Shown here: positions 1-48,466 of the stretch, piece by piece
Position numbering within the stretch: position 1 is the first letter of the stretch
How the letters are laid out: the number at the start of each line of letters is the position of its first letter
Sequence record: NC_054895.1
DNA: 48,466 bases
From: Escherichia phage vB_Eco_SLUR29
Strand: one strand, 5' to 3'
Made by a program: the position numbers and the translations under genes
Notes under the pieces: model-generated
The model's database searches: none
What the model was told of the DNA's origin: nothing
What the model saw: the letters and a program-made list of their open reading frames with translations, nothing else

Positions 1-1569
1 CTATTTATTGCGTAGACCAGCCAGCTTTTTCATCCTTGCTACCGGATCATCTGCCAAGTTCATTTCGACGTTAACAGCATCAACTATATTATCGACAATA
101 TCATCATGGGGATGAGAATCGTCAAAAGTGAACGCTGCAACCTCTGCCAGTATCTCAGGCAGCATGGGATGATTTTCTGGCAGTGCCACACGTCCGGCCC
201 TCATTACTGGCGCGGCGTCCATTGCTCGCGTTACCTTGTCATTGCTTCGCTGAACGGGATTTATATCAATCGGGATCTTCTTTTTGGCCCCCTGAATCAA
301 ACCCGTGCCGCTGGCCTTATCCTCAATGTGAATACGTCGCAAGCTGCCACAATCCTTATTGCGCTTCCAGCACTGATTAACGAAGGCAATAAAATTTAAT
401 TCAAGATCTGGCGCTTCCCACTTGCCGCGAATGCCATCAATGAAGTAAACGCGATTTTTATACATCCCCCAATAACAAAAAACTGAATAGTCGTTAAGCT
501 CTCCGGCCTTCTGTGCTGTATCTCCAGTAATAAATGTGTATTCAAAGCGATCCGGTTTAGGAAGTGCGCATTTTTCGCCTCTGCCGTAATACTGGAACCA
601 CTCTGTTTTAAACACGTTGCCGCCAAGCGCGATTGGTTGTTGTTGGTATTGGCTGGCGAACGTGTAAGGATCTGCATTCCGCAATGCAAGCAATTCCTCC
701 GCGCTTTCCTTTGCAGGCCAAAATGAATAATGAGCAACGCCATCTATCATCACTGGCTTACTTGACAGAACATCACGATCAAATTCAGGCTTCAACCAAT
801 CAGGAAGCGTTTCGCGGTATTCTTTCGTAACCAGCGCCGGAATACTCACAACTTTAAACTCAATACCACCCATCCCGCCATTAAGCATAAACCAGGTGGA
901 ATCATTAACGTGTAGTCGCTGTTGCACCATAACAATCGGCGTAGTGTCTTTCATTCGACGCGATCGCACTGTGTTTTTTAACCGCATGTGGATCGCCTCA
1001 CGCTTGACCTTAGAAAGCATATCATCCGGCTTGTCTGGATCGTCAAGAACCAGCATACCAGTAAAACCATCGTCCATATAGCCGCCACGCAAACCCGTTA
1101 CCTGTCCGCCAATAGATCGTGAGTTAACTTGCAATTTAACCTTGCCGCCATCCGTAACTATGAGATCTTTTGCACTCGCCTTTGCCAGTTTTCCTGGCCA
1201 TAGCTCTTGCCACTCAGGAGAACCGATAATCTCCTTTATCCTGTTGCTGTTTTGCTGGACAAGTCCATCACTAAACGAAAGGTTAAGGTTTCTCACCTTC
1301 CGGCTTTTCAATGACGCGTAGGGTGACATGTGGATCGAGAAAATCTCAGTCTTGCCGCTACCTGGCGTAATATTGAAAATCACATTCTGCGACTCTCCAT
1401 TGATGATCTTCTCTACCTCACTGCACAATAAGCTAAAATGCCAGTTGCTCTGGAATTTTTGCCCCTGCAATAACTGGAACCAGATTCTGATCATCTTTTC
1501 GAATGAATGCTCACTGATTTCTTTAATGGCTCGCTTTTGCGCTGCCGTCAAATCTTCCCATATGATCAT
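1..1569 (-). CDS. terminase large subunit
   Basis: 522-aa ORF; P-loop-like ITPGSGKTE near N-terminus; directly downstream of small-terminase-like ORF with ATG/TAA overlap; portal follows across the window junction. Confidence 0.85.
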   Translation of the reverse strand: MIIWEDLTAAQKRAIKEISEHSFEKMIRIWFQLLQGQKFQSNWHFSLLCSEVEKIINGESQNVIFNITPGSGKTEIFSIHMSPYASLKSRKVRNLNLSFSDGLVQQNSNRIKEIIGSPEWQELWPGKLAKASAKDLIVTDGGKVKLQVNSRSIGGQVTGLRGGYMDDGFTGMLVLDDPDKPDDMLSKVKREAIHMRLKNTVRSRRMKDTTPIVMVQQRLHVNDSTWFMLNGGMGGIEFKVVSIPALVTKEYRETLPDWLKPEFDRDVLSSKPVMIDGVAHYSFWPAKESAEELLALRNADPYTFASQYQQQPIALGGNVFKTEWFQYYGRGEKCALPKPDRFEYTFITGDTAQKAGELNDYSVFCYWGMYKNRVYFIDGIRGKWEAPDLELNFIAFVNQCWKRNKDCGSLRRIHIEDKASGTGLIQGAKKKIPIDINPVQRSNDKVTRAMDAAPVMRAGRVALPENHPMLPEILAEVAAFTFDDSHPHDDIVDNIVDAVNVEMNLADDPVARMKKLAGLRNK

Positions 1570-2096
1570 TAAAGTTGCTCCAGAATATCAATCACAGCCT
1601 CTTTCACCTCATCGGCAGTTACTGCGTCAATGCTTGCATTAGCTGCCGCGCTCGCTTCAACGCTCACTGTTGCTGGCTTCTCTACTCCGATCTCTTTACC
1701 GATAAATCCAGCGTTAATCATGTTATTTGCCGCAAGCTGGAATTTTTGCTCGTAAATTACTTTATCAACAAACTCCATCACATCGCAGAATCCAGGCTCT
1801 TTACGCCATTTGCTTACGGCAGCCTCAGTCACGCCGAGATACAAGCTGAATCCGTTAACCGTGAAAACGCGAGGCTTGTAAACTCTGCTCTCGTACACGT
1901 CACCCTGAAAGGAAGCAGTTTCAGCCGCCTGAATGTGATTCTCTTCGGCCCAAGTGAAATAGCGGATCGCCATGTCAAAAACCTGTTCCGGCGTGTACTT
2001 GTGGCGGTTGTTTAGCGTGACAATATCGCCATAAGTTTTATTGTATAACTCTTTGAAATTTAATGCCTTTACAGCAGGCTCAACGTTTTTAGCCAT
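1569..2096 (-). CDS. terminase small subunit (start at internal ATG, MAKNVEPAV...)
   Basis: ORF upstream of TerL with 1-nt overlap; AGGAGG SD 6 nt before ATG at 2096; HTH-like segment GFSLYLGVTEAAVSKW. Confidence 0.6.
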   Translation of the reverse strand: MAKNVEPAVKALNFKELYNKTYGDIVTLNNRHKYTPEQVFDMAIRYFTWAEENHIQAAETASFQGDVYESRVYKPRVFTVNGFSLYLGVTEAAVSKWRKEPGFCDVMEFVDKVIYEQKFQLAANNMINAGFIGKEIGVEKPATVSVEASAAANASIDAVTADEVKEAVIDILEQL

Positions 2097-2143
2097 TGTT
2101 AATCCTCCTTTGGTTAGATGCCTGATTATACCAGACAACGGGC

Positions 2144-2176
2144 AATAAAAAACCCGCCGTGCGGCGGGTAATTTTT
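2144..2176 (-). terminator. intrinsic terminator upstream of TerS, followed by extended -10 promoter-like TGGTATAAT
   Basis: minus-strand ACCCGCCGCACGGCGGGT followed by TTTTTT; TGGTATAAT about 20 nt further downstream. Confidence 0.55.
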
Positions 2177-2399
2177 AAGCTGTATATTTTACTTTTCCAT
2201 CTTTGGCTCGAATGGAATTTAGGATCTTGCTGCCGATCATCAGGTATTGACCACGCACAAGCCATTTCTTTTGTTTTTCGCTCCAGATTGCAGAAGCGTA
2301 CCAGCCTTTATTAATAACGAACTTATAAGCAAAGCGCATGACAACGGAAAAGATAATGATAGCCATGATAAAACCAATGCAGAAAGATAATGCGATCAT
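2175..2399 (-). CDS. small membrane protein, unknown function
   Basis: 74-aa ORF, hydrophobic N-terminal segment, GAGGG SD. Confidence 0.45.
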   Translation of the reverse strand: MIALSFCIGFIMAIIIFSVVMRFAYKFVINKGWYASAIWSEKQKKWLVRGQYLMIGSKILNSIRAKDGKVKYTA

Positions 2400-2563
2400 T
2401 GTAAAGCCCTCACAAGGTTAATTGAAAATTGATGTGTTTCAGGATTAGCGCCCGATTGCTCTTTTGCTTTTGCTACCGCTTCCAGTTCATCAAGAGCATC
2501 AACTACGCATTCATATTCCTGTTTGCATGATTGGCAATTACGCCCCATTCGCCGGATCGTCAT
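2396..2563 (-). CDS. hypothetical protein (about 55 aa, MTIRRMG...)
   Basis: ORF overlapping the 3' end of 2538..2771 in another frame; start choice uncertain. Confidence 0.3.
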   Translation of the reverse strand: MTIRRMGRNCQSCKQEYECVVDALDELEAVAKAKEQSGANPETHQFSINLVRALQ

Positions 2564-2771
2564 CTTTACTTTGTAATTCATCAGCGACAACCTCACGCTT
2601 AATGCTGGTAATGTTGTGAATCGGATAAGCAACATTGCCGATAGAAATGCAAGTTTCGTCACCGTCTAGCTGATCCTCTGTAGCTTCCACCGTAAAGCAT
2701 TTAACAAAGCTCTTGAGAAAAGGATGGATAACGGTATCACGGAAAGAAACGGTTAATTTGTATTTAATCAT
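2538..2771 (-). CDS. hypothetical protein (77 aa)
   Basis: ORF with GGAG SD upstream of ATG at 2771. Confidence 0.5.
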   Translation of the reverse strand: MIKYKLTVSFRDTVIHPFLKSFVKCFTVEATEDQLDGDETCISIGNVAYPIHNITSIKREVVADELQSKDDDPANGA

Positions 2772-2933
2772 TTTGGATCTCCATTAAAAAAGGCGATACG
2801 TCTTACGGATTATTTTGCATTGCAAAAACCTCCTGCATATCGCCGTTGTTGTGTGACTATCGCGTCACGCGTTCGGACTAAGCCGCTCTTATGTAAACGA
2901 CGCCATGCTAACCAATCAGGAAAGAGTTGTCAA

Positions 2934-3164
2934 TCATTCCCTGTCGAAAGCGTTCCCCCAGCGTCCGCGCAAGTAACCACATAGCCAAATGAATTGAGTG
3001 ATCGTCAACATTGGCGCGATTGGCTGGTAGTGTTCTGCAATGATGCCCTTCATTACTTCATCAACATACTTCCCGCGCTTTTCCACATCCGCTTTCATCG
3101 CCTCGCCGCACTTTTTAGCCTGGCGTTTAGCTGCGTTGAATTGCGCCTCATTCATGCCGAACAT
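2934..3164 (-). CDS. hypothetical protein (76 aa, MFGMNEAQ...)
   Basis: ORF; ATG overlaps stop of upstream small ORF (ATGA-type coupling). Confidence 0.5.
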   Translation of the reverse strand: MFGMNEAQFNAAKRQAKKCGEAMKADVEKRGKYVDEVMKGIIAEHYQPIAPMLTITQFIWLCGYLRGRWGNAFDRE

Positions 3165-3292
3165 CAGTATCCCCTCCCCTTCCATTCTTCCGCAAGTTTG
3201 AAATAGTTCATAGCTTCTTCTACATCTCCGCGCTCAAGTGCTTCCTCCTGCTTCTCTTTGCACCATTGCGAAGGTTGTTTGTACTCATCCAT
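3164..3292 (-). CDS. small hypothetical protein (42 aa, MDEYKQPSQW...)
   Basis: short ORF below track threshold; AAGGTG SD; translationally coupled to downstream gene. Confidence 0.3.
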   Translation of the reverse strand: MDEYKQPSQWCKEKQEEALERGDVEEAMNYFKLAEEWKGRGY

Positions 3293-3362
3293 TAAATCAC
3301 CTTACCAGAAAAATAGCTCGTTAGAATGCGATTTAGGCGCTATAACTGCTATGCGTTTTTAA

Positions 3363-3677
3363 TTAAAAACCGTCGAGAATCTCTCGGAAGTTGTTTAGCG
3401 TCTTAACTTTGGCCTTATCCCACGTTACAGATCCTGCATCTTCCCACGGGGAACCAGGGCCGTGATTTGTCATATCATCAATCAAGCAAGAGATCTCATC
3501 AATAACAACATCTTTTAAATGCTCGCGGTACTCAATATCTTCTACAGGCTCAAAAGCCTGAATGACACCTCCTAAAACCTGTTGCTGCGCCTTTGCCTTG
3601 TCCAAATCATCATGGATGAAACGATGCTCTTTCTTGTTCTCGTTAGTTCCGATTTGGTAGTAGTGAATGTAAATCAT
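3363..3677 (-). CDS. hypothetical protein (104 aa, MIYIHYYQ...)
   Basis: ORF with GGAGGA SD; start overlaps stop of upstream gene. Confidence 0.5.
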   Translation of the reverse strand: MIYIHYYQIGTNENKKEHRFIHDDLDKAKAQQQVLGGVIQAFEPVEDIEYREHLKDVVIDEISCLIDDMTNHGPGSPWEDAGSVTWDKAKVKTLNNFREILDGF

Positions 3678-3937
3678 AAACCTGATTCCTCCATAGTCTC
3701 GTTTATGCGCTTCCAGTTTTCGACTTGCTGATCTCTGTATCCATTCTCTCCGAACCATGCGGCAGCTTCCGCTTGCTCAGTCCCAGCAGGATCAAATGCG
3801 TGTTCTAGCTGGCTGAAAACTTCACGGGCCACTTGCTCAGGAATTTTAACCGTTGCCTGGATGCCGTCATCATCTCGCCAGCCAAAGGCCGCTAACATAA
3901 TGCGCGCTTGCTGCTCTGACAGGTTAATCGTGATCAT
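3674..3937 (-). CDS. hypothetical protein (87 aa, MITINLSEQ...)
   Basis: ORF, translational coupling with neighbours. Confidence 0.5.
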   Translation of the reverse strand: MITINLSEQQARIMLAAFGWRDDDGIQATVKIPEQVAREVFSQLEHAFDPAGTEQAEAAAWFGENGYRDQQVENWKRINETMEESGL

Positions 3938-4146
3938 TCTTCTACTACCTCGCATTCGTCATGGTTAACACTAATATTGTCGCCAGCCTTGATAAACTCG
4001 CTGTTACGCGGCGCAATAACACAATAAGATCCGTCGCTGAAATGTCCGTCAACTTCCAGCACATCACCAACAACCAGGCCACATTGCTCAAGAGTGATTG
4101 ATCCGTCGCCGTTGATAGTGTCGATTTTGGTGATTTTGATTTTCAT
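3934..4146 (-). CDS. hypothetical protein (70 aa)
   Basis: ORF with AGAGGA SD; first gene after the repeated 19-mer/stem-loop element at 4204. Confidence 0.55.
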   Translation of the reverse strand: MKIKITKIDTINGDGSITLEQCGLVVGDVLEVDGHFSDGSYCVIAPRNSEFIKAGDNISVNHDECEVVEE

Positions 4147-4203
4147 TGCGCTTTCCTCTGTTTCGCTTCAATAAGGGCACTTTACCAAATGCCCTTGCGG
4201 AAG

Positions 4204-4222
4204 TTTTAACAAAAAGTGCTAT
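4204..4222 (-). promoter_or_regulatory. conserved early element, minus-strand copy, with stem-loop AGGGCA/TGCCCT
   Basis: reverse complement exact 19-mer followed by hairpin with TGGTAAAGT in loop; precedes gene 3934..4146. Confidence 0.55.
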
Positions 4223-4512
4223 TAGCTCAGATAGTAAAGCTCATCGCGCGCGAAGTCGTCAAAATCTCGCTGTGTCAGCGGTCGATCCTCTCGCGCCGCT
4301 TCCTCTATCATATTGATCAAAAAATCGTTCATCGCCCCTAGTCCGCCATCCGGCATATAGCAAGCTGCGAAAGCTCGCGCCCATGAACGAGCATTTTTGA
4401 ATCCGGCGCGCTTCATTGTGACTGGCGAGTGTTTAGAGTCGTTCCACTTGTTACACTGAGCGATGTTTTCAAAAGCGTTAACCAGTAGTTTGCGGTAAGT
4501 TTTGTTTGCCAT
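4222..4512 (-). CDS. hypothetical protein (96 aa)
   Basis: ORF with AAGGGG SD. Confidence 0.55.
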   Translation of the reverse strand: MANKTYRKLLVNAFENIAQCNKWNDSKHSPVTMKRAGFKNARSWARAFAACYMPDGGLGAMNDFLINMIEEAAREDRPLTQRDFDDFARDELYYLS

Positions 4513-4523
4513 TTCAGATCCCC

Positions 4524-4706
4524 TTATTTTTGTTTAAGCCCCATCAGCATCTTGCGAACGCCATCCTTTTTCCCGTCAGAGTAGCCAGCAATCGAACCAG
4601 CGGCAAACATCATCAAGTTGCCCCAAAAGGCCATAATGCCCTCATAGTTAATGGTTAAATGACTGCCGAAAAGGATCAGGAAAAGAATAATAATACCAGT
4701 TTTCAT
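4524..4706 (-). CDS. small membrane protein (60 aa, MKTGIIILFLILF...)
   Basis: two hydrophobic segments; GAGG SD. Confidence 0.5.
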   Translation of the reverse strand: MKTGIIILFLILFGSHLTINYEGIMAFWGNLMMFAAGSIAGYSDGKKDGVRKMLMGLKQK

Positions 4707-4713
4707 TTTAACC

Positions 4714-4962
4714 TCAGTAACAATCATTAACGTGAATCAGCACGGAAAAACGACACTTGCGTAAGCGGTGGCGCTTCTTGACGTACATATAAGCATCGCT
4801 GTAATACTTAAATTCAGTGGCAATGATGCCGAAAAAGTCGTCTGTAACATAGTGCCAATTGCCTCCTAAGCTGCGTCGCTGCACATGATAAGTAGAACAG
4901 TCTCGGCAAAATACGATCCGGTATTCCGGCTTAAACAGTCGTTTCAATGCGTTAAAAACCAT
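4714..4962 (-). CDS. hypothetical Cys-containing protein (82 aa)
   Basis: ORF with GAGGG SD; CRDC and additional Cys residues suggest possible metal binding. Confidence 0.5.
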   Translation of the reverse strand: MVFNALKRLFKPEYRIVFCRDCSTYHVQRRSLGGNWHYVTDDFFGIIATEFKYYSDAYMYVKKRHRLRKCRFSVLIHVNDCY

Positions 4963-5061
4963 AGTAGCGCCCTCATGCTATAAAGAAAAAGTAGCATTGA
5001 TAATACCGCAATCATTGCGGAATGAAAATCAAAAGGTGGCTTAGGATTCGTTGCGTTATTG

Positions 5062-5442
5062 TTATTTCCCAGCATTGCGCGCGATCCTCTTGTAACCATA
5101 GTAGAAATCATCGCCTACGCCACGGAATTTTAACGCGTTACGCGCCAGGCGGCGGATTCGACGATTATCCAGTTTGCCGTAATTGGTTGGCGCTTTAATC
5201 GTCTTGATTGGGCAGCCGCGATGGTTAGTGATTTGCTTGAGGGTAGCAACAATACCATCAAGCGAACGGATAGCGAAGCCGCCGAATCCAAGATCTTTAT
5301 TGATTAGATAGCCATTGATGCCAGGGATTCCGAATCTTTTGCTATCAACCTTAACAATCTGGCCCTTCTTCATTCCGCTATCTGGAATTGCGTAAGTAAC
5401 TAAGAATTTAGTGCCGACGCGAATTTTTCTGATGTTAACCAT
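5062..5442 (-). CDS. hypothetical protein (126 aa)
   Basis: ORF with AGAGGA SD. Confidence 0.55.
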   Translation of the reverse strand: MVNIRKIRVGTKFLVTYAIPDSGMKKGQIVKVDSKRFGIPGINGYLINKDLGFGGFAIRSLDGIVATLKQITNHRGCPIKTIKAPTNYGKLDNRRIRRLARNALKFRGVGDDFYYGYKRIARNAGK

Positions 5443-5512
5443 TGTGATTTCCTCTTGATTGTTGATGTGCGCATTATAGCGGGGCCGATAACCCCGCGTT
5501 TAGCAATTCGTG

Positions 5513-6103
5513 CTATTTAATCTGTGTGTGCTTCCATTTGACAGTATTGACGATCTCGTTTACAGCCAGTTCCGGCTTGCCGTCCTGCAAGTGGAAGTCA
5601 TAGTGATGGATTCGATAGTGATAACCGCTCAGGTCAATGTAGTCTCTCGAATCGCCAGCAAACGTGAAGCCGTCGCGATGCAATCGGCAAATATGCACTT
5701 CATGCCCTGCCTTAACAAGCGGCTTGATTTCTTCGGGGAATCCGCCATCACTGATTACAACCGCCAAATCTCGGTACATCTCGTGAATCTCTTCAACCAT
5801 TCGACGCCCGAAATACTGCTCCCCAAAAACTGGCTTCATTACATCCTCACTAATCCAGATCATGAATTGTCGAGGTGACTTGCCGCCTAAGATAACTTGA
5901 GGCTTTTCTTTTTGCTCTCGGTCGTTGTACAGGTCCATAAATTCATCGTATCGGTACACGCCCAGCATAGAAAAAGCAATATCGAACATCGACTGTTTGA
6001 ATGACGCCTTGACCGCTGGGTAACGATGGCCCGTTAGGTAAGCTGCAATAGTGTCCTTCCCGCAACCTGGCGGCCCATTAAGGATGATAATGTCTCGTTT
6101 CAT
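5513..6103 (-). CDS. P-loop kinase, possibly deoxynucleoside monophosphate kinase-like
   Basis: Walker A LNGPPGCGKDT at N-terminus; size and GKDT motif resemble phage dNMP kinases; GGAG SD. Confidence 0.55.
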   Translation of the reverse strand: MKRDIIILNGPPGCGKDTIAAYLTGHRYPAVKASFKQSMFDIAFSMLGVYRYDEFMDLYNDREQKEKPQVILGGKSPRQFMIWISEDVMKPVFGEQYFGRRMVEEIHEMYRDLAVVISDGGFPEEIKPLVKAGHEVHICRLHRDGFTFAGDSRDYIDLSGYHYRIHHYDFHLQDGKPELAVNEIVNTVKWKHTQIK

Positions 6104-6105
6104 GA

Positions 6106-6255
6106 TTAATGATCTCCATAGCGAAAAATCGCATTAAATTTTTTCCCGCGCTTCTTGTCTTCGTTGCGCTTCTTGCGTTGCTTTTTCACAAGCTCCACAT
6201 GCTCATCGTACCCGCGACGCTTCTTTTTGGTAATGATTTTTTCAAAGTTACGCAT
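6106..6255 (-). CDS. small highly basic protein (49 aa, K/R-rich)
   Basis: short ORF below track threshold, G-rich SD, stop 2 nt from kinase ATG. Confidence 0.35.
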   Translation of the reverse strand: MRNFEKIITKKKRRGYDEHVELVKKQRKKRNEDKKRGKKFNAIFRYGDH

Positions 6256-6315
6256 CATTCCCCCCCTTTAGGTTTTCTCAACATGGCGCACTGCATGAAT
6301 GCGCCATAGCAAGAA

Positions 6316-6501
6316 TCACCACTCAAATTTCTGTTTGTCTCTGATGATCTCGTAAATTGCTAACCATACCCAAACAAACCAGAAAGCTAGAACGATTTTA
6401 TCGTCCTTGTCTGTCGCGTCAGAATATTTCACCAACGCACGGAACGTAAACAAGCCTGAAATGTAAAGAAAAACAACCAAAAAAGCAAGTAACCAAATCA
6501 T
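6316..6501 (-). CDS. small membrane protein (61 aa)
   Basis: two hydrophobic helices; GAGGGA SD. Confidence 0.45.
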   Translation of the reverse strand: MIWLLAFLVVFLYISGLFTFRALVKYSDATDKDDKIVLAFWFVWVWLAIYEIIRDKQKFEW

Positions 6502-6761
6502 TTATTTTCTCCCTCTACTACCAGCGTGTAAAGCAATTCAGGATCAATCATGTTGCGGCGGCGTGGCTCTCGTGGCGAATCGGGCCATGCGCATTTTCCG
6601 TTTGACACAATATAGCCTACCAGGTCACTAAGTTTTGAGATTCCATCTCGACGGATAACGTCGTACCCAATATCCTTGCCGTCAATAGAATGGATAGCAA
6701 AGAAGCTAGGCTCGCCGTCGATAACGTCCACCGCTTTAAAAAACTCAATCTTGTTAGCCAT
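6498..6761 (-). CDS. hypothetical protein (87 aa)
   Basis: ORF with GAGGA SD; first gene after repeated element at 6818. Confidence 0.55.
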   Translation of the reverse strand: MANKIEFFKAVDVIDGEPSFFAIHSIDGKDIGYDVIRRDGISKLSDLVGYIVSNGKCAWPDSPREPRRRNMIDPELLYTLVVEGENK

Positions 6762-6817
6762 GATTTAATCCTCGTTTGTTGTTTATGGGCTTACTATACC
6801 GCAAGCCCGATAATCTG

Positions 6818-6836
6818 TTTTTGCAAAAAGTGCTAT
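6818..6836 (-). promoter_or_regulatory. degenerate minus-strand copy of 19-mer element with stem-loop GGGCTT/AAGCCC
   Basis: reverse complement ATAGCACTTTTTGCAAAAA; TATAGT in loop; ACAACAAACGAGGA leader; contains TAG stop of lipoprotein gene. Confidence 0.5.
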
Positions 6837-7105
6837 TTTGTCTCGACGGTCATATGTTCTGTCTTCGTGCCTTTGCCATTGCTTTTCGACACTTCCCAGC
6901 TAGTAGCGCCCTTGCAGTTGGTGAAGTAAACAGTGCGATCGTCATAGAATCGGTAAACGGTGCAACCGTCAGCGGTGAATAGCTCCCTTACGCTGTAGTC
7001 ATCGCCAGGGTTAGCCATCTGCACATTGCCAACATGCGCGCCATCTTCTTTGCATCCGGTCAGGAATGCCATTGCCGCCAAAACGCTGATTAATGCCTTT
7101 TTCAT
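6833..7105 (-). CDS. lipoprotein (lipobox LTGC)
   Basis: signal peptide plus LTGC lipobox; 90 aa; AGAGGA SD. Confidence 0.55.
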   Translation of the reverse strand: MKKALISVLAAMAFLTGCKEDGAHVGNVQMANPGDDYSVRELFTADGCTVYRFYDDRTVYFTNCKGATSWEVSKSNGKGTKTEHMTVETK

Positions 7106-7569
7106 TGCTCTTCCTCTTTGATGATTTCGCGGATCATATCCTGGTAGCGGCTTACGCCCTCACAAGCTCCAGCCAGTTTATCCCCTTCCAGGTCAACGAT
7201 ATTCGGGATTGCTGCCAGTATGCGATCGGCAAACTTTTTGATCGCCCTTGCCTTGATGGCTGGCAATTCTTCGGGTGTGATGATTTTCCTTTTCGATTCG
7301 CGGACCATGCGGAAAACGTAAAATTTATCATCTTCCGTTTCCTCTACCTTGATGCTTACCCGACCTGCGGCCATTACTTCTGGAACGCGGTTGATAATGG
7401 TCCGGCTGTAGGATGAACTGCGCGTGATCTTGTAGCAGTCGTCACCGCTTAACATTCCGGCCAGGTCAATTAGTGACATTTTATACTCTTCAATATCGCC
7501 ACTAGCCAGGCGGCGACCAAGCTCGCGAAGCCAATCGCAATAGTCCTTAGTGGTCTTCTGTTCCATTTC
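7102..7569 (-). CDS. hypothetical protein (155 aa, MEQKTTKDY...)
   Basis: first gene of leftward early operon; GGAGGAAAGG SD; consensus sigma70 promoter immediately upstream. Confidence 0.55.
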   Translation of the reverse strand, partial: EMEQKTTKDYCDWLRELGRRLASGDIEEYKMSLIDLAGMLSGDDCYKITRSSSYSRTIINRVPEVMAAGRVSIKVEETEDDKFYVFRMVRESKRKIITPEELPAIKARAIKKFADRILAAIPNIVDLEGDKLAGACEGVSRYQDMIREIIKEEEQ

Positions 7570-7597
7570 CTTTCCTCCAGTTGTTGACTGTTGGCGC

Positions 7598-7625
7598 ATT
7601 ATAAAAGCTATTTGGTGCGTGTCAA
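7598..7625 (-). promoter_or_regulatory. sigma70-type promoter (TTGACA-16-TATAAT) for leftward early operon
   Basis: minus-strand TTGACA at 7625..7620 and TATAAT at 7603..7598 with 16-nt spacer, about 30 nt upstream of ATG 7569. Confidence 0.6.
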
Positions 7626-7708
7626 TGTTTTTGTTGTATTCAAAACGTTACCAATATCGAAAAACTACAAAATCATGCGCAAGTTATTGATTTCGCGGCT
7701 GTTATTTT

Positions 7709-7910
7709 TCTGTTCACTCTGTTAACGCAATCCGCCGGAAAAAGTATATATACATATGCAATCCGCCGCGCGCGCAACTATCCATATATACCCACACACA
7801 ACCACACCATAACCAACAAAAAGCACTGTAACAGTGAGAACAAAAAGAAAACATTATAGATATATATAAATAAATAATCTTTATTTTCAATGTATTATAG
7901 AGGATTTTCT
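7709..7910. repeat. non-coding module R1 (paralogous to 28996..29200)
   Basis: shared ordered blocks GTTATTTTTCT, CGCCGG, TATATACATA, ACAACCACA, AAATAAATAA with the second divergent control region. Confidence 0.5.
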
Positions 7911-8059
7911 TTGTTTTTTCCGTTTTCGCTACACCGGAAAACCGCGCGGAAACACGCCGCCTGAAATCGGTAACAGGGGTGAACAAAAGACAACAACCAC
8001 TGACAGCCAGGCGGAAAAGTGAGGCAAGAGGGGAAGGTTTCACTATCTCCCCTGCAACC

Positions 8060-8157
8060 AATGATTAAACGTGATTACTTTTCTCATCAAATTTGCAAAG
8101 GCAATCATCATTTTGACGTGATTTGATTACGAATGATTACTTTTGATTATTTCGATC
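8060..8157. repeat. helically phased GATTA(C) direct repeats (iteron-like)
   Basis: five or more GATTA(A/C/T) copies at about 10-bp phasing (near 8063, 8073, 8128, 8138, 8147). Confidence 0.4.
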
Positions 8158-8180
8158 GCAATCCTGGCGATAACCGTCAA

Positions 8181-8199
8181 ATAGCACTTTTTGTTAAAA
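8181..8199 (+). promoter_or_regulatory. conserved 19-bp early element ATAGCACTTTTTGTTAAAA, copy 1 (PeSL-like)
   Basis: exact 19-mer; -10-like TACATT 22 nt after TTGTTA; CATCGAAACGAAC leader; precedes gene 8265. Confidence 0.6.
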
Positions 8200-8264
8200 C
8201 TCAGGCCACCTGATCGGGTACATTACACACATCGAAACGAACCGCACTTACTGAGGACCAAACA

Positions 8265-8567
8265 ATGATTAACATGAACCTGTTCACCGCTAAAGACCAC
8301 GAGAATATGGCAGCACTGGCTGACCTGTTCGAAACAGCAGAAATGGCTGAACTGTTCATGACTGAGCATGAATTCCAGGACGGCATCAGCAATGCCATTG
8401 AAACAAATTTTGGCGACGCTCGCGTTACTGGTGCAATGTTTGCAAATATCGCGCGTAAATTCTTCCAGGCTTACCGCGACGCTCGCCATGTAAAGGGCAC
8501 GTTTGGATCTGCGAAAGACACCGCTGAAACTATCCGCGCTTACATTGAGCGCCACGCAAAACAATAA
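8265..8567 (+). CDS. hypothetical early protein (100 aa)
   Basis: ORF with GAGGA SD; TAA stop abuts next 19-mer element. Confidence 0.6.
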   Translation: MINMNLFTAKDHENMAALADLFETAEMAELFMTEHEFQDGISNAIETNFGDARVTGAMFANIARKFFQAYRDARHVKGTFGSAKDTAETIRAYIERHAKQ

Positions 8568-8586
8568 ATAGCACTTTTTGTTAAAA
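8568..8586 (+). promoter_or_regulatory. conserved 19-bp early element, copy 2, with stem-loop GGGATAAC/GTTATCCC
   Basis: exact 19-mer; inverted repeat with TGGTATAGT (extended -10-like) in loop; CATCGAAACGAAC leader. Confidence 0.6.
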
Positions 8587-8646
8587 GCTGATCGGGATAA
8601 CCTGGTATAGTTATCCCATCGAAACGAACCGCTCAGGAGATAGTAA

Positions 8647-8919
8647 ATGAACATCAGCAAAACCACTTTCAGTTTCGCTAAGCGTCACGGTCTGGATCTG
8701 ACTGTTGAAGATTTTGGCGATGTTCTGCAACTCTGCATTTGGGAAGCAGATAACGATTGCGAGTGGCTTTGCTCTTATCGTATCAACTACGATTGCTTGA
8801 CCTGGCACGGCAATATCTATCTGCCGCAAGAAGTGAAAGAAGAGTTGCCAGCGACTATCAACAACGAGGTTTTCTTGCGCCAGGTGCTGAAATTTATCAG
8901 CAAGGAGATCAAGAAGTAA
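8647..8919 (+). CDS. hypothetical early protein (90 aa)
   Basis: ORF with AGGAGA SD. Confidence 0.6.
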   Translation: MNISKTTFSFAKRHGLDLTVEDFGDVLQLCIWEADNDCEWLCSYRINYDCLTWHGNIYLPQEVKEELPATINNEVFLRQVLKFISKEIKK

Positions 8920-9185
8920 TGGCGGTGATTACAGAAAATGATTTGGATCTGGCGGAGGCATTTTGCAGGGCCGCCATGTCTAACCTGGATGTGGCTACTA
9001 AATTTCTTCCGGTGCGCCCACTCTTTTCATGTGCGCCCGTGAATAAACCGACTCGCGTAATGATCGTGATTGAAGGTGATGGCCTGTACGCTGAAAAGAC
9101 GTTCCACATCAGCAACATTAAGGGCCGTGCTGATTTTATCAATGATGTTTGCTTATTGCAGGAGAAGAAAAAATGTTGGATGTGA
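8919..9185 (+). CDS. hypothetical protein (88 aa, MAVITENDL...)
   Basis: ATG overlaps TAA of upstream gene (TAATG). Confidence 0.5.
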   Translation: MAVITENDLDLAEAFCRAAMSNLDVATKFLPVRPLFSCAPVNKPTRVMIVIEGDGLYAEKTFHISNIKGRADFINDVCLLQEKKKCWM

Positions 9186-9382
9186 TCAAGAAAGCCAGTG
9201 AGATGGGTATGGATGTTTCAATCTGCGACGCTTCCGCGCGTCACCCGTCAGCTCCTGAAAATATGGTTGTTGTCATCGTGCATAATCACCGCTATGAGTG
9301 CCGTGCTATGTTTGAGAAGCAGGATAAAGAGTCTCAACGCTGCTTTATCAATGAAGTTTGCGATCTGTATGGGCGGATCTGA
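9173..9382 (+). CDS. hypothetical protein (69 aa, MLDVIKK...)
   Basis: AGGAGA SD 8 nt upstream of ATG 9173. Confidence 0.45.
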   Translation: MLDVIKKASEMGMDVSICDASARHPSAPENMVVVIVHNHRYECRAMFEKQDKESQRCFINEVCDLYGRI

Positions 9383-9383
9383 A

Positions 9384-9596
9384 ATGTTCAAGAAATTGTT
9401 ATGGCTGTACCGCTCCAGGCGCAATAATGGATATTGCATGGGCACGGAAAGGAATCTTGACCGCGCTTATAAATACTGCCTGTTGTTGCTAGCCAGTCTG
9501 CCGGAAAACAGGAAGGAATATATTGCGCTGCGAGAAATAACAATGCGGATATATAGTTACCGCAATAAACTATACGTCTTTAAATCTTTACGATAA
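9384..9596 (+). CDS. hypothetical protein (70 aa, MFKKLLWLY...)
   Basis: ORF; weak SD. Confidence 0.4.
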   Translation: MFKKLLWLYRSRRNNGYCMGTERNLDRAYKYCLLLLASLPENRKEYIALREITMRIYSYRNKLYVFKSLR

Positions 9597-9608
9597 GGAG
9601 TAATAACC

Positions 9609-9872
9609 ATGAAAATTAATGCACCTATTCCAGTTAAGCGCAAAGCACGTTTGCTCAATAACGGGTGTTACGCCCTGCGGCCTGCATTTAAGGATCGCAC
9701 ATTTCCGGTTATCGTTAACGTGTCTCACGTAAGCCGTAGCGGAAACCTGGTATTCGTTAAAGGTGAAGATCTGGCGGCGCTTGGATTCTATGGCGGTGCT
9801 CACGGCGAACCGCTCGGATTCTGGCTTGTAGATCCGTTAACTGGAGAGCGTGAAATCGAATTTCTGGACTAA
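9609..9872 (+). CDS. hypothetical protein (87 aa)
   Basis: strong SD TAAGGAG; TAA stop abuts next 19-mer element. Confidence 0.6.
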   Translation: MKINAPIPVKRKARLLNNGCYALRPAFKDRTFPVIVNVSHVSRSGNLVFVKGEDLAALGFYGGAHGEPLGFWLVDPLTGEREIEFLD

Positions 9873-9891
9873 ATAGCACTTTTTGTTAAAA
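9873..9891 (+). promoter_or_regulatory. conserved 19-bp early element, copy 3, with stem-loop GATGCGCT/AGCGCATC
   Basis: exact 19-mer; TGGTATAGT in loop 22 nt after TTGTTA. Confidence 0.6.
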
Positions 9892-9947
9892 ACGATGCGC
9901 TGCTGATTGGTATAGTAAGCGCATCGACAACAAACGAGGATTTAAAG

Positions 9948-10145
9948 ATGGAAAATCAGGTTGATGTTAAAGTTGTTAAGCGCGACAAGTCTCACGAAAA
10001 AGGTTTGTTTAAGAAAGGTGCTGAAATCACCATTGACCTTGATGATATGGAGGCGTACCACTCAGGGCTAACTTGGAACGTTCGCAAATGTGAAAACGGC
10101 CTGTTCAAGTTAAATGGCTTTGAAACATACATGGAGATCATTTAA
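9948..10145 (+). CDS. hypothetical protein (65 aa)
   Basis: ORF with GAGGA SD. Confidence 0.55.
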   Translation: MENQVDVKVVKRDKSHEKGLFKKGAEITIDLDDMEAYHSGLTWNVRKCENGLFKLNGFETYMEII

Positions 10146-10426
10146 TGGCATACGAAAAGAATGATTTCAATAGCGCAAGAGAAAAAATCAAGGCGGCGAG
10201 AATTAAACAGCGTGCCTTTAGATTCTGGCTTGACTATCGCGATCTAAGAAAAGATATGGATACGCTTATTAAGACTGGTAGCGCATTCTGCTCCAATAGA
10301 ACGGTTTGGCGAAATATGAATGCGCAGTACGGCCAGGGTAAAATTCGTGTATTTGGCGGCGCTGTTGAGGCTTATGTATTTGGCGCAACAAAGGCTGTAA
10401 GTTTTAACGTAGCTGGGATCGTATAA
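10145..10426 (+). CDS. hypothetical protein (93 aa)
   Basis: TAATG coupling to upstream gene. Confidence 0.55.
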   Translation: MAYEKNDFNSAREKIKAARIKQRAFRFWLDYRDLRKDMDTLIKTGSAFCSNRTVWRNMNAQYGQGKIRVFGGAVEAYVFGATKAVSFNVAGIV

Positions 10427-10638
10427 TGGCAAAGCAATTAAAACTTAAATGCGTAGAAACTTATAACTCAATTTGGAAATTCACGCGCGAAAAAGAATAT
10501 CCACTAATGGGAAATCTCAAAGAAGATCCTCATGTAATTTCAGATAATGGTCTTCACCTTTATTTAATGGAATACAACGATGGCTATATTGGCGCTGGTG
10601 TTCCGGGCCATAAATTTAAGATGAAAAATAAGAAATGA
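10426..10638 (+). CDS. hypothetical protein (70 aa)
   Basis: TAATG coupling. Confidence 0.5.
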   Translation: MAKQLKLKCVETYNSIWKFTREKEYPLMGNLKEDPHVISDNGLHLYLMEYNDGYIGAGVPGHKFKMKNKK

Positions 10639-10746
10639 GGCTATTTATTTTCAAAAATGCTTGGATGGTAGCGGTTGCAAATGACCATTACGGCGGCGAC
10701 GGAAAAAGAGCACGACGCCATTCATATTTCAATTGAGGATATTTAA

Positions 10747-10974
10747 ATGAAAGCAAAAGTTTTAAACATTATGTCAACTATTGACGCTCATCACCGCGTG
10801 GCTGTAAAACTTGATAAGTCCTGCGGAATTAGCCAAATCACTATCACCGAGGGAAAGGGCGGCTATCTTATTGGTATTCATCCAGGAGGTAAGGTGCGCA
10901 AATGCAATAAAGATCAGGTAAAAGAATTACTGGAAGAAAACGCCTTCTATATTCAAAGTTGGCGCGCTCTTTAA
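10747..10974 (+). CDS. hypothetical protein (75 aa)
   Basis: ORF with GAGGA SD. Confidence 0.55.
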   Translation: MKAKVLNIMSTIDAHHRVAVKLDKSCGISQITITEGKGGYLIGIHPGGKVRKCNKDQVKELLEENAFYIQSWRAL

Positions 10975-10981
10975 TTAATCT

Positions 10982-11003
10982 GGCGGCGTTTTGCCGCCTT
11001 TTA
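10982..11003 (+). terminator. putative weak intrinsic terminator/attenuator
   Basis: hairpin GGCGGCG-TTTT-GCCGCC followed by TTTT. Confidence 0.35.
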
Positions 11004-11016
11004 AATGAGGTGAAAA

Positions 11017-11133
11017 ATGATAGATAAAGCTATTGATTTCTTTTTTTATTCGATTATTGGCGCGGTTGGATTTTTGGTTACTGCTGCTGGCCTGGCTATT
11101 ATCTTGGCTGTTATTAAGGTAGTTATGCGATGA
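11017..11133 (+). CDS. small hydrophobic peptide (38 aa)
   Basis: short ORF below track threshold, GAGGTG SD, single predicted TM helix; overlaps next ATG. Confidence 0.3.
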   Translation: MIDKAIDFFFYSIIGAVGFLVTAAGLAIILAVIKVVMR

Positions 11134-11354
11134 GTCAGGACGGTTTTTTTGAGCGCCTTCAAATGGCAGAAGATGCCGGGCTAAATAAAGAGTCGGCGCT
11201 TGAAGTGGCATATAAAATTAAGACTCTTGATGAGGCTTTAGGTGATATGGATATGGATCTTGAATCAAGCGCAATATTTGCAGATCCCACTATGATTGTT
11301 AATGATTGTGGATGCGATTTCGATCCTGGTTGTGCGCGCTGTTTTCCGTTTTGA
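11130..11354 (+). CDS. hypothetical protein with C-terminal Cys cluster (CGCDFDPGCARC)
   Basis: 74-aa ORF. Confidence 0.5.
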   Translation: MSQDGFFERLQMAEDAGLNKESALEVAYKIKTLDEALGDMDMDLESSAIFADPTMIVNDCGCDFDPGCARCFPF

Positions 11355-11358
11355 GGTA

Positions 11359-12075
11359 ATGACGATGTATAAAGGTTTAATATTCTCCCTATTTGATGGA
11401 TCTGGTAAAGCCGTTAAAGATTGGGCTGATAATGGCTATAAGTGCATTTGCTTTAATGCTGACGGCGGCGATCACGGTGATTACCAGTCAGTGCGCATAC
11501 AGCATGAGAATATCGAATACGTTAACGTCTGGATTGATGAAAGATTTTACCACCGCGCGCGCTGGGAGGAATGGGGCATTCCTGACTTTATTATGGCATT
11601 TCCGCCGTGCACTGACCTTGCAAATAGCGGATCTCGCCATTGGGCCAAAAAACGCCTTGAGAATCCATCTTTCCAGGATGAGGCCGCCGACACTTGCAGG
11701 ATCGCGGCTGATATAGCTGATTATTTCGGTGTTCCTTACATGATCGAAAATCCGGTTGGCAAGTTGTCAACGTTATGGCGAAAGCCTGATTATACGTTCC
11801 ATCCGTGCGATTACGCTGGCTATCTGCCGGAAGATGATAAACATCCCGACTTCCCTGATATTATTCCGGCGCGGGATCGCTATTTTAAGAAAACATGCCT
11901 CTGGACTGGCAACGGCTTTGTTATTCCTCCACGCGCTTTAATCCTGCCGAAAGAGAAAGACAAAGATAATCCAGGCTGGGCCAAAACTGGCGGCAAGTCA
12001 TCGCGCACAAAGATGATCCGCTCCCTCACTCCGCGCGGCTTTGCTCGCGCCGTCTTTGAGTCAAACTCAAAATAG
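11359..12075 (+). CDS. DNA (cytosine-5)-methyltransferase-like
   Basis: motif I FSLFDGSG, PPC catalytic-Cys motif (FPPCTDL), ENP/ENV-like motif (MIENPVGK); TAG stop lies inside next 19-mer element. Confidence 0.65.
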   Translation: MTMYKGLIFSLFDGSGKAVKDWADNGYKCICFNADGGDHGDYQSVRIQHENIEYVNVWIDERFYHRARWEEWGIPDFIMAFPPCTDLANSGSRHWAKKRLENPSFQDEAADTCRIAADIADYFGVPYMIENPVGKLSTLWRKPDYTFHPCDYAGYLPEDDKHPDFPDIIPARDRYFKKTCLWTGNGFVIPPRALILPKEKDKDNPGWAKTGGKSSRTKMIRSLTPRGFARAVFESNSK

Positions 12076-12090
12076 CACTTTTTGTTAAAA
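12072..12090 (+). promoter_or_regulatory. conserved 19-bp early element, copy 4, with stem-loop GCCAGGT/ACCTGGC
   Basis: exact 19-mer containing stop codon of upstream gene; TGGCATAAT 22 nt after TTGTTA. Confidence 0.6.
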
Positions 12091-12144
12091 GCCAGGTGTA
12101 AAAACCTGGCATAATCACATCGAACAAACAAAGGAGATCTGATC

Positions 12145-12531
12145 ATGAATGTTATCTGTAATGAAACCAACGTATTGATGAAAGGCCGATTTAAAACGGT
12201 TTATCAGAAGATTGCAGGAAGTAATGATGTGATCGAGGTGGAAGAATTCCAGGTTAAGACGCTTGTTAAGGGTAGCCGCTGGCTTCCAGCAAACCGAGAT
12301 GATTACCGCGTCATTAACACAAAAACCGTTCTTTGCAAGTTTGTAGATCATAACATGCCGTGCAAAAAGCACTTTAAGCAGGGAAAGCGATACCAGATCG
12401 AGAAAGGGCGACCGCTTGGAAGCGTTGCGGGTTATGTTTTTGATGAGTGCGGCGACCGCTGGAACCTGTACCGTGAAGAGGTCGGATTCTCTGCTGGCGG
12501 CTGTTATCTTTTTGAGGGTAAATATCTGTGA
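12145..12531 (+). CDS. hypothetical protein (128 aa)
   Basis: strong SD AAAGGAG. Confidence 0.55.
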   Translation: MNVICNETNVLMKGRFKTVYQKIAGSNDVIEVEEFQVKTLVKGSRWLPANRDDYRVINTKTVLCKFVDHNMPCKKHFKQGKRYQIEKGRPLGSVAGYVFDECGDRWNLYREEVGFSAGGCYLFEGKYL

Positions 12532-12749
12532 TAAACAGTGAAAACCGTTACAAAGTAACGAATTCTACCACAAAGACTTTCAAGCCTGGCGATATAGTCA
12601 GGCCCATCAAAAAAACGGCGGTAGGTTGGCTGATTGGTTTTTCATATCATAAGGCTCTTTACTTTACGTTTAAGGATGGGATCATGGGGGAATGCTATAG
12701 CGACCGCCATCCTGATCGACTTCTGGTTGCAATAGAGCGGATCAAATAG
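12528..12749 (+). CDS. hypothetical protein (73 aa, probable GTG start)
   Basis: GTGA overlap with upstream stop; TAG stop inside next 19-mer. Confidence 0.45.
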   Translation: MINSENRYKVTNSTTKTFKPGDIVRPIKKTAVGWLIGFSYHKALYFTFKDGIMGECYSDRHPDRLLVAIERIK

Positions 12750-12764
12750 CACTTTTTGACAAAA
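12746..12764 (+). promoter_or_regulatory. conserved early element, copy 5 (TTGACA variant), with stem-loop GGGCCGT/ACGGCCC
   Basis: ATAGCACTTTTTGACAAAA; TAAAAT in loop; precedes P-loop NTPase gene. Confidence 0.6.
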
Positions 12765-12817
12765 CGGGGTAGTATTGGGCCGTTAAAATTTACGGCCCAC
12801 AAAGGAGAAGCTAACGA

Positions 12818-14398
12818 ATGTTTTCATTAGAAACGAACAAATTAACTCCACAGCAAATAATCGCTATGGCTGAAAGCCAGAACCTTTCACCAGTTCGCGT
12901 ATCAATTCAGGCTAACGGCTATCGCCAGTCGTCCAGCTTTTGGGGCGACGTAAAGGATGTGAATAGCGGTCACGATCGCTACCCCGTTATTTCTCTTGGT
13001 AATGATATTGATGTTGTCGGCAAGTTATCACGCAGCATTGCGCGATCCGTTCAATTCCCTGAATCATCGGCTTACATGCACTTTATCGGCTGCATTTCTG
13101 CCGCTATGCTTGGACGCTTTACGGTTGACTATCACGGAACCGATCAGCCGACTGCGCTTTACGTCGTTACAAGCCAGCCGCCGTCAACTGGTAAATCTGC
13201 GATCAACAGCATGGCTATTGCTCCGATGATTGCGGAAGTTGAGAAGATCAACGAGCAACGCCGCAAGGAAAGAAAGAAAATACAGGCAAAGCTGGCAGGT
13301 CTTGCAAAGGAGATGAAAAGCGAAAGATCCGGCGCTGATATGGAATCTCTATACCAGGAAAAAGAGGATCTGGAGGAAAAGCTGGAAAAAATGTGTGATA
13401 TAACTTTTCCTGTTTCAGATACAACTCCAGAAGGCTTGGCGAAAATCAACAACAAGCAAGGTAACTTTGCCGTAATTTCTGATGAAGCAACAAGTATTAA
13501 CAGTCTGTTAGGTTTGACCTATGCAAATAGCGAAAGGAAGACTAACAGTGAGTTAGTGCTTAAGGCGTGGGATAATGGTCACGTATCAATTGCCCGTGCT
13601 AATGCTGACAATAATATGAGTTTTCGCGCGCTTGGATGTATGAGCGTTATAGCCCAGGATGAAACGATAAGCGGAATCATGGACGCTGGATCGCGAGGCA
13701 TCGGTGTTAGTGAGCGTTTTTTGTTGGTCCGCGAGGAATCATTCTTAGGCCGTCGCTCATTCATTGATGAAAATGGTGATTCTACCTATGAGGCGGTGGA
13801 TTCTGAATTGAAAGCCCAATATTATCAATTGGTGCATAACATCATGAGCGAATCAAATATATCGCTGAAAATAAGCCGTTCAGCTATGCGAGTGCTCAAC
13901 ATTGCTCGCCAGGATATGGAACCGCATCTTGCAGACGGCGGAAAGTATTCTCATACAATGTTACGCGGTGCGCTTGGTAAAATGGATAAACAGGTGATCA
14001 GGCTTGCTTCCGTCCTGCATGTTATCCGTAACTGGTTTAATCCTGCCGGATACCCGCAGAAGTCGAAAGAGATCGACGTGGAAACAATGCAAGAGGCGTT
14101 GATCATGTTTCAGGAATTGAGCAAAACATACATTAGCGCCGCCAATGCTTCTGGTTATGCTGGTGATGATGCTGAAATGGGTAAATTGATTGAATTGATC
14201 ACGAGGCACGGCAAGGCTAACAAAGGGATCCTGAATATTCGCGCCCTGTACGAATCAGCGAGAAAGGTAAAACCTTTCGTTGGTCAGGCTGGCGTAATGA
14301 AAAGGATAGAAGGGCACTTACTGCCAATGCTGGAAGAAAGAAATTATGTTTGTGTGATTAATGGTGTTATTTTTGTCAATCCAATACTGCTGGGATGA
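12818..14398 (+). CDS. P-loop NTPase of unknown function (526 aa)
   Basis: Walker A-like PPSTGKSA and Walker B-like FAVISDEA; strong SD; function not assignable by eye. Confidence 0.7.
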   Translation: MFSLETNKLTPQQIIAMAESQNLSPVRVSIQANGYRQSSSFWGDVKDVNSGHDRYPVISLGNDIDVVGKLSRSIARSVQFPESSAYMHFIGCISAAMLGRFTVDYHGTDQPTALYVVTSQPPSTGKSAINSMAIAPMIAEVEKINEQRRKERKKIQAKLAGLAKEMKSERSGADMESLYQEKEDLEEKLEKMCDITFPVSDTTPEGLAKINNKQGNFAVISDEATSINSLLGLTYANSERKTNSELVLKAWDNGHVSIARANADNNMSFRALGCMSVIAQDETISGIMDAGSRGIGVSERFLLVREESFLGRRSFIDENGDSTYEAVDSELKAQYYQLVHNIMSESNISLKISRSAMRVLNIARQDMEPHLADGGKYSHTMLRGALGKMDKQVIRLASVLHVIRNWFNPAGYPQKSKEIDVETMQEALIMFQELSKTYISAANASGYAGDDAEMGKLIELITRHGKANKGILNIRALYESARKVKPFVGQAGVMKRIEGHLLPMLEERNYVCVINGVIFVNPILLG

Positions 14399-14790
14399 TT
14401 ATGTTTTTGCTTGATCTGTATAAATGGTGTGAGTCATACGATTGGTTTAACAGGCAGCACATAGCCAAATTTATCTATCAGCATAGAGAATGTGAGCGGC
14501 TCGCACGGGCCGCCGGACTTACGCCGCGAATGTTCGCCAGCCTTGCATCTAAGGAATTTTGCGCAAGAATGATGACGGCTGGTTATATAGATGGAGTCTG
14601 CGGAAAATACTGGTCCAAAGGATCGTCAAAGCGGCCTTTCGGATTCGAATTGTATAGCCTGGATGGTATGCGCAACGACTGGATCAGGGATATGGCTAGA
14701 ATAGGGGAGATGGGCGATGATGAATTGTTCCAGGCAAAAGCTAATAGACAAGATCTTGAAGCACTGCGCCGTAAATTCAATCTCACATGA
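14395..14790 (+). CDS. hypothetical protein (131 aa)
   Basis: ATGA coupling to upstream NTPase gene. Confidence 0.5.
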   Translation: MIMFLLDLYKWCESYDWFNRQHIAKFIYQHRECERLARAAGLTPRMFASLASKEFCARMMTAGYIDGVCGKYWSKGSSKRPFGFELYSLDGMRNDWIRDMARIGEMGDDELFQAKANRQDLEALRRKFNLT

Positions 14791-14911
14791 GGATTTTATT
14801 CATGCTTTACTTACGCTACTTTATTCAGATATGCGCGCTTTTAGCACCACTGAACATGTTTTATGCAATGATGATGGTGTATTACTGGTTACGGTAAAGC
14901 GTATGGAATAG
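14717..14911 (+). CDS. possible overlapping small ORF (64 aa)
   Basis: GGGGAGA SD 6 nt before ATG; TAG stop is the TAG of the next 19-mer element, as for other cassette-terminal genes. Confidence 0.3.
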   Translation: MMNCSRQKLIDKILKHCAVNSISHEDFIHALLTLLYSDMRAFSTTEHVLCNDDGVLLVTVKRME

Positions 14912-14926
14912 CATTTTTTGTTAAAA
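14908..14926 (+). promoter_or_regulatory. conserved early element, copy 6 (ATAGCATTTTTTGTTAAAA), stem-loop CCCGGC/GTCGGG
   Basis: near-exact 19-mer; TATATT after hairpin; CATCGAAACGAAAC leader; inverted duplicate of copy at 18151..18169. Confidence 0.6.
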
Positions 14927-14988
14927 CGCCCGGCCTAGTGTCGGGTATATTTGTTTCATCGAAACGAAACAACCAAAAAGGAAAAATT

Positions 14989-15213
14989 ATGTCCAGCAAG
15001 TTTTTAGTAGTTCGCGTATACAATCATGCAAATGGATCTTCTTCTGAAATCCCGACAGTTTACGATAAGGATTCAGGCTGGAGTGAGCAATCGGCGGTTG
15101 AAAATGAGCGCAAGATTGCAGGACTATACGGCGACACTTGCAGCATTGAAGTAAGGAAGTACGACGAATCGAACAAGCCAACAAACGAAAGCCATATGTG
15201 GCCCGACGCATAA
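14989..15213 (+). CDS. hypothetical protein (74 aa, MSSKFLVV...)
   Basis: ATG at 14989 after A-rich leader. Confidence 0.5.
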   Translation: MSSKFLVVRVYNHANGSSSEIPTVYDKDSGWSEQSAVENERKIAGLYGDTCSIEVRKYDESNKPTNESHMWPDA

Positions 15214-15245
15214 AAATAAAGGAGGCGTTAAGCCTCCTTTTTCTT
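15214..15245. terminator. bidirectional intrinsic terminator between convergent operons
   Basis: hairpin GGAGGC-GTTA-AGCCTCC flanked by A-run and T-run. Confidence 0.6.
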
Positions 15246-15623
15246 TTCTATCCAGTAAAGACAAATCAGCACAAGAAACACAACCACGCATATGATTACT
15301 GGATCGTACCATCTCCCGTTATTACGCTGCACGACCTGAATTTTGTCTGCCTTGATGGTATTGGCCTGAATGGTTGATGTTGTGAAATCCTTCTTGCTGG
15401 ACGTGTCCACCTTGTCAACCGCAGATTCCTTTATTGTGGTTTCCTGTTTTGTGCTGGCGTCCTGCCTTGCTGTAATGCCAACTGTCTGCTTCACGTTCTC
15501 CGCGCCAGCCTGCGCTGTGATTTCCGGCTTACTGCCGATTAATCCGGTCAGTGGCGTAACGCTTGAACATCCAGACAAGATCACCGCCATTGCGATTGGT
15601 GTAAGTAAAAATTTCTTCATCAT
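15228..15623 (-). CDS. unimolecular spanin-like lysis protein
   Basis: N-terminal lipoprotein signal (LSGCSS) plus C-terminal TM helix ([16 protein letters not shown]); last gene of lysis cassette. Confidence 0.55.
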
Positions 15624-16111
15624 TTAAGATCCATTGTGCAATATTTGTATTCGACCTTGCGCCTGTTAAGCAAGCCTTTAGACTTCTCTCGCTTTCCTGT
15701 TTTTGGGTTATGGTAATAAGTCCAACGATAAAGCTGATCGCAAGCCTCGTTTAATTTCCCCTGGTTGATGAGTTTCAGCATTGTTGAATTTCTGAAAGCT
15801 CCCACACCTGCATTATAAGTGAATGAGTACATGGCTGCACGCATACTATCGGGAATGTCAACCTTAACTTGCTTGTCAACTTCTTTTTTAGCAACCTGGA
15901 TATGTTTAGCCAACAAAGCATCACACTCTTTTTTAGTGTACGTTTTCCCCAGGATAACATCGGGTCCGGTGATTCCTGCGCAAACCGTCCATACTCCCGC
16001 AATATCTTTGTATGGCTTGTATCTTACCCCTTCGATCTCTTCAAGAAGTGGAGAAGTCAAGGCAACCGCAACGCCAAAGGCCGCCGCCGCTACCCTGTTC
16101 TTTATGCTCAT
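15620..16111 (-). CDS. SAR endolysin (GH24 lysozyme)
   Basis: Gly/Ala-rich N-terminal signal-anchor-release segment; catalytic E-8-D-5-T triad ([16 protein letters not shown]). Confidence 0.8.
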
Positions 16112-16326
16112 TACTTGCCCCTGATCTCAATAGCTTTTTGAATATCACCTTTTTCGATCGCCTCGTGGAATTTTTTACTATCACGCCAGCGAAGGTAAGC
16201 GCCCCACGCACCGAATGCAGCCATTAAAACAAAACTGGCAATAGCAATGGTTAACTGCCCTGTAGCGGCGCTTGCGATAGATGAACCGCCAGATCCGGCG
16301 GTAGCTGCGTTAATAAAATCTTTCAT
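16111..16326 (-). CDS. holin (pinholin-like, two TMDs)
   Basis: 71-aa protein with two hydrophobic segments and charged C-terminus; ATGA coupling to endolysin. Confidence 0.6.
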
Positions 16327-16471
16327 TTTTATTCTCCATATTAATTAAAGTCAATATATTGACCGCATGATAAACGCACATGGTAAAAAATTAAACAAAA
16401 AAAAGAGGCGACAAACGCCGCCCCCTTGCAAGTTTTTGATTTAATTTGTCATTGATTTAAATAAAAATTCA

Positions 16472-17587
16472 TCAATTCATCATTTCTGGATAGTGAACAA
16501 ATCGCCCCACTTCTCCATGCTCTTTGTCGTAAATGATAACCGCCGCACGGCGTCGAGATCTCCAGCCACCTCGCGCGGCGTATGCGTCTTTTGCAGCCAG
16601 GGTGCTATGCACCTCAACGATGCCAAGCGACGTTTCTGTCACGGTCTGGTGATGCCAGTGCCCTACGTGCGCATACATCGTTTTTGAGTTTCCGAAGTCC
16701 TCCCGCCAATCTGACGCGCACATCATTAGCAAAGTCTCCGGTTTACGCACTGTGTGCCCGTGATGGTACGCAAGGAAAGTTTTTCCGTATTGCGTGTGGT
16801 GCACAACGCGAGGGGAAACATCAACGTAAACGCGCGGCTCGTTTTCATATGCTGCCGCCATTGCTGCGCGTAGCCAAATCATTCCTGATTGGTCATGATT
16901 GCCCTCTACGATCTGGACTTCAACATGTTTATGCTTTAACAACATTTTATTGATTGCGCGTCGCATTGCACGGATGGCAACGTAAACCAATTTTGCATAT
17001 CGACTATCTTGATCCAGTACGTGACCGCTTGCAGGTGTAACCGCCTCCAGGCCGTCGCTATGCAGCATATCGCCACCAATCAGGATGACAGCCTTTTCGC
17101 TATCCGGTGCGCACATTAAAGCATAGTCGATAAAGTTATTCATAACGCGCTCTGCCGTGGCAGTATCCCAATTTTCGCCGCATTCGTGCTTATGGGCCAT
17201 AGCGCCTAAGTGCATGTCAAAGATCGGATACAAGGAAAGCGTTTCGTTATAGTCGCGCTCCTGTAATGGGACCGGATCTAATCGCGGAACTTCCTCGCTA
17301 AATGCCTCCATTGCTGCGCGCATTAATGCTTCTAATTGCTCTTTATCCTTGCTGGTTTTAGTCCACTTTAGGATTATGTTGCCTTCTTTGTCAGTCATTA
17401 CTGACTCACCATGAACGCCAAAACCAGGCGCTCCAATGGTGGATACCTGGCCTTGCTTTGCAAGACGCGCCGCGCGACGCTCGACGCTTCTCACATTCAT
17501 TCCGTACTCTTGAGCGATCTGTTTATATGTCTTACCAGCCGCCCGTTCGATCTTGAATTGCTCATCTGTAATTTTTACATTTTTCAT
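16472..17587 (-). CDS. calcineurin-like metallophosphoesterase with N-terminal HTH domain
   Basis: motifs DMHLG, GGDMLHSDG, GNHD, GHWHH; N-terminal HTH-like KTYKQIAQEYGMNVRSVERRAARLAKQ; start taken at internal ATG 17587. Confidence 0.65.
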   Translation of the reverse strand: MKNVKITDEQFKIERAAGKTYKQIAQEYGMNVRSVERRAARLAKQGQVSTIGAPGFGVHGESVMTDKEGNIILKWTKTSKDKEQLEALMRAAMEAFSEEVPRLDPVPLQERDYNETLSLYPIFDMHLGAMAHKHECGENWDTATAERVMNNFIDYALMCAPDSEKAVILIGGDMLHSDGLEAVTPASGHVLDQDSRYAKLVYVAIRAMRRAINKMLLKHKHVEVQIVEGNHDQSGMIWLRAAMAAAYENEPRVYVDVSPRVVHHTQYGKTFLAYHHGHTVRKPETLLMMCASDWREDFGNSKTMYAHVGHWHHQTVTETSLGIVEVHSTLAAKDAYAARGGWRSRRRAAVIIYDKEHGEVGRFVHYPEMMN

Positions 17588-17681
17588 TCTGCTACCTATC
17601 TCATCACTATATGGTACATAACTGTAACAGCGATGATAACGGGTAACGGTAGAACAAACAAGCGCCACATGATAACTATCC

Positions 17682-17924
17682 TCATTTATAATATTTGCGA
17701 GGCTCTCGGATTTTAGCCATTGCCTCTTTGAAATCAATTTTTGTTGGAACTGCTGGAACTCTTACCATTTTTCGCGGCCTTTCCTTGAGGAAAGTCATCT
17801 TGTCGCCGCTAATTATGCTCACATCTGCAATATCAAAGTATTGCGCGATCTTCTTTATGTCGTCGGCAATACCGCATTCTTTAGCGTGATTCCATACCGC
17901 ATCTCTTCCTTGCTCAACCTTCAT
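17682..17924 (-). CDS. hypothetical protein (80 aa, MKVEQGRD...)
   Basis: ORF; GAGGAGG upstream; overlaps stop of preceding small ORF. Confidence 0.45.
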   Translation of the reverse strand: MKVEQGRDAVWNHAKECGIADDIKKIAQYFDIADVSIISGDKMTFLKERPRKMVRVPAVPTKIDFKEAMAKIREPRKYYK

Positions 17925-18093
17925 GCTTATAATATGCCTCCTCTTGTTCAATTGGTGCGTGACCGTATGCAACTTTCAGTAAAAACATTGCGATCTCCCA
18001 ATCAAACTGGAATCCTTCCTTTGAACCGCCATCCACTGAACCTTTTGCCACCTCTTGAGCAAGATTAAAAGCGCGTTTATCGAATACTACCAT
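17914..18093 (-). CDS. small hypothetical protein (59 aa, MVVFDKRAFN...)
   Basis: GAGGA SD; first ORF downstream of 19-mer element at 18151. Confidence 0.4.
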   Translation of the reverse strand: MVVFDKRAFNLAQEVAKGSVDGGSKEGFQFDWEIAMFLLKVAYGHAPIEQEEAYYKHEG

Positions 18094-18150
18094 TTTTATT
18101 TCCTCATGTTTGTTTCGTTGAAATAATTATGCCCGACACTAGGCCGGGCG

Positions 18151-18169
18151 TTTTAACAAAAAGTGCTAT
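18151..18169 (-). promoter_or_regulatory. conserved early element, minus-strand copy; inverted duplicate of copy 6
   Basis: reverse complement is ATAGCACTTTTTGTTAAAA followed by identical hairpin CGCCCGGCCTAGTGTCGGG and CATAAT; contains TAG stop of gene 18166..18405. Confidence 0.6.
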
Positions 18170-18405
18170 TTGATCGCTGAATCGTAAAATTCTTGCAGGT
18201 CTTTAGCAATTATTTCATGCCATTTTTCAAGAGGATGTTTTCTAGTTTCCTCAAAACTCATATCCAGGCAGCCGGAAAACTCCCACAAATCGCAATCAAT
18301 ATATGGCTTAACGAACGAATTTTTTTCCATACAGTCGCACACCATAGCGCGATATAAAAGAAATTCGCCATCCTCATTAAGTAAAACGCTTCTCTCTTTT
18401 TCCAT
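18166..18405 (-). CDS. hypothetical protein (80 aa, MEKERSVLL...)
   Basis: GGAG SD; immediately downstream of Dam gene. Confidence 0.45.
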   Translation of the reverse strand: MEKERSVLLNEDGEFLLYRAMVCDCMEKNSFVKPYIDCDLWEFSGCLDMSFEETRKHPLEKWHEIIAKDLQEFYDSAIK

Positions 18406-18409
18406 CGTA

Positions 18410-19135
18410 TTAACTCCGTTTGCGTGCTCGGCGTTCGGTAACAGAAGGACAAATATCGCTGATCTTAACGTATCGCGTTTTCTGCTCTTCGCCTTCTTTA
18501 AGTTTACGCATGACAAAAATCACGCTCCCCTTATTGTTGCCCTGTACAGGCTCGCCAGTCAATCCAGACACAAAGGCGATTCTTCCGGTGCGGGAATATT
18601 CCACTCCCCCCTCTTCGTAAACCTCGCCAGTGATCCAGATGATTTCAGCCGCGTTTTTCTGCGCCTCATAAAACCATGCTGTAGAGTTGTCGGATGGCAA
18701 CAAAACATCAATTTGGTTGTTGTGCTCCATTTGCTCAATTGCTTTCTTGATAAATGGAGTTGGGTTGCTGTACGGCGGGTTAAGCCATACGTGCTTGTTG
18801 CTACCCCACCAACGCTTTAAGCAGTTTGTTTCCTTGCTATAGAACTTCTCGCAAACTGCGTTTTCCTGGCTTGCTGCCGCGTCGAGATCGTATTCGCCAA
18901 ATTCTGATTCCATCCACTCCACGATCTCTTGAGGTGTGCTCCACATATCGCGCACAACGTCCGGCGTAGTGCTTCCAGCGTATCGGTTGCCGCTTACCTT
19001 ATAATATTGATTTGGCTTTACTGCCTGGTAATGGCCTCCAGTTGCAAGGGCATTCCCTATAAATGTTTCTCTCTCCAACTGCTCAAAGCTAACGAATGCG
19101 TCATGGGTGTCTTTATCTAAAATATCTTTAGCCAT
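18410..19135 (-). CDS. dam: DNA N6-adenine methyltransferase (Dam-like)
   Basis: NPPY catalytic motif (WLNPPYS); 241 aa; GGAGA SD. Confidence 0.75.
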   Translation of the reverse strand: MAKDILDKDTHDAFVSFEQLERETFIGNALATGGHYQAVKPNQYYKVSGNRYAGSTTPDVVRDMWSTPQEIVEWMESEFGEYDLDAAASQENAVCEKFYSKETNCLKRWWGSNKHVWLNPPYSNPTPFIKKAIEQMEHNNQIDVLLPSDNSTAWFYEAQKNAAEIIWITGEVYEEGGVEYSRTGRIAFVSGLTGEPVQGNNKGSVIFVMRKLKEGEEQKTRYVKISDICPSVTERRARKRS

Positions 19136-19199
19136 TTCATTTCTCCGCTATTAAAAGCTATCTCGTGTTATTGAATTATGGCGCAATCCATCGCGCCAG

Positions 19200-19218
19200 T
19201 TTTAACAAAAAGTGCTAT
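19200..19218 (-). promoter_or_regulatory. conserved early element, minus-strand copy, with stem-loop GGCGC/GCGCC
   Basis: reverse complement exact 19-mer followed by hairpin and CATAAT; contains TAG stop of 19215..19634; precedes Dam. Confidence 0.6.
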
Positions 19219-19634
19219 TTAAGCATGTATTCAATAGCCAACTTAAACTGATTAAATCCGTAGGCGACCGCAGCGAATCCTCCTAAGCTGCGAACTCGAC
19301 GCAAAAAAGCCCTTTGTTCATCGCTGACTGGTGATGCTTTACCATTGCCTGATTTATTCACTCGTTTGATCTCAATCGCTGCAAATGGGTATTTTCCGTT
19401 TAAACCAATCAGGATGATGAAATCGCTTACACCCTTAACCAAGCCGGACTGCTGATCAATCATCGCCGTTGCTTTAGACTTCTCATTCTCGTTTACCGTA
19501 TGCCACGCCAGCAAGTAAGGATGAGTATAAGTCAACCACTGAAAGCTATCTATCTGGTGATTAACTTCCTTTCTAGTGTCGGTTGGATCTCTTTCGTAAA
19601 ACTCAAGATAATCTCCTTTATCAGTTATAGCCAT
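19215..19634 (-). CDS. VRR-NUC-like PD-(D/E)xK nuclease
   Basis: 139 aa; D...E.K signature (GVSDFIIL...AIEIK); adjacent to helicase as is common for VRR-NUC. Confidence 0.55.
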   Translation of the reverse strand: MAITDKGDYLEFYERDPTDTRKEVNHQIDSFQWLTYTHPYLLAWHTVNENEKSKATAMIDQQSGLVKGVSDFIILIGLNGKYPFAAIEIKRVNKSGNGKASPVSDEQRAFLRRVRSLGGFAAVAYGFNQFKLAIEYMLK

Positions 19635-21631
19635 TAAACAAACTCCCGTTTTGCAATGTTATCCTCACCTTTGCCGTTTTTGCGATGCGTTACGCGTACA
19701 GGCGGCATGATGTGATGAGCGTATGACATTATTTTACGCGCATTTCTATAGCTCGCCACCATACCAGCAATCTTGCGATCCGGTATGTGCTGCAATGCTA
19801 TTTTTCTCCATATCGTCCTGCAAATGTTGCTTTCTGACTCAGGGAAAAATCTTTCGTATGCCTTGAACGTGTCGCCGTTGGCCTCAAGCTCATAGCAAAA
19901 AATAATTCCTTTCTGGTTTTTCGTCATATCAACGCGGAAAGATTTAACGTTGCACCAATCGTTTTTGGTGTAGTGCTTACCGCTTAACTTCTCGTTAGGA
20001 TCGACAAGAGAAATATCGCAACAACGGCATACTCTCGCCACTACGTCGTTTTTTGTTCCGCAACCGCGCTTGATTATCTTTTTCGTTCTCGGATCTACCT
20101 GGTCCTCGCAAATTCTGTAAGTCCAAAAATGCTCACATCGCTTCCCGTTATCGTCTACGTGCATACATCGGCGAGCGTAAAAGCTGTTTAGCGTTCCACA
20201 TATCGGACAAGTCTTAGGCTCTTTCCCGTTTGTAAATCTCTTTTGGAATTGCGCTTGCTCAAGGATTGGATCGAAATACAAATCACCTAACTCATCCATA
20301 GTACCTGCAAAATCCAATACAAGATGATCTTTTTTCTTGAATCCCTGATCAATGTGCCATTGCTTAAGCAGTCGCATGCCGCGCCCCAAAAGCTGGATAA
20401 GCAATGTTAGAGATCCTATCTTTCTCAGTATTACCGAAGTATCCCAAAACGGAACGTTAACGCCAGTGGTAAGCGCCTGTACCTGGAAGATGTATTTTAC
20501 TTTTCCCTCGTATGCCTCCCTCAGCCACTCTTTACGCTGATTATCTCCAGTCTTGCCAGTTATGATCCTGTATTCAACGCCTGGCGGCAGTGCGGCGGCG
20601 GCCTCCTTGCAGTGCCTTTCCCCTGCGCATGTAACTAAAACTCCGTTCCTGTCTTTGCATATCTCATGGACTTTAGCCATGATTTTCTGTGTCATTGTTG
20701 CGTCTTGATGGATCTTTTCTTCCATCTTGCGCAATGTTTTAGCGTCAAAGTCTGAAACGCCATCCTCGCTACTGGCTTCGAACTCTGAAAGGTCATAACC
20801 CAGGTCGCCTACGTCGCCGAAGTTTGTTGGCACTACCGAACCGAATTTGATTAAGTAGTTTGTGTCTATGTTAGTCACCTGCTCACGCCAGAATCCCTTT
20901 TTGTTCTTATCTTCAACCAGTATTGGAACCACGCCGCGAAATTCAGATCCAGTCATACCGAATATTCGCAATTCGTGCCCGTATGCCTCGCGACACCTGC
21001 GCATCATTTCCATGATTATTACGGTGTACTGTGTGCGTCCTGTTCCGAACATTGGATCGCCATTGGAATCAAATTGCTGTTCTTCTCCAATCAGTACTGG
21101 CAAATCCTTCTTAGTGGTCATCTGCTGGTAAGATTCATTATTTTCTATCGCGTCCGCGAGATCCTCCCAATCCACCTGGTGACATTCATCAATACCGATA
21201 ACGTGCGGAACATAATCACCTAACGACTTAAACAATCCGTTTACTACAGTGCCCTCAGAACCGACCACGATCGGAAAGTATGCGCTTTTTGTTTTCAGTC
21301 CGGCGCAATAGATTGAGTTTGGCACTCCAAGATTGCTGATCTCTTCCGAATCCTGATCAACAATTTCAGCCTGGCGAGCAAGGACCATCATTTTCAATCC
21401 CATTTTTCGGCATTGCGCCGCAACCATCGCAAACATCAATGTTTTGCCAGCCGACACAGAAGCCTTAACAAAGAAAGGATGCTCATAGTTTTTCATGCGC
21501 TTTGCGATCTCGGCATACGCAACGCACTGATAAGGATAAGGCACTATATTGCCAACCGTGAATCGCTCTTGGATGCTTTTTATTACTGCCTCGCCTAACG
21601 CTGATATTTGTTTTTCGATATTTGGAATCAT
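19634..21631 (-). CDS. SF2 DNA helicase with C-terminal Zn-finger region
   Basis: Walker A SAGKT, DECH box, multiple CxxC pairs in C-terminal third. Confidence 0.8.
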   Translation of the reverse strand: MIPNIEKQISALGEAVIKSIQERFTVGNIVPYPYQCVAYAEIAKRMKNYEHPFFVKASVSAGKTLMFAMVAAQCRKMGLKMMVLARQAEIVDQDSEEISNLGVPNSIYCAGLKTKSAYFPIVVGSEGTVVNGLFKSLGDYVPHVIGIDECHQVDWEDLADAIENNESYQQMTTKKDLPVLIGEEQQFDSNGDPMFGTGRTQYTVIIMEMMRRCREAYGHELRIFGMTGSEFRGVVPILVEDKNKKGFWREQVTNIDTNYLIKFGSVVPTNFGDVGDLGYDLSEFEASSEDGVSDFDAKTLRKMEEKIHQDATMTQKIMAKVHEICKDRNGVLVTCAGERHCKEAAAALPPGVEYRIITGKTGDNQRKEWLREAYEGKVKYIFQVQALTTGVNVPFWDTSVILRKIGSLTLLIQLLGRGMRLLKQWHIDQGFKKKDHLVLDFAGTMDELGDLYFDPILEQAQFQKRFTNGKEPKTCPICGTLNSFYARRCMHVDDNGKRCEHFWTYRICEDQVDPRTKKIIKRGCGTKNDVVARVCRCCDISLVDPNEKLSGKHYTKNDWCNVKSFRVDMTKNQKGIIFCYELEANGDTFKAYERFFPESESNICRTIWRKIALQHIPDRKIAGMVASYRNARKIMSYAHHIMPPVRVTHRKNGKGEDNIAKREFV

Positions 21632-21639
21632 CTTAAACC

Positions 21640-21668
21640 TTTAAAAAATGCCATTTGGAGTATATAAT
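21640..21668 (+). promoter_or_regulatory. putative sigma70 promoter (TTTAAA-17-TATAAT) for rightward HTH/primase/fiber block
   Basis: hexamers at 21640..21645 and 21663..21668; overlaps face-to-face with minus-strand -10 of the helicase promoter. Confidence 0.4.
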
Positions 21669-21688
21669 AGACTCATTACAATAAACTG

Positions 21689-21707
21689 TTTTAACAAAAA
21701 ATGCTAT
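21689..21707 (-). promoter_or_regulatory. conserved early element, minus-strand copy driving helicase operon
   Basis: reverse complement ATAGCATTTTTTGTTAAAA; TATTAT 22 nt after TTGTTA; about 58 nt upstream of helicase ATG. Confidence 0.55.
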
Positions 21708-21718
21708 GAGGTGACTAG

Positions 21719-22195
21719 ATGAAAGATGCACGAATTGCGGTGTCTACGGGTGAGATCGACAAGCGCACTATTAACGGTAACAACGGAACGCGACGAGGTA
21801 AAGACAAAAAGCCACGAAAACACCGAACCGGATTTCTTATCCTGCGAGATGAGGTAAAAGCAAGCCTGAAATCTCGCTTGGATATTCTGATCGAGTATTA
21901 TGGCGGTGTTCCTGCTATGGCTCGACGTCTACGCGTATCTCAGCAAGTCGTTAACCAATGGCGAAAGCGTGGTATGATTTCAGCCGCTGGAGCACAAAAG
22001 GTGCATAACGACTACAAATATAATGGATGCAAAGGATACCGCGCATCATTTTGTCGTCCAGATCTGCGGTTTGATTCTAACGGTAAGCCTCTTACTACCC
22101 GTTGCGACAAATACGAGATGTTGCGCGTAGTCAAAAATTCAGACTACGAACCAGGCGGACGATTCTACAAAGGTGATAACAGCACAAATAGCTAA
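21719..22195 (+). CDS. HTH DNA-binding protein (Cro/YdaS-like)
   Basis: HTH-like GGVPAMARRLRVSQQVVNQWRKRG; GAGG SD. Confidence 0.6.
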   Translation: MKDARIAVSTGEIDKRTINGNNGTRRGKDKKPRKHRTGFLILRDEVKASLKSRLDILIEYYGGVPAMARRLRVSQQVVNQWRKRGMISAAGAQKVHNDYKYNGCKGYRASFCRPDLRFDSNGKPLTTRCDKYEMLRVVKNSDYEPGGRFYKGDNSTNS

Positions 22196-22250
22196 TGATA
22201 AGGCTCAGCGAAATGATAATATTTGCTGGGCTTTTTTATTGAGGTTTGCC

Positions 22251-23180
22251 ATGAATACTGAAAACTTTATGACCTATCAGAAAGAAGATGTTTTGCCATA
22301 TATGAAGGGGTTATGGCGTGAAGCACTACAAAGCATTTGCGGACTGCATAGCGATGTTTTCAACAAAAAGCATCAACCTTGCCCACACTGCGGCGGTAAG
22401 GATCGTTTTAGATGGACTGATAAGCTAAATGAAGAGGGCGACGGCGGCGCGATCTGCAACGTATGCGGCAACGACACGGGGATCGGTTGGTTAATGAAAT
22501 TAACTGGCGAACCTTACAGCGAGGCCATCAACATTTTGGGCCGCTTCCTCGGAAAAGTGCCACAAGATTACAGGATCAGAGCAAACAAACGCGCTTCGCG
22601 TTCTTCTGGTTACTCGTTCGGGAAACAGGCAAGTCATGAATGTTGCGAAAAAGTGATGGCAAAAACATTAAAATTCGATCGCACACCTTTAAGCGTTTAT
22701 GAGGGGATATATCCGCCGGAAGATTGTCATTATGATTGCGGCGTCAAGGATGGTCGATACATTCACGCGCTACCTTGTCACCTGGTGCATGATGACGGGC
22801 TGGATGATGAAATGTGTAACGTGCTTTTCATTGATGAGGATGGAAAGGATTGGTTTTTAGCTCGCGACTACACGCGCGGATCTGTTGTTAAAACAGGTAG
22901 CACAGATAAGACGATCTATTTGTGCCTTGATTGGGTTGATTCTCAGCATGTTCATTTATCAACTGGTCAAGAGGTGTGGGCCTGTTTTACTCCTTCAAAT
23001 CTTGAAATGGTTGCGCATAGATATAAAGGAGAAAGAAGAATGCGCGTAGTCTGCCGGAAAGATGATCGTGATGTGATAATCGCGGCAGAGGAAAGAGGGC
23101 TTGACATAATGATGCCTGTTAACGATAATTTTAAACAGGGCGTAGAAAGAAAACTCTACAAGCCCGAATCACTGCTATAA
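22251..23180 (+). CDS. DNA primase (Zn-ribbon plus Toprim-like)
   Basis: CPHCGGKDRFRW...CNVCG zinc ribbon; start at ATG 22251 with GAGG SD rather than the upstream GTG. Confidence 0.7.
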   Translation: MNTENFMTYQKEDVLPYMKGLWREALQSICGLHSDVFNKKHQPCPHCGGKDRFRWTDKLNEEGDGGAICNVCGNDTGIGWLMKLTGEPYSEAINILGRFLGKVPQDYRIRANKRASRSSGYSFGKQASHECCEKVMAKTLKFDRTPLSVYEGIYPPEDCHYDCGVKDGRYIHALPCHLVHDDGLDDEMCNVLFIDEDGKDWFLARDYTRGSVVKTGSTDKTIYLCLDWVDSQHVHLSTGQEVWACFTPSNLEMVAHRYKGERRMRVVCRKDDRDVIIAAEERGLDIMMPVNDNFKQGVERKLYKPESLL

Positions 23181-23196
23181 AACTCCGCTAGTATTG

Positions 23197-23221
23197 CCCC
23201 GCTTATGCGGGGTTTTTTTTT
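23197..23221 (+). terminator. intrinsic terminator
   Basis: hairpin CCCCGCTTATGCGGGG followed by 9 T. Confidence 0.7.
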
Positions 23222-23250
23222 GCACTTGAAAATGCTATTATCTGCATTGT

Positions 23251-23269
23251 CATTAGCAAAAAGTGCTAT
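23251..23269 (-). promoter_or_regulatory. degenerate copy of 19-mer element (16/19), reverse orientation relative to adjacent + gene
   Basis: CATTAGCAAAAAGTGCTAT directly upstream of SD of tail fiber gene. Confidence 0.4.
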
Positions 23270-23286
23270 TTAGGAGGATTTTACAA

Positions 23287-25254
23287 ATGGCGATTTACAG
23301 ACAAGGCCAAGCGTCTATGGACGCGCAAGGTTATGTAACTGGTTACGGTACAAAATGGCGTGAGCAATTAACCTTGATTCGCCCAGGTGCAACTATTTTC
23401 TTTCTTGCTCAACCTTTGCAAGCTGCTGTGATTACGGAAGTGATTAGCGATACAAGCATTCGCGCAATTACTACTGGCGGCGCGGTAGTCCAGAAGACAA
23501 ATTACCTGATCTTGCTTCATGACTCGTTAACGGTTGACGGTCTTGCGCAAGACGTAGCGGAAACGTTGCGTTATTACCAGGGGAAGGAATCGGAGTTTGC
23601 TGGATTTATTGAGATCATCAAGGATTTTGATTGGGATAAGCTACAGAAGATCCAGGAAGACGTAAAGACAAATGCTGACGCAGCCGCAGCAAGCCAGAAG
23701 GCAGCTAAAACTAGCGAGAATAACGCAAAGACAAGCGCAACAAATGCAGAGAATAGCAAGAAAGGTGCTGATACTGCAAAGGCTGCCGCTGAATCCGCGC
23801 GTGACGCTGCAAATACCGCAAAGACTGGCGCTGAAACTGCAAGAAAAGGCGCTGAAACTGCGCGTGATGCTGCGAATGCCGCAAAGACAGGTGCTGAAAG
23901 TGCTAGAGATCAAGCGGAGGAATACGCAAAGCAGGCCGCAGAACCTTACAAAGATTTATTGCAGCCTCTGCCTGACGTGTGGATACCATTTAATGATTCC
24001 CTGGATATGATCACCGGATTCTCGCCGTCATACAAAAAGATTGTCATAGGTGATGATGAGATCACGATGCCGGGCGACAAGATTGTCAAATTTAAACGTG
24101 CATCAACTGCAACATACATTAACAAATCAGGTATTCTTACCGTTGCAGCAATTGATGAACCGCGTTTTGAAAAAGATGGATTGCTGATTGAAGGGCAGAG
24201 AACAAACAACTTCATAAATAGCAATTCACCGAACAAATGGAATAGAAACGTAAACAGACTGGACGTATCAGCTGATTCTACAGATGAATTTGGTATAACT
24301 TCCGCTAAATTCACTTATAAAGAAAGTCAAGATACTGACCCGATCACAGCAATTTCAACTGGTACATCTCGCGTAGTGGATGTTGCGAATGGTGAGTATG
24401 GAACTATCTCAATACGCGCAAGAATCGGCGAGGAATATTCTTCACCAGTTAGGTTAAGATTGCGATTCTCCAAACTCAGTCCTGATGGACAAGGAAACAT
24501 ATTTATAGCTGATGTGATGCTTGATCTTGTCACTCTTGATGTGACTGGAGGGGTTAATTTGACGTATGATGTAAAGCAAGAATCAGGTGGATGGGTACTA
24601 TTCCAGGGTACATATAGAGCAACAGAAGATATAAAGATGTATGCTCGCGTTGAGATGATAGCAAGGGCAGGCCAGGATATTACCGCAGGTCAATTTATGA
24701 CTATAGCTACCGCCCAAGTTGAAAACGGATCATCTGCTTCGTCTCTGGTTATCACTGATGGAACTCCGGCAACAAGGGCAAGCGATATGGTTACATTGCC
24801 AATAAAAAACAACCTTTACAATTTGCCTTTTACAGTGCTTGTGGAAGCTCATAAAAACTGGAGTATAACGCCAAACGCAGCGCCGCGTGTTTTTGATACA
24901 GGCGGCCATCAAACCGGAGCGGCAATTGTTCTTGCTTTTGGGTCTGCTGAGGGAGATAATGACGGATTCCCTTATTGCGGTATAGGTAACTCAAACCGAA
25001 GGGTTTACGAGAATGCGAAACTAAAAAAGATGATCATGGGAATGAGAGTAAAGAGTGATTACAATAATTGCTGTGTAAGTAATGCCAGAATATCAAGCGA
25101 AACAAAAACGGAATGGAGATACATAAGATCGACGGCTACTATAAGGATTGGCGGACAAACAAGTACAGGCGAACGCCATCTTTTCGGGCACGTTAGAAAC
25201 TTCCGTATATGGCACAAGGCGCTAACAGATCATCAATTGGGGGAAATTGTTTAA
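23287..25254 (+). CDS. tail fiber protein
   Basis: 655 aa; A/K/T-rich coiled-coil repeat region typical of phage fibers; strong SD. Confidence 0.75.
   Translation: MAIYRQGQASMDAQGYVTGYGTKWREQLTLIRPGATIFFLAQPLQAAVITEVISDTSIRAITTGGAVVQKTNYLILLHDSLTVDGLAQDVAETLRYYQGKESEFAGFIEIIKDFDWDKLQKIQEDVKTNADAAAASQKAAKTSENNAKTSATNAENSKKGADTAKAAAESARDAANTAKTGAETARKGAETARDAANAAKTGAESARDQAEEYAKQAAEPYKDLLQPLPDVWIPFNDSLDMITGFSPSYKKIVIGDDEITMPGDKIVKFKRASTATYINKSGILTVAAIDEPRFEKDGLLIEGQRTNNFINSNSPNKWNRNVNRLDVSADSTDEFGITSAKFTYKESQDTDPITAISTGTSRVVDVANGEYGTISIRARIGEEYSSPVRLRLRFSKLSPDGQGNIFIADVMLDLVTLDVTGGVNLTYDVKQESGGWVLFQGTYRATEDIKMYARVEMIARAGQDITAGQFMTIATAQVENGSSASSLVITDGTPATRASDMVTLPIKNNLYNLPFTVLVEAHKNWSITPNAAPRVFDTGGHQTGAAIVLAFGSAEGDNDGFPYCGIGNSNRRVYENAKLKKMIMGMRVKSDYNNCCVSNARISSETKTEWRYIRSTATIRIGGQTSTGERHLFGHVRNFRIWHKALTDHQLGEIV
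23690..23925 (+). repeat. imperfect tandem coding repeats inside tail fiber gene
   Basis: repeated GCGCGTGACGCTGCAAAT..GCAAAGAC..GGCGCTGAAACTGC units encoding AxxAKTxAE repeats. Confidence 0.6.
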
Positions 25255-25532
25255 TGCGTGATTTAACATTAAAATTTGCAGACAAGGCCGAGTTTTCGGC
25301 CTTTTTAGGAAAAATTAATTGGGATGATAACGAATCCATTCAGGATGCAATCCTGCTCGATGTAATCGGCAATACTTATACAGTAATTGCACGATCTGAC
25401 GATGGCGAGGAGATTGCGCGAAAGAACGACGGCTATTTCGTTAATGTGCGAATCATTGATGATGAGTTTGATGCCGTAATTTTTAATGGCTACGTGGTTG
25501 AGTTAGATCAGCCGATTAGAGAATGGGCTTAA
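25254..25532 (+). CDS. hypothetical protein (92 aa), possible fiber accessory protein
   Basis: TAATG coupling to tail fiber gene. Confidence 0.45.
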   Translation: MRDLTLKFADKAEFSAFLGKINWDDNESIQDAILLDVIGNTYTVIARSDDGEEIARKNDGYFVNVRIIDDEFDAVIFNGYVVELDQPIREWA

Positions 25533-25544
25533 GGAGTTAGGAAA

Positions 25545-26282
25545 ATGGCTACAGTAACTGTTATACCTAATGATATAACGAGGCTGAAAAATGATGTTTC
25601 AACACTAAAACAGGATGTTGCTACTATTCCTGGTGATATAACGAAGCTGAAAAGTGATGTTTCGACACTAAAACAGGATGTTGCAGGAAAAGCATCAACT
25701 ACTGATGTTGACAATAAGTTGAAGTTGTATCTAAAACAAAATGATCTATCGTCCGAGTTGGATAGCGGAAGGTATGGTGGCAATTTTTACCCCCTGACTG
25801 GTAACGAGGCATTTTATTTGTTTAGACTAAACACAACCGCTCAATCAGCAAACTTATGGCTTGATCCAAATGCTGGAGTGTCGCAAGTTTTACGCTCCAC
25901 TTCCTCTTCTCGTTATAAGCGCAGCGTAGAATCGGTTATTGATGAATATGCGGATCTGATGCTTGAAATGCGTCCTGTGTGGTATCGGTCAACCTGTGAA
26001 AGCGACCGTAAAGATTGGGGATGGTACGGACTGATTGCAGAGGAAGTTGGAGAAATTGCGCCGGAGTACGTTCACTGGCGACCGCTGCAAGAAGGAGAAG
26101 ATCCTGCCATTGCTTCAAGTAATGGCATGGTGGCGGAAGGCGTTATGTATGACCGCCTAACTGTTCCACTGATTCACCACGTTAAGAAACTGAAAGCGGA
26201 AAACGATGAGATGAGAAAAGAAATTGACGAGCTAAAAGCGGTTGTAGCGGCACTGGTAAACAAACCAACCACGTTAGACTAA
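25545..26282 (+). CDS. fiber-like protein with C-terminal intramolecular-chaperone-like domain
   Basis: N-terminal 21-aa tandem repeat; C-terminal segment ...STCESDRKDWGWYGLIAEEVGEIAPEYV resembling peptidase S74 autocleaving chaperone domains. Confidence 0.55.
   Translation: MATVTVIPNDITRLKNDVSTLKQDVATIPGDITKLKSDVSTLKQDVAGKASTTDVDNKLKLYLKQNDLSSELDSGRYGGNFYPLTGNEAFYLFRLNTTAQSANLWLDPNAGVSQVLRSTSSSRYKRSVESVIDEYADLMLEMRPVWYRSTCESDRKDWGWYGLIAEEVGEIAPEYVHWRPLQEGEDPAIASSNGMVAEGVMYDRLTVPLIHHVKKLKAENDEMRKEIDELKAVVAALVNKPTTLD
25569..25694 (+). repeat. 2 x 63-bp direct tandem repeat within CDS
   Basis: about 90% identical units encoding DITRLKNDVSTLKQDVATIPG / DITKLKSDVSTLKQDVAGKAS. Confidence 0.85.
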
Positions 26283-26313
26283 AAAAAGCCCCGCATATGC
26301 GGGGCTTTTTGTT
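26281..26313. terminator. bidirectional intrinsic terminator
   Basis: hairpin AGCCCCGCATATGCGGGGCT with A-run upstream and T-run downstream. Confidence 0.7.
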
Positions 26314-26314
26314 A

Positions 26315-26767
26315 TCAGAATGGTATATCGTCGTCAAAGTCAATCGGAGGCTGATTGCTTTGCTGCGGCTGCTGTTGAGTATTTTGTTGCTGTTGCTGTT
26401 GTGGTTGCCCCCAGCCTCCTTGCGTTCGCTGCTGATATTGTTGCTGGCTTTCACCTCTCTGGCTAAATAGCAAGTTTGCAAATCCGCCAGGCTGCACGGT
26501 GCTGTAAATCTTTCCGTTGTATTCTCGCGTTTCAACTCGCAAGGTATCGCAGGAAACAGAAACAACCTTGCCTACCTGGAACGCCTCGGCATACCAACCA
26601 TTCAGGCCGTCTGTTTTCGCGTTAAAGAAAAACACATAGTTTGTATACTGCCAATTTCCCTCTCGGTCTTTGTATCGCTCGGAAAGCTCAATAACATATA
26701 GCGTGCTGCCGTTAGGCATTTGCTTTACTTTTGGCTCTTTTCGAATCTCACCTGTAATAACGTGCAT
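26315..26767 (-). CDS. ssb: single-stranded DNA-binding protein
   Basis: OB-fold-like N-terminus, Gly/Gln-rich linker, acidic C-terminal tail DFDDDIPF; AGGAG SD before ATG 26767. Confidence 0.8.
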   Translation of the reverse strand: MHVITGEIRKEPKVKQMPNGSTLYVIELSERYKDREGNWQYTNYVFFFNAKTDGLNGWYAEAFQVGKVVSVSCDTLRVETREYNGKIYSTVQPGGFANLLFSQRGESQQQYQQRTQGGWGQPQQQQQQNTQQQPQQSNQPPIDFDDDIPF

Positions 26768-26783
26768 TTTGTTTTCTCCTATG

Positions 26784-26806
26784 ACAAAAGGGGCGCAAGC
26801 GCCCCG
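26784..26806 (-). terminator. intercistronic hairpin (attenuator) between erf and ssb
   Basis: minus-strand hairpin GGGGCGCTTGCGCCCC followed by TTTTG. Confidence 0.4.
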
Positions 26807-26810
26807 TTTA

Positions 26811-27467
<657 letters not shown>

Positions 27468-27725
27468 TTATTCCTTCTCGCTTTCAAGCATTTTAATAAA
27501 TTCTTCTGTTGATTCAGCAACCAACCTCTCGCGCTCTTTGTTTCCCTTGCTCATCGTTGCAACAAGGATAACGTTGTCAATGGATGCAACCACGTCCTTG
27601 ATATAAGTCTTCATTTCTTCCGACTCTTTAATGTTCATCGGCTTAATAAATTCTTTCATTGCAATGGTTACTCGATCAATGAATCGTTCTAAATGCAATA
27701 ATGTGGCATTGTCTTTATCTGTCAT
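27468..27725 (-). CDS. hypothetical protein (85 aa)
   Basis: ORF within recombination operon. Confidence 0.5.
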   Translation of the reverse strand: MTDKDNATLLHLERFIDRVTIAMKEFIKPMNIKESEEMKTYIKDVVASIDNVILVATMSKGNKERERLVAESTEEFIKMLESEKE

Positions 27726-27800
27726 TTCTCATTCTCACGTTATCTGGTTGGCGAATTATATCACCAACCATTATAAAAGTTTAGCTATTTGTTTAGTTTG

Positions 27801-28856
27801 TCACAGATACTGCCTGAATTGAGCACGGACCCAATCAGGAGTATCAAGATCAATTTCTGGCTGCCCGTTTGCATACGAAGGCCATTCATCTAACTGTTGG
27901 CAAACGTTGAACTTGTTGATCACGCTCATGTACTGGATACGCCCGATCTTCAATTGCTCAATGTTCATGCGGAATGCGAGCGGCAAGTAAGGCTCTTTCT
28001 TCTCTTGAGCAAGCAATCTCACAATTACTGGCCTTTCCTCGTCTGGATACGCCTTTTTAAATAAATCATGCTGCAAAGCCATTTTGAGATAATAGCCGTG
28101 ATTGTAAGCTAGGCGCTGGAAGTCAACCGGATTTGCGCTAACCGTTGTTTTATAGTCAGTGATAATCACAGCTTCTGGATAGATGACTTCTTCATAAATC
28201 GGTCGGCCTTTTTCGTCGTAACCGTTAATGATTGTGGCCTTTACATCCTTGTTTACGTCAACGTGATCAAGGCGCACTTTAACTTTTACGCCATTGATGA
28301 TCCCGAATATTGACATTTCACGCTGCGCGGTTGGGCTATTCATGCAAGCATTATGCTCAGGTATTGCCTCAAGTACGCGCCGCATCGCTACACAGGCATC
28401 ATAATCTTTCGCGTCGATTAACTGCACGCCGTCCGCTGCGGCCTGGCATTCTGCCATCATTTCGATAAGCCACCATACATTGAGATCCTCACCGCACTTG
28501 TACAGCATTTCCAGCAATTCTGGATATTGCTTACCCGTTGTACCTTTCAGGCCAAAAGATTTCAGCTTTGAGGCTAACGCCGTTTGACTTGTGATCAGAT
28601 CTTTAAAATCATCCTGCGACGGTGCGCGGCGATATGTTTTTTCGAATAACTCCTTGCTTTCAAAATTGGTATGCGACTGCGTACCGAAAACAAGTGCCTT
28701 AGTTTCCTGGCGAGGCTTGTACTTCCAGTACGCCGGGCAAGTGCTGTAAATCTCCGCCAAGCTGGAACCGCTGACGTATTCAGCCGTCCACGCGTTAGGA
28801 TCATGATAAAGCTCATTGCTCATTTCTTCGCTAGTGTAGGCGTTAAAATCACTCAT
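27801..28856 (-). CDS. PD-(D/E)xK exonuclease (RecB/YqaJ-like)
   Basis: 351 aa; ...VIITDYKT... D-x-K motif; first gene of operon with Erf and SSB; strong SD. Confidence 0.6.
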   Translation of the reverse strand: MSDFNAYTSEEMSNELYHDPNAWTAEYVSGSSLAEIYSTCPAYWKYKPRQETKALVFGTQSHTNFESKELFEKTYRRAPSQDDFKDLITSQTALASKLKSFGLKGTTGKQYPELLEMLYKCGEDLNVWWLIEMMAECQAAADGVQLIDAKDYDACVAMRRVLEAIPEHNACMNSPTAQREMSIFGIINGVKVKVRLDHVDVNKDVKATIINGYDEKGRPIYEEVIYPEAVIITDYKTTVSANPVDFQRLAYNHGYYLKMALQHDLFKKAYPDEERPVIVRLLAQEKKEPYLPLAFRMNIEQLKIGRIQYMSVINKFNVCQQLDEWPSYANGQPEIDLDTPDWVRAQFRQYL

Positions 28857-28886
28857 CTTTAATGCTCCTTGTTGCTTTATGCGTGC

Positions 28887-28914
28887 ATTGTAGCCATTTG
28901 GTTGATTTAGTCAA
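28887..28914 (-). promoter_or_regulatory. sigma70-type promoter (TTGACT-16-TACAAT) for recombination operon
   Basis: minus-strand hexamers at 28914..28909 and 28892..28887. Confidence 0.55.
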
Positions 28915-28995
28915 TAGTTGTTTTGTTTTTTCTGTTTTCTAAACGTTCTCAGATGGCAATAAAACAAATTTGACGCGTAAGTTAATGATTAATAT

Positions 28996-29200
28996 GTGTT
29001 ATTTTTCTTGTTCCCTTGTTCTCTCATATACGCCGGATTATATACATACACATGAATGATGGCGCATGCAGATACTCAGAAAGAAAAATCACCACAAACA
29101 ACCAAAACCACAAGAAACACAGATAACAAGAAAAAACAAATATACATACATAAATAAATAAACTATTGATTTTATATGTATATATCTATTTTATTGATTA
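28996..29200. repeat. non-coding module R2 (paralogous to 7709..7910)
   Basis: same ordered blocks as R1 (GTTATTTTTCT, CGCCGG, TATATACATA, ACAACCA, AAATAAATAA). Confidence 0.5.
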
Positions 29201-29283
29201 TTTATTGTTCTTATGTTGGCTAAAATTTGCGCTAAATTTACGCCGTCTTAAATTCGATAACACCGTAAAACAAAAAATAACAA

Positions 29284-29302
29284 GTAGCACTTTTTGCTAA
29301 AC
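29284..29302 (+). promoter_or_regulatory. degenerate copy of 19-mer element (GTAGCACTTTTTGCTAAAC) with -10-like TATAGT
   Basis: TATAGT 21 nt after TTGCTA; ACAACAACAAAGGAG leader; precedes lipoprotein gene. Confidence 0.45.
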
Positions 29303-29356
29303 GCGCGCCTTAAAATCGTGTATAGTTGAACCAACAACAACAAAGGAGATGAAAAG

Positions 29357-29584
29357 ATGAAAAAGTTAATTGCCGTTTTAATCGCAGCCGTTGCGCTGAC
29401 TGGTTGCGCAAATATGCCTAAACGTGAATGCACGGCTATTTATGAAAATAGCGGAATGCAGTATTCAGTTGCTATCTTTGGGGCAAAACGAGTTGGCGAC
29501 CGCACTCTTGTCAAGGCTGGCTATCCATTTAATTTTCAGTGGGTGAGCATTGATAACTTTAAAAACGCTGATTGCAGTCTGTAA
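29357..29584 (+). CDS. small lipoprotein (75 aa), candidate superinfection-exclusion (Cor-like) protein
   Basis: signal peptide plus LTGC lipobox; isolated gene next to tail module. Confidence 0.5.
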   Translation: MKKLIAVLIAAVALTGCANMPKRECTAIYENSGMQYSVAIFGAKRVGDRTLVKAGYPFNFQWVSIDNFKNADCSL

Positions 29585-29585
29585 A

Positions 29586-29616
29586 TAAAAATAAAGGGGC
29601 AAAAGCCCCTTTTTAA
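29586..29616. terminator. bidirectional intrinsic terminator
   Basis: hairpin AGGGGCAAAAGCCCCT flanked by A- and T-runs, between convergent genes. Confidence 0.65.
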
Positions 29617-30207
29617 TTAGTCGTAAATATCAGTCTTTATTGCTGTAATTATATTTCCATGATTAATATAACCTTGAGCGCCTGGAGGCTGTCCGGCTGC
29701 CTTGCCATAAATCCTTGTAGTGCTTCCGTTATATTTTGTTGCGGCATAAATAGATGCAGATCCCATTCCAACAATAGCACCAAGCAATTGTGGCGCAACC
29801 GCATAAGAACCTGTAAGAGTCTGATCTATGTATATTCCACCTTTATTTCCAGGGGTGCCAACCTTTACAAGATCTGTAAGAATCCTTGATTCATTTGTTA
29901 ATATTAGTTGACCTTGAGCATTCCAGATCGCCATTCCATATTTTGGAAGCGAAGGAGTAAAAATAGTAAAGATGTAACCTACTCCATTTCCAGGCCCAAC
30001 CAACAATTCTGTTGCTGAATTTCTAAAGGCCATTGATATTCCGTCAGCGTCACGAGCAAAATACATGACAGGCTTACCAGATGGAATTGTCACTGATTGG
30101 TAACTTGACGTTAGCGTCATTCGCCTATAAAGGCACAAAGGACTTGCGTCAGGAGTAACGAAAACATTGCCATTGGATAATTTTAAACTTGCTCCGTATT
30201 GTGCCAT
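29617..30207 (-). CDS. putative tail (fiber/tip-associated) protein (196 aa)
   Basis: last gene of tail module; Gly/Ser/Thr-rich. Confidence 0.5.
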   Translation of the reverse strand: MAQYGASLKLSNGNVFVTPDASPLCLYRRMTLTSSYQSVTIPSGKPVMYFARDADGISMAFRNSATELLVGPGNGVGYIFTIFTPSLPKYGMAIWNAQGQLILTNESRILTDLVKVGTPGNKGGIYIDQTLTGSYAVAPQLLGAIVGMGSASIYAATKYNGSTTRIYGKAAGQPPGAQGYINHGNIITAIKTDIYD

Positions 30208-30519
30208 TTATGCAGTCTCCAAAAAAACAACAACATCGCATTTTGTTGTAGGCCATATGTCAGCACCTATTGATGATCCAGCATTTGAAATAGTAATTTT
30301 GTTGCCTGATATTGTGATTTTTCTCCTATCTCCGGCGCTGCTACCTTCATCAAGGGATATTGCGTATGATAGTTTATATCCAGAAGGAACATTAAACGTA
30401 TAACTGCCAGAAACCTGGCCTGTAGAAAGCGAGAACATTCCAACAACAACGGATGGCTTGATGCCGTAGTTGTTATATTTTCCGTTTGCATCCCATGTTG
30501 ATATTCCATATTCAGCCAT
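30208..30519 (-). CDS. putative tail protein (103 aa, MAEYGISTWD...)
   Basis: GGAGG SD; immediately downstream of J-like gene. Confidence 0.5.
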   Translation of the reverse strand: MAEYGISTWDANGKYNNYGIKPSVVVGMFSLSTGQVSGSYTFNVPSGYKLSYAISLDEGSSAGDRRKITISGNKITISNAGSSIGADIWPTTKCDVVVFLETA

Positions 30520-30562
30520 TATTAAACCTCCATAAATGCGGGGCAAGCGCCCCGCTTTGATT

Positions 30563-33500
30563 TTACCACGTACCAGTAAGCCTACCAATCTGAACACGCA
30601 AGCGCCCGTTTGCGTCCCGTACACTTATCGTTTCGTTGGTCAACTTCATGGCCCCTTCTCCAGATGTAGAACCATAGTTCTCAAATCTGCCATTTTTATC
30701 CAGCCTCCACCCCTGCTGATTAGCAACAAAGTTATTCGACTGAATATAATTACCGATCATAGCATTTGTGATGGACCCGTTTTTCACTAGCAGGCTGTTA
30801 ATGAAAACCTGGTTGTTTTCAACAACGAAAGGCAAAGTAAACGTTCCGCCAGTAGAGCTAGTCATGATCGCGAACCTGTTAGCATCGAACAAGATTTGCG
30901 AGATCAGGCCTTGAGAAGATTGCGACAACTGCATGATCATTCCTGCGCTGTACTTCTGCCCCTTGTAAGTAAGGCCCAATTTCATAGCGTACTTAGCGCC
31001 AACAGAATCAACGTTAGCCCACGAATCAAGTTTTTCGGCTAGTGCTGATTCAACATCTCCGAATTTAGCTGTTAAAGCCTGGTCAGCCTGAACCCTTGCC
31101 TCTGTCTCATTGGCGATCGCCTGTTTCACTTCTGAGATGTTAGCCTCGACTTCTGTTTTGATAACTCCGTCAAGGTCGTTTATCTCTTTCGTGAACTTAG
31201 CGTCAAGCTGCTGAACGGCCTGAGCGCGCGCTTCTGATTCATTGGTAATGGTTTGCCTTACCTCGCCAATGCTTGCAGCCGTATCTCGTTTTACGCCGTC
31301 TATTTCCTTCGTAAATTTAGAATCAAGCTGCTGCACTTGAGTAGCTCGCGTCTCTGATTCATTGGCAATCGCTTCCTGAACGGTTTTGATACTTGAAACT
31401 ATATCTTCATCAATTGACGCCTTTAACTCTTCGATTTGAGTTACTCGCGCCTCCGTTTCGGTAGCAATAAGCTCCAGTGCATGACCATATTCAGCCTTAC
31501 GCTTTCCGTTTTGTACTCGCGTCCACTTCACATCGGCATCGTTTGCCAATGCGTTCTGGATGATTGATTGCGCCTGGTCTTTGATTTTGTTTGCACTGTC
31601 TATGGCGTTCTCTTTGATTTCTTGACCCGCTTCGGTATCAAAAATCTTGTCCAGAATGTCGCCTAAAACAGATTCAACATCATCTGACGCCATGCCGCGA
31701 ACAAAGTCAGTCCAGCCGGAAACGTTGCCGATCCTGTCAACGCTACGGATTCTATACCATACAACTTGACCCGCTGGTAACGTGCTATGCCAATACTCAT
31801 ATTGAGGATACGGGATCAGCGTAAGAAGACTTGAGTTTTCCACCGTTCCATCTGGCGATTGGTGAAGCTCAATGTAGGCAGTATCGCCTGAACCTTCCGG
31901 CATACCCCATTTAACACGAATGCCAAAAACTTCATTATCAGAGGCTGTAAGATTAATCGGCGCTCCTGGCTCGCCAACTTTACCTGTCAGGGTTGCGGTT
32001 GCAATCTTTGACCACGGGGAAGTGTTACCGCTTGCAGAAACGGATCTCACCCTTACTTGGTAGTTGCCTGAATAAATCCCTTCTACCTCTATCTCTTTGT
32101 TAGCGGTCTGCGGCGTATTCAGCCAGTTACCATCACCTTTTCGCCACTGCATTTCATAAAGCGATGCGTAAGGAACCTTATCCCATGAAACAACCATAGT
32201 CTCAACGCTAACACCCTGCACGACGCGAGAATAAGATGAGATCTTAACGTTCTCAGGCGCTGCCATCACGTCAGGCTGAACAATTGAAGTCGGCCTGTCA
32301 TCAATGTTTACGCCATAATCAATCTCGTCGTATTTGTTCGGATCGTACTCCACAGCCGTGATTGAATAGGTAAACTCGTTTTCGTCATCACCCTTGCTGA
32401 TAGTTGTCACAACGTATTGCTGCAACGCAAGATCAGTACGGTCAATCGCAAAAACAGTATCAGGCTTAACATCAAAACCAAATCCAATATTTAACTCAAT
32501 GGTTTTTCCGTCTGCGCTAACCTTTGAGATCGTGCGCTTAACTGGCTTGCCGTCCGGCTTGTTGATGATAATAAAATCACCAGGGCGAGCATCAACCTTA
32601 AACGGAACGAAAACCTGCAATCCTGAAACTTCCATCACTCGGCCTGATAGGTTTAACGTTAGGTTGCTGCTCTGAAAATTATCAGCGATAGCAATCACAT
32701 CACCTATTGATGGAATCATCCCCTCTAGTCCGGTAGCAAAGTTTACAGTAGTGCTTCTAAGGTTTGTTTTCAAAACCCACCGACCGCGACGATTCGCTTC
32801 GCTCCTGCGTGTACAACCGATCGCTGTAATGCTTGTTGGATTGTATCCAAATCGTAATGCAGCCTCAGTATCAAAAACCCCCTCTACGTCCTGCTGATAC
32901 ATGTTTTGTTCGTCGTCAAACGTCACGTTACACTGCGTGTACATGCTTTTTTCGCTTGCGTTTGTGTACTGAAAATCACCGTTGATGACGTTTTCATTAG
33001 TAAACACGTATGATGGATCGCGCGGCTTATCAATCACGATTGATAAGCTCTCACCATTCCAAAAACTCATTCCGCGAAAGATTGAGCAAATGTCACGGAT
33101 TAGCTGATAAGCCTCAACTTGATTCTGAATCACCACATCGCATAGGTAGCGAGGCTCTGTACCGCCCTTGCCGTCTGGAACTTTCTGATCACAGTAAACA
33201 CCCGCCTCATATAAGCTCCACTTGTCGATCTGTATTCCTAACTCTCGCTGATCAAGTCCGTAACGCTGATTTGTCACCAGATCATAAAGAACCCAAGCCG
33301 GATTATTTGACCACGCTTTTTTAAAAGTCCCATCCCATGACCCGTGATATTCTCTTGATATTGGATCATAGTTGCTTGGCACATTAATAATCTTCCATTT
33401 CTTTTTTATAGAAATGTTAGGGATTTGCGTAGGAAACAGTTCGCTGTCAAATTCTACGAATACAAGGCCAGTCAGAGGATAACGGAATTTTGCATCAACA

Positions 33501-34141
33501 ACCTCAGCGTAACTTTGCAGCTTGATTTTATCAGTCACCTTTGAAGACGTGCTATCTGGCGTCATTCTCCTGACTCGTATTAAAACACGCTCATCAAATT
33601 TAGGAAGATCAATCCTTCTGCTGCGGTCATATCCTGATCTTGTCTTGCCGTCAATTGCATCCCTCATAACCTCGCTATAAGAACCGCCATCAATAGCCAT
33701 ATCTACGGCATACTCAACCCTTACGCCAACAAGATCGCCGTTATCCTCCTGTTTTATGCCAACTGGCATCAGAATCTTGATTCTTATTGCAGAAAGATTT
33801 TTGTTTGTCACAGAGATAATATAGGGATTGTCTGTTGTAATGTCTCGCGAAACTGTCACCTCGCTTGATGTGTCAGTAAACCCCTGGATGTAATCTTGCG
33901 TCTGTGTGCCTGGTCTATATTCAGCCGTTACCCCATCATAGTTAACAGTGCCATCGCTGGCAATAACCGGAACATCATCAAGATAAAGATCACGCAACGT
34001 GAAATCTGGATCGCACTCGCCATCAGATACAGCCAGCAAAACTTTAATCTTGTTTATCGAGATCAGGTTATCTTCCATCTCTTTTGGCACGTATGGCTTT
34101 TTGCTTCCGCCCTTACTGCCACTTATCATATATTTATCCAT
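30563..34141 (-). CDS. central tail fiber / host specificity protein (lambda J-like)
   Basis: 1192 aa; blocks ...RVRRMTPDST..., ...VPSNYDP..R.Y.G.WDGTFK.A.SNN.AW..., ...YCDQ.VPDG.GGTEPR... recalled as matching lambda gpJ. Confidence 0.85.
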   Translation of the reverse strand: MDKYMISGSKGGSKKPYVPKEMEDNLISINKIKVLLAVSDGECDPDFTLRDLYLDDVPVIASDGTVNYDGVTAEYRPGTQTQDYIQGFTDTSSEVTVSRDITTDNPYIISVTNKNLSAIRIKILMPVGIKQEDNGDLVGVRVEYAVDMAIDGGSYSEVMRDAIDGKTRSGYDRSRRIDLPKFDERVLIRVRRMTPDSTSSKVTDKIKLQSYAEVVDAKFRYPLTGLVFVEFDSELFPTQIPNISIKKKWKIINVPSNYDPISREYHGSWDGTFKKAWSNNPAWVLYDLVTNQRYGLDQRELGIQIDKWSLYEAGVYCDQKVPDGKGGTEPRYLCDVVIQNQVEAYQLIRDICSIFRGMSFWNGESLSIVIDKPRDPSYVFTNENVINGDFQYTNASEKSMYTQCNVTFDDEQNMYQQDVEGVFDTEAALRFGYNPTSITAIGCTRRSEANRRGRWVLKTNLRSTTVNFATGLEGMIPSIGDVIAIADNFQSSNLTLNLSGRVMEVSGLQVFVPFKVDARPGDFIIINKPDGKPVKRTISKVSADGKTIELNIGFGFDVKPDTVFAIDRTDLALQQYVVTTISKGDDENEFTYSITAVEYDPNKYDEIDYGVNIDDRPTSIVQPDVMAAPENVKISSYSRVVQGVSVETMVVSWDKVPYASLYEMQWRKGDGNWLNTPQTANKEIEVEGIYSGNYQVRVRSVSASGNTSPWSKIATATLTGKVGEPGAPINLTASDNEVFGIRVKWGMPEGSGDTAYIELHQSPDGTVENSSLLTLIPYPQYEYWHSTLPAGQVVWYRIRSVDRIGNVSGWTDFVRGMASDDVESVLGDILDKIFDTEAGQEIKENAIDSANKIKDQAQSIIQNALANDADVKWTRVQNGKRKAEYGHALELIATETEARVTQIEELKASIDEDIVSSIKTVQEAIANESETRATQVQQLDSKFTKEIDGVKRDTAASIGEVRQTITNESEARAQAVQQLDAKFTKEINDLDGVIKTEVEANISEVKQAIANETEARVQADQALTAKFGDVESALAEKLDSWANVDSVGAKYAMKLGLTYKGQKYSAGMIMQLSQSSQGLISQILFDANRFAIMTSSTGGTFTLPFVVENNQVFINSLLVKNGSITNAMIGNYIQSNNFVANQQGWRLDKNGRFENYGSTSGEGAMKLTNETISVRDANGRLRVQIGRLTGTW

Positions 34142-34188
34142 GACTTTTAACCTTTTGTGCTGTTTATTGGTTTGCTCATTATAAATGC

Positions 34189-34222
34189 ACAAAAAAACCC
34201 GCGCAAGGCGGGTATTTTTTTT
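34189..34222. terminator. hairpin with flanking A/T runs between I and J
   Basis: ACCCGCGCAAGGCGGGT flanked by 7 A and 8 T. Confidence 0.55.
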
Positions 34223-34817
34223 ATGCTTTATCTTCTGCGTAGCTGCCAGCCGACCAGATCGCTCCGCCTACTGTCCTATATCCATATGGCAAAGGAACCG
34301 GATAACCTGCCGCCGTGGTATTTACTGCGCCGCCGAAAGCGTAAGAAGGCTTGTTTTCTGCTGATTGGCTTTGCAGTTTCATTCCGCCCTGCTGCGGCGA
34401 GATCATTTGCATGACACCGCCAAGCGCGATAGCACCACCCATCATAAATGCGGAAGATGCAAAAGCACCCATAGCAGCAAGACTTGCACCACCAGTAAAG
34501 AACGCAGTAGCCATAATTGCAGCGCCAAGAACAACATTAAACAGGCCGCCGGACTTAGAACCAGTTGGAACAGGAACTATTCGAACCTCTCGCGCGCACT
34601 TCCATGATTTTTCATCATGCTGACCAACGTTTTTTCCATCAACGAATACAGCATACTTCATTCGCGATCCTACTTCGCTTTGCATGTAGTCCTTGAACCC
34701 TTCAACCTGGGAAGATAACGCGCGTATTGCTTCGGGGTATGAGTCAACCGCCATTTTGTGAAAGACGCCAAATCTACGCCCCAGGGAACCGGATAGTTTA
34801 ATTACTTTCAATGTCAT
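34221..34817 (-). CDS. tail assembly protein I-like
   Basis: 198 aa; position between K and J; Gly/Ala-rich hydrophobic C-terminal half. Confidence 0.65.
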   Translation of the reverse strand: MTLKVIKLSGSLGRRFGVFHKMAVDSYPEAIRALSSQVEGFKDYMQSEVGSRMKYAVFVDGKNVGQHDEKSWKCAREVRIVPVPTGSKSGGLFNVVLGAAIMATAFFTGGASLAAMGAFASSAFMMGGAIALGGVMQMISPQQGGMKLQSQSAENKPSYAFGGAVNTTAAGYPVPLPYGYRTVGGAIWSAGSYAEDKA

Positions 34818-35529
34818 ATTTCAGATCCTTATGTCGGCAAATTTTTACAGTGTGCTCCTGATACCATCCAGAATACAAGTCGATGCGAGATAGCTTTCCA
34901 AACGCATGATGTAATAGCTGGTTGTTACCCAAATAAATCCCCGCATGATTCCAGACTGGCGATGATAGTTGCATAATCACCATATCACCAGGTTTTGGAG
35001 GCTCGTTAGTTTCAACAAATCCCTCTTTCAAATAATTATCCTGGTAAAGATTTTCACCATATTCTGACTTCCACCACTCGTAAGGCTTTCGGAAGTCATT
35101 CAATACTACTCCGTGCTGTTTATGCCATGCCATGATAAGACCCCAGCAATCGAACGACCCAAGCGACCACGGGCGACCGATAAGCGGCCTCTCCTGCGGC
35201 TCGACAATTCTCATATCACCTTCGGGCCATGAAACTATAATCCACGATACACCCATTTCATCGCACATACATGAGTCGTGCGCGCTCGGTATCGTACTAG
35301 CACCATCCCCGCAATGGGAATGCACCACCGCGATTAATTCGCCTTTGTCGAGCGATTCAGCGTATTCTACGGCGTCCATTTCAAAATGATTTTCTGGATC
35401 GTCATGCACGTTGGTTATGCGGTGATATTTCTGTACCCGTGACTTTTGAGTTATGACGCCGCAAGCCTCTTTAGGGTATTCCTCTTTAACGTGCTGCATT
35501 ATTTCAAGTTTAATTTTTGCACTAATCAT
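34798..35529 (-). CDS. tail assembly protein K-like (JAB/MPN plus NlpC/P60-like)
   Basis: JAMM-like motif HSHCGDGASTIPSAHD; synteny L-K-I-J. Confidence 0.75.
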   Translation of the reverse strand: MISAKIKLEIMQHVKEEYPKEACGVITQKSRVQKYHRITNVHDDPENHFEMDAVEYAESLDKGELIAVVHSHCGDGASTIPSAHDSCMCDEMGVSWIIVSWPEGDMRIVEPQERPLIGRPWSLGSFDCWGLIMAWHKQHGVVLNDFRKPYEWWKSEYGENLYQDNYLKEGFVETNEPPKPGDMVIMQLSSPVWNHAGIYLGNNQLLHHAFGKLSRIDLYSGWYQEHTVKICRHKDLKYDIESN

Positions 35530-36290
35530 TATTGATTCCTCCGTAGCAGTGACGCCACCGCGCAACCGCCGAAATCCAACTCGTTTTGCTGACCGAATCT
35601 CAATTTGCAAGCCGTTACAGTTCCGGCGCAATAGTCTTGTGATGGATCTGTTACTGGCTTATTGTCTTTATCGAACATTGCCGATCCGTTATAAGAGCAA
35701 CCCTTTCCGCTCCTGTACCACCCCCTTTGCGCCCAATAGCAGACGCTTTGAGTGATGCGCGGCGGGATCATTAATCCATCCATATCGTAAGGCGATGTTA
35801 GATCAAATTTCGCTATCTCTCTATTGTACTGGCTTGGGCGCTCAATGTAATAAACCAATTTTCTGTAAGCGCCATCTTTGATTGCTCCGCCTTCTCCGAT
35901 AAATTCCTTTGCCGTTATCCAGAAAGTCACCTTTGCTTGCATCATGCCATTGTAATTTCTGATCATGGCGCTCACCCTGCTGTCAAGGTTTGACACTATA
36001 AGCTGAGGCTTATCTGCCCTGCCGTTACTTGTGAAGTTAATACCGCTCACACCGAAAGGCCGCGCTCCGTAAACCTCACCCTGAAAAATAATATCTTTCG
36101 GCGGCAATATTCCGGTTTGCTGCGCTTGCATTAATTCTTCGGCAGTATAAGAGATGTTCTCATTGTGAAATCGGTAAATATTTGCTCCGAACTTCGTCCC
36201 GTCAATCTCTACAAGCGTTATAATTTCGCCTGGGTACAAACTTTGTAGGCAGTTCTCAAATTCAACTCTACCTGATTCTTTATTAGCCAT
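35529..36290 (-). CDS. minor tail protein L-like
   Basis: 253 aa; C-terminal Cys cluster (CYWAQRGW..C..C); synteny. Confidence 0.75.
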   Translation of the reverse strand: MANKESGRVEFENCLQSLYPGEIITLVEIDGTKFGANIYRFHNENISYTAEELMQAQQTGILPPKDIIFQGEVYGARPFGVSGINFTSNGRADKPQLIVSNLDSRVSAMIRNYNGMMQAKVTFWITAKEFIGEGGAIKDGAYRKLVYYIERPSQYNREIAKFDLTSPYDMDGLMIPPRITQSVCYWAQRGWYRSGKGCSYNGSAMFDKDNKPVTDPSQDYCAGTVTACKLRFGQQNELDFGGCAVASLLRRNQ

Positions 36291-36322
36291 TTTCTACCTC
36301 CTTTTTGCTCATTGTAACATCA

Positions 36323-36348
36323 AGAAAAAAGCCGCACAAAGGCGGCTT
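36323..36348 (-). terminator. intercistronic hairpin plus U-tract between M and L
   Basis: minus-strand AGCCGCCTTTGTGCGGCT followed by TTTTTT. Confidence 0.5.
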
Positions 36349-36352
36349 TAAA

Positions 36353-36709
36353 TTACTGCATTGATGTAAATTGTTCCGTAAAAGTGGCTTTTACTTCCTG
36401 AACGGTTGGCGACAATGGAGTAAGGCCGACGCTACCGCTTTTCACCCTAAACAATCCAGGGCTTCCATCTGGCATGATCCACAAGAAAGGTTTTAGCCTG
36501 TGCTCATTCAGGAACTTGACAACATCTCTGTAATCAAGCCCAGCGTAAACAATGCTGAACTCTCGCCGGATTGTGTTAAAACCTCCAGATGCTACCTGTG
36601 TGTATCCGTTACCGAATGCAATCTCTCGATCGTTATTCGATGACGTCATGGCCCCGCCACCATTCTGAACCTGCGTACACCACTTAAACTGATCCAGCTT
36701 CATTATCAA
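36353..36709 (-). CDS. minor tail protein M-like
   Basis: 118 aa; ATGA coupling to tape measure; synteny. Confidence 0.7.
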   Translation of the reverse strand: MIMKLDQFKWCTQVQNGGGAMTSSNNDREIAFGNGYTQVASGGFNTIRREFSIVYAGLDYRDVVKFLNEHRLKPFLWIMPDGSPGLFRVKSGSVGLTPLSPTVQEVKATFTEQFTSMQ

Positions 36710-39387
36710 CCTCTCTTGCTCATAACAAATTCGTAAACCTCGCCGCCCTGCATACAGGAACGTTTAATCATATCAGTAAAGATCATCTTAACACCAGTTT
36801 CGATGCCCTTCGGATCGTTTCCGTTAGTGATGCTAACATCAATCCCGCCGATGTTAAATTGAGGTGCTCCACCAGTTACAGCGCCACCGCCAGTATAGCC
36901 GGAACTACCAACAACGCCGCCGTTAGCATAGCCTCGCATCATGCGGTACAAGTTTCCTACCCCGATACGCTGCGTCGCCTCCTTCGTCATGACAAATTCA
37001 CCTTTATGGACAATTCCGGCTGGCTCATACTTCCCGCCGTCGCCAGTGTATCCACCGCCAGCAAATCCGCCAATATTCTTAAGCAAGCTCCCCATCGTCC
37101 AGGTTTGACCACCCATCAGGCCAGATAACGCATTAAAGACAACCATTTTCGTAATCATCTGAATAATCATTTTGATGATAGCCGTCGAGAAGTCTTTAAA
37201 GTTTGCCTTGCCAGTAGCGATAAAATTCGCTAATTGGTTTGTAAGGCCGTTTAACGCCTCGCTTGCGATCTGCTGAACATTGCCATAGGCATTGTTTGCA
37301 TCTTCCGCGAACATCTCCCATGCGTTTTTTGCTCCTGCCAACCAGTTGCCTTGAACCTCATCCTGTGTCTGATAATACTGCTTAAGTTTCGCCTCCATTT
37401 GCTGAAAAACTTCATCGCTAACGCTTCCGCCTTGCGCCTCGTAGTCGGTGCGCAGCTTGCGTAACTCTAGCTCACGCTCGATCTGCTTTTCAGTGTAGCC
37501 AAGTTGCTTAAGGCCAAGCACATCAATAGCCGCCTGAGTTTCACGGATAAACTTAATGCTATCTTGCTCCAGCTTGTTTTTGCGCTCCTGTAAAACAATC
37601 TGATCCCCTAGCTCCGCTTTTTGCCTTGCCATTTCAAGAACGGCTTTTTGCTCGTTTAGTAGCGCCTGTTCCGCTCCGGTCAATTTACGCTTGCTCTGCG
37701 CTTCCTCCAGGATCTCGATCTGCTTTTCGATACTCCATAATGATTTACGCTGGCGAGAAATAACATCGTTAACAGTGCGATGCTCTTTAAGCATCTCCAG
37801 TTGCGCTTTTAAAACGTACAACTCTTTATCAAGCTGCTCAGTCGGGCCGCGAACTATTCCACCTTTAGCCTCTTTCTTTTTCTGCTCCTGCTTCTTGATT
37901 TCCTCAAGCTCTTTGCGCCTAAACTCCACGTTTTCAGCCGCGCGCTTTTTCAGTTCTTCATCAGCCGAACGCGCCACATTTTTCTGATCCTCAATAGCTT
38001 TGTTTAAAGCCTCCTGTGCTGCGCGCACTCTGTTTAAGGCCAGGTTTTCTTTGTCGATTCGCTCCGCTCGTTCCGCCATGTCCTTATTCGCATCTTTTAC
38101 GACCTTTCCAATGTCTTCATAAGTGTTAAGTGCAAACTTAAGCATAGGGTTAACATAGCCAAGCTCCTTACCTAACAGGCCGCCGGACGGGGAAGCGTAA
38201 TCACGCTTCGCTTTCAAAACCTCATACCACGAATCGCCCAACTCAAGGACTTTGTTTTTGTGGTTTGCAATTTCGTTATTCAAGCTGACAAAGCTAGACG
38301 CGCCCTTGTACTCGTTGACTTTCTTTTTTGCGTCATCATAAGTCATGCCAACGTCAACCAGTTTTTTAATCGCCTCGCTCGCGCCGTCTTTCGTGGTGAT
38401 GTAAGCCTTTGCAAGATCTTCGGCGCTTTCGCCTGTCTTGTCGGAAAGCTCCTGTATTCCGGTAGCAATCTTTTCGGCAAAATCACCAGTCAAGCCAGTT
38501 GTTTCCTGAACGGTTTTTTTAATTGCCTCAAACTCTGTCTGTGTTTTGTAGGCATTATATGCAGCAATTGCCAGCGTACCGGAAAGCAAGCCAAACGCCA
38601 CGTTTACCGGATTCAGGAAAGATAGCAACGCTTTTAAAGCATTGGATGCGCCACCAAAAGAATCCTTAATCTGTCCGCCCTGCTGGATTGCGACCAACCA
38701 AACAGGCATTCCAGAAGCAAGTGAAGTCACCACGTCTGTGATCTGCATTGGCAATTGCGCCATTGCTTGTTTGTATTGGCCCGTAGAAATTCCAAGTTTT
38801 TGGATCTGCTTTTCCTGCTCTTTCAGCCTTGCGATGTAAGGCGCTGCCTCCTGGCTAACACCAAGCTGTGCCGCTTTCATTTCCAGCAATTCAGACTTGC
38901 TTTTTCCGGCTGCTTCTTCCTGCTCACGCAAAGCCTGGACGAATTTTTTAGCCTCTTCCGCTGCACGCGCTTTGTTCTTTGATTCCTCAAGCGCCGCGCG
39001 GCCTTCCTCCGTCATCGCTTTTTTTGTTGCGATCAGCTTGTTTTGCTGCGTCTCAAGAATTGATCCAAGCTCAAAAAAAGTCTCATCAGGAACAATGCCC
39101 TTTTTCCATAGCGCATCAAGCTGTGTCGCTGCCTTTCGCAGCTTATCCATCTTTGACGCGGTGGGATCAATTGACTCCTGGATTTTCTTAAATTCTGCTT
39201 TCTGGCGCGCCAGTTCTTCGGCAAACTGTTTTGCTTGCTGTCGCGCCACAACCTCAGAATCAACAAATTCATTAACGCTTTTTTTTGCGTCGTCGTTTGC
39301 CTTCTTGAATTGCTGCAATGATTTAACAGCATTGTTGACCTGCGACACGTCAACGCCTAGCGTTAGGCCAGCGTATTTTTCAGCCAT
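36706..39387 (-). CDS. tail tape measure protein
   Basis: 893 aa, long coiled-coil-rich, Gly-rich C-terminus; follows G/G-T chaperone. Confidence 0.85.
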   Translation of the reverse strand: MAEKYAGLTLGVDVSQVNNAVKSLQQFKKANDDAKKSVNEFVDSEVVARQQAKQFAEELARQKAEFKKIQESIDPTASKMDKLRKAATQLDALWKKGIVPDETFFELGSILETQQNKLIATKKAMTEEGRAALEESKNKARAAEEAKKFVQALREQEEAAGKSKSELLEMKAAQLGVSQEAAPYIARLKEQEKQIQKLGISTGQYKQAMAQLPMQITDVVTSLASGMPVWLVAIQQGGQIKDSFGGASNALKALLSFLNPVNVAFGLLSGTLAIAAYNAYKTQTEFEAIKKTVQETTGLTGDFAEKIATGIQELSDKTGESAEDLAKAYITTKDGASEAIKKLVDVGMTYDDAKKKVNEYKGASSFVSLNNEIANHKNKVLELGDSWYEVLKAKRDYASPSGGLLGKELGYVNPMLKFALNTYEDIGKVVKDANKDMAERAERIDKENLALNRVRAAQEALNKAIEDQKNVARSADEELKKRAAENVEFRRKELEEIKKQEQKKKEAKGGIVRGPTEQLDKELYVLKAQLEMLKEHRTVNDVISRQRKSLWSIEKQIEILEEAQSKRKLTGAEQALLNEQKAVLEMARQKAELGDQIVLQERKNKLEQDSIKFIRETQAAIDVLGLKQLGYTEKQIERELELRKLRTDYEAQGGSVSDEVFQQMEAKLKQYYQTQDEVQGNWLAGAKNAWEMFAEDANNAYGNVQQIASEALNGLTNQLANFIATGKANFKDFSTAIIKMIIQMITKMVVFNALSGLMGGQTWTMGSLLKNIGGFAGGGYTGDGGKYEPAGIVHKGEFVMTKEATQRIGVGNLYRMMRGYANGGVVGSSGYTGGGAVTGGAPQFNIGGIDVSITNGNDPKGIETGVKMIFTDMIKRSCMQGGEVYEFVMSKRG

Positions 39388-39404
39388 TTTAAAACCTCCA
39401 GATA

Positions 39405-39429
39405 TTAAAAAAAGCGCCTCGCGGCGCTT
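39405..39429 (-). terminator. intercistronic hairpin plus U-tract upstream of tape measure gene
   Basis: minus-strand AGCGCCGCGAGGCGCT followed by TTTTTTT. Confidence 0.45.
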
Positions 39430-39754
39430 ATGTTTTGTTTGAATGAATCATTTCTAGCGCCTTTTGTTCCATGATGCGCAAATCATTTAGCGCCATCTCC
39501 CGATCCTCAATCTTGTAAATGTCAAAAAGCATAGGCAAAACGTTATAGTCGAACCCATACACACTGCCGCTAGTCGATCTCCATTGCGTCTGCATGGCGC
39601 AAAATAGATCCCAAGATTGAAACATTGATTCATCAAAAATTACCTCCGGCGGATCCTCCCCTTCGTAGTCTGAACGGGATAGGCCGACGGCCTCTAATTG
39701 TGCGTCAGTTGGCGGCTTGAGGTAAAACAGGTAAACCGCCCGCTTTAGTTTTTT
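39428..39754 (-). CDS. tail assembly chaperone G-T, -1 frameshift extension
   Basis: -1 frame open from slippery site to stop at 39428 with no in-frame ATG/SD; joins annotated 65-aa ORF frame. Confidence 0.5.
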   Translation of the reverse strand, partial: KKLKRAVYLFYLKPPTDAQLEAVGLSRSDYEGEDPPEVIFDESMFQSWDLFCAMQTQWRSTSGSVYGFDYNVLPMLFDIYKIEDREMALNDLRIMEQKALEMIHSNKT

Positions 39755-40062
39755 ACCCGCTGCCCCGCAAGTGCTTTCATATAATGACCAGTCAGCGATA
39801 ATGACGCAGACGGGTAATAATCCAGCAATTTAGCAACGTTTTCCTCGTTAAATTCATCTTCCAGATCCCAACCGGAAGCAAGGAAGGTGATCATTTCTAC
39901 GTCGCTCATCGGCTTTTCTGCCGTGTATCGTTCGTGAATTTCGCTTGCCTTCTTGTGGCGCACGGTAAAAACAATAACTTGCTCATCACCATTTGGAAGC
40001 ACGAAAGAAACAGGCAGCTTAAAATCAGGCAGTGGGCCTAACGTTAGTTTCATCTTTGCCAT
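39745..40062 (-). CDS. tail assembly chaperone G-like
   Basis: 105 aa between major tail and tape measure genes; AAGGAG SD. Confidence 0.65.
   Translation of the reverse strand: MAKMKLTLGPLPDFKLPVSFVLPNGDEQVIVFTVRHKKASEIHERYTAEKPMSDVEMITFLASGWDLEDEFNEENVAKLLDYYPSASLSLTGHYMKALAGQRVKN
39748..39754 (-). other. putative -1 programmed ribosomal frameshift slippery heptamer A_AAA_AAC
   Basis: last codons of G are GTA AAA AAC TAA; X_XXY_YYZ pattern in frame; analogous to lambda G/G-T. Confidence 0.5.
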
Positions 40063-40076
40063 CTTAAGATCTCCTT

Positions 40077-40095
40077 ATAGCACTTTTTGTTAAAA
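40077..40095 (+). promoter_or_regulatory. exact 19-mer copy in plus orientation inside leftward structural operon
   Basis: ATAGCACTTTTTGTTAAAA; TAGATT 22 nt after TTGTTA; about 45 nt before terminator at 40141; its reverse complement abuts SD of G gene. Confidence 0.45.
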
Positions 40096-40132
40096 GTGGA
40101 ATTAATTTATTTGATAGATTGATTTTACAGGA

Positions 40133-40160
40133 ATGAAAAAAGGGGCGCAACGCCCCTTGT
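40133..40160 (-). terminator. intrinsic terminator after major tail protein gene
   Basis: minus-strand GGGGCGTTGCGCCCCT followed by TTTTTTT. Confidence 0.7.
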
Positions 40161-40161
40161 T

Positions 40162-40824
40162 TTACTTAACGTCGGAAGGTAAGAACGTGAATCGGCCTTT
40201 CAGAGATACAGAGAGGGAAACAGTTTCTATTTCGTTCATAGTGGTTTGCGGAATGTCATTAAAAGACAATACGCCAGCCCAGCAACGCATCTCTTTAGCT
40301 TTCGGCACGTACATACGCAAAGCGGTTACGTCGCCGGATTCCTCAGCCTCGCGCAAGATAGGATAAATCGGGTTATCATATTCATGCGCGAAAGTGTAGG
40401 TAAGAGAAACTGCGCTCTTGTAGGTCGGTAACTGCTGCTCCTGGTCGTCAGCCAAACACTGATAAGTGTAATACTGTTGCTCGCCGCCGTCCTGCGCAAG
40501 ATCCTGTACGCAAGGAATCTCTACCCAAGATTTTACTTCTCGGAAAGTTGCGGTATTAGAACCAGCCGGAAAAACATTGGTGTCTTTCGTGCTTACACCC
40601 TCAAGAGTAACGCTTGCATCATCTGATACCTCCTTAACTCGAAGCACGCGACTAACAAGTTTGCCCCAGGAAGATGTTTCAATAAGAACATAAGCGCCTT
40701 TTTTGATGCTTTGAGTGTTTGCAGTCGTAAAAACAGGATCATCAGCATTTGAAATAGCCGTAGCCTGAATCGGATCACCCATATTAACGCCGATGAAAAT
40801 TTGAGAACCATTAGGCAAGTGCAT
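40162..40824 (-). CDS. major tail protein
   Basis: 220 aa; AGGAGG SD; position before chaperone/TMP; followed by strong terminator. Confidence 0.7.
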   Translation of the reverse strand: MHLPNGSQIFIGVNMGDPIQATAISNADDPVFTTANTQSIKKGAYVLIETSSWGKLVSRVLRVKEVSDDASVTLEGVSTKDTNVFPAGSNTATFREVKSWVEIPCVQDLAQDGGEQQYYTYQCLADDQEQQLPTYKSAVSLTYTFAHEYDNPIYPILREAEESGDVTALRMYVPKAKEMRCWAGVLSFNDIPQTTMNEIETVSLSVSLKGRFTFLPSDVK

Positions 40825-40826
40825 GA

Positions 40827-41228
40827 TTATTCCTCCTTTGTATCAAGCCTAACACTGAAACGGATCGGCAAGAACCAACCTGTTTCACTTTTTAGTAATG
40901 CGTGGACGTTTGCCCCCTCGCTAATATAGCCAGTTTCAAGCATTCTACCATCATAGAAAAATCTCGCAATCTCTTTAGCCAGCAAACGCGCTTTATCAGT
41001 GCCACCGCCAGGAGGAATGACAATCCCAACCTGAACCAAACCGATATAAGAAACACATTTTCTATCAAGAGATATGCGATCCGTGCCTGCTTCCATGTAG
41101 TTAAATTTTAACCACATAGAACCATCTCCAGGCGGCACAAAATCAACGTTTTCATAGGCTATCTTAAATCGTGATTCATATTCAGCCGCCAGCGCCTTTC
41201 TTGCCGCCAACATTAAATCATAGTGCAT
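40827..41228 (-). CDS. putative tail terminator / tail completion protein
   Basis: 133 aa immediately upstream of major tail gene (synteny only). Confidence 0.45.
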   Translation of the reverse strand: MHYDLMLAARKALAAEYESRFKIAYENVDFVPPGDGSMWLKFNYMEAGTDRISLDRKCVSYIGLVQVGIVIPPGGGTDKARLLAKEIARFFYDGRMLETGYISEGANVHALLKSETGWFLPIRFSVRLDTKEE

Positions 41229-41661
41229 TTTTTGCCCTCGAATCCTTTATTGCCTTAGCCATATAAGATCGCAGCTTTACCGCCACGATTCCAAGTACGC
41301 CGGACGGCGCTTGTTTTGAATGCCCGTATTCAAGCGCGTTTGCGTAAATGAGCATGTTTGAAAAATAGATTGACCGCACAGCGCCACCGCCACGCATGAT
41401 TGCATATATTGCTCGCTTACCTTCTGCAATGGTTTTACCACCATCGCGATCGTATTGGTTGAGCGCATATAGCGGCGGCTTGTTTGCTGTTATCTGCCAG
41501 TTAGCTTTATATCGGCCCGTATCAACTGGCGAGCGCTTCACAAGATCCTCGTGGACGTTTGTCGCGAACATTTCAACGCAATCAACAAGGCCGCTGCTTA
41601 CTGAATCAATCCACCTGCTTATATCACCGTGAAATTCTCTGATCTTATAATTATCAGCCAT
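41218..41661 (-). CDS. HK97 gp10-like neck/tail component
   Basis: motif RSPVDTGRYKANW; start at ATG 41661 with AGGAGG SD. Confidence 0.55.
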   Translation of the reverse strand: MADNYKIREFHGDISRWIDSVSSGLVDCVEMFATNVHEDLVKRSPVDTGRYKANWQITANKPPLYALNQYDRDGGKTIAEGKRAIYAIMRGGGAVRSIYFSNMLIYANALEYGHSKQAPSGVLGIVAVKLRSYMAKAIKDSRAKNAL

Positions 41662-42025
41662 ACACAGCAATCCTCCTTAATATCGGACGATAAGCCGCCG
41701 TGATGTTAGTCTGCCTGACTGGTCTTGCTTCAACGACAACATAACGTTCGCCATCAATTTCAATCTGATAACCATTTTTGATCTCAGTTTCATTGGTGAA
41801 TATCCCCAACTTGTCGGTTACTCGGATTGTTTCACCGTCAACCTCTCTAGTTCTAGGGGATCTAACAAGCCCCTTTATCATCACTGAAATCTCCGGCTTG
41901 GTAACTTCCTCTCCGCCGATAATCTCAACTCCGCCCTGCTGCGTGATGCACTTAAACATACCGTTAGCGTCGCTGAAAAAGTTAATCCCAGCCGTAGCCA
42001 TTCTTGCAATCTCATTGTAGTTCAT
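41654..42025 (-). CDS. putative head closure / head-tail joining protein
   Basis: synteny between connector and gp10-like gene. Confidence 0.45.
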
Positions 42026-42441
42026 CGGCAACATCTCCGGCGCAATCCAGTTACAAGGCCAAAACCTCCACCGTGCTTACGGTTTAACACTTCGTACATT
42101 TTGCCCCACGGCGTTTGTCGGATCTGCTTTCCGCTTGTATCGGAAGAGATTCGATCAAACGTCTGACTAAACTCACCAGTCAGAGCGAACGAGGCGACGC
42201 GGCGGGAATAGCTTTCTACGCTTTCACCTTCCTGTTTCATTGCCCCGTCTAAGGTCATAAGGTGAAGAGTGTAAAGCGCAACCGCTTTCGGGTATGAGTT
42301 TTTAAACCGCTTTTTGCAAACAAACTCTTTAGCAAGCTCAATCCATGCCACAATTAAATCGGGATCAACTTGTTGCATTGGTGGGGCCAACTTTACGATT
42401 TGCTGAACGATTTCAGCGTCTGTGTAAAATTCATCTACCAT
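42022..42441 (-). CDS. putative head-tail connector (adaptor) protein
   Basis: synteny downstream of capsid gene; GGAGA SD before ATG 42441. Confidence 0.45.
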
Positions 42442-42485
42442 TTTTTTCTCCAGATATGACAAGTGGCGCATAAGCGCCCCAATTA

Positions 42486-42752
42486 TTAATATTCGCCGCC
42501 ATCCTCTAGCTCTTTGCGGCTCTTGCCCTCGGTAGGATCTTTTTTGCGCTTCTTCTCCGCTTTCTCCTTGATTTGCTCGTTAATTTCGGAATTGTCTTTA
42601 ACTTCCACATCGCCGCGAGCGATCAGGTATTCAATTGCGGAATCATTAATGCGATCTGATTCAATTTCAATTTCATCACCAGGATGATAACGCTTACCGT
42701 CCATAATAATCATGCAAACGCCAGTTACTTTAAGTTTTAAAGTTTTGCTCAT
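42486..42752 (-). CDS. hypothetical head module protein (88 aa, Lys/Glu-rich C-terminus)
   Basis: ORF with GGAG SD after hairpin/U-tract. Confidence 0.45.
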
Positions 42753-42769
42753 TTTGTGTACTCCATAAA

Positions 42770-42797
42770 TAAAAAAGGGGAACCCTTAAGGCTCCCC
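42770..42797 (-). terminator. hairpin plus U-tract after major capsid gene
   Basis: minus-strand GGGGAGCC-TTAA-GGGTTCCCC followed by TTTTTAT. Confidence 0.5.
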
Positions 42798-42808
42798 ATG
42801 TTATCTAA

Positions 42809-43780
42809 TTAAACTGACTTTTTCAAGCCAGTAATAAGCACCATCGTAAACGGACGGTAAATCGTAAGGCCAGTACACTTGGAAGTGCAAGGAACCTTGA
42901 AATGAAGGTCTTTTGGCTGCGCCGGAAGCATGTTAAACGCTTCTGGAATCTCAATGCTCATGTTCATTGGATCTTTTTCGTAAACCAAGCAACCTTTAGT
43001 ACCTTTGCCGTCAATATCCTCAAGCTCTGCGATAGAGTCGATAGTGATGCCGCCGTTTTGCTTCTGGAAGTATTCCAGATAACTTTCAGTGGTATTTTCC
43101 ATTCGAACCGTCAGGACTTTGCGCATGGACGGCGGGATCAGGATGTTAGTCGCGCGGTGCTGGCCTTTTGTTACTTCCTCGATCGTTTCGATTGCGGCCT
43201 CCAGTTCATCGCTTGCCACATCAGGGAACTTGGTGTTTCCATCCTGGCTCATCCATCCTTTAGAAACAATTTTCGTAAGGTTAGGATGATCGAAAACGGA
43301 AACGATCTTATGAGGCTTGGAACCTTTGAACACCAGGAAGTTAATCAGCTGATCATGTGCATTTTGCGCGGCGTTAGCCTTGCGAGTTGACAGGCTCTTG
43401 CCAGTTCGCTGGCCTGCTTTAATCTCATCAATGGAGATCAGAAAAGCGTTACCCAGGCGGAACACTTTGCCAAACTCAGAAGTCATCAGCGCGTCCACAG
43501 TCGGCAGATCGTCGGTGTAGTCTGCGATAATTTTCGCGTAGCCAACCTTATCAAAAGTCTGATACTCGAAAGTCTTGTCAGTATCAGAAAGCTCGTTTGT
43601 TACGGGGAATACGCGAAGCGCGGAACCTGCCGGATACTCTTTCTCGTATGCCGTTGAACGGATCTTGTGTAGCTCTTGAGCGGTCCAAATACCCATATCA
43701 GAAGCATCACCCTTAACGCCATGAACCTGTAAATGATTTGCTACAATGGTAGCATCTAATTCATCGTATTTTTTAGCCAT
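42809..43780 (-). CDS. major capsid protein
   Basis: 323 aa; position after decoration/scaffold genes; strong SD GGAGG; by synteny and size. Confidence 0.7.
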   Translation of the reverse strand: MAKKYDELDATIVANHLQVHGVKGDASDMGIWTAQELHKIRSTAYEKEYPAGSALRVFPVTNELSDTDKTFEYQTFDKVGYAKIIADYTDDLPTVDALMTSEFGKVFRLGNAFLISIDEIKAGQRTGKSLSTRKANAAQNAHDQLINFLVFKGSKPHKIVSVFDHPNLTKIVSKGWMSQDGNTKFPDVASDELEAAIETIEEVTKGQHRATNILIPPSMRKVLTVRMENTTESYLEYFQKQNGGITIDSIAELEDIDGKGTKGCLVYEKDPMNMSIEIPEAFNMLPAQPKDLHFKVPCTSKCTGLTIYRPFTMVLITGLKKSV

Positions 43781-43793
43781 TTTGCTTCCTCCA

Positions 43794-43820
43794 TAAAAAA
43801 GGCCGTTAAATGTAACGGCC
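43794..43820 (-). terminator. hairpin plus U-tract immediately upstream of capsid gene SD
   Basis: minus-strand GGCCGTTACATTTAACGGCC followed by TTTTTT. Confidence 0.4.
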
Positions 43821-43826
43821 TAGATG

Positions 43827-43845
43827 ATAGCACTTTTTGTTAAAC
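43827..43845 (+). promoter_or_regulatory. 19-mer copy (ATAGCACTTTTTGTTAAAC) in plus orientation inside structural operon
   Basis: 18/19 match; TATTAG 22 nt after TTGTTA. Confidence 0.4.
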
Positions 43846-43870
43846 GTGCAATGTTTTTTTATGCTATTAG

Positions 43871-44653
43871 TTATTCGCCAGCGGTTTTCGTAAATACAAT
43901 ATCAAACTGGTCAGCAACTCCAGAACCATCATTAGCAGTCCAGTTGACGTTAACTCTGCCTCCTACACCAGTAGGAACAACAAGACCTGTACGGCTAACG
44001 CTGGCAACCTTTGGATCTTGCTCGTTTGTAATTGTCCACTGACCCGTTTTGTCATCAGCCCAAGTAGGAACAACCGTTACCTTTAATTGAACGTTATTAA
44101 TCGTCTCTGTTCCCTCTATGTAGCCATTTTCGGCCTCAATGATCGCACCAGTAAGAAGGTATTTTCTATGATGAAGCGGCGTTATTCTGACTCCGACTAT
44201 GTTCATTGTTTCATCAAACTTGTAGAAGTCACCAGTAAAAATCCAGCCATCGACGATTTCATCGCCATCACTTTTTGCTACAAAACCATCATTGTTAACA
44301 TAAACAAGATCGCCATGTTCAGGCGCAGACTCAATCGTTTGAGTTAAGCACCATACAACCCCTCTTGTTAAAATATTGATAGAATCTCCTTCCTTATAGT
44401 CAGAGTATCCGTCTTCCTCGTTAACCGTTGTCGTGATATTGCTCCTTATAGCAACACCAGCAACCACAGCATCATACTCTTTATGATCAACAAATATGTT
44501 ATAACCTTCCACTCTCTCTTTGAAGAAAACAACTTTGCCAGCAATGATCGACTCAGATCCGCAAACGCCAGTTCCATCAATATTGTAGCGAGTAGAATCA
44601 ACCAAACAACCAGGGCAAGAAAGACCCATAACAGATGAATAATCTTTAGCCAT
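43871..44653 (-). CDS. putative capsid decoration/structural protein with C-terminal Ig-like (Big_2-like) domain
   Basis: 260 aa; N-terminal half paralogous to 44704..45213 product; beta-rich C-terminus. Confidence 0.5.
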   Translation of the reverse strand: MAKDYSSVMGLSCPGCLVDSTRYNIDGTGVCGSESIIAGKVVFFKERVEGYNIFVDHKEYDAVVAGVAIRSNITTTVNEEDGYSDYKEGDSINILTRGVVWCLTQTIESAPEHGDLVYVNNDGFVAKSDGDEIVDGWIFTGDFYKFDETMNIVGVRITPLHHRKYLLTGAIIEAENGYIEGTETINNVQLKVTVVPTWADDKTGQWTITNEQDPKVASVSRTGLVVPTGVGGRVNVNWTANDGSGVADQFDIVFTKTAGE

Positions 44654-44672
44654 TTCATTTCTCCTTACATAA

Positions 44673-44699
44673 TAAAAAAGGCGCTCAAGCGAGCGCCTT
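44673..44699 (-). terminator. intercistronic hairpin plus U-tract
   Basis: minus-strand AGGCGCTCGCTTGAGCGCCT followed by TTTTTT. Confidence 0.5.
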
Positions 44700-44703
44700 A
44701 ATT

Positions 44704-45213
44704 TTAGCTTGGGAAGACCTGAACTTCAAACAAAGTCAACACATCATCGCCAGTTCCAAATGTGGTTTTATCTCCCGTGTAAATCCAGTTGGTATTGATA
44801 GTGCCAGCACTTTTCACCTTGCCAGTGTTTTCATCAATTTTTACAGGCTCACGATACGATGGTTTTTTGCTCTTGTCGGTATCATCGCCAACCATCCAAA
44901 CGCGGCCCTCTGTCATAACGTTGATTCCGCCGCCAGCCTCATAAACCATTCGTCCATTATCAGCCGTAGTTTGAAAGTGCGAACGGATGCCAACGCCATA
45001 AGGAACATCACCACTACCAGAAATAGCGTCGATCAGCTTATTACCCATTGAGTCAACGCCTTTTAGCTTAACAGCCACGCCAACCAGGATTGGGATGCCG
45101 TCTTCCTTGTCAAGAACACAAGCGCCGTCGATGTTATATGCCGAAGTATCGGATACCTGACCAGGAAGCGCACGCGCCATAGTGTCAAAATAACTTGCTC
45201 CAATTTTAGCCAT
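44704..45213 (-). CDS. putative capsid structural protein (paralog of 43871..44653)
   Basis: 169 aa; shared pattern MAK..S....YNIDG......G..V....GV.IRS. Confidence 0.5.
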   Translation of the reverse strand: MAKIGASYFDTMARALPGQVSDTSAYNIDGACVLDKEDGIPILVGVAVKLKGVDSMGNKLIDAISGSGDVPYGVGIRSHFQTTADNGRMVYEAGGGINVMTEGRVWMVGDDTDKSKKPSYREPVKIDENTGKVKSAGTINTNWIYTGDKTTFGTGDDVLTLFEVQVFPS

Positions 45214-45225
45214 TTTAATTACTCC

Positions 45226-46341
45226 TTATTTCAGTTTCTCAAAACGAGCGTTAGGATTCAGCTTAGAACCTGCGTCATCCTGCTTTTCATTCGCGAAAGA
45301 GTCACCTTTAATGCTCTTACGCTGCGCCGCCATTTTATCAGAGTTTTTGGCGATGTCGAAAGCTGTTTCGATATAGGCATCAGTTTTATCAGAAACGTCA
45401 TTGCCCATAACTTCCTTGATGTATGCAACCTTGATTGCTTTCGCATCCAGGCCGTCGCACTTGATGCCTAACTCTTTAGCGTCTGCCACTAATTGAGCAT
45501 ATTGCTCGGCATCTTCTTTGGCCTTCTTGACTGCGGCATCAATCTGATCCTGAATGCCATCTACTTTGGTTTGCAGTGCGTCTCGCTCAGCTTCCAGGCT
45601 GTCAGCCTTTTCTTTCTGAGCTTTGGTATCAGCTTTCAGTGATTCAATGTGATCCGCAACCGCTTTCGGCACGTCAAACTCTACAGCGCCATCCAGTTTA
45701 ATTTTTACAGTCATGATTTGATCCTCTTTGTTGTTAATAACGTCGTCACTATACGGAAAATCTTGCTGGCTATCAAGGTTTAATTTTGCAATGCCAGCTC
45801 GACCTCGGAAAACTAACGCGATGTGGTTTACCTTGATTTCAGTCTGGATTGCATCAAACTTAACCCAATCAGGAGAATCAGGTTTCCAGTCTTCGCTAAC
45901 GTCCTCATCGAAAACGTACTCACCAGTTTTATTATTGCCCCAGCCTGGTTTATCAATATCAACCGATGTATAACCAACTGAAATTTCAGCCGTGTCTCGC
46001 TTCTTTGCGCTTTCGATTGCTCGTTTTGAGTAAATGCTTAACGGAACCTCTACGCCGATCCCGTTAGGCACACCAGCGCCAGCACAAGAACCAACCACAA
46101 CCTTTTCGGCATTTTCTGGCGTTACCGTGACGTGACCAACCGTGACCGGCTTCCCTGCAAAGGTGGCGAGCGAGTCGGCCTTGAATACTTCTGACGCAGG
46201 GCGAAATTCTCGGCGCTCACCGAAAGGAGTCTGATAGACTTGTAAACCAATTCGCGCCACGATAGGGCGATCAACTAAAAACCCGTTATCATCAAAGTGC
46301 GCCTTTACTTTGGCGCTATCAAATCTTTGTTTTGCCTTCAT
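45226..46341 (-). CDS. putative prohead protease/scaffold protein
   Basis: 371 aa; globular N-terminal domain followed by long charged coiled-coil C-terminus; position between head morphogenesis and capsid genes. Confidence 0.5.
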   Translation of the reverse strand: MKAKQRFDSAKVKAHFDDNGFLVDRPIVARIGLQVYQTPFGERREFRPASEVFKADSLATFAGKPVTVGHVTVTPENAEKVVVGSCAGAGVPNGIGVEVPLSIYSKRAIESAKKRDTAEISVGYTSVDIDKPGWGNNKTGEYVFDEDVSEDWKPDSPDWVKFDAIQTEIKVNHIALVFRGRAGIAKLNLDSQQDFPYSDDVINNKEDQIMTVKIKLDGAVEFDVPKAVADHIESLKADTKAQKEKADSLEAERDALQTKVDGIQDQIDAAVKKAKEDAEQYAQLVADAKELGIKCDGLDAKAIKVAYIKEVMGNDVSDKTDAYIETAFDIAKNSDKMAAQRKSIKGDSFANEKQDDAGSKLNPNARFEKLK

Positions 46342-46351
46342 TTAATACCTC

Positions 46352-47107
46352 TTAACTGTTCCAATCTGGTATGGCCCAACAACGACAACCGAAAGGCTCA
46401 CCAGGAAAATCATGTTCAGAATCTAGCGCAATGCGCTTACCTTCCCATTGTACATGCTGCAATCGCTCTCTGTCATCAAGCATACCATGCCAAAAATAAT
46501 GAGTTACTTTTGAATCATAAAGACGCTGGCGCATGAGTCTACTATTCCAAGCGCCTATGATGTTTTCCGCCCTTGTCTTACCCCAAGAGCTATACACTGC
46601 GAACCTCTTACCAGCCAATTCATTAACCTGGCTATCTCTCATTCCGCGAAAGTTTGCCAATCTAATATTGGTTGACCAGTCAGACACGATGTTTCCAAAT
46701 AGCTTTTGAAGAGATGCGATCGTCATGTCATGCCATTGACCGTATAGCGTCCTATACCAACTCTCATTCGCATTGGCCCCAATAGCCATAAGGATGATAA
46801 CGGCTGAATTTGACTTGCCTCCCGTTGATTTGGCTACGTTAATAAATTGCTTCGAGTTGAATTTATAAACAGCAAGACCGATAGCCGGAAGTGATGCGGC
46901 GATGCCAGCTATTAGCTTTAACGCGAAGCTACTAATCTCATCCTCTGCGGCGTTGATTTCTTCGGTGTCCGCGTCAAATTTCATTTCCTTTGTTTTGCTG
47001 CGCATCAGCACAACAAGATCCCTTATCGCCTCCTGAATTGAGCGGCGCAATTGCCGCTCGCTTGCTTCAGGAAAGCGCCATTGTTTAACGACGCCTTTCA
47101 CTATCAT
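46352..47107 (-). CDS. head morphogenesis protein (SPP1 gp7 / Mu F-like)
   Basis: C-terminal ...EPFGCRCW... motif typical of Mu F-like minor capsid proteins; ATGA coupling to portal. Confidence 0.7.
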   Translation of the reverse strand: MIVKGVVKQWRFPEASERQLRRSIQEAIRDLVVLMRSKTKEMKFDADTEEINAAEDEISSFALKLIAGIAASLPAIGLAVYKFNSKQFINVAKSTGGKSNSAVIILMAIGANANESWYRTLYGQWHDMTIASLQKLFGNIVSDWSTNIRLANFRGMRDSQVNELAGKRFAVYSSWGKTRAENIIGAWNSRLMRQRLYDSKVTHYFWHGMLDDRERLQHVQWEGKRIALDSEHDFPGEPFGCRCWAIPDWNS

Positions 47108-48402
47108 TGATTGCTACCCTCGGTTGTTCCTGGCTCCGGCTCTACGTCCTGCTCAGGTAATTTAATGTTATTGCCGTCTTTTAGTTTAACGTTAGGCGCA
47201 ATGGCTCGCAATGTGTCGCGCGCCTCCTCTGTATCCATGAATTGACCGTCAATAGCCTTGCTCAAAGAATCAATGTTCTTGTTCAAGATCTCGGCCTGGT
47301 CCTTTTCGCTGGGAACGCTTAACGGCGCAAACTGAATACTCCATTCTTCCTCTTGAATCAGGAACGGGATCAGAAATTCAAGGATTGGTTTGTATTCTTC
47401 CTTTCGCTTTCTGTCGATCAGCTTGTAGAAGGTTTCAAGCGCCGTGTTTTGGCTCGCGCTAACACCGCCAACGTTCTTGTTTTTGAGGATGATTTCATGG
47501 ATGCCGGAAAGAGATACAATGCGATCCATCTTCTTTTCCAAGAACGAATCGACGGCAGAAATATCAGAATTTAAAACATCATATTCCTCATCTTCCGCAT
47601 CAATGCCGATCGCACGGCCTACGCCACCCTCATCATCAACTTGAGCAAGTCGCAAACGTGCGGCACTAACACCATCATCATCATCACAAAGATCAGCAAG
47701 ACCTTTAACTTTCCATACCGCCTGTTGCTTACGTCGCAACAATTGAGTTGCTAAGTTTTCGCAGTAGTTATAATCACAAATAGCCTCAACAAGTCTCTTA
47801 TTCAGGATCGACTCACCCCACCCATCATTTGATTGACGCCGCTGATTTGGTAGCCGCTCACCGTCGATAATACAGACTCGCGAATAGTGAACCTGGTATT
47901 CTGGCAAGTCGGCACCAGGTGAAATGGTGTAAATTAATGGCTCACCATATCTTACCTTGCGTGGATTAGTTTCGCGCTTTTCTACCCTAACCTGAAAGCG
48001 ATCGTAAACGCGAACATCTTCAAGGATTGCACCAGGCGCTACAGGTGACTTTAACGACCTGCCATCCTGGACGATTGCCACGATTGCAGCGCCACCAAAA
48101 AGACGCGACCAGCAAAGCGCATCAATGATTTTATCGTTTAGTCGCTTCTCATCCCACAAAGATCTAAAACTTTCCTCATCTTCCACGCCATCAATATTAA
48201 ATCCAGGCGTCACCATTTCTTCTGGAACAACGTCGATGATTCGTTTTGCTAGGCCGTCACGAATGTAAAAATCAGCGTGCGTGGTGTATTCGAACCCCTG
48301 CATAAAGAAAGGCAACTCTACACGCCCATTGCCCTTACTACCCTTGAAAATCTCGTTGTATCCATCGGCCTTAACTAGCCTTGTTTTTTCGCTCATCGTC
48401 AA
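47104..48402 (-). CDS. portal protein
   Basis: 432 aa; follows TerL across the window junction; precedes Mu F-like gene; GGAG SD. Confidence 0.8.
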   Translation of the reverse strand: MTMSEKTRLVKADGYNEIFKGSKGNGRVELPFFMQGFEYTTHADFYIRDGLAKRIIDVVPEEMVTPGFNIDGVEDEESFRSLWDEKRLNDKIIDALCWSRLFGGAAIVAIVQDGRSLKSPVAPGAILEDVRVYDRFQVRVEKRETNPRKVRYGEPLIYTISPGADLPEYQVHYSRVCIIDGERLPNQRRQSNDGWGESILNKRLVEAICDYNYCENLATQLLRRKQQAVWKVKGLADLCDDDDGVSAARLRLAQVDDEGGVGRAIGIDAEDEEYDVLNSDISAVDSFLEKKMDRIVSLSGIHEIILKNKNVGGVSASQNTALETFYKLIDRKRKEEYKPILEFLIPFLIQEEEWSIQFAPLSVPSEKDQAEILNKNIDSLSKAIDGQFMDTEEARDTLRAIAPNVKLKDGNNIKLPEQDVEPEPGTTEGSNQ

Positions 48403-48412
48403 ATCTCCATAA

Positions 48413-48439
48413 TAAAAAAGGCTGGAAAAATCCAGCCTT
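48413..48439 (-). terminator. hairpin plus U-tract between TerL and portal (across junction)
   Basis: minus-strand AGGCTGGATTTTTCCAGCCT followed by TTTTTT then ATTATGGAG SD. Confidence 0.5.
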
Positions 48440-48466
48440 GATTATATAACTTTTTAGCAATTAGTG

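What the first reader, a model, noticed from the sequence alone, without database searches (positions are those of the whole stretch)
21640..21707. Face-to-face overlapping divergent promoters between helicase and HTH/primase blocks
The plus-strand -10 TATAAT (21663-21668, with TTTAAA -35 at 21640-21645) overlaps the minus-strand -10 TATTAT (21669-21664) that belongs to the helicase-directed copy of the 19-mer element. RNAP binding at one should exclude the other, giving a potential switch between replication-gene and middle/late-gene transcription. The first gene on the plus side encodes an HTH protein that could autoregulate.
Basis: inference. Interest (0 to 1): 0.5.

Follow-up and report, generated by a model that had tools for sequence, protein, structure and literature searches.

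The report
Two-way promoter with host-activator box
The 87-bp gap between two replication genes of a T1-like coliphage holds two promoters that fire in opposite directions from one shared start signal, and the leftward one carries a near-perfect binding site for the host's MarA/SoxS/Rob stress regulators; this suggests, but does not show, that those host proteins set the balance between the two directions.

Summary
The window is a T1-like coliphage (99% identical to phage tunus, Drexlerviridae). TATAAT (21663-21668, + strand) and TATTAT (21669-21664, - strand) overlap with a 1-nt offset. TTTAAA lies 17 bp upstream on the + strand, and the 19-mer lies on the - strand at 21707-21689. The heptamer TATnnTA, the 19-mer and the helicase ribosome-binding site are the only invariant blocks across 12 diverged lineages (T1, TLS, KP36, JK06 and others). 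Among 33 copies of the 19-mer in this phage and T1, only this one has a full promoter on the opposite strand.

This is not a face-to-face arrangement. It is the known 18-bp back-to-back bidirectional promoter type, and both directions carry replication genes, so it is not a replication-versus-late switch.

The new point concerns the 19-mer, published for phage TLS as a 21-nt repeat of unknown function. It fits the E. coli marbox (MarA/SoxS/Rob site) at every specified position. It sits in forward orientation, centred near -40, with no -35 hexamer, which is class II geometry. No AraC-type protein is encoded by the phage. The closest analogue is E. coli PacrA/acrR, where SoxS activation in one direction represses the other through polymerase competition. 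Binding, start sites and competition are all untested.

The parts
19634..21631 (-). ATP-dependent helicase gene (665 aa), the first gene of the leftward unit; the VRR-NUC gene (19215..19634) follows it
   Evidence: ORF. Pfam Helicase_C, ResIII and DEAD. Annotated in phage tunus gp78/gp77.
21638..21642 (-). Helicase Shine-Dalgarno sequence (AAAGG on the - strand, CCTTT on +); it overlaps the + strand -35 hexamer by 3 nt
   Evidence: Sequence. CCTTT is invariant in 12 lineages.
21640..21645 (+). -35 hexamer of the rightward (HTH-side) sigma-70 promoter: TTTAAA with a 17-bp spacer (alternative TTAAAA 21641-21646 with 16 bp)
   Evidence: Orthologous hexamers are TTGACT (TLS), TTGTCA (KP36), TTGAAT (T1) and TTGAGT (L006), at 16-17 bp.
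21663..21669 (.). Shared palindromic heptamer TATAATA: + strand -10 TATAAT (21663-21668) and - strand -10 TATTAT (21669..21664). Positions 2 and 6 of the two hexamers base-pair with each other.
   Evidence: TATnnTA is invariant in 12 lineages. The geometry is the 18-bp bidirectional class.
21656..21657 (-). Predicted start of the helicase transcript (inferred as 7-8 nt after the -10; not mapped)
   Evidence: Inference.
21675..21675 (+). Predicted start of the HTH transcript (an A, 7 nt after the -10; not mapped); gives a 44-nt leader
   Evidence: Inference.
21689..21707 (-). 19-mer ATAGCATTTTTTGTTAAAA, a marbox-type site. It is in forward orientation for the helicase promoter, spans about -50 to -32 (core centre about -40) and so replaces the -35. 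For the HTH transcript it lies at +15 to +33 in reverse orientation, directly abutting the HTH Shine-Dalgarno sequence.
   Evidence: Exact match to the published marbox search pattern gcannwwntgnnaaa. Invariant in 12 lineages.
21708..21714 (+). Shine-Dalgarno sequence GAGGTGA of the HTH gene
21719..22195 (+). Gene for a 158-aa Cro/YdaS-like HTH protein ('transcriptional regulator', tunus gp79)
   Evidence: Pfam YdaS_toxin 1.2e-6 and P22_Cro 6.5e-4, both below the gathering cut-off. PHROG 2856, 1.6e-72. PDB Cro-like 5w8y and 3bd1. Orthologues in 828 phage records.
22251..23180 (+). DNA primase gene, downstream of the HTH gene; followed by the intrinsic terminator at 23196-23213

Best explanation
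The gap between the helicase and HTH genes holds one bidirectional sigma-70 promoter of the common 18-bp type. A palindromic heptamer, TATAATA, serves as the -10 element for both directions.

The rightward promoter (TTTAAA, 17 bp, TATAAT) is an ordinary activator-independent promoter. It drives the Cro-like HTH gene and, by read-through, the primase.

The leftward promoter has no -35 hexamer (AAAACA, 3/6). In its place is the 19-mer, which is a consensus marbox in forward orientation centred near -40. That makes it a class II MarA/SoxS/Rob-type promoter, like the roughly 15 other promoters of this family in the genome. The activator is most likely a host protein: Rob, which is present without stress, or MarA, SoxS or RamA under stress. 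It would recruit polymerase in the leftward orientation.

Because the two open complexes need the same -10 DNA, strong leftward activation should lower HTH/primase transcription by polymerase competition. When the activator is scarce, the rightward promoter should dominate.

Shown here: the anatomy, its conservation, its uniqueness among the boxes, the match to the marbox, and the absence of a phage AraC-type gene. Inferred: the start sites, activator binding and identity, and the competition.
For: Anatomy and spacing:
- Coordinates are confirmed.
- 29 of 33 boxes in the window and T1 have an nAnnnT hexamer 18-20 nt after the box. About half have TGn before the hexamer (extended -10), and the boxes point in the direction of the downstream genes.

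Marbox match:
- The published search pattern gcannwwntgnnaaa (PMC12052159) hits the window 15 times exactly, against 1.48 +/- 1.2 in shuffles. All 15 hits are 19-mer copies.
- The older consensus AYnGCACnnWnnRYYAAAY (PMC3709825) is met at all but position 19.
- Consensus positions that were not used to select the boxes (A1, Y2, C7, Y14, Y15) are satisfied in at least 30 of 33 boxes. Positions 8-10 and 14, which the consensus leaves free or loosely defined (n, n, W and Y), are among the most variable in the boxes (TTT, GAA, TAA or AAA at 8-10; T or C at 14).

Class II rules from the literature:
- Forward orientation, a cluster of sites near -41, overlap with the -35, and no more than 3/6 match to the -35 hexamer. 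All are met here.

Bidirectional geometry:
- Positions 2 and 6 of the opposed -10 hexamers pair, giving starts 18 bp apart, the commonest class in E. coli.
- The arrangement is conserved in 12-14 lineages from four subfamilies or genera.
- The opposite-strand promoter is unique among the 33 boxes.
- The HTH-side promoter was predicted independently in TLS (P57) and KP36.

No phage-encoded activator of this type:
- No HTH_18 or AraC Pfam hit better than E = 0.0024 in 58 non-structural ORFs.
- MarA tblastn against the window gives a best E-value of 2.1.
- MarA tblastn against 50,697 phage records gives 126 hits. None is a Klebsiella phage, and none of the 25 hits listed is T1-like; the remaining Escherichia and Salmonella hits were not inspected. 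The HTH gene, by contrast, hits 828 records.

Hosts and analogue:
- The hosts of the family are all enterobacteria, the group that has MarA/SoxS/Rob/RamA.
- Competition is demonstrated at the marbox-activated bidirectional promoter PacrA/acrR.
Against: - I found no start-site, binding or expression data for any T1-like phage.
- The phage boxes are far more uniform than host marboxes, and they are conserved at positions the consensus leaves free (A3 in 33/33, T11 in 32/33). Position 19 is mostly A where the consensus wants a pyrimidine. A different protein with a similar site is therefore possible.
- From general knowledge: MarA and SoxS are scarce without stress, and much of Rob is inactive in unstressed cells, yet T1 grows very well in plain broth.
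- At the E. coli promoters tested, basal activity was too low for competition, and MarA (unlike SoxS) did not repress acrR. Competition at the phage promoter is therefore not guaranteed.
- The box at this promoter reads GCAT rather than GCAC in the window, L006 and KP36.
Confidence: 0.55

Rival explanations
1. The bidirectional core is real, but the 19-mer is recognised by something other than MarA/SoxS/Rob. It could be an unidentified phage-encoded protein that is not AraC-type (possibly the Cro-like gp79 itself). Alternatively, it could act without any factor, as a bent A/T-tract or UP-like element that helps the polymerase alpha subunits at promoters with an extended -10.
For: - The boxes are much more uniform than host marboxes and are conserved at consensus-free positions.
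- The TLS authors suggested an enhancer or UP-like role.
- About half of the box promoters have a TGn extended -10, which can compensate for a missing -35.
- T1 grows without stress inducers (general knowledge).
- gp79 is conserved in the whole family, and its gene always abuts a box.
Against: - The box matches both published marbox definitions at every specified position but one, and it matches class II orientation and distance. A chance match of an unrelated site is unlikely.
- From general knowledge, UP elements lie further upstream (about -59 to -38) and have no need for an invariant GCA...TG...AAA.
- The site is asymmetric, which is unlike the operators of Cro-type dimers.
- This particular promoter has no TGn before its -10.
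Confidence: 0.25
2. The HTH protein binds in the overlap region and autoregulates, flipping transcription from the replication (helicase) side to a middle/late programme on the + side, in the manner of a lambda PR/PRM switch.
For: - gp79 has a Cro-like HTH.
- Its gene is driven by one arm of the overlapping pair.
- A 17-bp near-palindrome, GAGTATATAATAGACTC (21658-21674, 7 of 8 pairs), and the small palindrome AAATGCCATTT (21646-21656) lie in the promoter.
- In E. coli, AcrR represses both arms of PacrA/acrR.
Against: - Both sides carry replication genes, and the tail-fibre gene lies beyond a strong terminator.
- The extended palindromy is not conserved across clades. Only the -10 heptamer is.
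- AAATGCCATTT is shared by clades whose HTH proteins are the most distant (52-54% identity) and is absent from closer ones (about 72%).
- No operator-like word from the gap recurs elsewhere in the genome.
Confidence: 0.1
3. Only one direction is a real promoter. The second -10 hexamer is a by-product of the near-palindromic -10 consensus, and the other gene is transcribed from elsewhere.
For: - Given one TAnnnT hexamer, only one extra base is needed to create TAnnnT on the other strand. Five other box promoters have this with no divergent gene.
- The generic consensus scan is not enriched.
Against: - Both genes need a promoter, and the 87-bp gap is the only non-coding DNA upstream of each.
- The scan finds no other + strand site between 21300 and 21718.
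- The + strand hexamer is a perfect TATAAT in most lineages, with a -35 of up to 5/6 (TLS, KP36).
- The base private to each hexamer is invariant.
- The - strand hexamer keeps the family's fixed 18-19 nt distance from the box.
Confidence: 0.1

Closest known systems
E. coli PacrA/acrR bidirectional promoter (Warman et al., NAR 2026, PMC12825309)
   Same: - Shared, pseudo-symmetric -10 region driving two divergent mRNAs.
- A marbox that activates one direction only and lies in the transcribed leader of the other.
- One arm encodes a small HTH regulator.
- SoxS activation of acrA represses acrR by polymerase competition, and bound SoxS is not a roadblock.
   Different: - There the marbox is upstream in a class I position (the Klebsiella acrA site is at about -71.5), and acrA keeps a functional -35. 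Here the box is class II and replaces the -35.
- There the regulator (AcrR) is known to repress both arms. Here the target of gp79 is unknown.
- This one is in a virulent phage, and nothing about it has been tested.
Class II MarA/SoxS/Rob/RamA promoters (micF, lpxC P2, lpxL P1, rfaY P1)
   Same: - Asymmetric marbox in forward orientation centred near -41 and overlapping the -35.
- No recognisable -35 hexamer, with a canonical -10.
- The micF site reads CACT-7N-AAA, exactly as the phage box does.
   Different: - Host sites are degenerate single copies tied to stress genes. The phage has about 15-20 near-identical copies that drive most non-structural genes.
- Binding by the host proteins has not been shown for the phage sites.
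18-bp bidirectional promoters of bacteria (Warman et al. 2020/2021)
   Same: -10 hexamers on opposite strands are offset by one base, so that positions 2 and 6 pair. The starts lie about 18 bp apart on either side. The type is common in intergenic and horizontally acquired DNA and is often used for mRNAs.
   Different: Nothing structural differs. Here the start sites are predicted, not mapped.
21-nt direct repeats and promoter P57 of phage TLS (Kropinski and co-workers, Phage 2024, PMC11447400)
   Same: The same element (aaATAGCACnnnTTGnTAAAA; 21 copies in TLS, also reported in T1, Rtp and Rogue1) and the orthologous HTH-side promoter (P57, ttgactaaatgccatttgcggcatatcat).
   Different: - That paper left the function of the repeat open (stoperator, enhancer site or UP-like element).
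- It did not link the repeat to a -10 at fixed distance, to the marbox, or to P57 sharing its -10 with a repeat-driven promoter.
Phage T4 middle promoters (MotA box replacing the -35) - from general knowledge
   Same: An activator box takes the place of the -35 hexamer at a fixed distance from a normal -10, and it is repeated many times in a virulent phage genome.
   Different: MotA and AsiA are phage-encoded, and the box is centred at about -30. Here no phage activator is recognisable, and the box matches the site of a host regulator.

Membership tests
Bidirectional sigma-70 promoter, 18-bp class | Opposed -10 hexamers offset so that positions 2 and 6 base-pair (shared pseudo-symmetric -10) | tested here: met
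   + TATAAT 21663-21668 and - TATTAT 21669-21664. TATnnTA is invariant in 12 lineages. Definition.
Bidirectional sigma-70 promoter, 18-bp class | Divergent transcription start sites about 18 bp apart, detected experimentally | not testable with these tools
   Starts at about 21675 (+) and 21657 (-) are predicted from the -10 positions only. I found no 5'-end data for T1-like phages.
Bidirectional sigma-70 promoter, 18-bp class | Each direction leads into a gene (mRNA production) | tested here: met
   Helicase ATG at 21631 with Shine-Dalgarno AAAGG. HTH ATG at 21719 with Shine-Dalgarno GAGGTGA.
Class II marbox (MarA/SoxS/Rob/RamA) promoter | Match to the marbox consensus (gcannwwntgnnaaa; AYnGCACnnWnnRYYAAAY) | tested here: met
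   GCATTTTTTGTTAAA at 21704..21690 is an exact match to the first pattern (15 hits against 1.48 expected). Against the second pattern this copy has 2 mismatches (T at position 7, A at position 19); most other copies have 1. Consensus sequences.
Class II marbox (MarA/SoxS/Rob/RamA) promoter | Forward orientation, centred about -36 to -55 (cluster near -41), overlapping the -35 | tested here: met
   The box reads in the direction of helicase transcription. The core centre at 21697 is about 40 nt upstream of the predicted start. Rules. The position depends on a predicted, not a mapped, start.
Class II marbox (MarA/SoxS/Rob/RamA) promoter | No recognisable -35 hexamer (3/6 or less) together with a canonical -10 | tested here: met
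   The hexamer 17 bp upstream of TATTAT is AAAACA (3/6). Rule.
Class II marbox (MarA/SoxS/Rob/RamA) promoter | Bound by MarA, SoxS or Rob, with transcription dependent on the activator | not testable with these tools
   Needs gel-shift or footprint assays, in vitro transcription, or infection of a strain lacking rob, marA and soxS. Indirect support only: no AraC-type protein is encoded by the phage.
Face-to-face (convergent, overlapping-transcript) promoter pair | Start sites placed so that the two transcripts overlap and polymerases converge | tested here: not met
   The predicted + start (21675) lies to the right of the predicted - start (21657), and the two point apart.
Cro/CI-type operator switch (lambda PR/PRM-like) | Repeated dyad-symmetric operators overlapping the divergent promoters and bound by the adjacent HTH protein | tested here: not met
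   Only two short inverted repeats (5-bp arms) and a clade-specific extension of the -10 palindrome are present. No repeated operator and no conservation beyond the heptamer. Binding by gp79 was not tested.
Stoperator (mycobacteriophage L5), as suggested for the TLS repeats | Asymmetric repressor sites inside transcription units that block elongation, in a phage that encodes the repressor | tested here: inconclusive
   The sites are asymmetric and co-oriented with genes. However, 29 of 33 are followed by a -10 at a fixed 18-20 nt, which indicates promoters. No repressor was identified, and T1-like phages are described as virulent.

The most novel reading that the evidence does not exclude
T1-like phages (Drexlerviridae) may have handed most of their early and middle transcription to the host's MarA/SoxS/Rob/RamA stress regulators. 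On this reading the long-unexplained 21-nt repeat is a high-affinity class II marbox.

The same boxes also lie in reverse orientation just downstream of activator-independent promoters or in the leaders of other genes: the HTH gene here, and the tail-fibre, tape-measure-chaperone and major-head genes elsewhere. There they could hold those genes down, by polymerase competition or by occlusion, while free activator is plentiful.

As phage DNA replicates, hundreds of genome copies with 16-20 boxes each would titrate the few thousand activator molecules. That would flip the bidirectional promoters and release the late genes. The result would be a replication-coupled timer that also senses host stress signals such as bile salts or oxidants.
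Probability: 0.2. Interest if true: 0.8.

Novelty: new variant of a known kind. Interest (0 to 1): 0.6.

Why it matters
T1-like phages are classic and abundant, and they are widely isolated on Klebsiella and E. coli, including as therapy candidates. Yet their promoters and their temporal programme are essentially undescribed. The one recent analysis found only three sigma-70-like promoters in TLS and left the 21-nt repeat unexplained.

If the repeat is a class II marbox, two things follow. The family's transcription map becomes readable from sequence alone. And infection becomes predictably dependent on host Rob, MarA, SoxS or RamA, the same regulators that drive multidrug resistance and that respond to bile salts, salicylate and oxidants. 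That would link phage productivity to the host's antibiotic-resistance state, which simple knockouts can test.

The helicase/HTH gap would then be a compact natural example of an activator-biased bidirectional promoter, a control principle shown so far for only a handful of E. coli promoters.

Tried and rejected
- **TTGTTA inside the 19-mer as the -35.** Rejected: it lies 22 bp from the -10 in every copy.
- **Sigma-54 promoter (TGGCAC-N5-TTGC).** Rejected by inspection: the conserved doublets are 8 nt apart, not 10, and a sigma-70 -10 follows.
- **UP element.** The T-tract and A-tract lie about 8 bp too close to the -10, and an invariant GCA/TG/AAA would not be needed (general knowledge).
- **A phage-encoded MarA-like activator.** None found. 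Pfam scan of 58 ORFs, tblastn of MarA against the window (best E = 2.1), and tblastn against 50,697 phage records (126 hits; none is a Klebsiella phage and none of the 25 listed is T1-like).
- **An operator for the HTH protein.** No word from the gap recurs in the genome, and no dyad is conserved across clades.
- **Another + strand promoter for the HTH gene.** None in 21300-21718.
- **Published start-site or expression data for T1-like phages.** None found. Three literature searches were too broad and gave nothing useful.
- **Any paper naming both the marbox and T1-like phages.** None of the listed papers contains the term 'marbox'.
- **VLCpiS13c as an outgroup** (HTH identity 42%, not Drexlerviridae). 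It has no box upstream of its HTH gene, so the box is a feature of the family, not of the HTH gene.

Full report
**Origin of the window.** The window is a T1-like siphophage. Bases 19000-24000 are 99.3% identical to Escherichia phage tunus (Drexlerviridae, Tempevirinae, Warwickvirus), and 368 phage records match this stretch. According to the tunus annotation, the finding lies in the 87-bp gap (21632-21718) between the ATP-dependent helicase gene (19634..21631, - strand, followed by a VRR-NUC gene) and a 'transcriptional regulator' gene (21719..22195, + strand). The regulator gene is followed by the DNA primase gene (22251..23180), a strong intrinsic terminator (23196-23213) and a tail-fibre gene.

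**The observation.**
- + strand: TTTAAA at 21640-21645, a 17-bp spacer, and TATAAT at 21663-21668.
- - strand: TATTAT at 21669..21664.
- - strand: the 19-mer ATAGCATTTTTTGTTAAAA at 21707..21689.

The two -10 hexamers are offset by one base, so together they form the palindromic heptamer TATAATA. A generic consensus scan finds no more promoter-like sites in this region than in shuffled sequence (10 against 11.4 +/- 3.5). The hexamers alone therefore prove nothing, and the case rests on context and conservation.

**The 19-mer family.** The window holds about 16 copies. All but one or two point in the direction of the downstream genes. Each is followed, exactly 19 nt after the 19-mer, by a -10-like hexamer (TATAGT, CATAAT, TATAAT and similar), often preceded by TGn. 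Phage T1 shows the same pattern. Taken together, 29 of 33 boxes have an nAnnnT hexamer at 18-20 nt. TTGTTA inside the 19-mer therefore sits 22 bp from the -10 and cannot be the -35. With the -10 at -12 to -7, the 19-mer spans about -50 to -32. The element is already in the literature: the 2024 re-annotation of phage TLS reports a 21-nt direct repeat, aaATAGCACnnnTTGnTAAAA, in 21 places, and says it is also present in T1, Rtp and Rogue1. That paper leaves the function open (stoperator, enhancer site or UP-like element) and finds only three sigma-70-like intergenic promoters in the genome.

**What the 19-mer is.** It fits the binding site of the E. coli MarA/SoxS/Rob activators, the marbox.
- The search pattern used by the Grainger laboratory, gcannwwntgnnaaa (PMC12052159), matches the window 15 times without mismatch, against 1.48 +/- 1.2 in shuffles. 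All 15 hits are 19-mer copies.
- The older consensus AYnGCACnnWnnRYYAAAY (quoted in PMC3709825) is met at all positions but the last.
- Consensus positions that I did not use to select the boxes (A1, Y2, C7, Y14, Y15) hold in at least 30 of 33 boxes.
- Positions 8-10 and 14, which the consensus leaves free or loosely defined (n, n, W and Y), are among the most variable in the boxes: TTT, GAA, TAA or AAA at 8-10, and T or C at 14.
- The geometry fits as well. Class II marbox promoters have the site in forward orientation, clustered near -41, overlapping the -35, and they lack a recognisable -35 hexamer. The micF class II site is at about -41 and reads CACT-7N-AAA, as the phage box does.
- At the helicase promoter the box core is centred about 40 nt upstream of the predicted start, and the hexamer in the -35 position is AAAACA (3/6).

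**Who binds it.** I looked for a phage-encoded activator of this type and found none.
- A Pfam scan of 58 non-structural ORFs gave no AraC or HTH_18 hit better than E = 0.0024.
- tblastn with MarA against the window gave a best E-value of 2.1.
- tblastn with MarA against 50,697 phage records gave 126 hits. None is a Klebsiella phage, and none of the 25 hits listed is T1-like; the other Escherichia and Salmonella hits were not inspected. The HTH gene, by contrast, hits 828 records.
- The recorded hosts of the family (Escherichia, Klebsiella, Shigella, Salmonella, Citrobacter, Enterobacter, Cronobacter) are all enterobacteria, the group that has these regulators.

The most economical reading is that a host protein binds the boxes. 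From general knowledge, Rob is abundant without stress, while MarA, SoxS and RamA are stress-induced. This is inference: binding was not and could not be tested here. The unusual uniformity of the phage boxes, including at consensus-free positions, leaves room for a different protein. In the searchable library, no paper that mentions T1-like phages also mentions the marbox.

**The opposite-strand promoter.** The HTH gene has no other upstream non-coding DNA, and the scan finds no other + strand candidate between 21300 and 21718. I compared the gap in 32 related contigs from IMG/VR and in T1, KP36 and JK06. In every Drexlerviridae lineage:
- the box abuts the Shine-Dalgarno sequence of the HTH gene;
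- the heptamer TAT(A/C)(A/C)TA lies 18-19 nt from the box;
- a -35-like hexamer lies 16-17 bp upstream of the + strand -10. Examples are TTGACT in TLS, TTGTCA in KP36, TTGAAT in T1, TTGAGT in L006 and TTTAAA here.

The + strand hexamer is a perfect TATAAT in most lineages. In a MAFFT alignment of 12 representatives (mean column identity 65%), the invariant columns are CCTTT (the complement of the helicase Shine-Dalgarno sequence), T-A-T-n-n-T-A, and the box. The first T of the heptamer belongs only to the + strand hexamer and the last A only to the - strand hexamer, and both are invariant, so both hexamers appear to be under selection. Of the 33 boxes in the window and T1, only this one and its T1 orthologue have a 6/6 opposite-strand hexamer with a usable -35. 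The TLS authors list the orthologous promoter as P57, one of their three sigma-70 promoters, and the KP36 record annotates it as a promoter. Neither source notes that it shares its -10 with a repeat-driven promoter.

**What kind of arrangement this is.** It is not face-to-face. The predicted starts (about 21675 on + and about 21657 on -) point away from each other, 18 bp apart. It is exactly the commonest class of bacterial bidirectional promoter: overlapping -10 elements in which positions 2 and 6 of the opposed hexamers base-pair. That class was found at 19% of E. coli start sites and is enriched in intergenic and horizontally acquired DNA.

Control of such promoters was studied recently (PMC12825309):
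- One polymerase excludes the other.
- Basal activity is usually too low for this to matter.
- Strong activation of one direction represses the other.

The test case in that paper is the closest analogue I know. At PacrA/acrR, SoxS bound to a marbox activates acrA and shuts off acrR by polymerase competition. Bound SoxS itself is not a roadblock, although its site lies in the acrR leader. The weaker activator MarA does not repress acrR.

In the phage the box lies at +15 to +33 of the HTH leader. It differs in being class II, so the leftward promoter should be nearly silent without the activator, while the rightward promoter should not need one.

**Mechanism proposed, with its status.**
- Shown: the anatomy; its conservation; its uniqueness among the boxes; the marbox match and class II geometry relative to the -10; the absence of a phage AraC-type gene.
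- Inferred: the start sites; that Rob, MarA or SoxS bind; that leftward activation lowers rightward transcription.

On this model the helicase/VRR-NUC unit is activator-dependent. The HTH (and primase) unit is constitutive but subject to competition.

- Both directions carry replication genes. The tail-fibre gene lies behind a strong terminator.
- Some relatives have a terminator (KP36) or a separate box promoter (L023) already between the HTH gene and the primase. The window has a degenerate box and a hairpin there. The rightward promoter therefore mainly serves the HTH gene and is not a route to late genes.
- The HTH protein is Cro/YdaS-like, but I found no operator for it. The 17-bp near-palindrome around the -10 and the small palindrome AAATGCCATTT are clade-specific, and nothing from the gap recurs elsewhere in the genome.

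**Verdict.** As a bidirectional promoter the feature belongs to a well-described kind. What raises its interest is that the repeat which defines one of its arms, and most other promoters of this phage family, looks like a host marbox in class II position. I did not find this link in the literature available to me, and simple experiments can test it.

Noticed in passing
window 23251-23269; 40077-40095; 43827-43845 (T1: L035 18832-18850 and 15068-15086; also L035 8362-8380): Copies of the box lie in reverse orientation in the leaders of late genes: directly against the Shine-Dalgarno sequence of the tail-fibre and tape-measure-chaperone genes, and upstream of the major-head gene with a terminator-like hairpin in between. 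They lie at the same places in T1. As antisense promoters they are poor or lack a -10 (TTTCAA, TAGATT, TATTAG). The tail-fibre box follows a possible extended -10, TGCTATTAT (23233-23241). T1 also has a forward box 12 nt before the terminase-small Shine-Dalgarno sequence, with no -10. These boxes might act as binding sites that hold late genes down.
   Followed up: partly
window 22179-22238: At the 3' end of the HTH gene there is a degenerate box (ACAGCACAAATAGCTAATG). GATAAT/TAATAT follows 17-19 nt later, inside a hairpin (stems 22203-22209 and 22225-22231) that is followed by six Ts, just before the primase ATG at 22251. A relative (L023) has a clean box promoter at this position, and KP36 has an annotated terminator there. 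The primase may therefore be partly uncoupled from the HTH promoter.
   Followed up: partly
window, e.g. 5460-5497 (- strand), 8587-8620, 9892-9925, 12091-12115, 18110-18150: Many box promoters are embedded in G+C-rich hairpins whose stems span the spacer and the -10 (for example gcggggttatcggccccgc, or GGGATAAC...GTTATCCC). On read-through RNA from the upstream gene these would fold, so they may be terminators or processing sites that are superimposed on the next promoter.
   Followed up: no
window 8226-8245, 8613-8632, 9918-9935, 14953-14972 and others: The transcribed leaders after box promoters share a C/A-rich motif (CATCGAAACGAAC...) that runs up to the Shine-Dalgarno sequence. In some relatives the helicase leader carries the same motif (CAAACGAAAC).
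   Followed up: no
window 14907-14968 and 18109-18170: A 62-nt inverted repeat (90% complementary) consists of two convergent copies of the same box promoter plus leader. The copies flank the block that holds the lysis genes and the exonuclease gene.
   Followed up: no
window 7837-7880 and 29121-29206: Very A/T-rich repeated stretches (ATATATATAAATAAATAA-like, in direct and inverted copies) lie at the two places where gene orientation diverges. They could be early promoters or an origin of replication.
   Followed up: no
window 23718-23903 and 25562-25684: There are in-frame tandem repeats inside the tail-fibre gene (21- and 63-nt units) and a 63-nt duplication (90% identical) at the start of the next-but-one gene.
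   Followed up: no
GenBank MG065643, MG065679 and other 'Campylobacter phage' records: About 20 records labelled as Campylobacter jejuni phages encode an HTH protein 80% identical to this one and are T1-like in this region. The host label looks doubtful.
   Followed up: no

What the first reader, a model, noticed from the sequence alone, without database searches (positions are those of the whole stretch)
25545..26282. Short fiber-like protein with a 63-bp tandem duplication and a C-terminal intramolecular-chaperone-like domain
The 245-aa product begins with two copies of a 21-aa repeat encoded by a 2 x 63-bp tandem duplication (25569-25694, about 90% identical). It ends with a segment (...STCESDRKDWGWYGLIAEEVGEIAPEYV...) resembling the autocleaving C-terminal chaperone domains of phage fibers and tailspikes. 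Such a domain on a very short fiber, downstream of a separate 655-aa tail fiber, suggests a modular receptor-binding accessory whose repeat number may vary.
Basis: partly seen in the sequence, partly recalled or inferred. Interest (0 to 1): 0.45.

Follow-up and report, generated by a model that had tools for sequence, protein, structure and literature searches.

The report
Small self-cleaving distal tail-fiber subunit
This gene of a T1-like coliphage most likely encodes the small end-piece of a two-part side tail fiber, folded by a self-cleaving C-terminal chaperone domain; it is an ordinary kind of phage protein, unusual only for its very small size and for being knocked out in many laboratory isolates.

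Summary
ORF 25545-26282 (+) encodes 245 aa with a good ribosome-binding site and a terminator. It starts with two 21-aa units from a 63-bp direct duplication (54/63 nt, 17/21 aa). Each unit is three heptads of an unbroken coiled coil.

The C-terminal 126 aa are a genuine intramolecular chaperone (Peptidase_S74) domain. Pfam scores it just above cut-off. A family profile hits the DT57C LtfA chaperone domain and the MyRF domain, and the fold search agrees. The Ser120/Lys125 dyad is conserved.

The window is a Warwickvirus (Drexlerviridae). The exact protein is already in GenBank (phage vB_Eco_SLUR29) and UniRef calls it "Peptidase S74 domain-containing".

Context changes the interpretation. The gene is third in a conserved module: 655-aa proximal fiber, 92-aa protein, distal protein. 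This module also occurs in lambdoid, Seuratvirus, Dhillonvirus and T5-like phages. All distal proteins share an N-terminal motif (MxTxTxIPxDIxxLK) but have different bodies of 221-583 aa. This one is the minimal form, with no receptor-binding-sized domain.

Repeat number does vary among relatives (one copy, two copies, or a 14-aa deletion). At least 11 related isolates carry null alleles of this gene (7 distinct mutations), while their proximal fiber gene looks intact.

Verdict: ordinary member of a known kind, with modest interest.

The parts
23287..25254 (+). Proximal lateral tail fiber gene (655 aa). It has a lineage-specific N-terminal anchor, an Ala/Gln-rich coiled region, a GTA-head-spike-fiber-like domain and a weak Laminin_G_3-like C-terminus.
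   Evidence: ORF and start. PHROG tail protein E 7e-202. NCBIfam GTA_spike_fiber 50.1 bits, residues 308-506 of the 663-aa ORF. Pfam Laminin_G_3 is weak and below cut-off. The C-terminal ~465 aa are 60% identical to IrisVonRoten Gp22.
25254..25532 (+). 92-aa gene whose ATG overlaps the fiber stop codon (TAATG). It is a conserved partner of the proximal fiber with unknown role.
25545..26282 (+). The finding: 245-aa distal subunit with a C-terminal intramolecular chaperone domain.
   Evidence: The exact sequence is YP_010064858.1 of phage vB_Eco_SLUR29.
25545..25589 (+). N-terminal motif MATVTVIPNDITRLK (aa 1-15), the presumed docking peptide shared by all distal subunits of this module.
   Evidence: Same motif heads proteins of 221-583 aa with different bodies. 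12/17 identical to IrisVonRoten Gp24. Absent from the one-piece fiber of L008.
25562..25684 (+). Two 63-bp / 21-aa tandem units (25562-25621 and 25625-25684 are the matched cores). Each is three heptads of the coiled coil, and each includes a copy of IPxDITxLK.
   Evidence: Copy number varies in relatives.
25575..25685 (+). Predicted continuous alpha-helix / coiled coil, aa 11-47.
   Evidence: AF2 helix 11-47, pLDDT about 80-86. Heptad a/d positions 11/12 hydrophobic. Weak similarity to the P22 gp26 needle, Lpp and fibritin trimeric coils.
25722..25901 (+). Segment before the chaperone domain (aa 60-119): short helices plus about 45 conserved residues that would form the C-terminal end of the mature protein.
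   Evidence: Conserved in the family. Low monomer confidence. Also precedes the chaperone domain in the one-piece 1187-aa fiber of L008. dN/dS 0.12-0.35.
25790..25794 (+). C5 homopolymer. Relatives JLBYU19, AV105 and orkinos have C6 here, which frameshifts the gene.
25902..25919 (+). Predicted autocleavage site: Ser120 (25902-25904) as nucleophile and Lys125 (25917-25919) as base, with the cut between Thr119 and Ser120.
   Evidence: Aligned to MyRF position 587 (Ala in the crystallised mutant) and Lys592, and to the SGIEYK motif of DT57C LtfA. Lys125 is invariant and Ser120 is >= 90% conserved in 61 sequences.
25902..26279 (+). Intramolecular chaperone / Peptidase_S74 domain (aa 120-245), including the C-terminal helix 202-238.
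   Evidence: It is the most constrained part of the gene (dN/dS 0-0.17).
26283..26310 (.). Hairpin flanked by an A-run and a T-run, so probably a terminator in both directions, between this gene and the convergent SSB gene (26315-26818, minus strand).
   Evidence: Fold -21.3 kcal/mol, z -6.05. Rfam gives only sub-threshold terminator-type hits here.

Best explanation
The 245-aa protein is the distal subunit of a two-part lateral tail fiber, in its smallest known form.

Inferred mechanism:
1. [quoted passage not shown]
2. This domain nucleates folding of the short upstream segment (aa 60-119) and the N-terminal trimeric coiled coil (aa 11-47).
3. The Ser120/Lys125 dyad then cuts between Thr119 and Ser120 and the 14.5-kDa chaperone is released.
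4. The mature 13-kDa x 3 stub docks through its N-terminal motif (MATVTVIPNDITRLK) onto the conserved C-terminal part of the 655-aa proximal fiber. The 92-aa protein may take part in this joint.

The stub has no receptor-binding-sized domain, so it probably acts as a conserved end-piece or minor adhesin. The main specificity determinant is more likely the proximal fiber, which carries the lectin-like domains and is the more variable partner.

The 63-bp duplication adds exactly three heptads to the stalk (about 3 nm, taking a rise of roughly 0.15 nm per helical residue). Such units are gained and lost by recombination between repeats.

Shown: domain identity, conserved catalytic residues, gene-order conservation, the shared N-terminal motif, purifying selection, copy-number variation.
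Inferred: trimerisation, cleavage, docking, and the role in adsorption.
For: Chaperone domain:
- Pfam S74; profile hits to the DT57C LtfA and MyRF domains with Ser120/Lys125 aligned to the catalytic positions.
- Confident AF2 model of residues 120-240 whose best fold match is the solved MyRF ICA domain (E 1.7e-5); the K1F (3gw6) and GA-1 (3gud) chaperones follow only weakly (E 0.03-0.2).

Module:
- Proximal fiber, 92-aa gene and this gene are syntenic and homologous in Drexlerviridae, lambdoid PhiR49_1, Seuratvirus KurtStettler, and T5-like HMD-P4 and IrisVonRoten; Dhillonvirus KarlBarth has the same order, with its third gene split in two ORFs.
- Conservation spans the proximal C-terminus (45-60% aa), the 92-aa protein (49-59%) and only the first 15-75 aa of the distal protein.
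- In 148 loci with the 92-aa gene, the next gene either starts with the motif (bodies of 221-245, 330-351, 510 and 574-583 aa) or is missing.
- Published AlphaFold-Multimer models place IrisVonRoten Gp24 on the end of the proximal fiber Gp22 (PMC11990801).
- DT57C LtfB is a precedent for a second chaperone-bearing fiber protein attached through its N-terminus (PMC4728585).

Functional gene:
- dN/dS is 0.18-0.31 against close relatives.
- Synonymous sites are saturated (pS about 0.77) against homologs that are still 59-66% identical in protein.

Not an obligatory chaperone for the proximal fiber:
- 42 of 80 loci from the search seeded with the 92-aa protein lack any distal gene.
- 11 isolates with null alleles keep a proximal gene that matches full-length in one piece under a single annotated CDS.
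Against: - No direct evidence of virion incorporation. The only proteome of a close relative (swan01) detected five proteins in total and none from this locus.
- Docking is inferred from co-conservation and from a published prediction for a homologous module. I could not run a multimer prediction.
- The segment before the chaperone domain is modelled with low confidence, so the shape of the mature tip is unknown.
- The Pfam score is marginal (22.8 against 22).
- A distal subunit that is more conserved than the proximal fiber is atypical for receptor-binding tips.
- Frequent null alleles show the gene is dispensable in laboratory propagation.
Confidence: 0.6

Rival explanations
1. Trans-acting chaperone. 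The protein is not part of the virion and uses its S74 domain to help the upstream 655-aa fiber fold. This matches the GenBank labels 'putative lateral tail fiber chaperone' and 'chaperone of endosialidase'.
For: Relatives carry these annotations. The protein is small and has no recognisable receptor-binding domain. It lies directly downstream of the fiber, where phage fiber chaperones are usually encoded.
Against: S74 domains are, as far as I know, cis-acting and cut themselves off the protein they fold (recalled from the K1F endosialidase work, not read here). The protein conserves its own upstream segment and a cleavage dyad. There are no Tfa or gp38-type family hits. The proximal fiber plus the 92-aa gene exist without it in 42 of 80 sampled loci. 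Eleven isolates with null alleles retain a proximal gene that matches full-length in one piece. The same N-terminal motif heads large fibers with receptor-binding domains, such as IrisVonRoten Gp24.
Confidence: 0.1
2. Evolutionary leftover. The ORF is the stranded 3' end of an ancestral one-piece fiber gene, left behind when the three-gene cassette or a new fiber body recombined in, and it is decaying.
For: A sister phage (L008/L007) with nearly identical flanking genes has a single 1187-aa fiber. Its last 225 aa are 69% identical to residues 14-245. The PHROG match is to the C-terminal 238 positions of a 1385-position profile. Eleven related isolates carry frameshifts or stop codons.
Against: It has its own Shine-Dalgarno site and ATG. 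The N-terminal motif is absent from the one-piece fiber but shared with other distal subunits. It is maintained as a stand-alone gene in four phage lineages with dN/dS well below 1 and saturated synonymous sites. The null alleles are all different and recent, with no secondary decay.
Confidence: 0.08
3. Independent short fiber. The mature trimer attaches somewhere other than the proximal fiber, for example the tail tip or collar, and binds its own receptor.
For: Fiber-like build: trimeric coiled coil plus a chaperone domain. The segment before the chaperone domain evolves faster than the chaperone itself among close relatives (pN 0.04-0.07 against 0-0.01).
Against: In every locus examined (the 148 loci surveyed plus the annotated records) a stand-alone gene of this kind follows the proximal fiber and the 92-aa gene. 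The N-terminal motif co-occurs with the conserved proximal C-terminus across phages whose tail tips and collars are unrelated: T1-like, lambda-like, T5-like and Seuratvirus.
Confidence: 0.12

Closest known systems
IrisVonRoten (Bas32, Tequintavirus) lateral tail fiber module Gp22-Gp23-Gp24 (PMC11990801)
   Same: Same gene order. The proximal fiber C-terminus is 60% identical over about 465 aa and the 92-aa protein is 49% identical. The distal protein starts with the same motif (MVTKTVIPTDITKLK against MATVTVIPNDITRLK) and ends in an S74 domain.
   Different: Gp24 is 574 aa and is described as a T-shaped fiber with two receptor-binding domains. The window protein has only a coiled coil and about 60 residues before the cleavage site, with no such domain.
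DT57C / DT571/2 LtfA-LtfB branched L-shaped tail fibers (PMC4728585, PMC10713586; PDB 8hqz)
   Same: A second fiber protein with its own C-terminal autocleaving chaperone domain attaches through its N-terminus to the first fiber. The family profile aligns to the LtfA chaperone domain.
   Different: In DT57C both proteins carry chaperone domains, and LtfB uses a phiEco32 gp15-like N-terminus of about 45 aa, not shown to be related to this motif (not tested). There is no 92-aa gene in that description. LtfB is a proven host-range determinant.
C-terminal intramolecular chaperone domains: K1F endosialidase (3gw6), GA-1 neck appendage (3gud), T5 Ltf/pb1, MyRF (7dc3)
   Same: Fold, the Ser-x4-Lys dyad, the GLIAxE core and a C-terminal helix.
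   Different: Those domains sit on long fibers or spikes, or on a eukaryotic transcription factor. Here the domain makes up half of a 245-aa protein. In BFVD most matches are 400-1200 aa.
One-piece lateral tail fiber of sister Drexlerviridae (IMG/VR UViG 3300045988_025133, locus L008)
   Same: Same N-terminal virion anchor as the window's proximal fiber. Its last 225 aa are 69% identical to residues 14-245 of the window protein.
   Different: It is a single 1187-aa polypeptide with no 92-aa gene and no docking motif.
Lambda side tail fiber gene stf, frameshifted in laboratory lambda PaPa (recalled from Hendrix and Duda 1992; not read here)
   Same: An accessory side-fiber gene under purifying selection in nature that is repeatedly inactivated in laboratory-propagated stocks.
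   Different: This is an analogy only. In lambda the fiber gene itself is hit. Here only the small distal gene is hit and the proximal fiber stays intact.

Membership tests
Peptidase_S74 / intramolecular chaperone auto-processing domain | Sequence match to PF13884 above the gathering score | tested here: met
   22.8 bits against a cut-off of 22, residues 120-176 covering profile positions 1-57 of 58. This is marginal. Other distal subunits of the module score 46.9-55 bits.
Peptidase_S74 / intramolecular chaperone auto-processing domain | Catalytic Ser and Lys five residues apart at the N-terminal edge of the domain | tested here: met
   Ser120 and Lys125 align to MyRF 587/592 and to the DT57C LtfA SGIEYK motif. 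Lys125 is invariant and Ser120 is >= 90% conserved in 61 sequences.
Peptidase_S74 / intramolecular chaperone auto-processing domain | Fold of solved chaperone domains, ending in a long C-terminal helix | tested here: met
   AF2 pLDDT >= 90 for residues 120-240 with helix 202-238. Foldseek gives 7dc3 at E 1.7e-5 and probability 1.0; 3gw6 and 3gud follow only weakly (E 0.03-0.2).
Peptidase_S74 / intramolecular chaperone auto-processing domain | Trimerisation-dependent self-cleavage and release of the domain | not testable with these tools
   Needs expression of wild type against S120A/K125A, or virion mass spectrometry.
Distal subunit of a two-part lateral tail fiber (IrisVonRoten Gp24 type) | Encoded directly after the proximal fiber gene and the 92-aa gene | tested here: met
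   Window 23287-25254, 25254-25532, 25545-26282. Same order in L001-L005, L094 and L096.
Distal subunit of a two-part lateral tail fiber (IrisVonRoten Gp24 type) | Shared N-terminal motif M[AVT]TxTxIPxD[IV]xxLK | tested here: met
   Present in the window protein and in every gene found between the 92-aa gene and the next conserved gene, across 148 loci.
Distal subunit of a two-part lateral tail fiber (IrisVonRoten Gp24 type) | A receptor-binding domain between the N-terminal adaptor and the chaperone domain | tested here: not met
   Only about 60 residues (60-119) lie there. They have no family or fold match and low model confidence.
Distal subunit of a two-part lateral tail fiber (IrisVonRoten Gp24 type) | Physical attachment to the proximal fiber in the virion | not testable with these tools
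   No multimer prediction is available here. The published model exists only for the IrisVonRoten homologs (PMC11990801).
Separate tail fiber assembly chaperones (lambda Tfa / Mu gpU / T4 gp38 type) | Sequence membership in a known Tfa-type family | tested here: not met
DT57C LtfB-type branch fiber | N-terminal ~45 aa related to phiEco32 gp15 | not tested
Only the LtfA chaperone domain was matched.

The most novel reading that the evidence does not exclude
The minimal distal subunit is a conserved, removable cap on the end of the lateral fiber that tunes adsorption, and is not a receptor-binding tip. On this reading the gene behaves like a contingency locus. Heptad-unit gain and loss changes its length. 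Loss-of-function mutations, including slippage in the C5 tract at 25790-25794, switch it off, exposing or re-tuning the lectin-like proximal fiber. Loss would be positively selected on rough laboratory hosts. This would explain why 7 distinct null mutations hit this 0.74-kb gene and none were seen in the 2-kb proximal gene. If null mutations fell in proportion to gene length, that split would have a probability of about 1e-4.
Probability: 0.2. Interest if true: 0.55.

Novelty: new member of a known kind. Interest (0 to 1): 0.3.

Why it matters
It matters mainly for annotation and phage engineering. Relatives of this protein are labelled "hypothetical", "tail fiber protein", "chaperone of endosialidase" or "lateral tail fiber chaperone". 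The context evidence argues for one reading: an exchangeable distal subunit defined by a 15-aa N-terminal motif that mates with a conserved proximal fiber and 92-aa module in at least five coliphage groups.

That motif is a natural plug-in point for swapping fiber tips between T1-like, lambda-like and T5-like phages.

The minimal form is common in E. coli prophages: two protein clusters hold 2,928 and 650 member sequences. It shows that a chaperone domain can serve a mature product of only 119 residues.

The high rate of null alleles in sequenced isolates warns that reference genomes of laboratory-propagated Warwickvirus phages may not show the natural fiber. It also offers an easy experimental handle: compare intact and null isolates.

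Tried and rejected
- Tandem Repeats Finder did not report the 63-bp repeat. The repeat finder and BLAST did.
- A single-sequence search of PDB sequences found only coiled-coil noise. The family profile was needed.
- It also has no Pfam, NCBIfam or PADLOC hit.
- The swan01 virion proteome detected only five proteins, too few to say anything about this locus.
- Rfam found only sub-threshold terminator-like matches on the hairpin at 26280-26313. PADLOC found nothing meaningful for the 245-aa protein.
- The search for related loci with the single 92-aa sequence found only 2 loci. An alignment was needed to reach 80.
- Programmed +1 frameshifting at the C6 alleles was considered and rejected. Re-pairing CCC to CCC is possible, but there is no stimulatory element, and the other null alleles are ordinary stops and indels elsewhere in the gene.
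- The minus-strand ORFs overlapping the gene (25529-25783 and 26182-26565) were treated as spurious. They mirror the repeat or overlap the SSB terminator and were not tested further.

Full report
**What is there**

The ORF runs from ATG 25545 to TAA 26282 on the + strand and encodes 245 aa. An AAGGAG site lies 8 nt upstream. A strong hairpin follows at 26283-26310 (-21.3 kcal/mol, z = -6.05). It separates the gene from the convergent SSB gene.

The 63-bp direct duplication is real. The matched cores are 25562-25621 and 25625-25684, with 54/60 identical bases. Over full units the figures are 54/63 nt and 17/21 aa. Tandem Repeats Finder missed it.

The two 21-aa units lie in one unbroken heptad pattern. 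The a/d positions of residues 11-46 are 11/12 hydrophobic, so each unit is exactly three heptads. AF2 models residues 11-47 as one helix. The nearest sequence analogies are trimeric coiled coils: the P22 gp26 needle, Lpp and fibritin.

**The C-terminal domain**

- Pfam Peptidase_S74 matches residues 120-176 at 22.8 bits, just above the 22-bit cut-off.
- A profile of 15 family members hits the chaperone domain of DT57C LtfA (8hqz_d 953-1074, E 1.2e-4) and the MyRF domain (7dc3) over residues ~104-236.
- In those alignments Ser120 and Lys125 fall on the catalytic Ser/Lys positions. Lys125 is invariant and Ser120 is >= 90% conserved in a 61-sequence alignment.
- The AF2 model has pLDDT >= 90 across residues 120-240. 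Its best PDB match is 7dc3 (E 1.7e-5); 3gw6 (K1F endosialidase chaperone) and 3gud (GA-1) follow only weakly (E 0.03-0.2).
- 145 BFVD matches reach E <= 0.001; nearly all of the named ones among the 50 listed are S74/chaperone-domain or tail-fiber-type proteins, most of them 400-1200 aa long.

The predicted cut between Thr119 and Ser120 would give fragments of 13.0 and 14.5 kDa.

**Where it comes from**

The window is a Warwickvirus (Drexlerviridae, Tempevirinae). Its first 24 kb are 98.7% identical to phage tunus. The exact protein is YP_010064858.1 of phage vB_Eco_SLUR29, and UniRef names it "Peptidase S74 domain-containing protein". Relatives are labelled "hypothetical", "chaperone of endosialidase", "tail fiber domain-containing protein" or, in the BASEL collection, "putative lateral tail fiber chaperone". 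The domain content is therefore already in public annotation.

**Context**

The gene is third in a tight module:
- the proximal lateral tail fiber, 23287-25254, 655 aa from the ATG that has an AGGAGG site;
- a 92-aa gene whose ATG overlaps the fiber stop codon as TAATG;
- this gene.

The same three-gene order, with homologous parts, occurs in several groups:
- other Drexlerviridae (PeterMerian, KarlJaspers);
- lambdoid phage PhiR49_1;
- Seuratvirus KurtStettler;
- Dhillonvirus KarlBarth;
- T5-like HMD-P4 and IrisVonRoten.

What is conserved across these lineages is the junction:
- the C-terminal ~465-520 aa of the proximal fiber (45-60% identity);
- the 92-aa protein (49-59%);
- only the first 15-75 aa of the third protein.

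The proximal N-terminus is lineage-specific, and the body of the third protein varies.

I surveyed 148 loci that carry the 92-aa gene. The next gene either begins with M[AVT]TxTxIPxD[IV]xxLK or there is no such gene.
- With the motif, body sizes are 221-245, 330-351, 510 or 574-583 aa.
- Almost all of these carry the chaperone domain. The two 330/340-aa proteins instead have a glycine-rich fiber-type body that scored no chaperone domain with my HMM.
- Where the gene is missing, a 97-aa membrane-like protein follows. This was the case in 42 of the 80 loci retrieved by the search seeded with the 92-aa protein, which are mostly lambdoid prophages.

The BASEL-2 paper models IrisVonRoten Gp24 (574 aa, same N-terminal motif) as a T-shaped distal fiber. 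In that model it is attached to the proximal fiber Gp22, whose C-terminus bears a galectin-like domain (PMC11990801). DT57C LtfA/LtfB is an older precedent for a second chaperone-bearing fiber protein attached through its N-terminus (PMC4728585).

A sister phage with nearly identical flanking genes (L008) has a one-piece 1187-aa fiber instead. It shares the window's N-terminal anchor, and its last 225 aa are 69% identical to residues 14-245 here. It has no docking motif and no 92-aa gene. This matches the PHROG hit to the C-terminal 238 positions of a 1385-position profile.

**Best reading**

The protein is the distal subunit of a two-part lateral fiber, reduced to adaptor motif, coiled coil, a ~60-residue end segment and the chaperone domain. 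The chaperone domain most likely acts in cis on this protein and not on the upstream fiber.

Three observations argue against an obligatory trans-chaperone role:
- many loci have the proximal fiber and the 92-aa gene but no S74 protein;
- isolates with null alleles keep a proximal gene that matches full-length in one piece;
- the same motif heads large fibers that carry receptor-binding domains.

It is also not a decaying remnant. dN/dS is 0.18-0.31 against close relatives and 0-0.17 in the chaperone domain. Synonymous sites are saturated (pS about 0.77) against homologs that are still 59-66% identical in protein.

**Repeat number**

- tunus, JLBYU19, AV105 and orkinos have two units;
- tonn, ityhuna and brachmannus have one, with different crossover points (tonn keeps unit 2, brachmannus a unit-1/unit-2 hybrid);
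- PeterMerian, L006 and JLBYU10 lack 42 bp (14 aa, two heptads).

More distant homologs differ by further indels in the coil, mostly of 7, 14 or 21 residues. All of the variants among close relatives (63 bp or 42 bp) keep the coiled-coil register.

**Unexpected: recurrent knock-outs**

At least 11 of roughly 35 distinct related GenBank genomes carry a disrupted copy, through 7 different mutations:

| Mutation | Phages |
|---|---|
| +C in the C5 tract (window 25790-25794) | JLBYU19, AV105, orkinos |
| +CC at gene nt 292 | JLBYU10 |
| -1 at gene nt 437 | ityhuna |
| -1 at gene nt 189 | brachmannus (an UNVERIFIED record) |
| Tyr175 to TAA | EC195, EC125, JLBYU07 |
| Glu167 to TAG | tuinn |
| Gly159 to TGA | Phunderstruck |

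The +C and Tyr175 alleles each occur on two different sequence backgrounds.

The 2.7-fold longer proximal gene gives a single full-length tblastn match under a single annotated CDS in all ~42 records. I did not translate each copy to check for in-frame stops. If null mutations fell in proportion to gene length, all seven landing in the distal gene would have a probability of about 1e-4.

The distal protein is also much more conserved (88-97% aa) than the proximal fiber (58-78%) among these phages. This is the reverse of what a specificity-determining tip would show.

I read this as loss of the end-piece being tolerated or favoured on laboratory hosts, most of them rough K-12. That would echo the stf frameshift of laboratory lambda, which I recall from memory and did not read here. 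It also points to the lectin-like proximal fiber as the likelier specificity determinant. This is inference.

**Limits**

- No multimer prediction, proteomics or biochemistry was available.
- The mature tip (residues 60-119) is modelled poorly.
- The 92-aa protein has a confident small alpha+beta model but no informative structural neighbour, so its part in the joint is unknown.

**Verdict**

It should be recast as a minimal distal subunit of a two-part lateral fiber, and the receptor-binding role is unproven. This is a known kind of protein, already annotated at the domain level. Interest is modest and comes from the shared docking motif, the very small mature product and the pattern of recurrent inactivation.

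Noticed in passing
window 25545-26282, notably the C5 tract at 25790-25794 and codons Gly159 (26019-26021), Glu167 (26043-26045) and Tyr175 (26067-26069); loci L087-L092, L177-L180: Eleven related GenBank phages carry null alleles of this gene, through 7 distinct frameshift or nonsense mutations. Two of these recur on different sequence backgrounds. The adjacent 2-kb proximal fiber gene gives a single full-length match in all of them. This suggests selection for loss of the distal subunit during laboratory propagation.
   Followed up: yes
window 23196-23213 and 26290-26307: The fiber module is bracketed by two nearly identical terminator hairpins, GCCCCGC(T/A)TATGCGGGG(T/C). These could double as recombination points for swapping the whole fiber cassette. 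Sister phage L008 has a different cassette between otherwise near-identical flanks.
   Followed up: partly
L008 1115-4678 (also L007): A sister Drexlerviridae genome encodes a one-piece 1187-aa lateral fiber. It has the same N-terminal anchor and a C-terminal coil, tip and chaperone cassette 69% identical to the window's separate 245-aa protein. It has no 92-aa gene.
   Followed up: partly
window 25254-25532: The 92-aa gene, translationally coupled to the fiber gene, occurs in 175 phage records from six or more phage groups, including distant rV5-like hits. Its model is a confident small alpha+beta fold with no informative structural or family match, so its function is unknown.
   Followed up: partly
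window 23287-25254: The proximal fiber is much more divergent between near-identical Warwickvirus genomes (58-78% aa) than the distal protein (88-97%). It contains an Ala/Gln-rich repetitive stretch, roughly aa 130-230, that is annotated as 'repeat_region' in tonn, tunus and orkinos. The ORF lister's GTG start at 23263 is probably wrong; ATG 23287 has the AGGAGG site.
   Followed up: partly
L095 4792-5085 and 5177-8626; L003 6716-7009: In lambdoid prophages the fiber module is followed by a conserved 97-aa hydrophobic protein (MDISPLLHALCAVAAQ...). In Lambda_2G7a the sitABCD manganese/iron transporter genes come next, as cargo beside the fiber locus.
   Followed up: no
L096 4770-5066 and 5059-5649 (Dhillonvirus KarlBarth): The distal gene with the same N-terminal motif is annotated as two overlapping ORFs of 98 and 196 aa. 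This may be another frameshifted distal subunit in a K-12-isolated phage.
   Followed up: no
L136 581-1573, L137 3961-4983: Two prophage loci attach the same docking motif to a 330-340-aa glycine-rich fiber-type body in which my chaperone-domain HMM found no match. The adaptor may therefore not be tied to chaperone-bearing tips.
   Followed up: no

What the first reader, a model, noticed from the sequence alone, without database searches (positions are those of the whole stretch)
28996..29200. Non-coding module R2, second copy of the paralogous module
This is the counterpart of R1, located between the recombination-operon promoter and the lipoprotein gene. It carries the same block order plus extra TATATACATACATAAATAAATAAA and TTTATATGTATATATCTATTTTATTG tracts. 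Such strongly bent or AT-rich sequence is typical of DNA-unwinding elements or packaging and architectural sites.
Basis: partly seen in the sequence, partly recalled or inferred. Interest (0 to 1): 0.6.

Follow-up and report, generated by a model that had tools for sequence, protein, structure and literature searches.

The report
Second candidate replication-origin module
This ~400-bp non-coding stretch upstream of a T1-like phage's recombination genes is one of two anciently duplicated DNA modules, in which short protein-binding words sit on both sides of the most easily melted DNA in the genome; they look like the still-unmapped replication origins of T1-type phages rather than a packaging site.

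Summary
The window is a complete T1-like coliphage (Drexlerviridae, Warwickvirus). R2 is real and is a true paralogue of R1: local alignment score 108 against 23±2.7 for shuffles. It is larger than reported, at 28887-29282 against R1 7598-7996, and a profile search finds exactly two copies. Each module starts at a host sigma70 early promoter firing away from it. It then carries triplets of TGTT/AACA words about one helical turn apart, in opposite orientations around an AT core, plus a repeated TTTACGCCGGAT island, an alternating pyrimidine-purine block and a C/A-only tract. The two AT cores are the two least stable duplex segments of the genome. The layout recurs in TLS, T1 and Klebsiella phage NJS1, but with lineage-specific words (TGTTCAC, TGTTACA, GTAAGAT). 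That points to a co-evolving phage protein, and the replicative DUF3987 helicase has a fast-evolving C-terminal winged helix. The best reading is an iteron-plus-unwinding-element origin of the SaPI/P4 type, present twice as in SPP1 oriL/oriR; function is inferred, not shown. The pac idea fails for R2: the pac-like GATT block lies beside R1 only. R2 is not predicted to be strongly bent. No origin is known for this family.

The parts
28887..28914 (-). Sigma70-type promoter of the recE-erf-ssb operon (TTGACT-16-TACAAT), left boundary of module R2. It fires away from the module.
   Evidence: 10 of 12 consensus matches. It is homologous to TLS promoter P51, one of only three sigma70 promoters listed for TLS. 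It is conserved in all orthologues. The R1 counterpart at 7625->7598 matches 12 of 12.
28915..28996 (.). Promoter-proximal conserved stretch. It is A-rich and UP-element-like on the minus strand (AACAGAAAAAACAAAACAACTA) and includes the conserved AACAAAAT and TAAGT..ATGAT blocks.
   Evidence: Conserved columns in the multi-genus alignment, aligned with R1.
28997..29022 (+). Word triplet A: TGTTAT, TGTTCC, TGTTCT at 28997, 29009 and 29017 (spacing 12 and 8 nt). This is the left iteron-like array, in 'TGTT' orientation.
   Evidence: The R1 equivalents are at 7700, 7711 and 7720. In other Tempevirinae this position reads TTGTTCAC.
29030..29054 (+). GC island 1 (ACGCCGGAT, 29030-29038) followed by a 16-nt alternating pyrimidine-purine block (TATATACATACACATG, 29039-29054).
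   Evidence: TTTRCGCCGGAT is conserved across genera. The two longest alternating Y-R runs in the genome are 7744-7760 (R1) and 29039-29054 (R2). TATATAC occurs 6 times in the genome, 5 of them in the modules.
29090..29139 (+). C/A-only tract (92% A+C on the plus strand). Its 3' part is word triplet B: GAAACA, ATAACA, AAAACA at 29114, 29123 and 29133 (spacing 9 and 10 nt), in 'AACA' orientation.
   Evidence: This is the most strand-asymmetric 50-mer in the genome (z = 5.1); the R1 counterpart 7773-7822 is second (z = 4.3). For the words. Triplet B is the best-conserved block across genera.
29140..29206 (.). AT core, the candidate DNA-unwinding element.
   Evidence: Least stable 60-mer in the genome (29146-29206, z = 5.1). 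The profile matches its own reverse strand (E = 3e-8). The IHF pattern has 6 matches in the genome, 2 of them in the modules.
29206..29211 (+). Single TGTTCT word to the right of the core, opposite in orientation to triplet B.
   Evidence: It corresponds to TTTGTTCTTTTTGTTATC in TLS and to 7912 in R1.
29237..29245 (+). GC island 2 (TTTACGCCG), a direct repeat of island 1.
   Evidence: Conserved across genera, and AAATTTACG is also present twice in the NJS1 module.
29257..29282 (+). Word triplet C: ATAACA, AAAACA, ATAACA at 29257, 29267 and 29277 (spacing 10 and 10 nt). This is the right boundary of module R2.
   Evidence: R1 equivalents are at 7970 and 7980. Other genera read GTGAACA-N-GGAACAAAAG here.
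29283..29327 (+). ATAGCAC-type 21-nt repeat (GTAGCACTTTTTGCTAAACG) plus a TATAGT -10-like hexamer: the presumed cor promoter. It is adjacent to the module but not part of it.
   Evidence: Repeat family D1/D2. The same repeat is described for TLS and T1 (PMC11447400).
7598..7996 (.). Module R1, the paralogue of R2. It has the same parts in the same order, starting at a consensus sigma70 promoter (7625->7598, minus strand).
8027..8165 (.). GATT-repeat block beside R1, the likely pac region. It is not part of the module and is absent from R2.
   Evidence: Unique TGATT/AATCA cluster (z = 8.0). It is positionally equivalent to base 1 of TLS (mapped pac cut, PMC11447400) and to base 1 of NJS1.
12818..14398 (+). 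DUF3987 replicative helicase with a C-terminal winged helix (residues ~449-526). This is the candidate word-binding initiator, by inference only.

Best explanation
R2 (about 28887-29282) is one of two paralogous cis-acting DNA modules that most likely act as replication origins, or as an origin plus an accessory replicator site.

Proposed mechanism. A phage-encoded site-specific protein binds the triplets of TGTT/AACA words. These are spaced about one helical turn apart and point in opposite directions on the two sides of the AT core. The best candidate is the C-terminal winged helix of the DUF3987 replicative helicase; the Cro-like protein encoded next to the primase gene is an alternative. 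Binding melts the AT core, which is the most easily unwound DNA in the genome. Negative supercoiling generated behind RNA polymerases leaving the flanking divergent promoters (sigma70 P-recE leftward, the ATAGCAC-type cor promoter rightward) would help. The helicase then loads, the P4-alpha-type primase primes, and host Pol III elongates.

Shown here: the anatomy, the two-copy rule, the thermodynamic extremes, the lineage-specific word switch, and the domain content of the replication proteins. Inferred: protein binding, melting, and initiation.
For: (1) Anatomy. The module has three word triplets at 8-12-nt spacing in opposite orientations around a ~65-nt, 90% A+T core, and R1 has the same layout at equivalent positions. 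R2 is the densest AACA/TGTT cluster in the genome (z = 5.4).

(2) The AT cores of R2 and R1 are the two least stable duplex segments of the genome (z = 4.3-5.2, next best 3.6). In Klebsiella phage NJS1 the two equivalent sites are also the top two (z = 5.9 and 5.8, next best 3.5).

(3) The words behave like iterons. The flanking word is lineage-specific and module-specific. Tempevirinae modules have TGTTCAC at 1-2 copies per module and about 0 in 3.6 kb of flanks. T1-group modules have TGTTACA at 2-5 copies per module and 0-1 in the flanks. In T1, all 6 copies found in 8.4 kb lie in its two modules, against 1.0 expected. In NJS1, 12 of 17 genomic GTAAGAT copies lie in its two modules, including an inverted pair ATCTTACC...GGTAAGAT that brackets the genome-start core. 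A host factor would not change its word between coliphages.

(4) There are exactly two copies per genome. Orthologues group by position, not by genome, so the duplication is ancient and both copies have been maintained.

(5) The replication proteins fit. The phage encodes a primase homologous to the P4 alpha primase domain (E = 1.6e-15) with the Zn-ribbon of primase-helicases, but no DNA polymerase (PMC11447400). It also encodes a DUF3987 helicase, a family shown to be 5'-3' replicative helicases partnered with primases (PMC11724360). That helicase has a confidently predicted C-terminal winged helix that evolves much faster than the core: 37% against 71% identity to NJS1.

(6) Precedents exist. 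[quoted passage not shown] SPP1 has two similarly organised origins about 13 kb apart (PMC6316719). P4 has the iteron TGTTCACC in two cis elements, ori and crr.

(7) No origin is known for this family. TLS and SU57 authors looked for oriC-like or lambda-like features and found none (PMC11447400, PMC7718038).
Against: There is no functional data of any kind: no origin mapping, no binding assay, no replication-intermediate or coverage data.

The words in R2 of this particular phage are degenerate (TGTTAT/TGTTCC/TGTTCT, ATAACA/AAAACA). R2 has no perfect TGTTCAC, whereas R1 has two.

The winged-helix fold is generic, the P4 alpha origin-binding domain was not among the top structural hits, and nothing links this domain to these words.

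Both modules are fused to sigma70 early promoters, so a purely transcriptional role would explain their position equally well. The promoter points away from the core, unlike the promoter-dependent origins of T7 and T4, as I recall them.

There are no DnaA boxes and no GATC sites. This matters only for oriC-like models.

Rogunavirinae phages have no large intergenic region upstream of recE, so the R2 position is not universal in the family.
Confidence: 0.5

Rival explanations
1. Early-promoter control region. The module is an upstream regulatory region of the sigma70 immediate-early promoters. The words are operators or activator sites for a phage regulator such as the Cro-like protein at 21719-22195. 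The AT core is an upstream superhelically destabilised element, possibly IHF-assisted, that tunes promoter opening as described for ilvPG. This is not mutually exclusive with an origin.
For: The duplicated unit includes the promoter itself. The two modules accompany two of the three sigma70 promoters known for the family. The stretch next to the -35 element is A-rich and UP-like. IHF-consensus matches occur in both modules, 2 of the 6 in the genome. An early-expressed Cro/YdaS-like HTH protein exists.
Against: The third sigma70 promoter region (21632-21718) has none of the words. The module extends about 400 bp, with its most conserved and most extreme features 200-300 bp upstream of the promoter, which is far for UP or operator functions. 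In NJS1, ten iterons around an AT core lie between the primase and recE genes, a layout typical of replicators. The IHF match is not conserved in TLS-type modules.
Confidence: 0.25
2. Packaging site or terminal-redundancy boundary: terminase recognises R2 as a second pac site.
For: R1 lies about 100-250 bp from the pac-like GATT block, inside the region that is terminally redundant in T1. Several GenBank records are opened in or next to R1 and one next to R2 (BEK26). PhageTerm reported several possible ends for SU57 (PMC7718038).
Against: The mapped pac cut of TLS lies in the GATT block, not in the module (PMC11447400). That block is unique in the window and absent from R2. TLS digests showed a single submolar pac fragment (PMC11447400). 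R2 is about 21 kb from R1 and about 27 kb from terS.
Confidence: 0.04
3. Non-coding RNA gene or structured leader: the inverted arrays are the stems of an RNA.
For: Folding z-scores are mildly negative (-1.8 on the plus strand, -2.8 on the minus strand). Inverted words that change together between lineages could mimic covariation.
Against: There are no Rfam matches, even at E <= 1. No conserved promoter or terminator delimits a transcript inside the module. The TTGAC-like string at 28971 is not conserved in R1 or TLS. The words occur as multiple phased copies in mixed orientation (10 in NJS1), not as one stem. The folding signal is what any DNA-level inverted symmetry would give.
Confidence: 0.05
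4. Replication-associated but not an initiation site. R2 would be a high-affinity protein-bound barrier or recombination entry site, like SPP1 oriR. Bound initiator would stall forks there and trigger the switch to RecE/Erf-dependent concatemer synthesis. R1 alone would be the true origin.
For: Two similarly organised sites with different roles are the current model for SPP1 (PMC6316719). R2 sits at the head of the recE-erf-ssb operon. R1 has perfect TGTTCAC words while R2's are degenerate. In NJS1 the asymmetry is reversed, with 10 words at the recE site and 2 at the genome-start site.
Against: Both sites keep equally extreme AT cores, which a mere barrier would not need. There is no direct evidence.
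Confidence: 0.12

Closest known systems
SaPI replication origins (Staphylococcus aureus pathogenicity islands; Rep self-loading helicase)
   Same: Short 5-6-nt iterons lie on both sides of a central AT-rich region, with at least two per side pointing in opposite directions. The initiator is a helicase whose C-terminal winged helix reads the iterons. There is a separate or fused primase partner. Iteron words differ between elements (PMC9371898). The window's modules have phased word triplets in opposite orientation around the AT core, a helicase with a C-terminal winged helix, and lineage-specific words.
   Different: There is no sequence homology. The SaPI Rep is an SF3/MCM-like 3'-5' helicase, whereas DUF3987 is a different family with 5'-3' polarity (PMC11724360). 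The SaPI ori lies immediately downstream of rep, whereas these modules are far from the helicase gene and are present twice. The GC islands, C/A-only tract and alternating Y-R block have no SaPI counterpart that I know of. Binding has not been tested.
Satellite phage P4 ori and crr (alpha primase-helicase)
   Same: Two separate cis elements carry the same iteron, TGTTCACC (annotated in NC_001609). That word is nearly identical to the Tempevirinae word TGTTCAC. The window's primase is homologous to the alpha primase domain (E = 1.6e-15).
   Different: No window protein shows sequence similarity to the alpha helicase or its C-terminal origin-binding domain. The word identity is only 7 nt and could be coincidence, since T1 and NJS1 use other words. 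The module layout differs, and P4 crr is a tandem 120-bp duplication.
Bacillus phage SPP1 oriL and oriR
   Same: SPP1 is a pac-type siphovirus with two similarly organised origin sequences (repeats plus an AT-rich unwinding element) about 13 kb apart. One lies in an intergenic region next to moron genes. Replication later switches to recombination-dependent concatemer synthesis using an exonuclease, an annealase and an SSB (PMC6316719). The window has two modules 21 kb apart. R2 lies next to the moron cor and at the head of the recE-erf-ssb operon.
   Different: The SPP1 repeats are direct repeats bound by a dedicated origin-binding protein (gp38), with a DnaB-type helicase plus loader. oriL lies inside gene 38. 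There is no homology.
Superhelically destabilised upstream activating regions (ilvPG-type, IHF-dependent) and UP elements of strong promoters
   Same: An AT-rich, easily melted segment with an IHF-consensus match lies upstream of a strong sigma70 promoter, with A-rich DNA next to the -35 element.
   Different: The core lies about 230-300 bp upstream of the promoter. The module has ordered arrays of lineage-specific words and two GC islands that such regions do not need. My knowledge of the ilvPG mechanism is from memory and was not checked here.

Membership tests
Iteron-plus-DUE replication origin (SaPI / P4 / SPP1 kind) | Multiple copies of a short word clustered at the site and rare elsewhere in the genome | tested here: met
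   AACA/TGTT word density is z = 5.4 for R2 and z = 3.5 for R1. TGTTCAC has 2 of 4 genomic copies in R1, against 0.07 expected. In NJS1, 12 of 17 GTAAGAT copies are in the two modules. In T1, 6 of 6 TGTTACA copies in 8.4 kb are in the modules. In R2 of this phage the words are degenerate.
Iteron-plus-DUE replication origin (SaPI / P4 / SPP1 kind) | Words on both sides of a central AT-rich region, in opposite orientation, roughly helically phased | tested here: met
   In R2, the triplets are at 28997/29009/29017 (TGTT orientation), 29114/29123/29133 (AACA), then the core, then 29206 (TGTT) and 29257/29267/29277 (AACA). R1 has the same layout. In NJS1 an inverted ATCTTACC...GGTAAGAT pair surrounds the core.
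Iteron-plus-DUE replication origin (SaPI / P4 / SPP1 kind) | An AT-rich DNA-unwinding element of exceptionally low duplex stability | tested here: met
   The two least stable segments of the genome lie in R2 and R1, and the same rule holds in NJS1. This is a nearest-neighbour calculation; no superhelical (SIDD) model or experiment was used.
Iteron-plus-DUE replication origin (SaPI / P4 / SPP1 kind) | A cognate element-encoded initiator with a sequence-specific DNA-binding domain that co-varies with the iteron | tested here: inconclusive
   The DUF3987 helicase has a C-terminal winged helix that diverges faster than the core, 37% against 71%, while the word changes between lineages. The fold is generic and no link to the words has been shown. 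The Cro-like HTH protein is an alternative.
Iteron-plus-DUE replication origin (SaPI / P4 / SPP1 kind) | Initiation of DNA synthesis at the site, or the ability to drive replication in cis | not testable with these tools
   This needs marker-frequency sequencing, 2D gels or plasmid amplification assays.
P4 ori/crr family specifically | Type I iteron TGTTCACC bound by the C-terminal domain of an alpha-type primase-helicase | tested here: not met
   The word resembles the P4 iteron in Tempevirinae (TGTTCAC) but not in T1 or NJS1. Only the primase domain is homologous to alpha. No protein matches the alpha helicase or origin-binding region. The modules work like P4 ori/crr at most and are not members of that family.
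pac site of T1-like phages | Coincides with the mapped first packaging cut, in the GATT-repeat block at the conventional genome start | tested here: not met
   TLS base 1 (the pac cut, PMC11447400) and NJS1 base 1 lie in GATT repeats. The window's only such cluster is 8027-8146, beside R1. R2 lacks it.
pac site of T1-like phages | Virion DNA ends or a submolar restriction fragment at the site | not testable with these tools
   No read or restriction data are available. The literature reports one pac fragment for TLS (PMC11447400).
Structured non-coding RNA | Match to a known RNA family, or a delimited transcript with a conserved promoter and terminator | tested here: not met
   Rfam gives no match at the gathering threshold or at E <= 1. 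There is no conserved internal promoter or terminator.
21-nt ATAGCAC...TAAAA repeat of T1-like phages | Consensus aaATAGCACnnnTTGnTAAAA oriented with transcription, about 76 nt upstream of a start codon | tested here: not met
   The nearest copy (29283-29303) lies just outside the module and serves cor. The module itself is a different element.

The most novel reading that the evidence does not exclude
T1-type phages (Drexlerviridae) use a two-site replicator. It would consist of two anciently duplicated ~400-bp modules, each fused to a host-sigma70 immediate-early promoter. One lies beside pac and the other at the head of the RecE/Erf/SSB operon. Both would be read by the fast-evolving C-terminal winged helix of a self-loading DUF3987 helicase. 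This would be the first origin defined for the T1 family and the first cognate origin for a DUF3987 helicase. The second site might couple replication to recombination-dependent concatemer formation or to packaging.
Probability: 0.3. Interest if true: 0.7.

Novelty: new member of a known kind. Interest (0 to 1): 0.58.

Why it matters
T1 is one of the seven classical T phages, yet where and how its DNA replication starts is not known. Recent genome papers on TLS and SU57 state that no origin could be found (PMC11447400, PMC7718038).

The paired modules give a precise, testable candidate. The same rule holds in three lineages of the family: Tempevirinae, the T1 group and Webervirus. That rule is the two least stable sites of the genome, flanked by lineage-specific oriented words.

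If confirmed, they would define the replicator of a very common group of coliphages and Klebsiella phages that are used in therapy and feared as fermentation contaminants. They would give DUF3987 helicases a cognate origin. They would also supply parts for engineering, such as phage-dependent plasmid amplification and incompatibility-based interference.

The work also corrects annotation. The small 'hypothetical proteins' that several GenBank records call across this region are almost certainly not genes.

Tried and rejected
(1) pac site or terminus at R2: rejected. The pac-like GATT block is unique to the flank of R1.

(2) Known RNA family: no Rfam match at the gathering threshold or at E <= 1. 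Single-sequence folding z-scores of -1.8 and -2.8 are explained by the DNA-level inverted symmetry. I did not run covariation counts, because inverted protein-binding words co-vary in the same way as stems and the test would not discriminate.

(3) Protein-coding small ORFs (29166-29300 on the plus strand, 29248-29433 on the minus strand, and the tiny CDS in ON716453): rejected. Indels among orthologues are mostly 1 nt, 36 of 57.

(4) Strong intrinsic bend in R2: not supported. The wedge parameters were recalled from memory, so this result is approximate.

(5) oriC-like features: there are no DnaA boxes and no GATC sites in either module.

(6) A third module copy: none found.

(7) Recent gene conversion between R1 and R2: rejected, because orthologues group by position.

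(8) Operator sites shared with the third sigma70 promoter: not found.

(9) Homology of any window protein to the P4 alpha origin-binding domain: not detected by BLASTP. PDB sequence searches with the helicase and the HTH protein gave nothing useful beyond Cro-like hits. The fold search gave only generic winged-helix hits.

(10) The protein-based locus search for R1 neighbours in viral contigs returned only one locus. R1 orthologues were taken from GenBank hits instead.

(11) The literature search for transcriptomes of T1-like phages found nothing relevant.
Full report
WHAT THE WINDOW IS. The 48.5-kb window is an essentially complete genome of a T1-like siphovirus (Drexlerviridae, Tempevirinae, Warwickvirus). 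It is 94-100% identical to phages tunus, SECphi27, tonijn and vB_Eco-B1.2 over the regions tested. PHROG and Pfam scans give the following map:
- TerL 1-1569 and TerS 1569-2138 (minus strand)
- DUF3987 helicase 12818-14398
- SF2 helicase 19634-21631
- a Cro/YdaS-like HTH protein 21719-22195, directly followed by a primase at 22173-23180
- SSB 26315-26818, Erf 26811-27464, RecE-like exonuclease VIII 27801-28856 (minus strand)
- the Cor lipoprotein 29357-29584 (plus strand)
- tail genes from 29617 onward (minus strand)

THE OBSERVATION. The finding lies in the 500-bp divergent gap between recE and cor. The repeat finder linked 29121-29206 to 7837-7880. A local alignment of the two intergenic regions scored 108 (7625-7898 against 28923-29185), compared with 23.3 +/- 2.7 for 300 dinucleotide shuffles; the reverse orientation scored 48. 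So R2 is a real paralogue of R1.

A 20-sequence alignment across genera and a profile search show that homology covers the whole interval. It runs from the leftward sigma70 promoter to just before the ATAGCAC-type promoter, about 28887-29282 against 7598-7996. There are exactly two copies in the genome.

One quoted tract is off by its first letter. The 'strongly bent' description is not borne out for R2 by an approximate wedge-model calculation, which places it at the 14th percentile. Strong predicted curvature lies only at the right edge of R1 and just beyond it.

ANATOMY. Reading left to right on the plus strand, R2 consists of the following:
- the recE promoter (28914->28887, minus strand, TTGACT-16-TACAAT)
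- an A-rich, UP-like stretch
- word triplet A (TGTTAT, TGTTCC, TGTTCT at 28997, 29009, 29017)
- a GC island (ACGCCGGAT, 29030-29038)
- a 16-nt alternating pyrimidine-purine block (29039-29054)
- a tract that is 92% A+C (29090-29139), ending in word triplet B (GAAACA, ATAACA, AAAACA at 29114, 29123, 29133)
- the ~65-nt, 90% A+T core (29140-29206)
- a single TGTTCT (29206)
- a second GC island (TTTACGCCG, 29237-29245)
- word triplet C (ATAACA, AAAACA, ATAACA at 29257, 29267, 29277)

R1 has the same parts in the same order, after a perfect-consensus promoter (7625->7598). The centre of each module matches its own reverse strand (E = 3e-8 for R2), so it is pseudo-palindromic.

Each module holds the genome-wide extremes of three independent properties:
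- The two least stable duplex segments are in the modules (z = 4.3-5.2, next best 3.6).
- The two most A+C-asymmetric 50-mers are in the modules (z = 5.1 and 4.3).
- The two longest alternating Y-R runs are in the modules.

TATATAC occurs 6 times in the genome, 5 of them in the modules. Neither module has a GATC site, although the genome has 302, and neither has a DnaA box.

COMPARATIVE EVIDENCE. R2 orthologues are recognisable at 67-78% identity across Tempevirinae genera. In Tlsvirus phages the module lies between recE and a tail gene with no cor, so it goes with the recE promoter and not with cor. Pairwise scores group R1 with R1 and R2 with R2 across genera. The duplication therefore predates these genera, and both copies have been kept.

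The decisive pattern is the word switch. Tempevirinae modules carry TGTTCAC, with about 0 copies in 3.6 kb of flanks. T1-group modules, whose sequence is otherwise unalignable, keep the layout but carry TGTTACA at 2-5 copies per module. T1's genome-start module uses the T1 word too, and all 6 copies in the 8.4 kb of T1 that I hold are in its two modules.

In Klebsiella phage NJS1 (Webervirus), the gap between primase and recE holds 10 copies of a quite different word, GTAAGAT, in both orientations around an 87% A+T core. An inverted pair, ATCTTACC...GGTAAGAT, brackets a second core at the genome start. Together these are 12 of 17 genomic copies. The two cores are again the two least stable segments of that genome (z = 5.9 and 5.8, next best 3.5).

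A word that is module-specific, repeated, oriented and lineage-specific is how iterons read by an element-encoded protein behave. A host factor would not change its site between coliphages. Rogunavirinae phages lack a large gap upstream of recE, so the rule is shown here for Tempevirinae, the T1 group and Webervirus only.

PAC. Published mapping puts the TLS pac cut at base 1 of its record, and says that pac of T1-like phages lies in the untranslated region at the conventional genome start (PMC11447400, PMC7718038). T1's record starts with its 2.8-kb terminal repeat. TLS and NJS1 both begin with a GATT-repeat block, followed about 200 nt later by the R1-type module, then a sigma70 promoter. 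In the window the only such block is 8027-8146 (z = 8.0), just right of R1. So pac is next to R1 but is not the module, and R2 has no pac-like block. This also explains why many GenBank records are opened near R1.

PROTEINS. The phage has no DNA polymerase (PMC11447400). Its primase is homologous to the primase domain of P4 alpha (E = 1.6e-15) and has the primase-helicase zinc ribbon. The 526-aa helicase is DUF3987, a family shown experimentally to be 5'-3' helicases that partner with primases in mobile elements (PMC11724360).

INTERPRETATION. The best-supported reading (confidence 0.5) is that R2 and R1 are replicator elements of the iteron-plus-unwinding-element kind. The closest working analogues are:
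- SaPI origins, where the C-terminal winged helix of a self-loading helicase reads 5-6-nt iterons pointing in opposite directions on both sides of a central AT region (PMC9371898).
- P4 ori and crr, two cis elements that share the iteron TGTTCACC, as annotated in NC_001609.
- SPP1 oriL and oriR, two similarly organised origins in a pac-type siphovirus (PMC6316719).

Membership in the P4 family fails, because only the primase domain is shared and the word similarity holds in one lineage only.

The flanking divergent promoters would, by the twin-domain model (established knowledge, not tested here), drive negative supercoils into the core.

The main rival (0.25) is not exclusive. It holds that the module is the control region of two of the three sigma70 immediate-early promoters. 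Against it, the third such promoter lacks the words, and the most extreme features lie 200-300 bp upstream of the promoter.

A sub-variant (0.12) is that only one copy initiates and the other acts as a bound barrier or recombination entry site, as proposed for SPP1 oriR. An RNA gene (0.05) and a pac site at R2 (0.04) are unlikely.

NOVELTY AND LIMITS. The 21-nt ATAGCAC repeat next to the module is already published (PMC11447400). I could find no description of the paired modules. The same paper states that no iteron-like repeats were found anywhere in TLS, and the SU57 paper states that no origin was found. The kind of element is known, so if functional this is a new member of a known kind, in a classical phage family whose origin is unknown.

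Everything about function is inferred from sequence. No binding, melting, initiation or transcript data exist, and the words in R2 of this particular phage are degenerate.

Noticed in passing
window 8172-8222, 8559-8609, 9864-9914, 12063-12113, 12742-12765, 14904-14927, 29280-29303, 40068-40118, 43823-43846 (+); 4203-4225, 5500-5519, 6817-6839, 18150-18172, 19199-19221, 21688-21710, 23253-23272 (-): At least 16 copies of the 21-nt repeat aaATAGCACnnnTTGnTAAAA, always oriented with transcription and followed about 20 nt later by a TATAGT-like hexamer. It is the repeat described for TLS, T1, Rtp and Rogue1, with unknown function (PMC11447400). It looks like a phage-specific promoter or activator site. 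The early Cro-like protein (21719-22195) is an obvious candidate reader.
   Followed up: partly
window 8027-8165: A unique cluster of GATT/TGATTAC repeats (7 TGATT/AATCA words in 120 nt, z = 8.0) lies just right of R1. It is positionally equivalent to base 1 of TLS (the mapped pac cut) and base 1 of NJS1. It is the likely pac region of this phage, about 6 kb upstream of terS in the direction of packaging.
   Followed up: partly
window 7598-7996 and 28887-29282: There are no GATC sites in either module, although the genome has 302 (about 1 per 160 bp) and encodes two DNA methyltransferases (11296-12075, 18410-19135). This is the opposite of the GATC enrichment at oriC.
   Followed up: no
window 29090-29139 and 7773-7822: The plus strand is almost purely C and A for about 50 nt (92% and 86%), the two strongest strand asymmetries in the genome. 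No mechanism is established. It could be a priming or ssDNA-binding template on the GT-rich strand, or a spacer that resists secondary structure.
   Followed up: partly
window 12818-14398 (residues ~449-526): The DUF3987 helicase ends in a confidently predicted winged-helix domain that is 37% identical to its Webervirus orthologue, while the ATPase core is 71% identical. The published description of a DUF3987 helicase also mentions a small C-terminal domain (PMC11724360).
   Followed up: partly
window 28857-29356; L001 (ON716453.1) 4003-4440: Several GenBank records annotate three or four tiny 'hypothetical protein' CDS (29-44 aa) across R2. Orthologue alignments show mostly 1-nt indels there (36 of 57), so these are almost certainly not genes. 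The same applies to ORF 7714-8061 (minus strand) across R1.
   Followed up: yes
window 14907-14968 vs 18109-18170; 6745-6800 vs 9909-9964; 4162-4223 vs 8180-8241: Promoter plus 5'-leader cassettes of 56-62 nt are duplicated in inverted orientation at 71-90% identity, including the ATAGCAC repeat, the -10 region and the ribosome-binding site. This suggests modular shuffling of expression cassettes around the genome.
   Followed up: no
window 25562-25684; 31162-31374: There is a tandem 63-nt duplication (90% identical) at the start of the tail-fibre-like ORF 25545-26282. There is also a 93-nt repeat with 120-nt spacing (71% identical) inside the tail J-like ORF 30563-34192.
   Followed up: no
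window 7933-8052: The third most curved 120-bp segment predicted in the genome (end-to-end/contour ratio 0.69, z = -4.9) spans the right edge of R1 and the DNA just before the GATT block. The wedge parameters were recalled from memory, so this is approximate.
   Followed up: no
window 21632-21718: The third early promoter region is upstream of the Cro-like/primase operon, back to back with an ATAGCAT repeat that serves the SF2 helicase gene. It has a perfect TATAAT -10 but a weak -35 (TTTAAA). It is homologous to TLS P57 and is among the less stable segments of the genome.
   Followed up: partly

What the first reader, a model, noticed from the sequence alone, without database searches (positions are those of the whole stretch)
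29357..29584. Stand-alone lipoprotein gene next to the tail module: candidate receptor-blocking superinfection-exclusion factor
A 75-aa lipoprotein (LTGC lipobox) is encoded on the opposite strand to the tail genes, with its own degenerate element copy upstream and a bidirectional terminator downstream. Small outer-membrane lipoproteins in this position in FhuA-dependent phages (Cor of phi80/N15/T1-like phages, Llp of T5) inactivate the receptor. A second lipoprotein (6833..7105) lies in the leftward early operon.
Basis: partly seen in the sequence, partly recalled or inferred. Interest (0 to 1): 0.45.

Follow-up and report, generated by a model that had tools for sequence, protein, structure and literature searches.

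The report
Cor receptor-blocking lipoprotein of T1-like phage

Summary
The ORF at 29357..29584 (+) is real. It is under strong purifying selection (pN/pS 0.05 against phage PeterMerian) and has a textbook lipoprotein signal peptide (LTGC, Cys17).

It is a member of the Cor family:
- NCBIfam NF047972 scores 66.8 bits against a cut-off of 31.
- PHROG 1119 matches at E 1.8e-28 over the full length.
- It is 100% identical to an annotated exclusion protein of phage vB_Eco-B1.2, 56% to T1 Cor and 36% to phi80 Cor.

It lies in the canonical T1 arrangement: J-like tail tip, then two small receptor-locus genes, a terminator, and an inverted cor. The cassette is 95-96% identical to that of PeterMerian. 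Cor itself is 98.7% identical to that of JLBYU41. Both phages are experimentally FhuA-dependent.

The window is a Warwickvirus. Its closest genome relatives carry a BtuB-type cassette instead. Homology to them breaks inside the signal-peptide codons.

The best solved-structure match is T5 Llp bound to FhuA, but the match is weak.

The second lipoprotein (6833..7105, minus strand) is a DUF4884 protein. It is not Cor-like and is not linked to receptor type.

Verdict: observation confirmed, interpretation supported by homology, already known, low interest.

The parts
29285..29326 (+). Promoter-like element upstream of cor: core TAGCACTTTTTGCTAAA (29285-29301) plus a -10-like TATAGT (29321-29326)
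   Evidence: The cor copy matches 16 of 17 core positions of a 15-copy family; 0.24 copies are expected by chance. In about 12 of the copies the element is followed at a fixed distance by a TATAxT box, a leader, an RBS and an ATG. The element is conserved upstream of cor in PeterMerian, morffagbaw, B1.2 and JLBYU41, and upstream of the alternative lipoprotein allele of XY3. Promoter activity is inferred, not shown. The strict sigma-70 scan did not call it.
29344..29348 (+). Shine-Dalgarno sequence AGGAG, 8 nt upstream of the ATG
   Evidence: Read directly from the sequence.
29357..29584 (+). cor gene: 75-aa prolipoprotein. Signal peptide is residues 1-16, the lipobox is LTGC, and the lipidated residue is Cys17. 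The mature protein is 59 aa with Cys25 and Cys73.
   Evidence: Family assignment. Purifying selection. Invariant C17, C25, C73, G55 and P57 across 61 family members.
29593..29612 (.). GC-rich hairpin (AAAGGGGC-AAAA-GCCCCTTT) between the convergent cor gene and the tail/receptor genes; a likely bidirectional intrinsic terminator
   Evidence: T1 has an annotated rho-independent terminator at the same place.
29617..30207 (-). 196-aa receptor-locus protein (PHROG 425 'membrane associated protein'; homologue of T1 orf31 and phi80 gp23)
   Evidence: PHROG 425 at E 3.7e-46. Identity is 96.4% to PeterMerian, 41% to T1 orf31 and 40% to phi80 gp23.
30208..30519 (-). 103-aa receptor-locus protein (PHROG 557 'outer membrane protein'; homologue of T1 orf32 and phi80 gp22). 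The ATG at 30519 is taken as the start because the homologues begin MAEYG.
   Evidence: PHROG 557 at E 1.2e-30. Identity is 95% to PeterMerian, 52% to T1 orf32 and 57% to phi80 gp22.
30563..34141 (-). J-like central tail fibre / tail tip protein, immediately upstream of the receptor locus
   Evidence: PHROG 31 at E 0. Annotated as the J-like tail tip protein in relatives.
29411..30560 (.). The exchangeable FhuA-type cassette: mature-Cor coding part, terminator and both receptor-locus genes. This stretch has no nucleotide homology to the closest genome relative XY3.
   Evidence: blastn of the window against XY3 aligns 27129..29410 at 95% and 30561..34143 at 93%, with nothing in between. The base-level junction falls after the lipobox codons.

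Best explanation
This is the cor gene of a Warwickvirus (Drexlerviridae, Tempevirinae).

Proposed expression and location. It is a monocistronic unit with its own phage-type promoter element and a shared hairpin terminator. It is transcribed convergently to the tail operon. The 75-aa precursor is exported. It is lipidated at Cys17 and cleaved by signal peptidase II. [quoted passage not shown]

Proposed action. The 59-aa mature domain is a small beta-sheet protein, probably clamped by a Cys25-Cys73 disulfide. It binds and inactivates FhuA, the terminal receptor of this phage. Further FhuA-dependent phages then cannot adsorb irreversibly to the infected cell, and progeny are not wasted on debris. 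The most likely mechanism is that solved for T5 Llp: binding to the periplasmic face and plug of FhuA, which allosterically folds extracellular loops over the phage-binding site.

What is shown and what is inferred. Shown here are family membership, lipoprotein features, selection, genomic context and linkage to FhuA-type cassettes. Inferred are the promoter activity, the outer-membrane location, the exclusion phenotype and the Llp-like mode of binding.
For: Family membership. NF047972 scores 66.8 bits against a cut-off of 31. PHROG 1119 matches at E 1.8e-28 over residues 1-74. Identity is 100% to the annotated exclusion protein of vB_Eco-B1.2, 56% to T1 Cor, 35.5% to phi80 Cor and 33% to HK022 Cor. 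C17, C25, C73, G55 and P57 are invariant, and the AGYPF motif is nearly so, in 61 family members.

Selection. pN/pS is 0.05 against PeterMerian.

Context. The order J / gp22-like / gp23-like / terminator / inverted cor is the same as in T1. phi80 has the same three genes, co-directional there.

Receptor link. The cassette proteins are 95-96% identical to those of PeterMerian, whose terminal receptor is FhuA by experiment. Cor is 98.7% identical to that of JLBYU41, which is FhuA-dependent by experiment. JLBYU41's receptor-locus proteins are only 52% and 62% identical to the window's, so Cor tracks the receptor rather than the receptor-binding-protein allele. Sister phages with a BtuB-type cassette carry a different lipoprotein at the same spot.

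Fold. The AF2 model has mean pLDDT 84.5. Its best match among 350,542 PDB chains is Llp in the FhuA-Llp crystal structure, 8a60_B, which is also the best sequence-profile match in PDB. In BFVD the top hits are a Dhillonvirus Cor and then lipoproteins from slur09 and DT571/2, which I take from my own knowledge to be T5-like phages.

Literature. Cor functionally inactivates FhuA, and Cor and Llp are considered one family with a shared disulfide.
Against: No experiment exists on this exact protein or, as far as the papers read here show, on any Tempevirinae Cor. The characterised Cor proteins (phi80, N15, mEp167, HK022) are only 33-36% identical.

The structural and sequence links to Llp are weak statistically: Foldseek E 0.095 with TM 0.46-0.54, and profile E 0.026 that mostly covers the signal peptide and first strand.

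The molecular mechanism of Cor is stated to be unresolved. One study, cited as Arguijo-Hernandez 2018 and not read here, reports from its title that Cor interacts with other outer-membrane proteins.

The promoter element does not fit a canonical -35/-10 spacing.
Confidence: 0.85

Rival explanations
1. [quoted passage not shown]
For: The FhuA:Llp preprint says the molecular mechanism of Cor exclusion has not been elucidated. [quoted passage not shown] The similarity of this Cor to Llp is weak.
Against: Llp is the single best PDB match by both fold and profile. The Cys pair that constrains the termini of Llp has a counterpart at the same relative positions: mature Cys9 and Cys57 here against Cys11 and Cys58 in Llp. 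A published AF3 model docks a T1-like Cor on the periplasmic side of FhuA with ipTM 0.84. Cor alleles track receptor type, not the phage backbone.
Confidence: 0.2
2. The main selected role in this virulent phage is protection of released progeny from irreversible adsorption to FhuA on lysed-cell debris, rather than exclusion of competitors during infection. The molecular mechanism would be the same, and this role is not exclusive of the best explanation.
For: The KanT1 paper lists prevention of progeny adsorption to cell remnants as a function of this kind of exclusion. The phage is a virulent T1-like siphovirus with no lysogeny, and the gene has its own promoter rather than being part of a prophage-expressed unit.
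Against: Nothing in the sequence discriminates between the two roles. In temperate phages Cor is expressed from the prophage and clearly acts as an exclusion factor.
Confidence: 0.3
3. It is a generic small lipoprotein, or a chance ORF in an AT-rich spacer, with no role in exclusion.
For: It is small (75 aa). The weak Pfam hits cover only the signal peptide.
Against: It matches curated Cor profiles over the full length and above cut-off. pN/pS is 0.05. The position is conserved in T1, phi80 and HK022. The profile search returned 229 family members.
Confidence: 0.02

Closest known systems
Cor of Tempevirinae phages (vB_Eco-B1.2, JLBYU41, PeterMerian/Bas05, Hanrivervirus herni, slyngel and others)
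   Same: Protein identity is 100% (B1.2), 98.7% (JLBYU41) and 94.7% (PeterMerian). The upstream element, the terminator and the position between exonuclease VIII and the receptor locus are the same. GenBank annotates it as a (Cor) superinfection exclusion protein.
   Different: The adjacent receptor-locus proteins come in two alleles. The window and PeterMerian share one. B1.2 and JLBYU41 share another that is 51-63% identical.
Cor of phage T1 (orf30, 'lysogenic conversion protein Cor')
   Same: 56% identity over all 75 residues, with the same length, lipobox (LTGC), Cys pair and AGYPF motif. The gene order and the inverted orientation relative to J/orf32/orf31 are the same, with a terminator in between.
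   Different: It belongs to a different subfamily (Tunavirinae). The TAGCACTTTTTGYTAAA element is absent from the T1 locus.
Cor of temperate phages phi80, HK022, N15 and mEp167 (the experimentally characterised members)
   Same: Same family (NF047972), with the same lipoprotein architecture and conserved residues. phi80 also has gp22/gp23 homologues just upstream.
   Different: Identity is only 33-36%. In these phages cor is co-directional with J and is expressed as a moron from the prophage. Here it is inverted, in a virulent phage, behind a phage-type promoter element.
Llp of phage T5 (PDB 8A60, complex with FhuA)
   Same: It is a small outer-membrane lipoprotein encoded next to the receptor-binding gene of a FhuA-dependent siphovirus. 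It is the best PDB match by fold and by profile. An intramolecular Cys pair sits at equivalent positions.
   Different: Identity is about 25% over the aligned part. The statistics are weak (E 0.095 and 0.026). The neighbouring receptor-binding protein is a different type (pb5). Llp is not matched by the Cor profiles at family level.
BtuB-type lipoprotein of sister Warwickviruses (XY3, tunus, FritzSarasin/Bas04), and Rtp45 of LptD-targeting phages
   Same: It occupies the same locus behind the same promoter element, leader and signal peptide. It has a Cys pair near the mature N and C termini, and it scores sub-threshold against the Cor profile (19.2 bits). Rtp45 is a structurally proven exclusion protein encoded in the equivalent locus.
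   Different: The mature domain is unrelated at the sequence level and is longer (89 aa precursor). It is co-transcribed with its receptor genes, which are inverted relative to J. It is linked to BtuB, not FhuA.

Membership tests
Cor (phage exclusion lipoprotein; NCBIfam NF047972, PHROG 1119) | Full-length match to the curated family profile above its cut-off | tested here: met
   NF047972 scores 66.8 bits against a cut-off of 31 over residues 1-73. PHROG 1119 matches at E 1.8e-28 over residues 1-74.
Cor (phage exclusion lipoprotein; NCBIfam NF047972, PHROG 1119) | Type II (lipoprotein) signal peptide with a lipobox and an invariant Cys | tested here: met
   The signal peptide is MKK + LIAVLIAAVA + LTGC, with Cys17 invariant in 61 members. 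Pfam LPAM_1 scores 19.6 bits, just under its cut-off of 20.
Cor (phage exclusion lipoprotein; NCBIfam NF047972, PHROG 1119) | Conserved mature-domain residues: a Cys pair near both termini and the AGYPF motif | tested here: met
   C25, C73, G55 and P57 are invariant. A54, Y56 and F58 are at least 90% conserved.
Cor (phage exclusion lipoprotein; NCBIfam NF047972, PHROG 1119) | Encoded next to the J-like tail tip gene and the gp22/gp23-like pair of a FhuA-dependent siphovirus | tested here: met
   The same cassette is present as in T1 and phi80. It is 95-96% identical to that of PeterMerian, whose receptor is FhuA by experiment. FhuA use by this phage itself is inferred.
Cor (phage exclusion lipoprotein; NCBIfam NF047972, PHROG 1119) | Expression confers exclusion of FhuA-dependent phages and inactivates FhuA functions | not testable with these tools
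   This needs plating and uptake assays. The literature reports it for prophage Cor proteins.
Llp (T5 lytic conversion lipoprotein) | Detectable sequence homology to Llp | tested here: inconclusive
   The Cor-family profile searched against PDB sequences gives 8a60_B as the best hit. The E-value is 0.026, and the match covers only profile positions 1-46, including the signal peptide.
Llp (T5 lytic conversion lipoprotein) | Same fold as Llp in the FhuA-Llp crystal structure | tested here: inconclusive
   8a60_B ranks first of 350,542 chains, with probability 0.99, TM 0.46/0.54 and rmsd 3.4 A over 60 columns, but E is 0.095. In BFVD, lipoproteins from slur09 and DT571/2 rank 2 and 3; that these are T5-like phages is from my own knowledge.
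Llp (T5 lytic conversion lipoprotein) | Encoded adjacent to a pb5-type receptor-binding protein | tested here: not met
   The neighbours belong to PHROG 425 and PHROG 557 and are homologues of T1 orf31/orf32, not pb5.
DUF4884 (Pfam PF16225), for the second lipoprotein at 6833..7105 (-) | Pfam match above the gathering score | tested here: met
   PF16225 scores 31.9 bits against a cut-off of 30. There is no NCBIfam hit and no Cor hit. The PHROG matches, 6360 and 902, are of unknown function.

The most novel reading that the evidence does not exclude
The exclusion-lipoprotein locus may be built as a constant 'handle' plus a swappable part. The handle would be the ~430-bp AT-rich spacer, the promoter element, the leader and the signal-peptide/lipobox codons. 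The swappable part would be the mature domain plus the receptor-locus genes. On this reading the signal-peptide codons and the 3' end of J serve as the two homology arms through which Warwickviruses switch between FhuA and BtuB while always keeping a matching exclusion protein. The evidence does not exclude that this junction is a preferred recombination site rather than a one-off.
Probability: 0.45. Interest if true: 0.3.

Novelty: already known. Interest (0 to 1): 0.1.

Why it matters
It adds no new biology.

It is useful for annotation: the gene predicts that this phage uses FhuA as its terminal receptor. It also predicts that infected cells become refractory to other FhuA-dependent phages (T1, T5, phi80) and probably to FhuA-dependent uptake. 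That is relevant when designing phage cocktails.

The mosaic junction inside the signal-peptide codons is a tidy illustration of receptor and exclusion modules being exchanged together. The principle was already described for small siphoviruses in the BASEL work.

Tried and rejected
- Pfam gave only sub-threshold hits that cover the signal peptide: LPAM_1, Phage_lipoprotein and DUF6491. Pfam has no usable Cor model, so NCBIfam and PHROGs were used instead.
- The first word-indexed protein search found only 6 close relatives. A profile of T1, phi80 and HK022 Cor was needed to reach 229.
- An Rfam scan of the whole window at gathering threshold found nothing, including in the AT-rich spacer.
- The strict sigma-70 scan did not call a plus-strand promoter upstream of cor. 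The promoter assignment therefore rests on the repeated element.
- The small ORFs in 29016..29300, annotated as hypothetical proteins in ON716453, were considered and rejected as genes. They are short, low-complexity translations of an AT-rich spacer, and most other records do not annotate them.
- The idea that the second lipoprotein is another receptor blocker was rejected. It is 100% identical in XY3 and tunus, which carry the BtuB-type cassette. It also occurs in Serratia, Erwinia and Xanthomonas phages.
- A literature search for the promoter-like motif returned only an irrelevant paper.
- Wietzorrek et al. 2006 (PMC1367250) is not held.

Full report
**Observation**

The ORF is present exactly at 29357..29584 on the plus strand. 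An AGGAG ribosome-binding site lies 8 nt upstream. The product begins MKKLIAVLIAAVALTGC. That is a positively charged n-region, a 10-residue hydrophobic core and an LTGC lipobox, with Cys17 as the residue to be lipidated. Position +2 is Ala. By the established Asp(+2) retention rule of the E. coli Lol pathway, Ala predicts sorting to the outer membrane.

The mature protein is 59 aa (6.6 kDa, pI 8.6) and has two further cysteines, C25 and C73.

The gene is clearly coding. Against the PeterMerian orthologue the nucleotide identity is 87%, with 24.5 synonymous and 4.5 non-synonymous differences (pN/pS 0.05). Against vB_Eco-B1.2 all 4 differences are synonymous.

Both neighbours are on the opposite strand: exonuclease VIII at 27801..28856, and the tail/receptor genes at 29617..30207, 30208..30519 and 30563..34141.

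**Flanking signals**

It occurs 15 times in the window with up to 3 mismatches, against 0.24 expected by chance. The cor copy at 29285-29301 has one mismatch and points in the direction of cor.

Aligning all copies shows a TATAxT box at a fixed distance; for cor this is TATAGT at 29321-29326. In about 12 copies a short leader, an RBS and a start codon follow. This is the behaviour of a promoter family. The TTGTTA inside the core lies 20-22 nt from the -10 box, so it is not a canonical -35. The strict sigma-70 scan did not call it. Promoter function is therefore inferred.

Downstream, the hairpin at 29593-29612 folds at -13.1 kcal/mol on the plus strand and -14.2 kcal/mol on the minus strand (z -3.1 and -4.8). 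It has U-rich tails on both sides. T1 has an annotated terminator at the same position.

**What it is**

The protein matches the curated NCBIfam equivalog NF047972, 'phage exclusion lipoprotein Cor', at 66.8 bits against a cut-off of 31. It matches PHROG 1119, 'Cor superinfection exclusion protein', at E 1.8e-28 end to end.

tblastn against 50,697 phage records finds 231 records. Identities to named proteins are given below.

| Phage | Identity to window Cor |
|---|---|
| vB_Eco-B1.2 (annotated super-infection exclusion protein) | 100% |
| JLBYU41 | 98.7% |
| PeterMerian | 94.7% |
| T1 Cor | 56-57%, full length |
| phi80 and mEp Cor proteins | 35.5% |
| HK022 Cor | 33% |

A profile search retrieved 229 family members, many named Cor by NCBI or UniRef. 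In a 61-sequence alignment G16, C17, C25, G55, P57 and C73 are invariant, and A54, Y56 and F58 are nearly so.

**Context and receptor**

The window is a Warwickvirus (Drexlerviridae, Tempevirinae). It is 97-98% identical over most of its length to phages tunus and XY3.

The order is J-like tail tip, then a 103-aa PHROG 557 protein, a 196-aa PHROG 425 protein, the terminator and the inverted cor. This is the T1 arrangement (orf33/32/31/cor). phi80 has the same three genes, co-directional there.

Published work links this three-gene cassette to FhuA use. It calls the two small genes either bona fide receptor-binding genes or possible exclusion accessories.

The window's cassette proteins are 96.4%, 95.1% and 94.7% identical to those of PeterMerian/Bas05. 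The terminal receptor of Bas05 was determined as FhuA.

The same Cor (98.7% identical) is paired in JLBYU41 with receptor-locus proteins that are only 52% and 62% identical to the window's. JLBYU41 is also FhuA-dependent by experiment. Cor therefore tracks the receptor and not the receptor-binding-protein allele. That is what is expected if Cor and the phage tip contact different faces of FhuA.

**Mosaic structure**

The closest genome relatives do not have this cassette. Nucleotide homology to XY3 runs from 27129 to 29410 and resumes at 30561. The left junction lies just after the lipobox codons.

In XY3 the same spacer, promoter element, TATAGT box, leader and signal peptide are fused to an unrelated 89-aa mature lipoprotein. 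That protein again has a Cys pair near its ends. It is followed, co-directionally, by distant homologues of the two receptor-locus genes.

That lipoprotein is 98.9% identical in FritzSarasin/Bas04, a BtuB-dependent phage. It is the majority allele: the upstream 480-510 nt of the window are shared at 91-97% with 63 Warwickvirus records, most of which carry the BtuB-type allele.

So the locus is a constant expression and export 'handle' with an exchangeable exclusion-plus-receptor module. This extends, at base resolution, the modularity already described for these phages.

**Mechanism**

The AF2 model built on the 61-sequence alignment has mean pLDDT 84.5 and above 90 for the mature core. It shows a signal-peptide helix followed by a small antiparallel beta structure.

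Its best match among all PDB chains is Llp in the FhuA-Llp crystal structure, 8a60_B, with probability 0.99, TM 0.46/0.54 and rmsd 3.4 A. E is only 0.095. The same chain is the best PDB hit of the sequence profile at E 0.026. In BFVD the top hit is a Dhillonvirus Cor at E 6e-8. It is followed by lipoproteins from slur09 and DT571/2, which I take from my own knowledge to be T5-like phages.

[quoted passage not shown] This makes loops EL7 and EL8 fold inward over the pb5 site. Llp also has a Cys11-Cys58 disulfide constraining its termini. The authors expect Cor proteins to work alike.

The Cys pair here, at mature positions 9 and 57, is at the equivalent place. Two later papers model T1-type Cor proteins with an Llp-like fold. 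One of them docks a T1-type Cor on the periplasmic side of FhuA with ipTM 0.84.

I therefore commit to an Llp-like periplasmic jam of FhuA. My estimates are:
- about 0.85 that this protein inactivates FhuA;
- about 0.65 that it does so by direct periplasmic binding.

The main rival is an indirect action through other outer-membrane proteins. It rests on a study cited that I could not read, and on the statement that the Cor mechanism is unresolved.

**Second lipoprotein**

The ORF at 6833..7105 is on the minus strand and encodes a 90-aa lipoprotein (MKKALISVLAAMAFLTGC...).

- It matches Pfam DUF4884 just above threshold, at 31.9 bits against 30.
- It matches PHROGs 6360 and 902, both of unknown function.
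- It does not match Cor.
- It is 100% identical in XY3 and tunus, which carry the BtuB cassette. It also has homologues in Serratia, Erwinia and Xanthomonas phages.

It is therefore not coupled to receptor specificity, and there is no basis for calling it a receptor blocker.

**Verdict**

The gene is an already annotated member of a known family in a known genomic arrangement. Interest is low. The only mildly new points are the junction inside the signal-peptide codons and the shared promoter-like element.

Noticed in passing
window 4205, 5500, 6819, 18152, 19201, 21690, 23252 (minus strand); 8182, 8569, 9874, 12073, 12747, 14909, 29285, 40078, 43828 (plus strand): A family of about 16 copies of (AAA)TAGCACTTTTTGTTAAAA is followed about 21 nt later by a GGTATAgT or cATAAT box. 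There are 15 copies within 3 mismatches against 0.24 expected by chance. Most copies precede a leader, an RBS and an ATG, so it looks like the phage's own promoter class. The spacing does not fit a normal -35. It resembles an UP element with an extended -10, or a regulator site. A text search for the motif in the held papers found nothing relevant.
   Followed up: partly
window 40078-40161 and 43828-43870 (plus strand); 23252 (minus strand): Two copies of the promoter-like element sit in intergenic gaps of the minus-strand structural operon and point antisense. The copy at 40078 runs within about 45 nt into the hairpin at 40138-40161. The copy at 23252 is likewise followed directly by a GC hairpin. 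These could be very short or antisense transcripts, or regulator binding sites.
   Followed up: no
window 28857-29284: A non-coding spacer of about 430 bp lies between the divergent exonuclease VIII and cor genes. It is AT-rich (GC 25-33%), with runs such as ACAAACAACCAAAACCACAAGAAACACAGATAACAAGAAAAAACAAATATACATACATAAATAAATAAAC. It is conserved at 91-97% in 63 Warwickvirus records and has no Rfam match. Some records annotate four tiny ORFs here, which look spurious.
   Followed up: partly
window 6833-7105 (minus strand): This is a 90-aa DUF4884 lipoprotein (lipobox LTGC, Cys18). Its TAG stop codon is part of the next promoter-like element at 6819-6835. It is conserved irrespective of receptor cassette and is also found in Serratia, Erwinia and Xanthomonas phages. 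Its function is unknown.
   Followed up: partly
L003 (XY3) 3608-4772; equivalent to window 29411-30560: The closest genome relatives (XY3, tunus, FritzSarasin) carry a BtuB-type module instead. It consists of an 89-aa Cor-like lipoprotein and distant homologues of the two receptor-locus genes. All three are inverted relative to J and co-transcribed from the same promoter element. The lipoprotein is annotated only as 'hypothetical protein' in about 90 records.
   Followed up: partly
window 29977-30441 compared with L004 (vB_Eco-B1.2): There is a second mosaic breakpoint inside the FhuA-type cassette. B1.2 shares cor (100% aa) and the 3' third of the PHROG 425 gene with the window. The rest of that gene and the PHROG 557 gene belong to the JLBYU41-type allele (51-63% aa).
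   Followed up: partly
window 26786, 29590, 30534, 40138, 42461, 44676: A recurring AAAAGGGGCGCAAGCGCCCCxTTT-type GC hairpin family is scattered between genes. These are likely intrinsic terminators, and several appear able to act in both directions.
   Followed up: no
window 31162-31374, 23718-23903 and 25562-25684: There are in-frame direct repeats inside the J-like gene (93 nt, 2 copies, 71% identity). There are also repeats in the lateral tail-fibre region (63-nt and 60-nt units).
   Followed up: no
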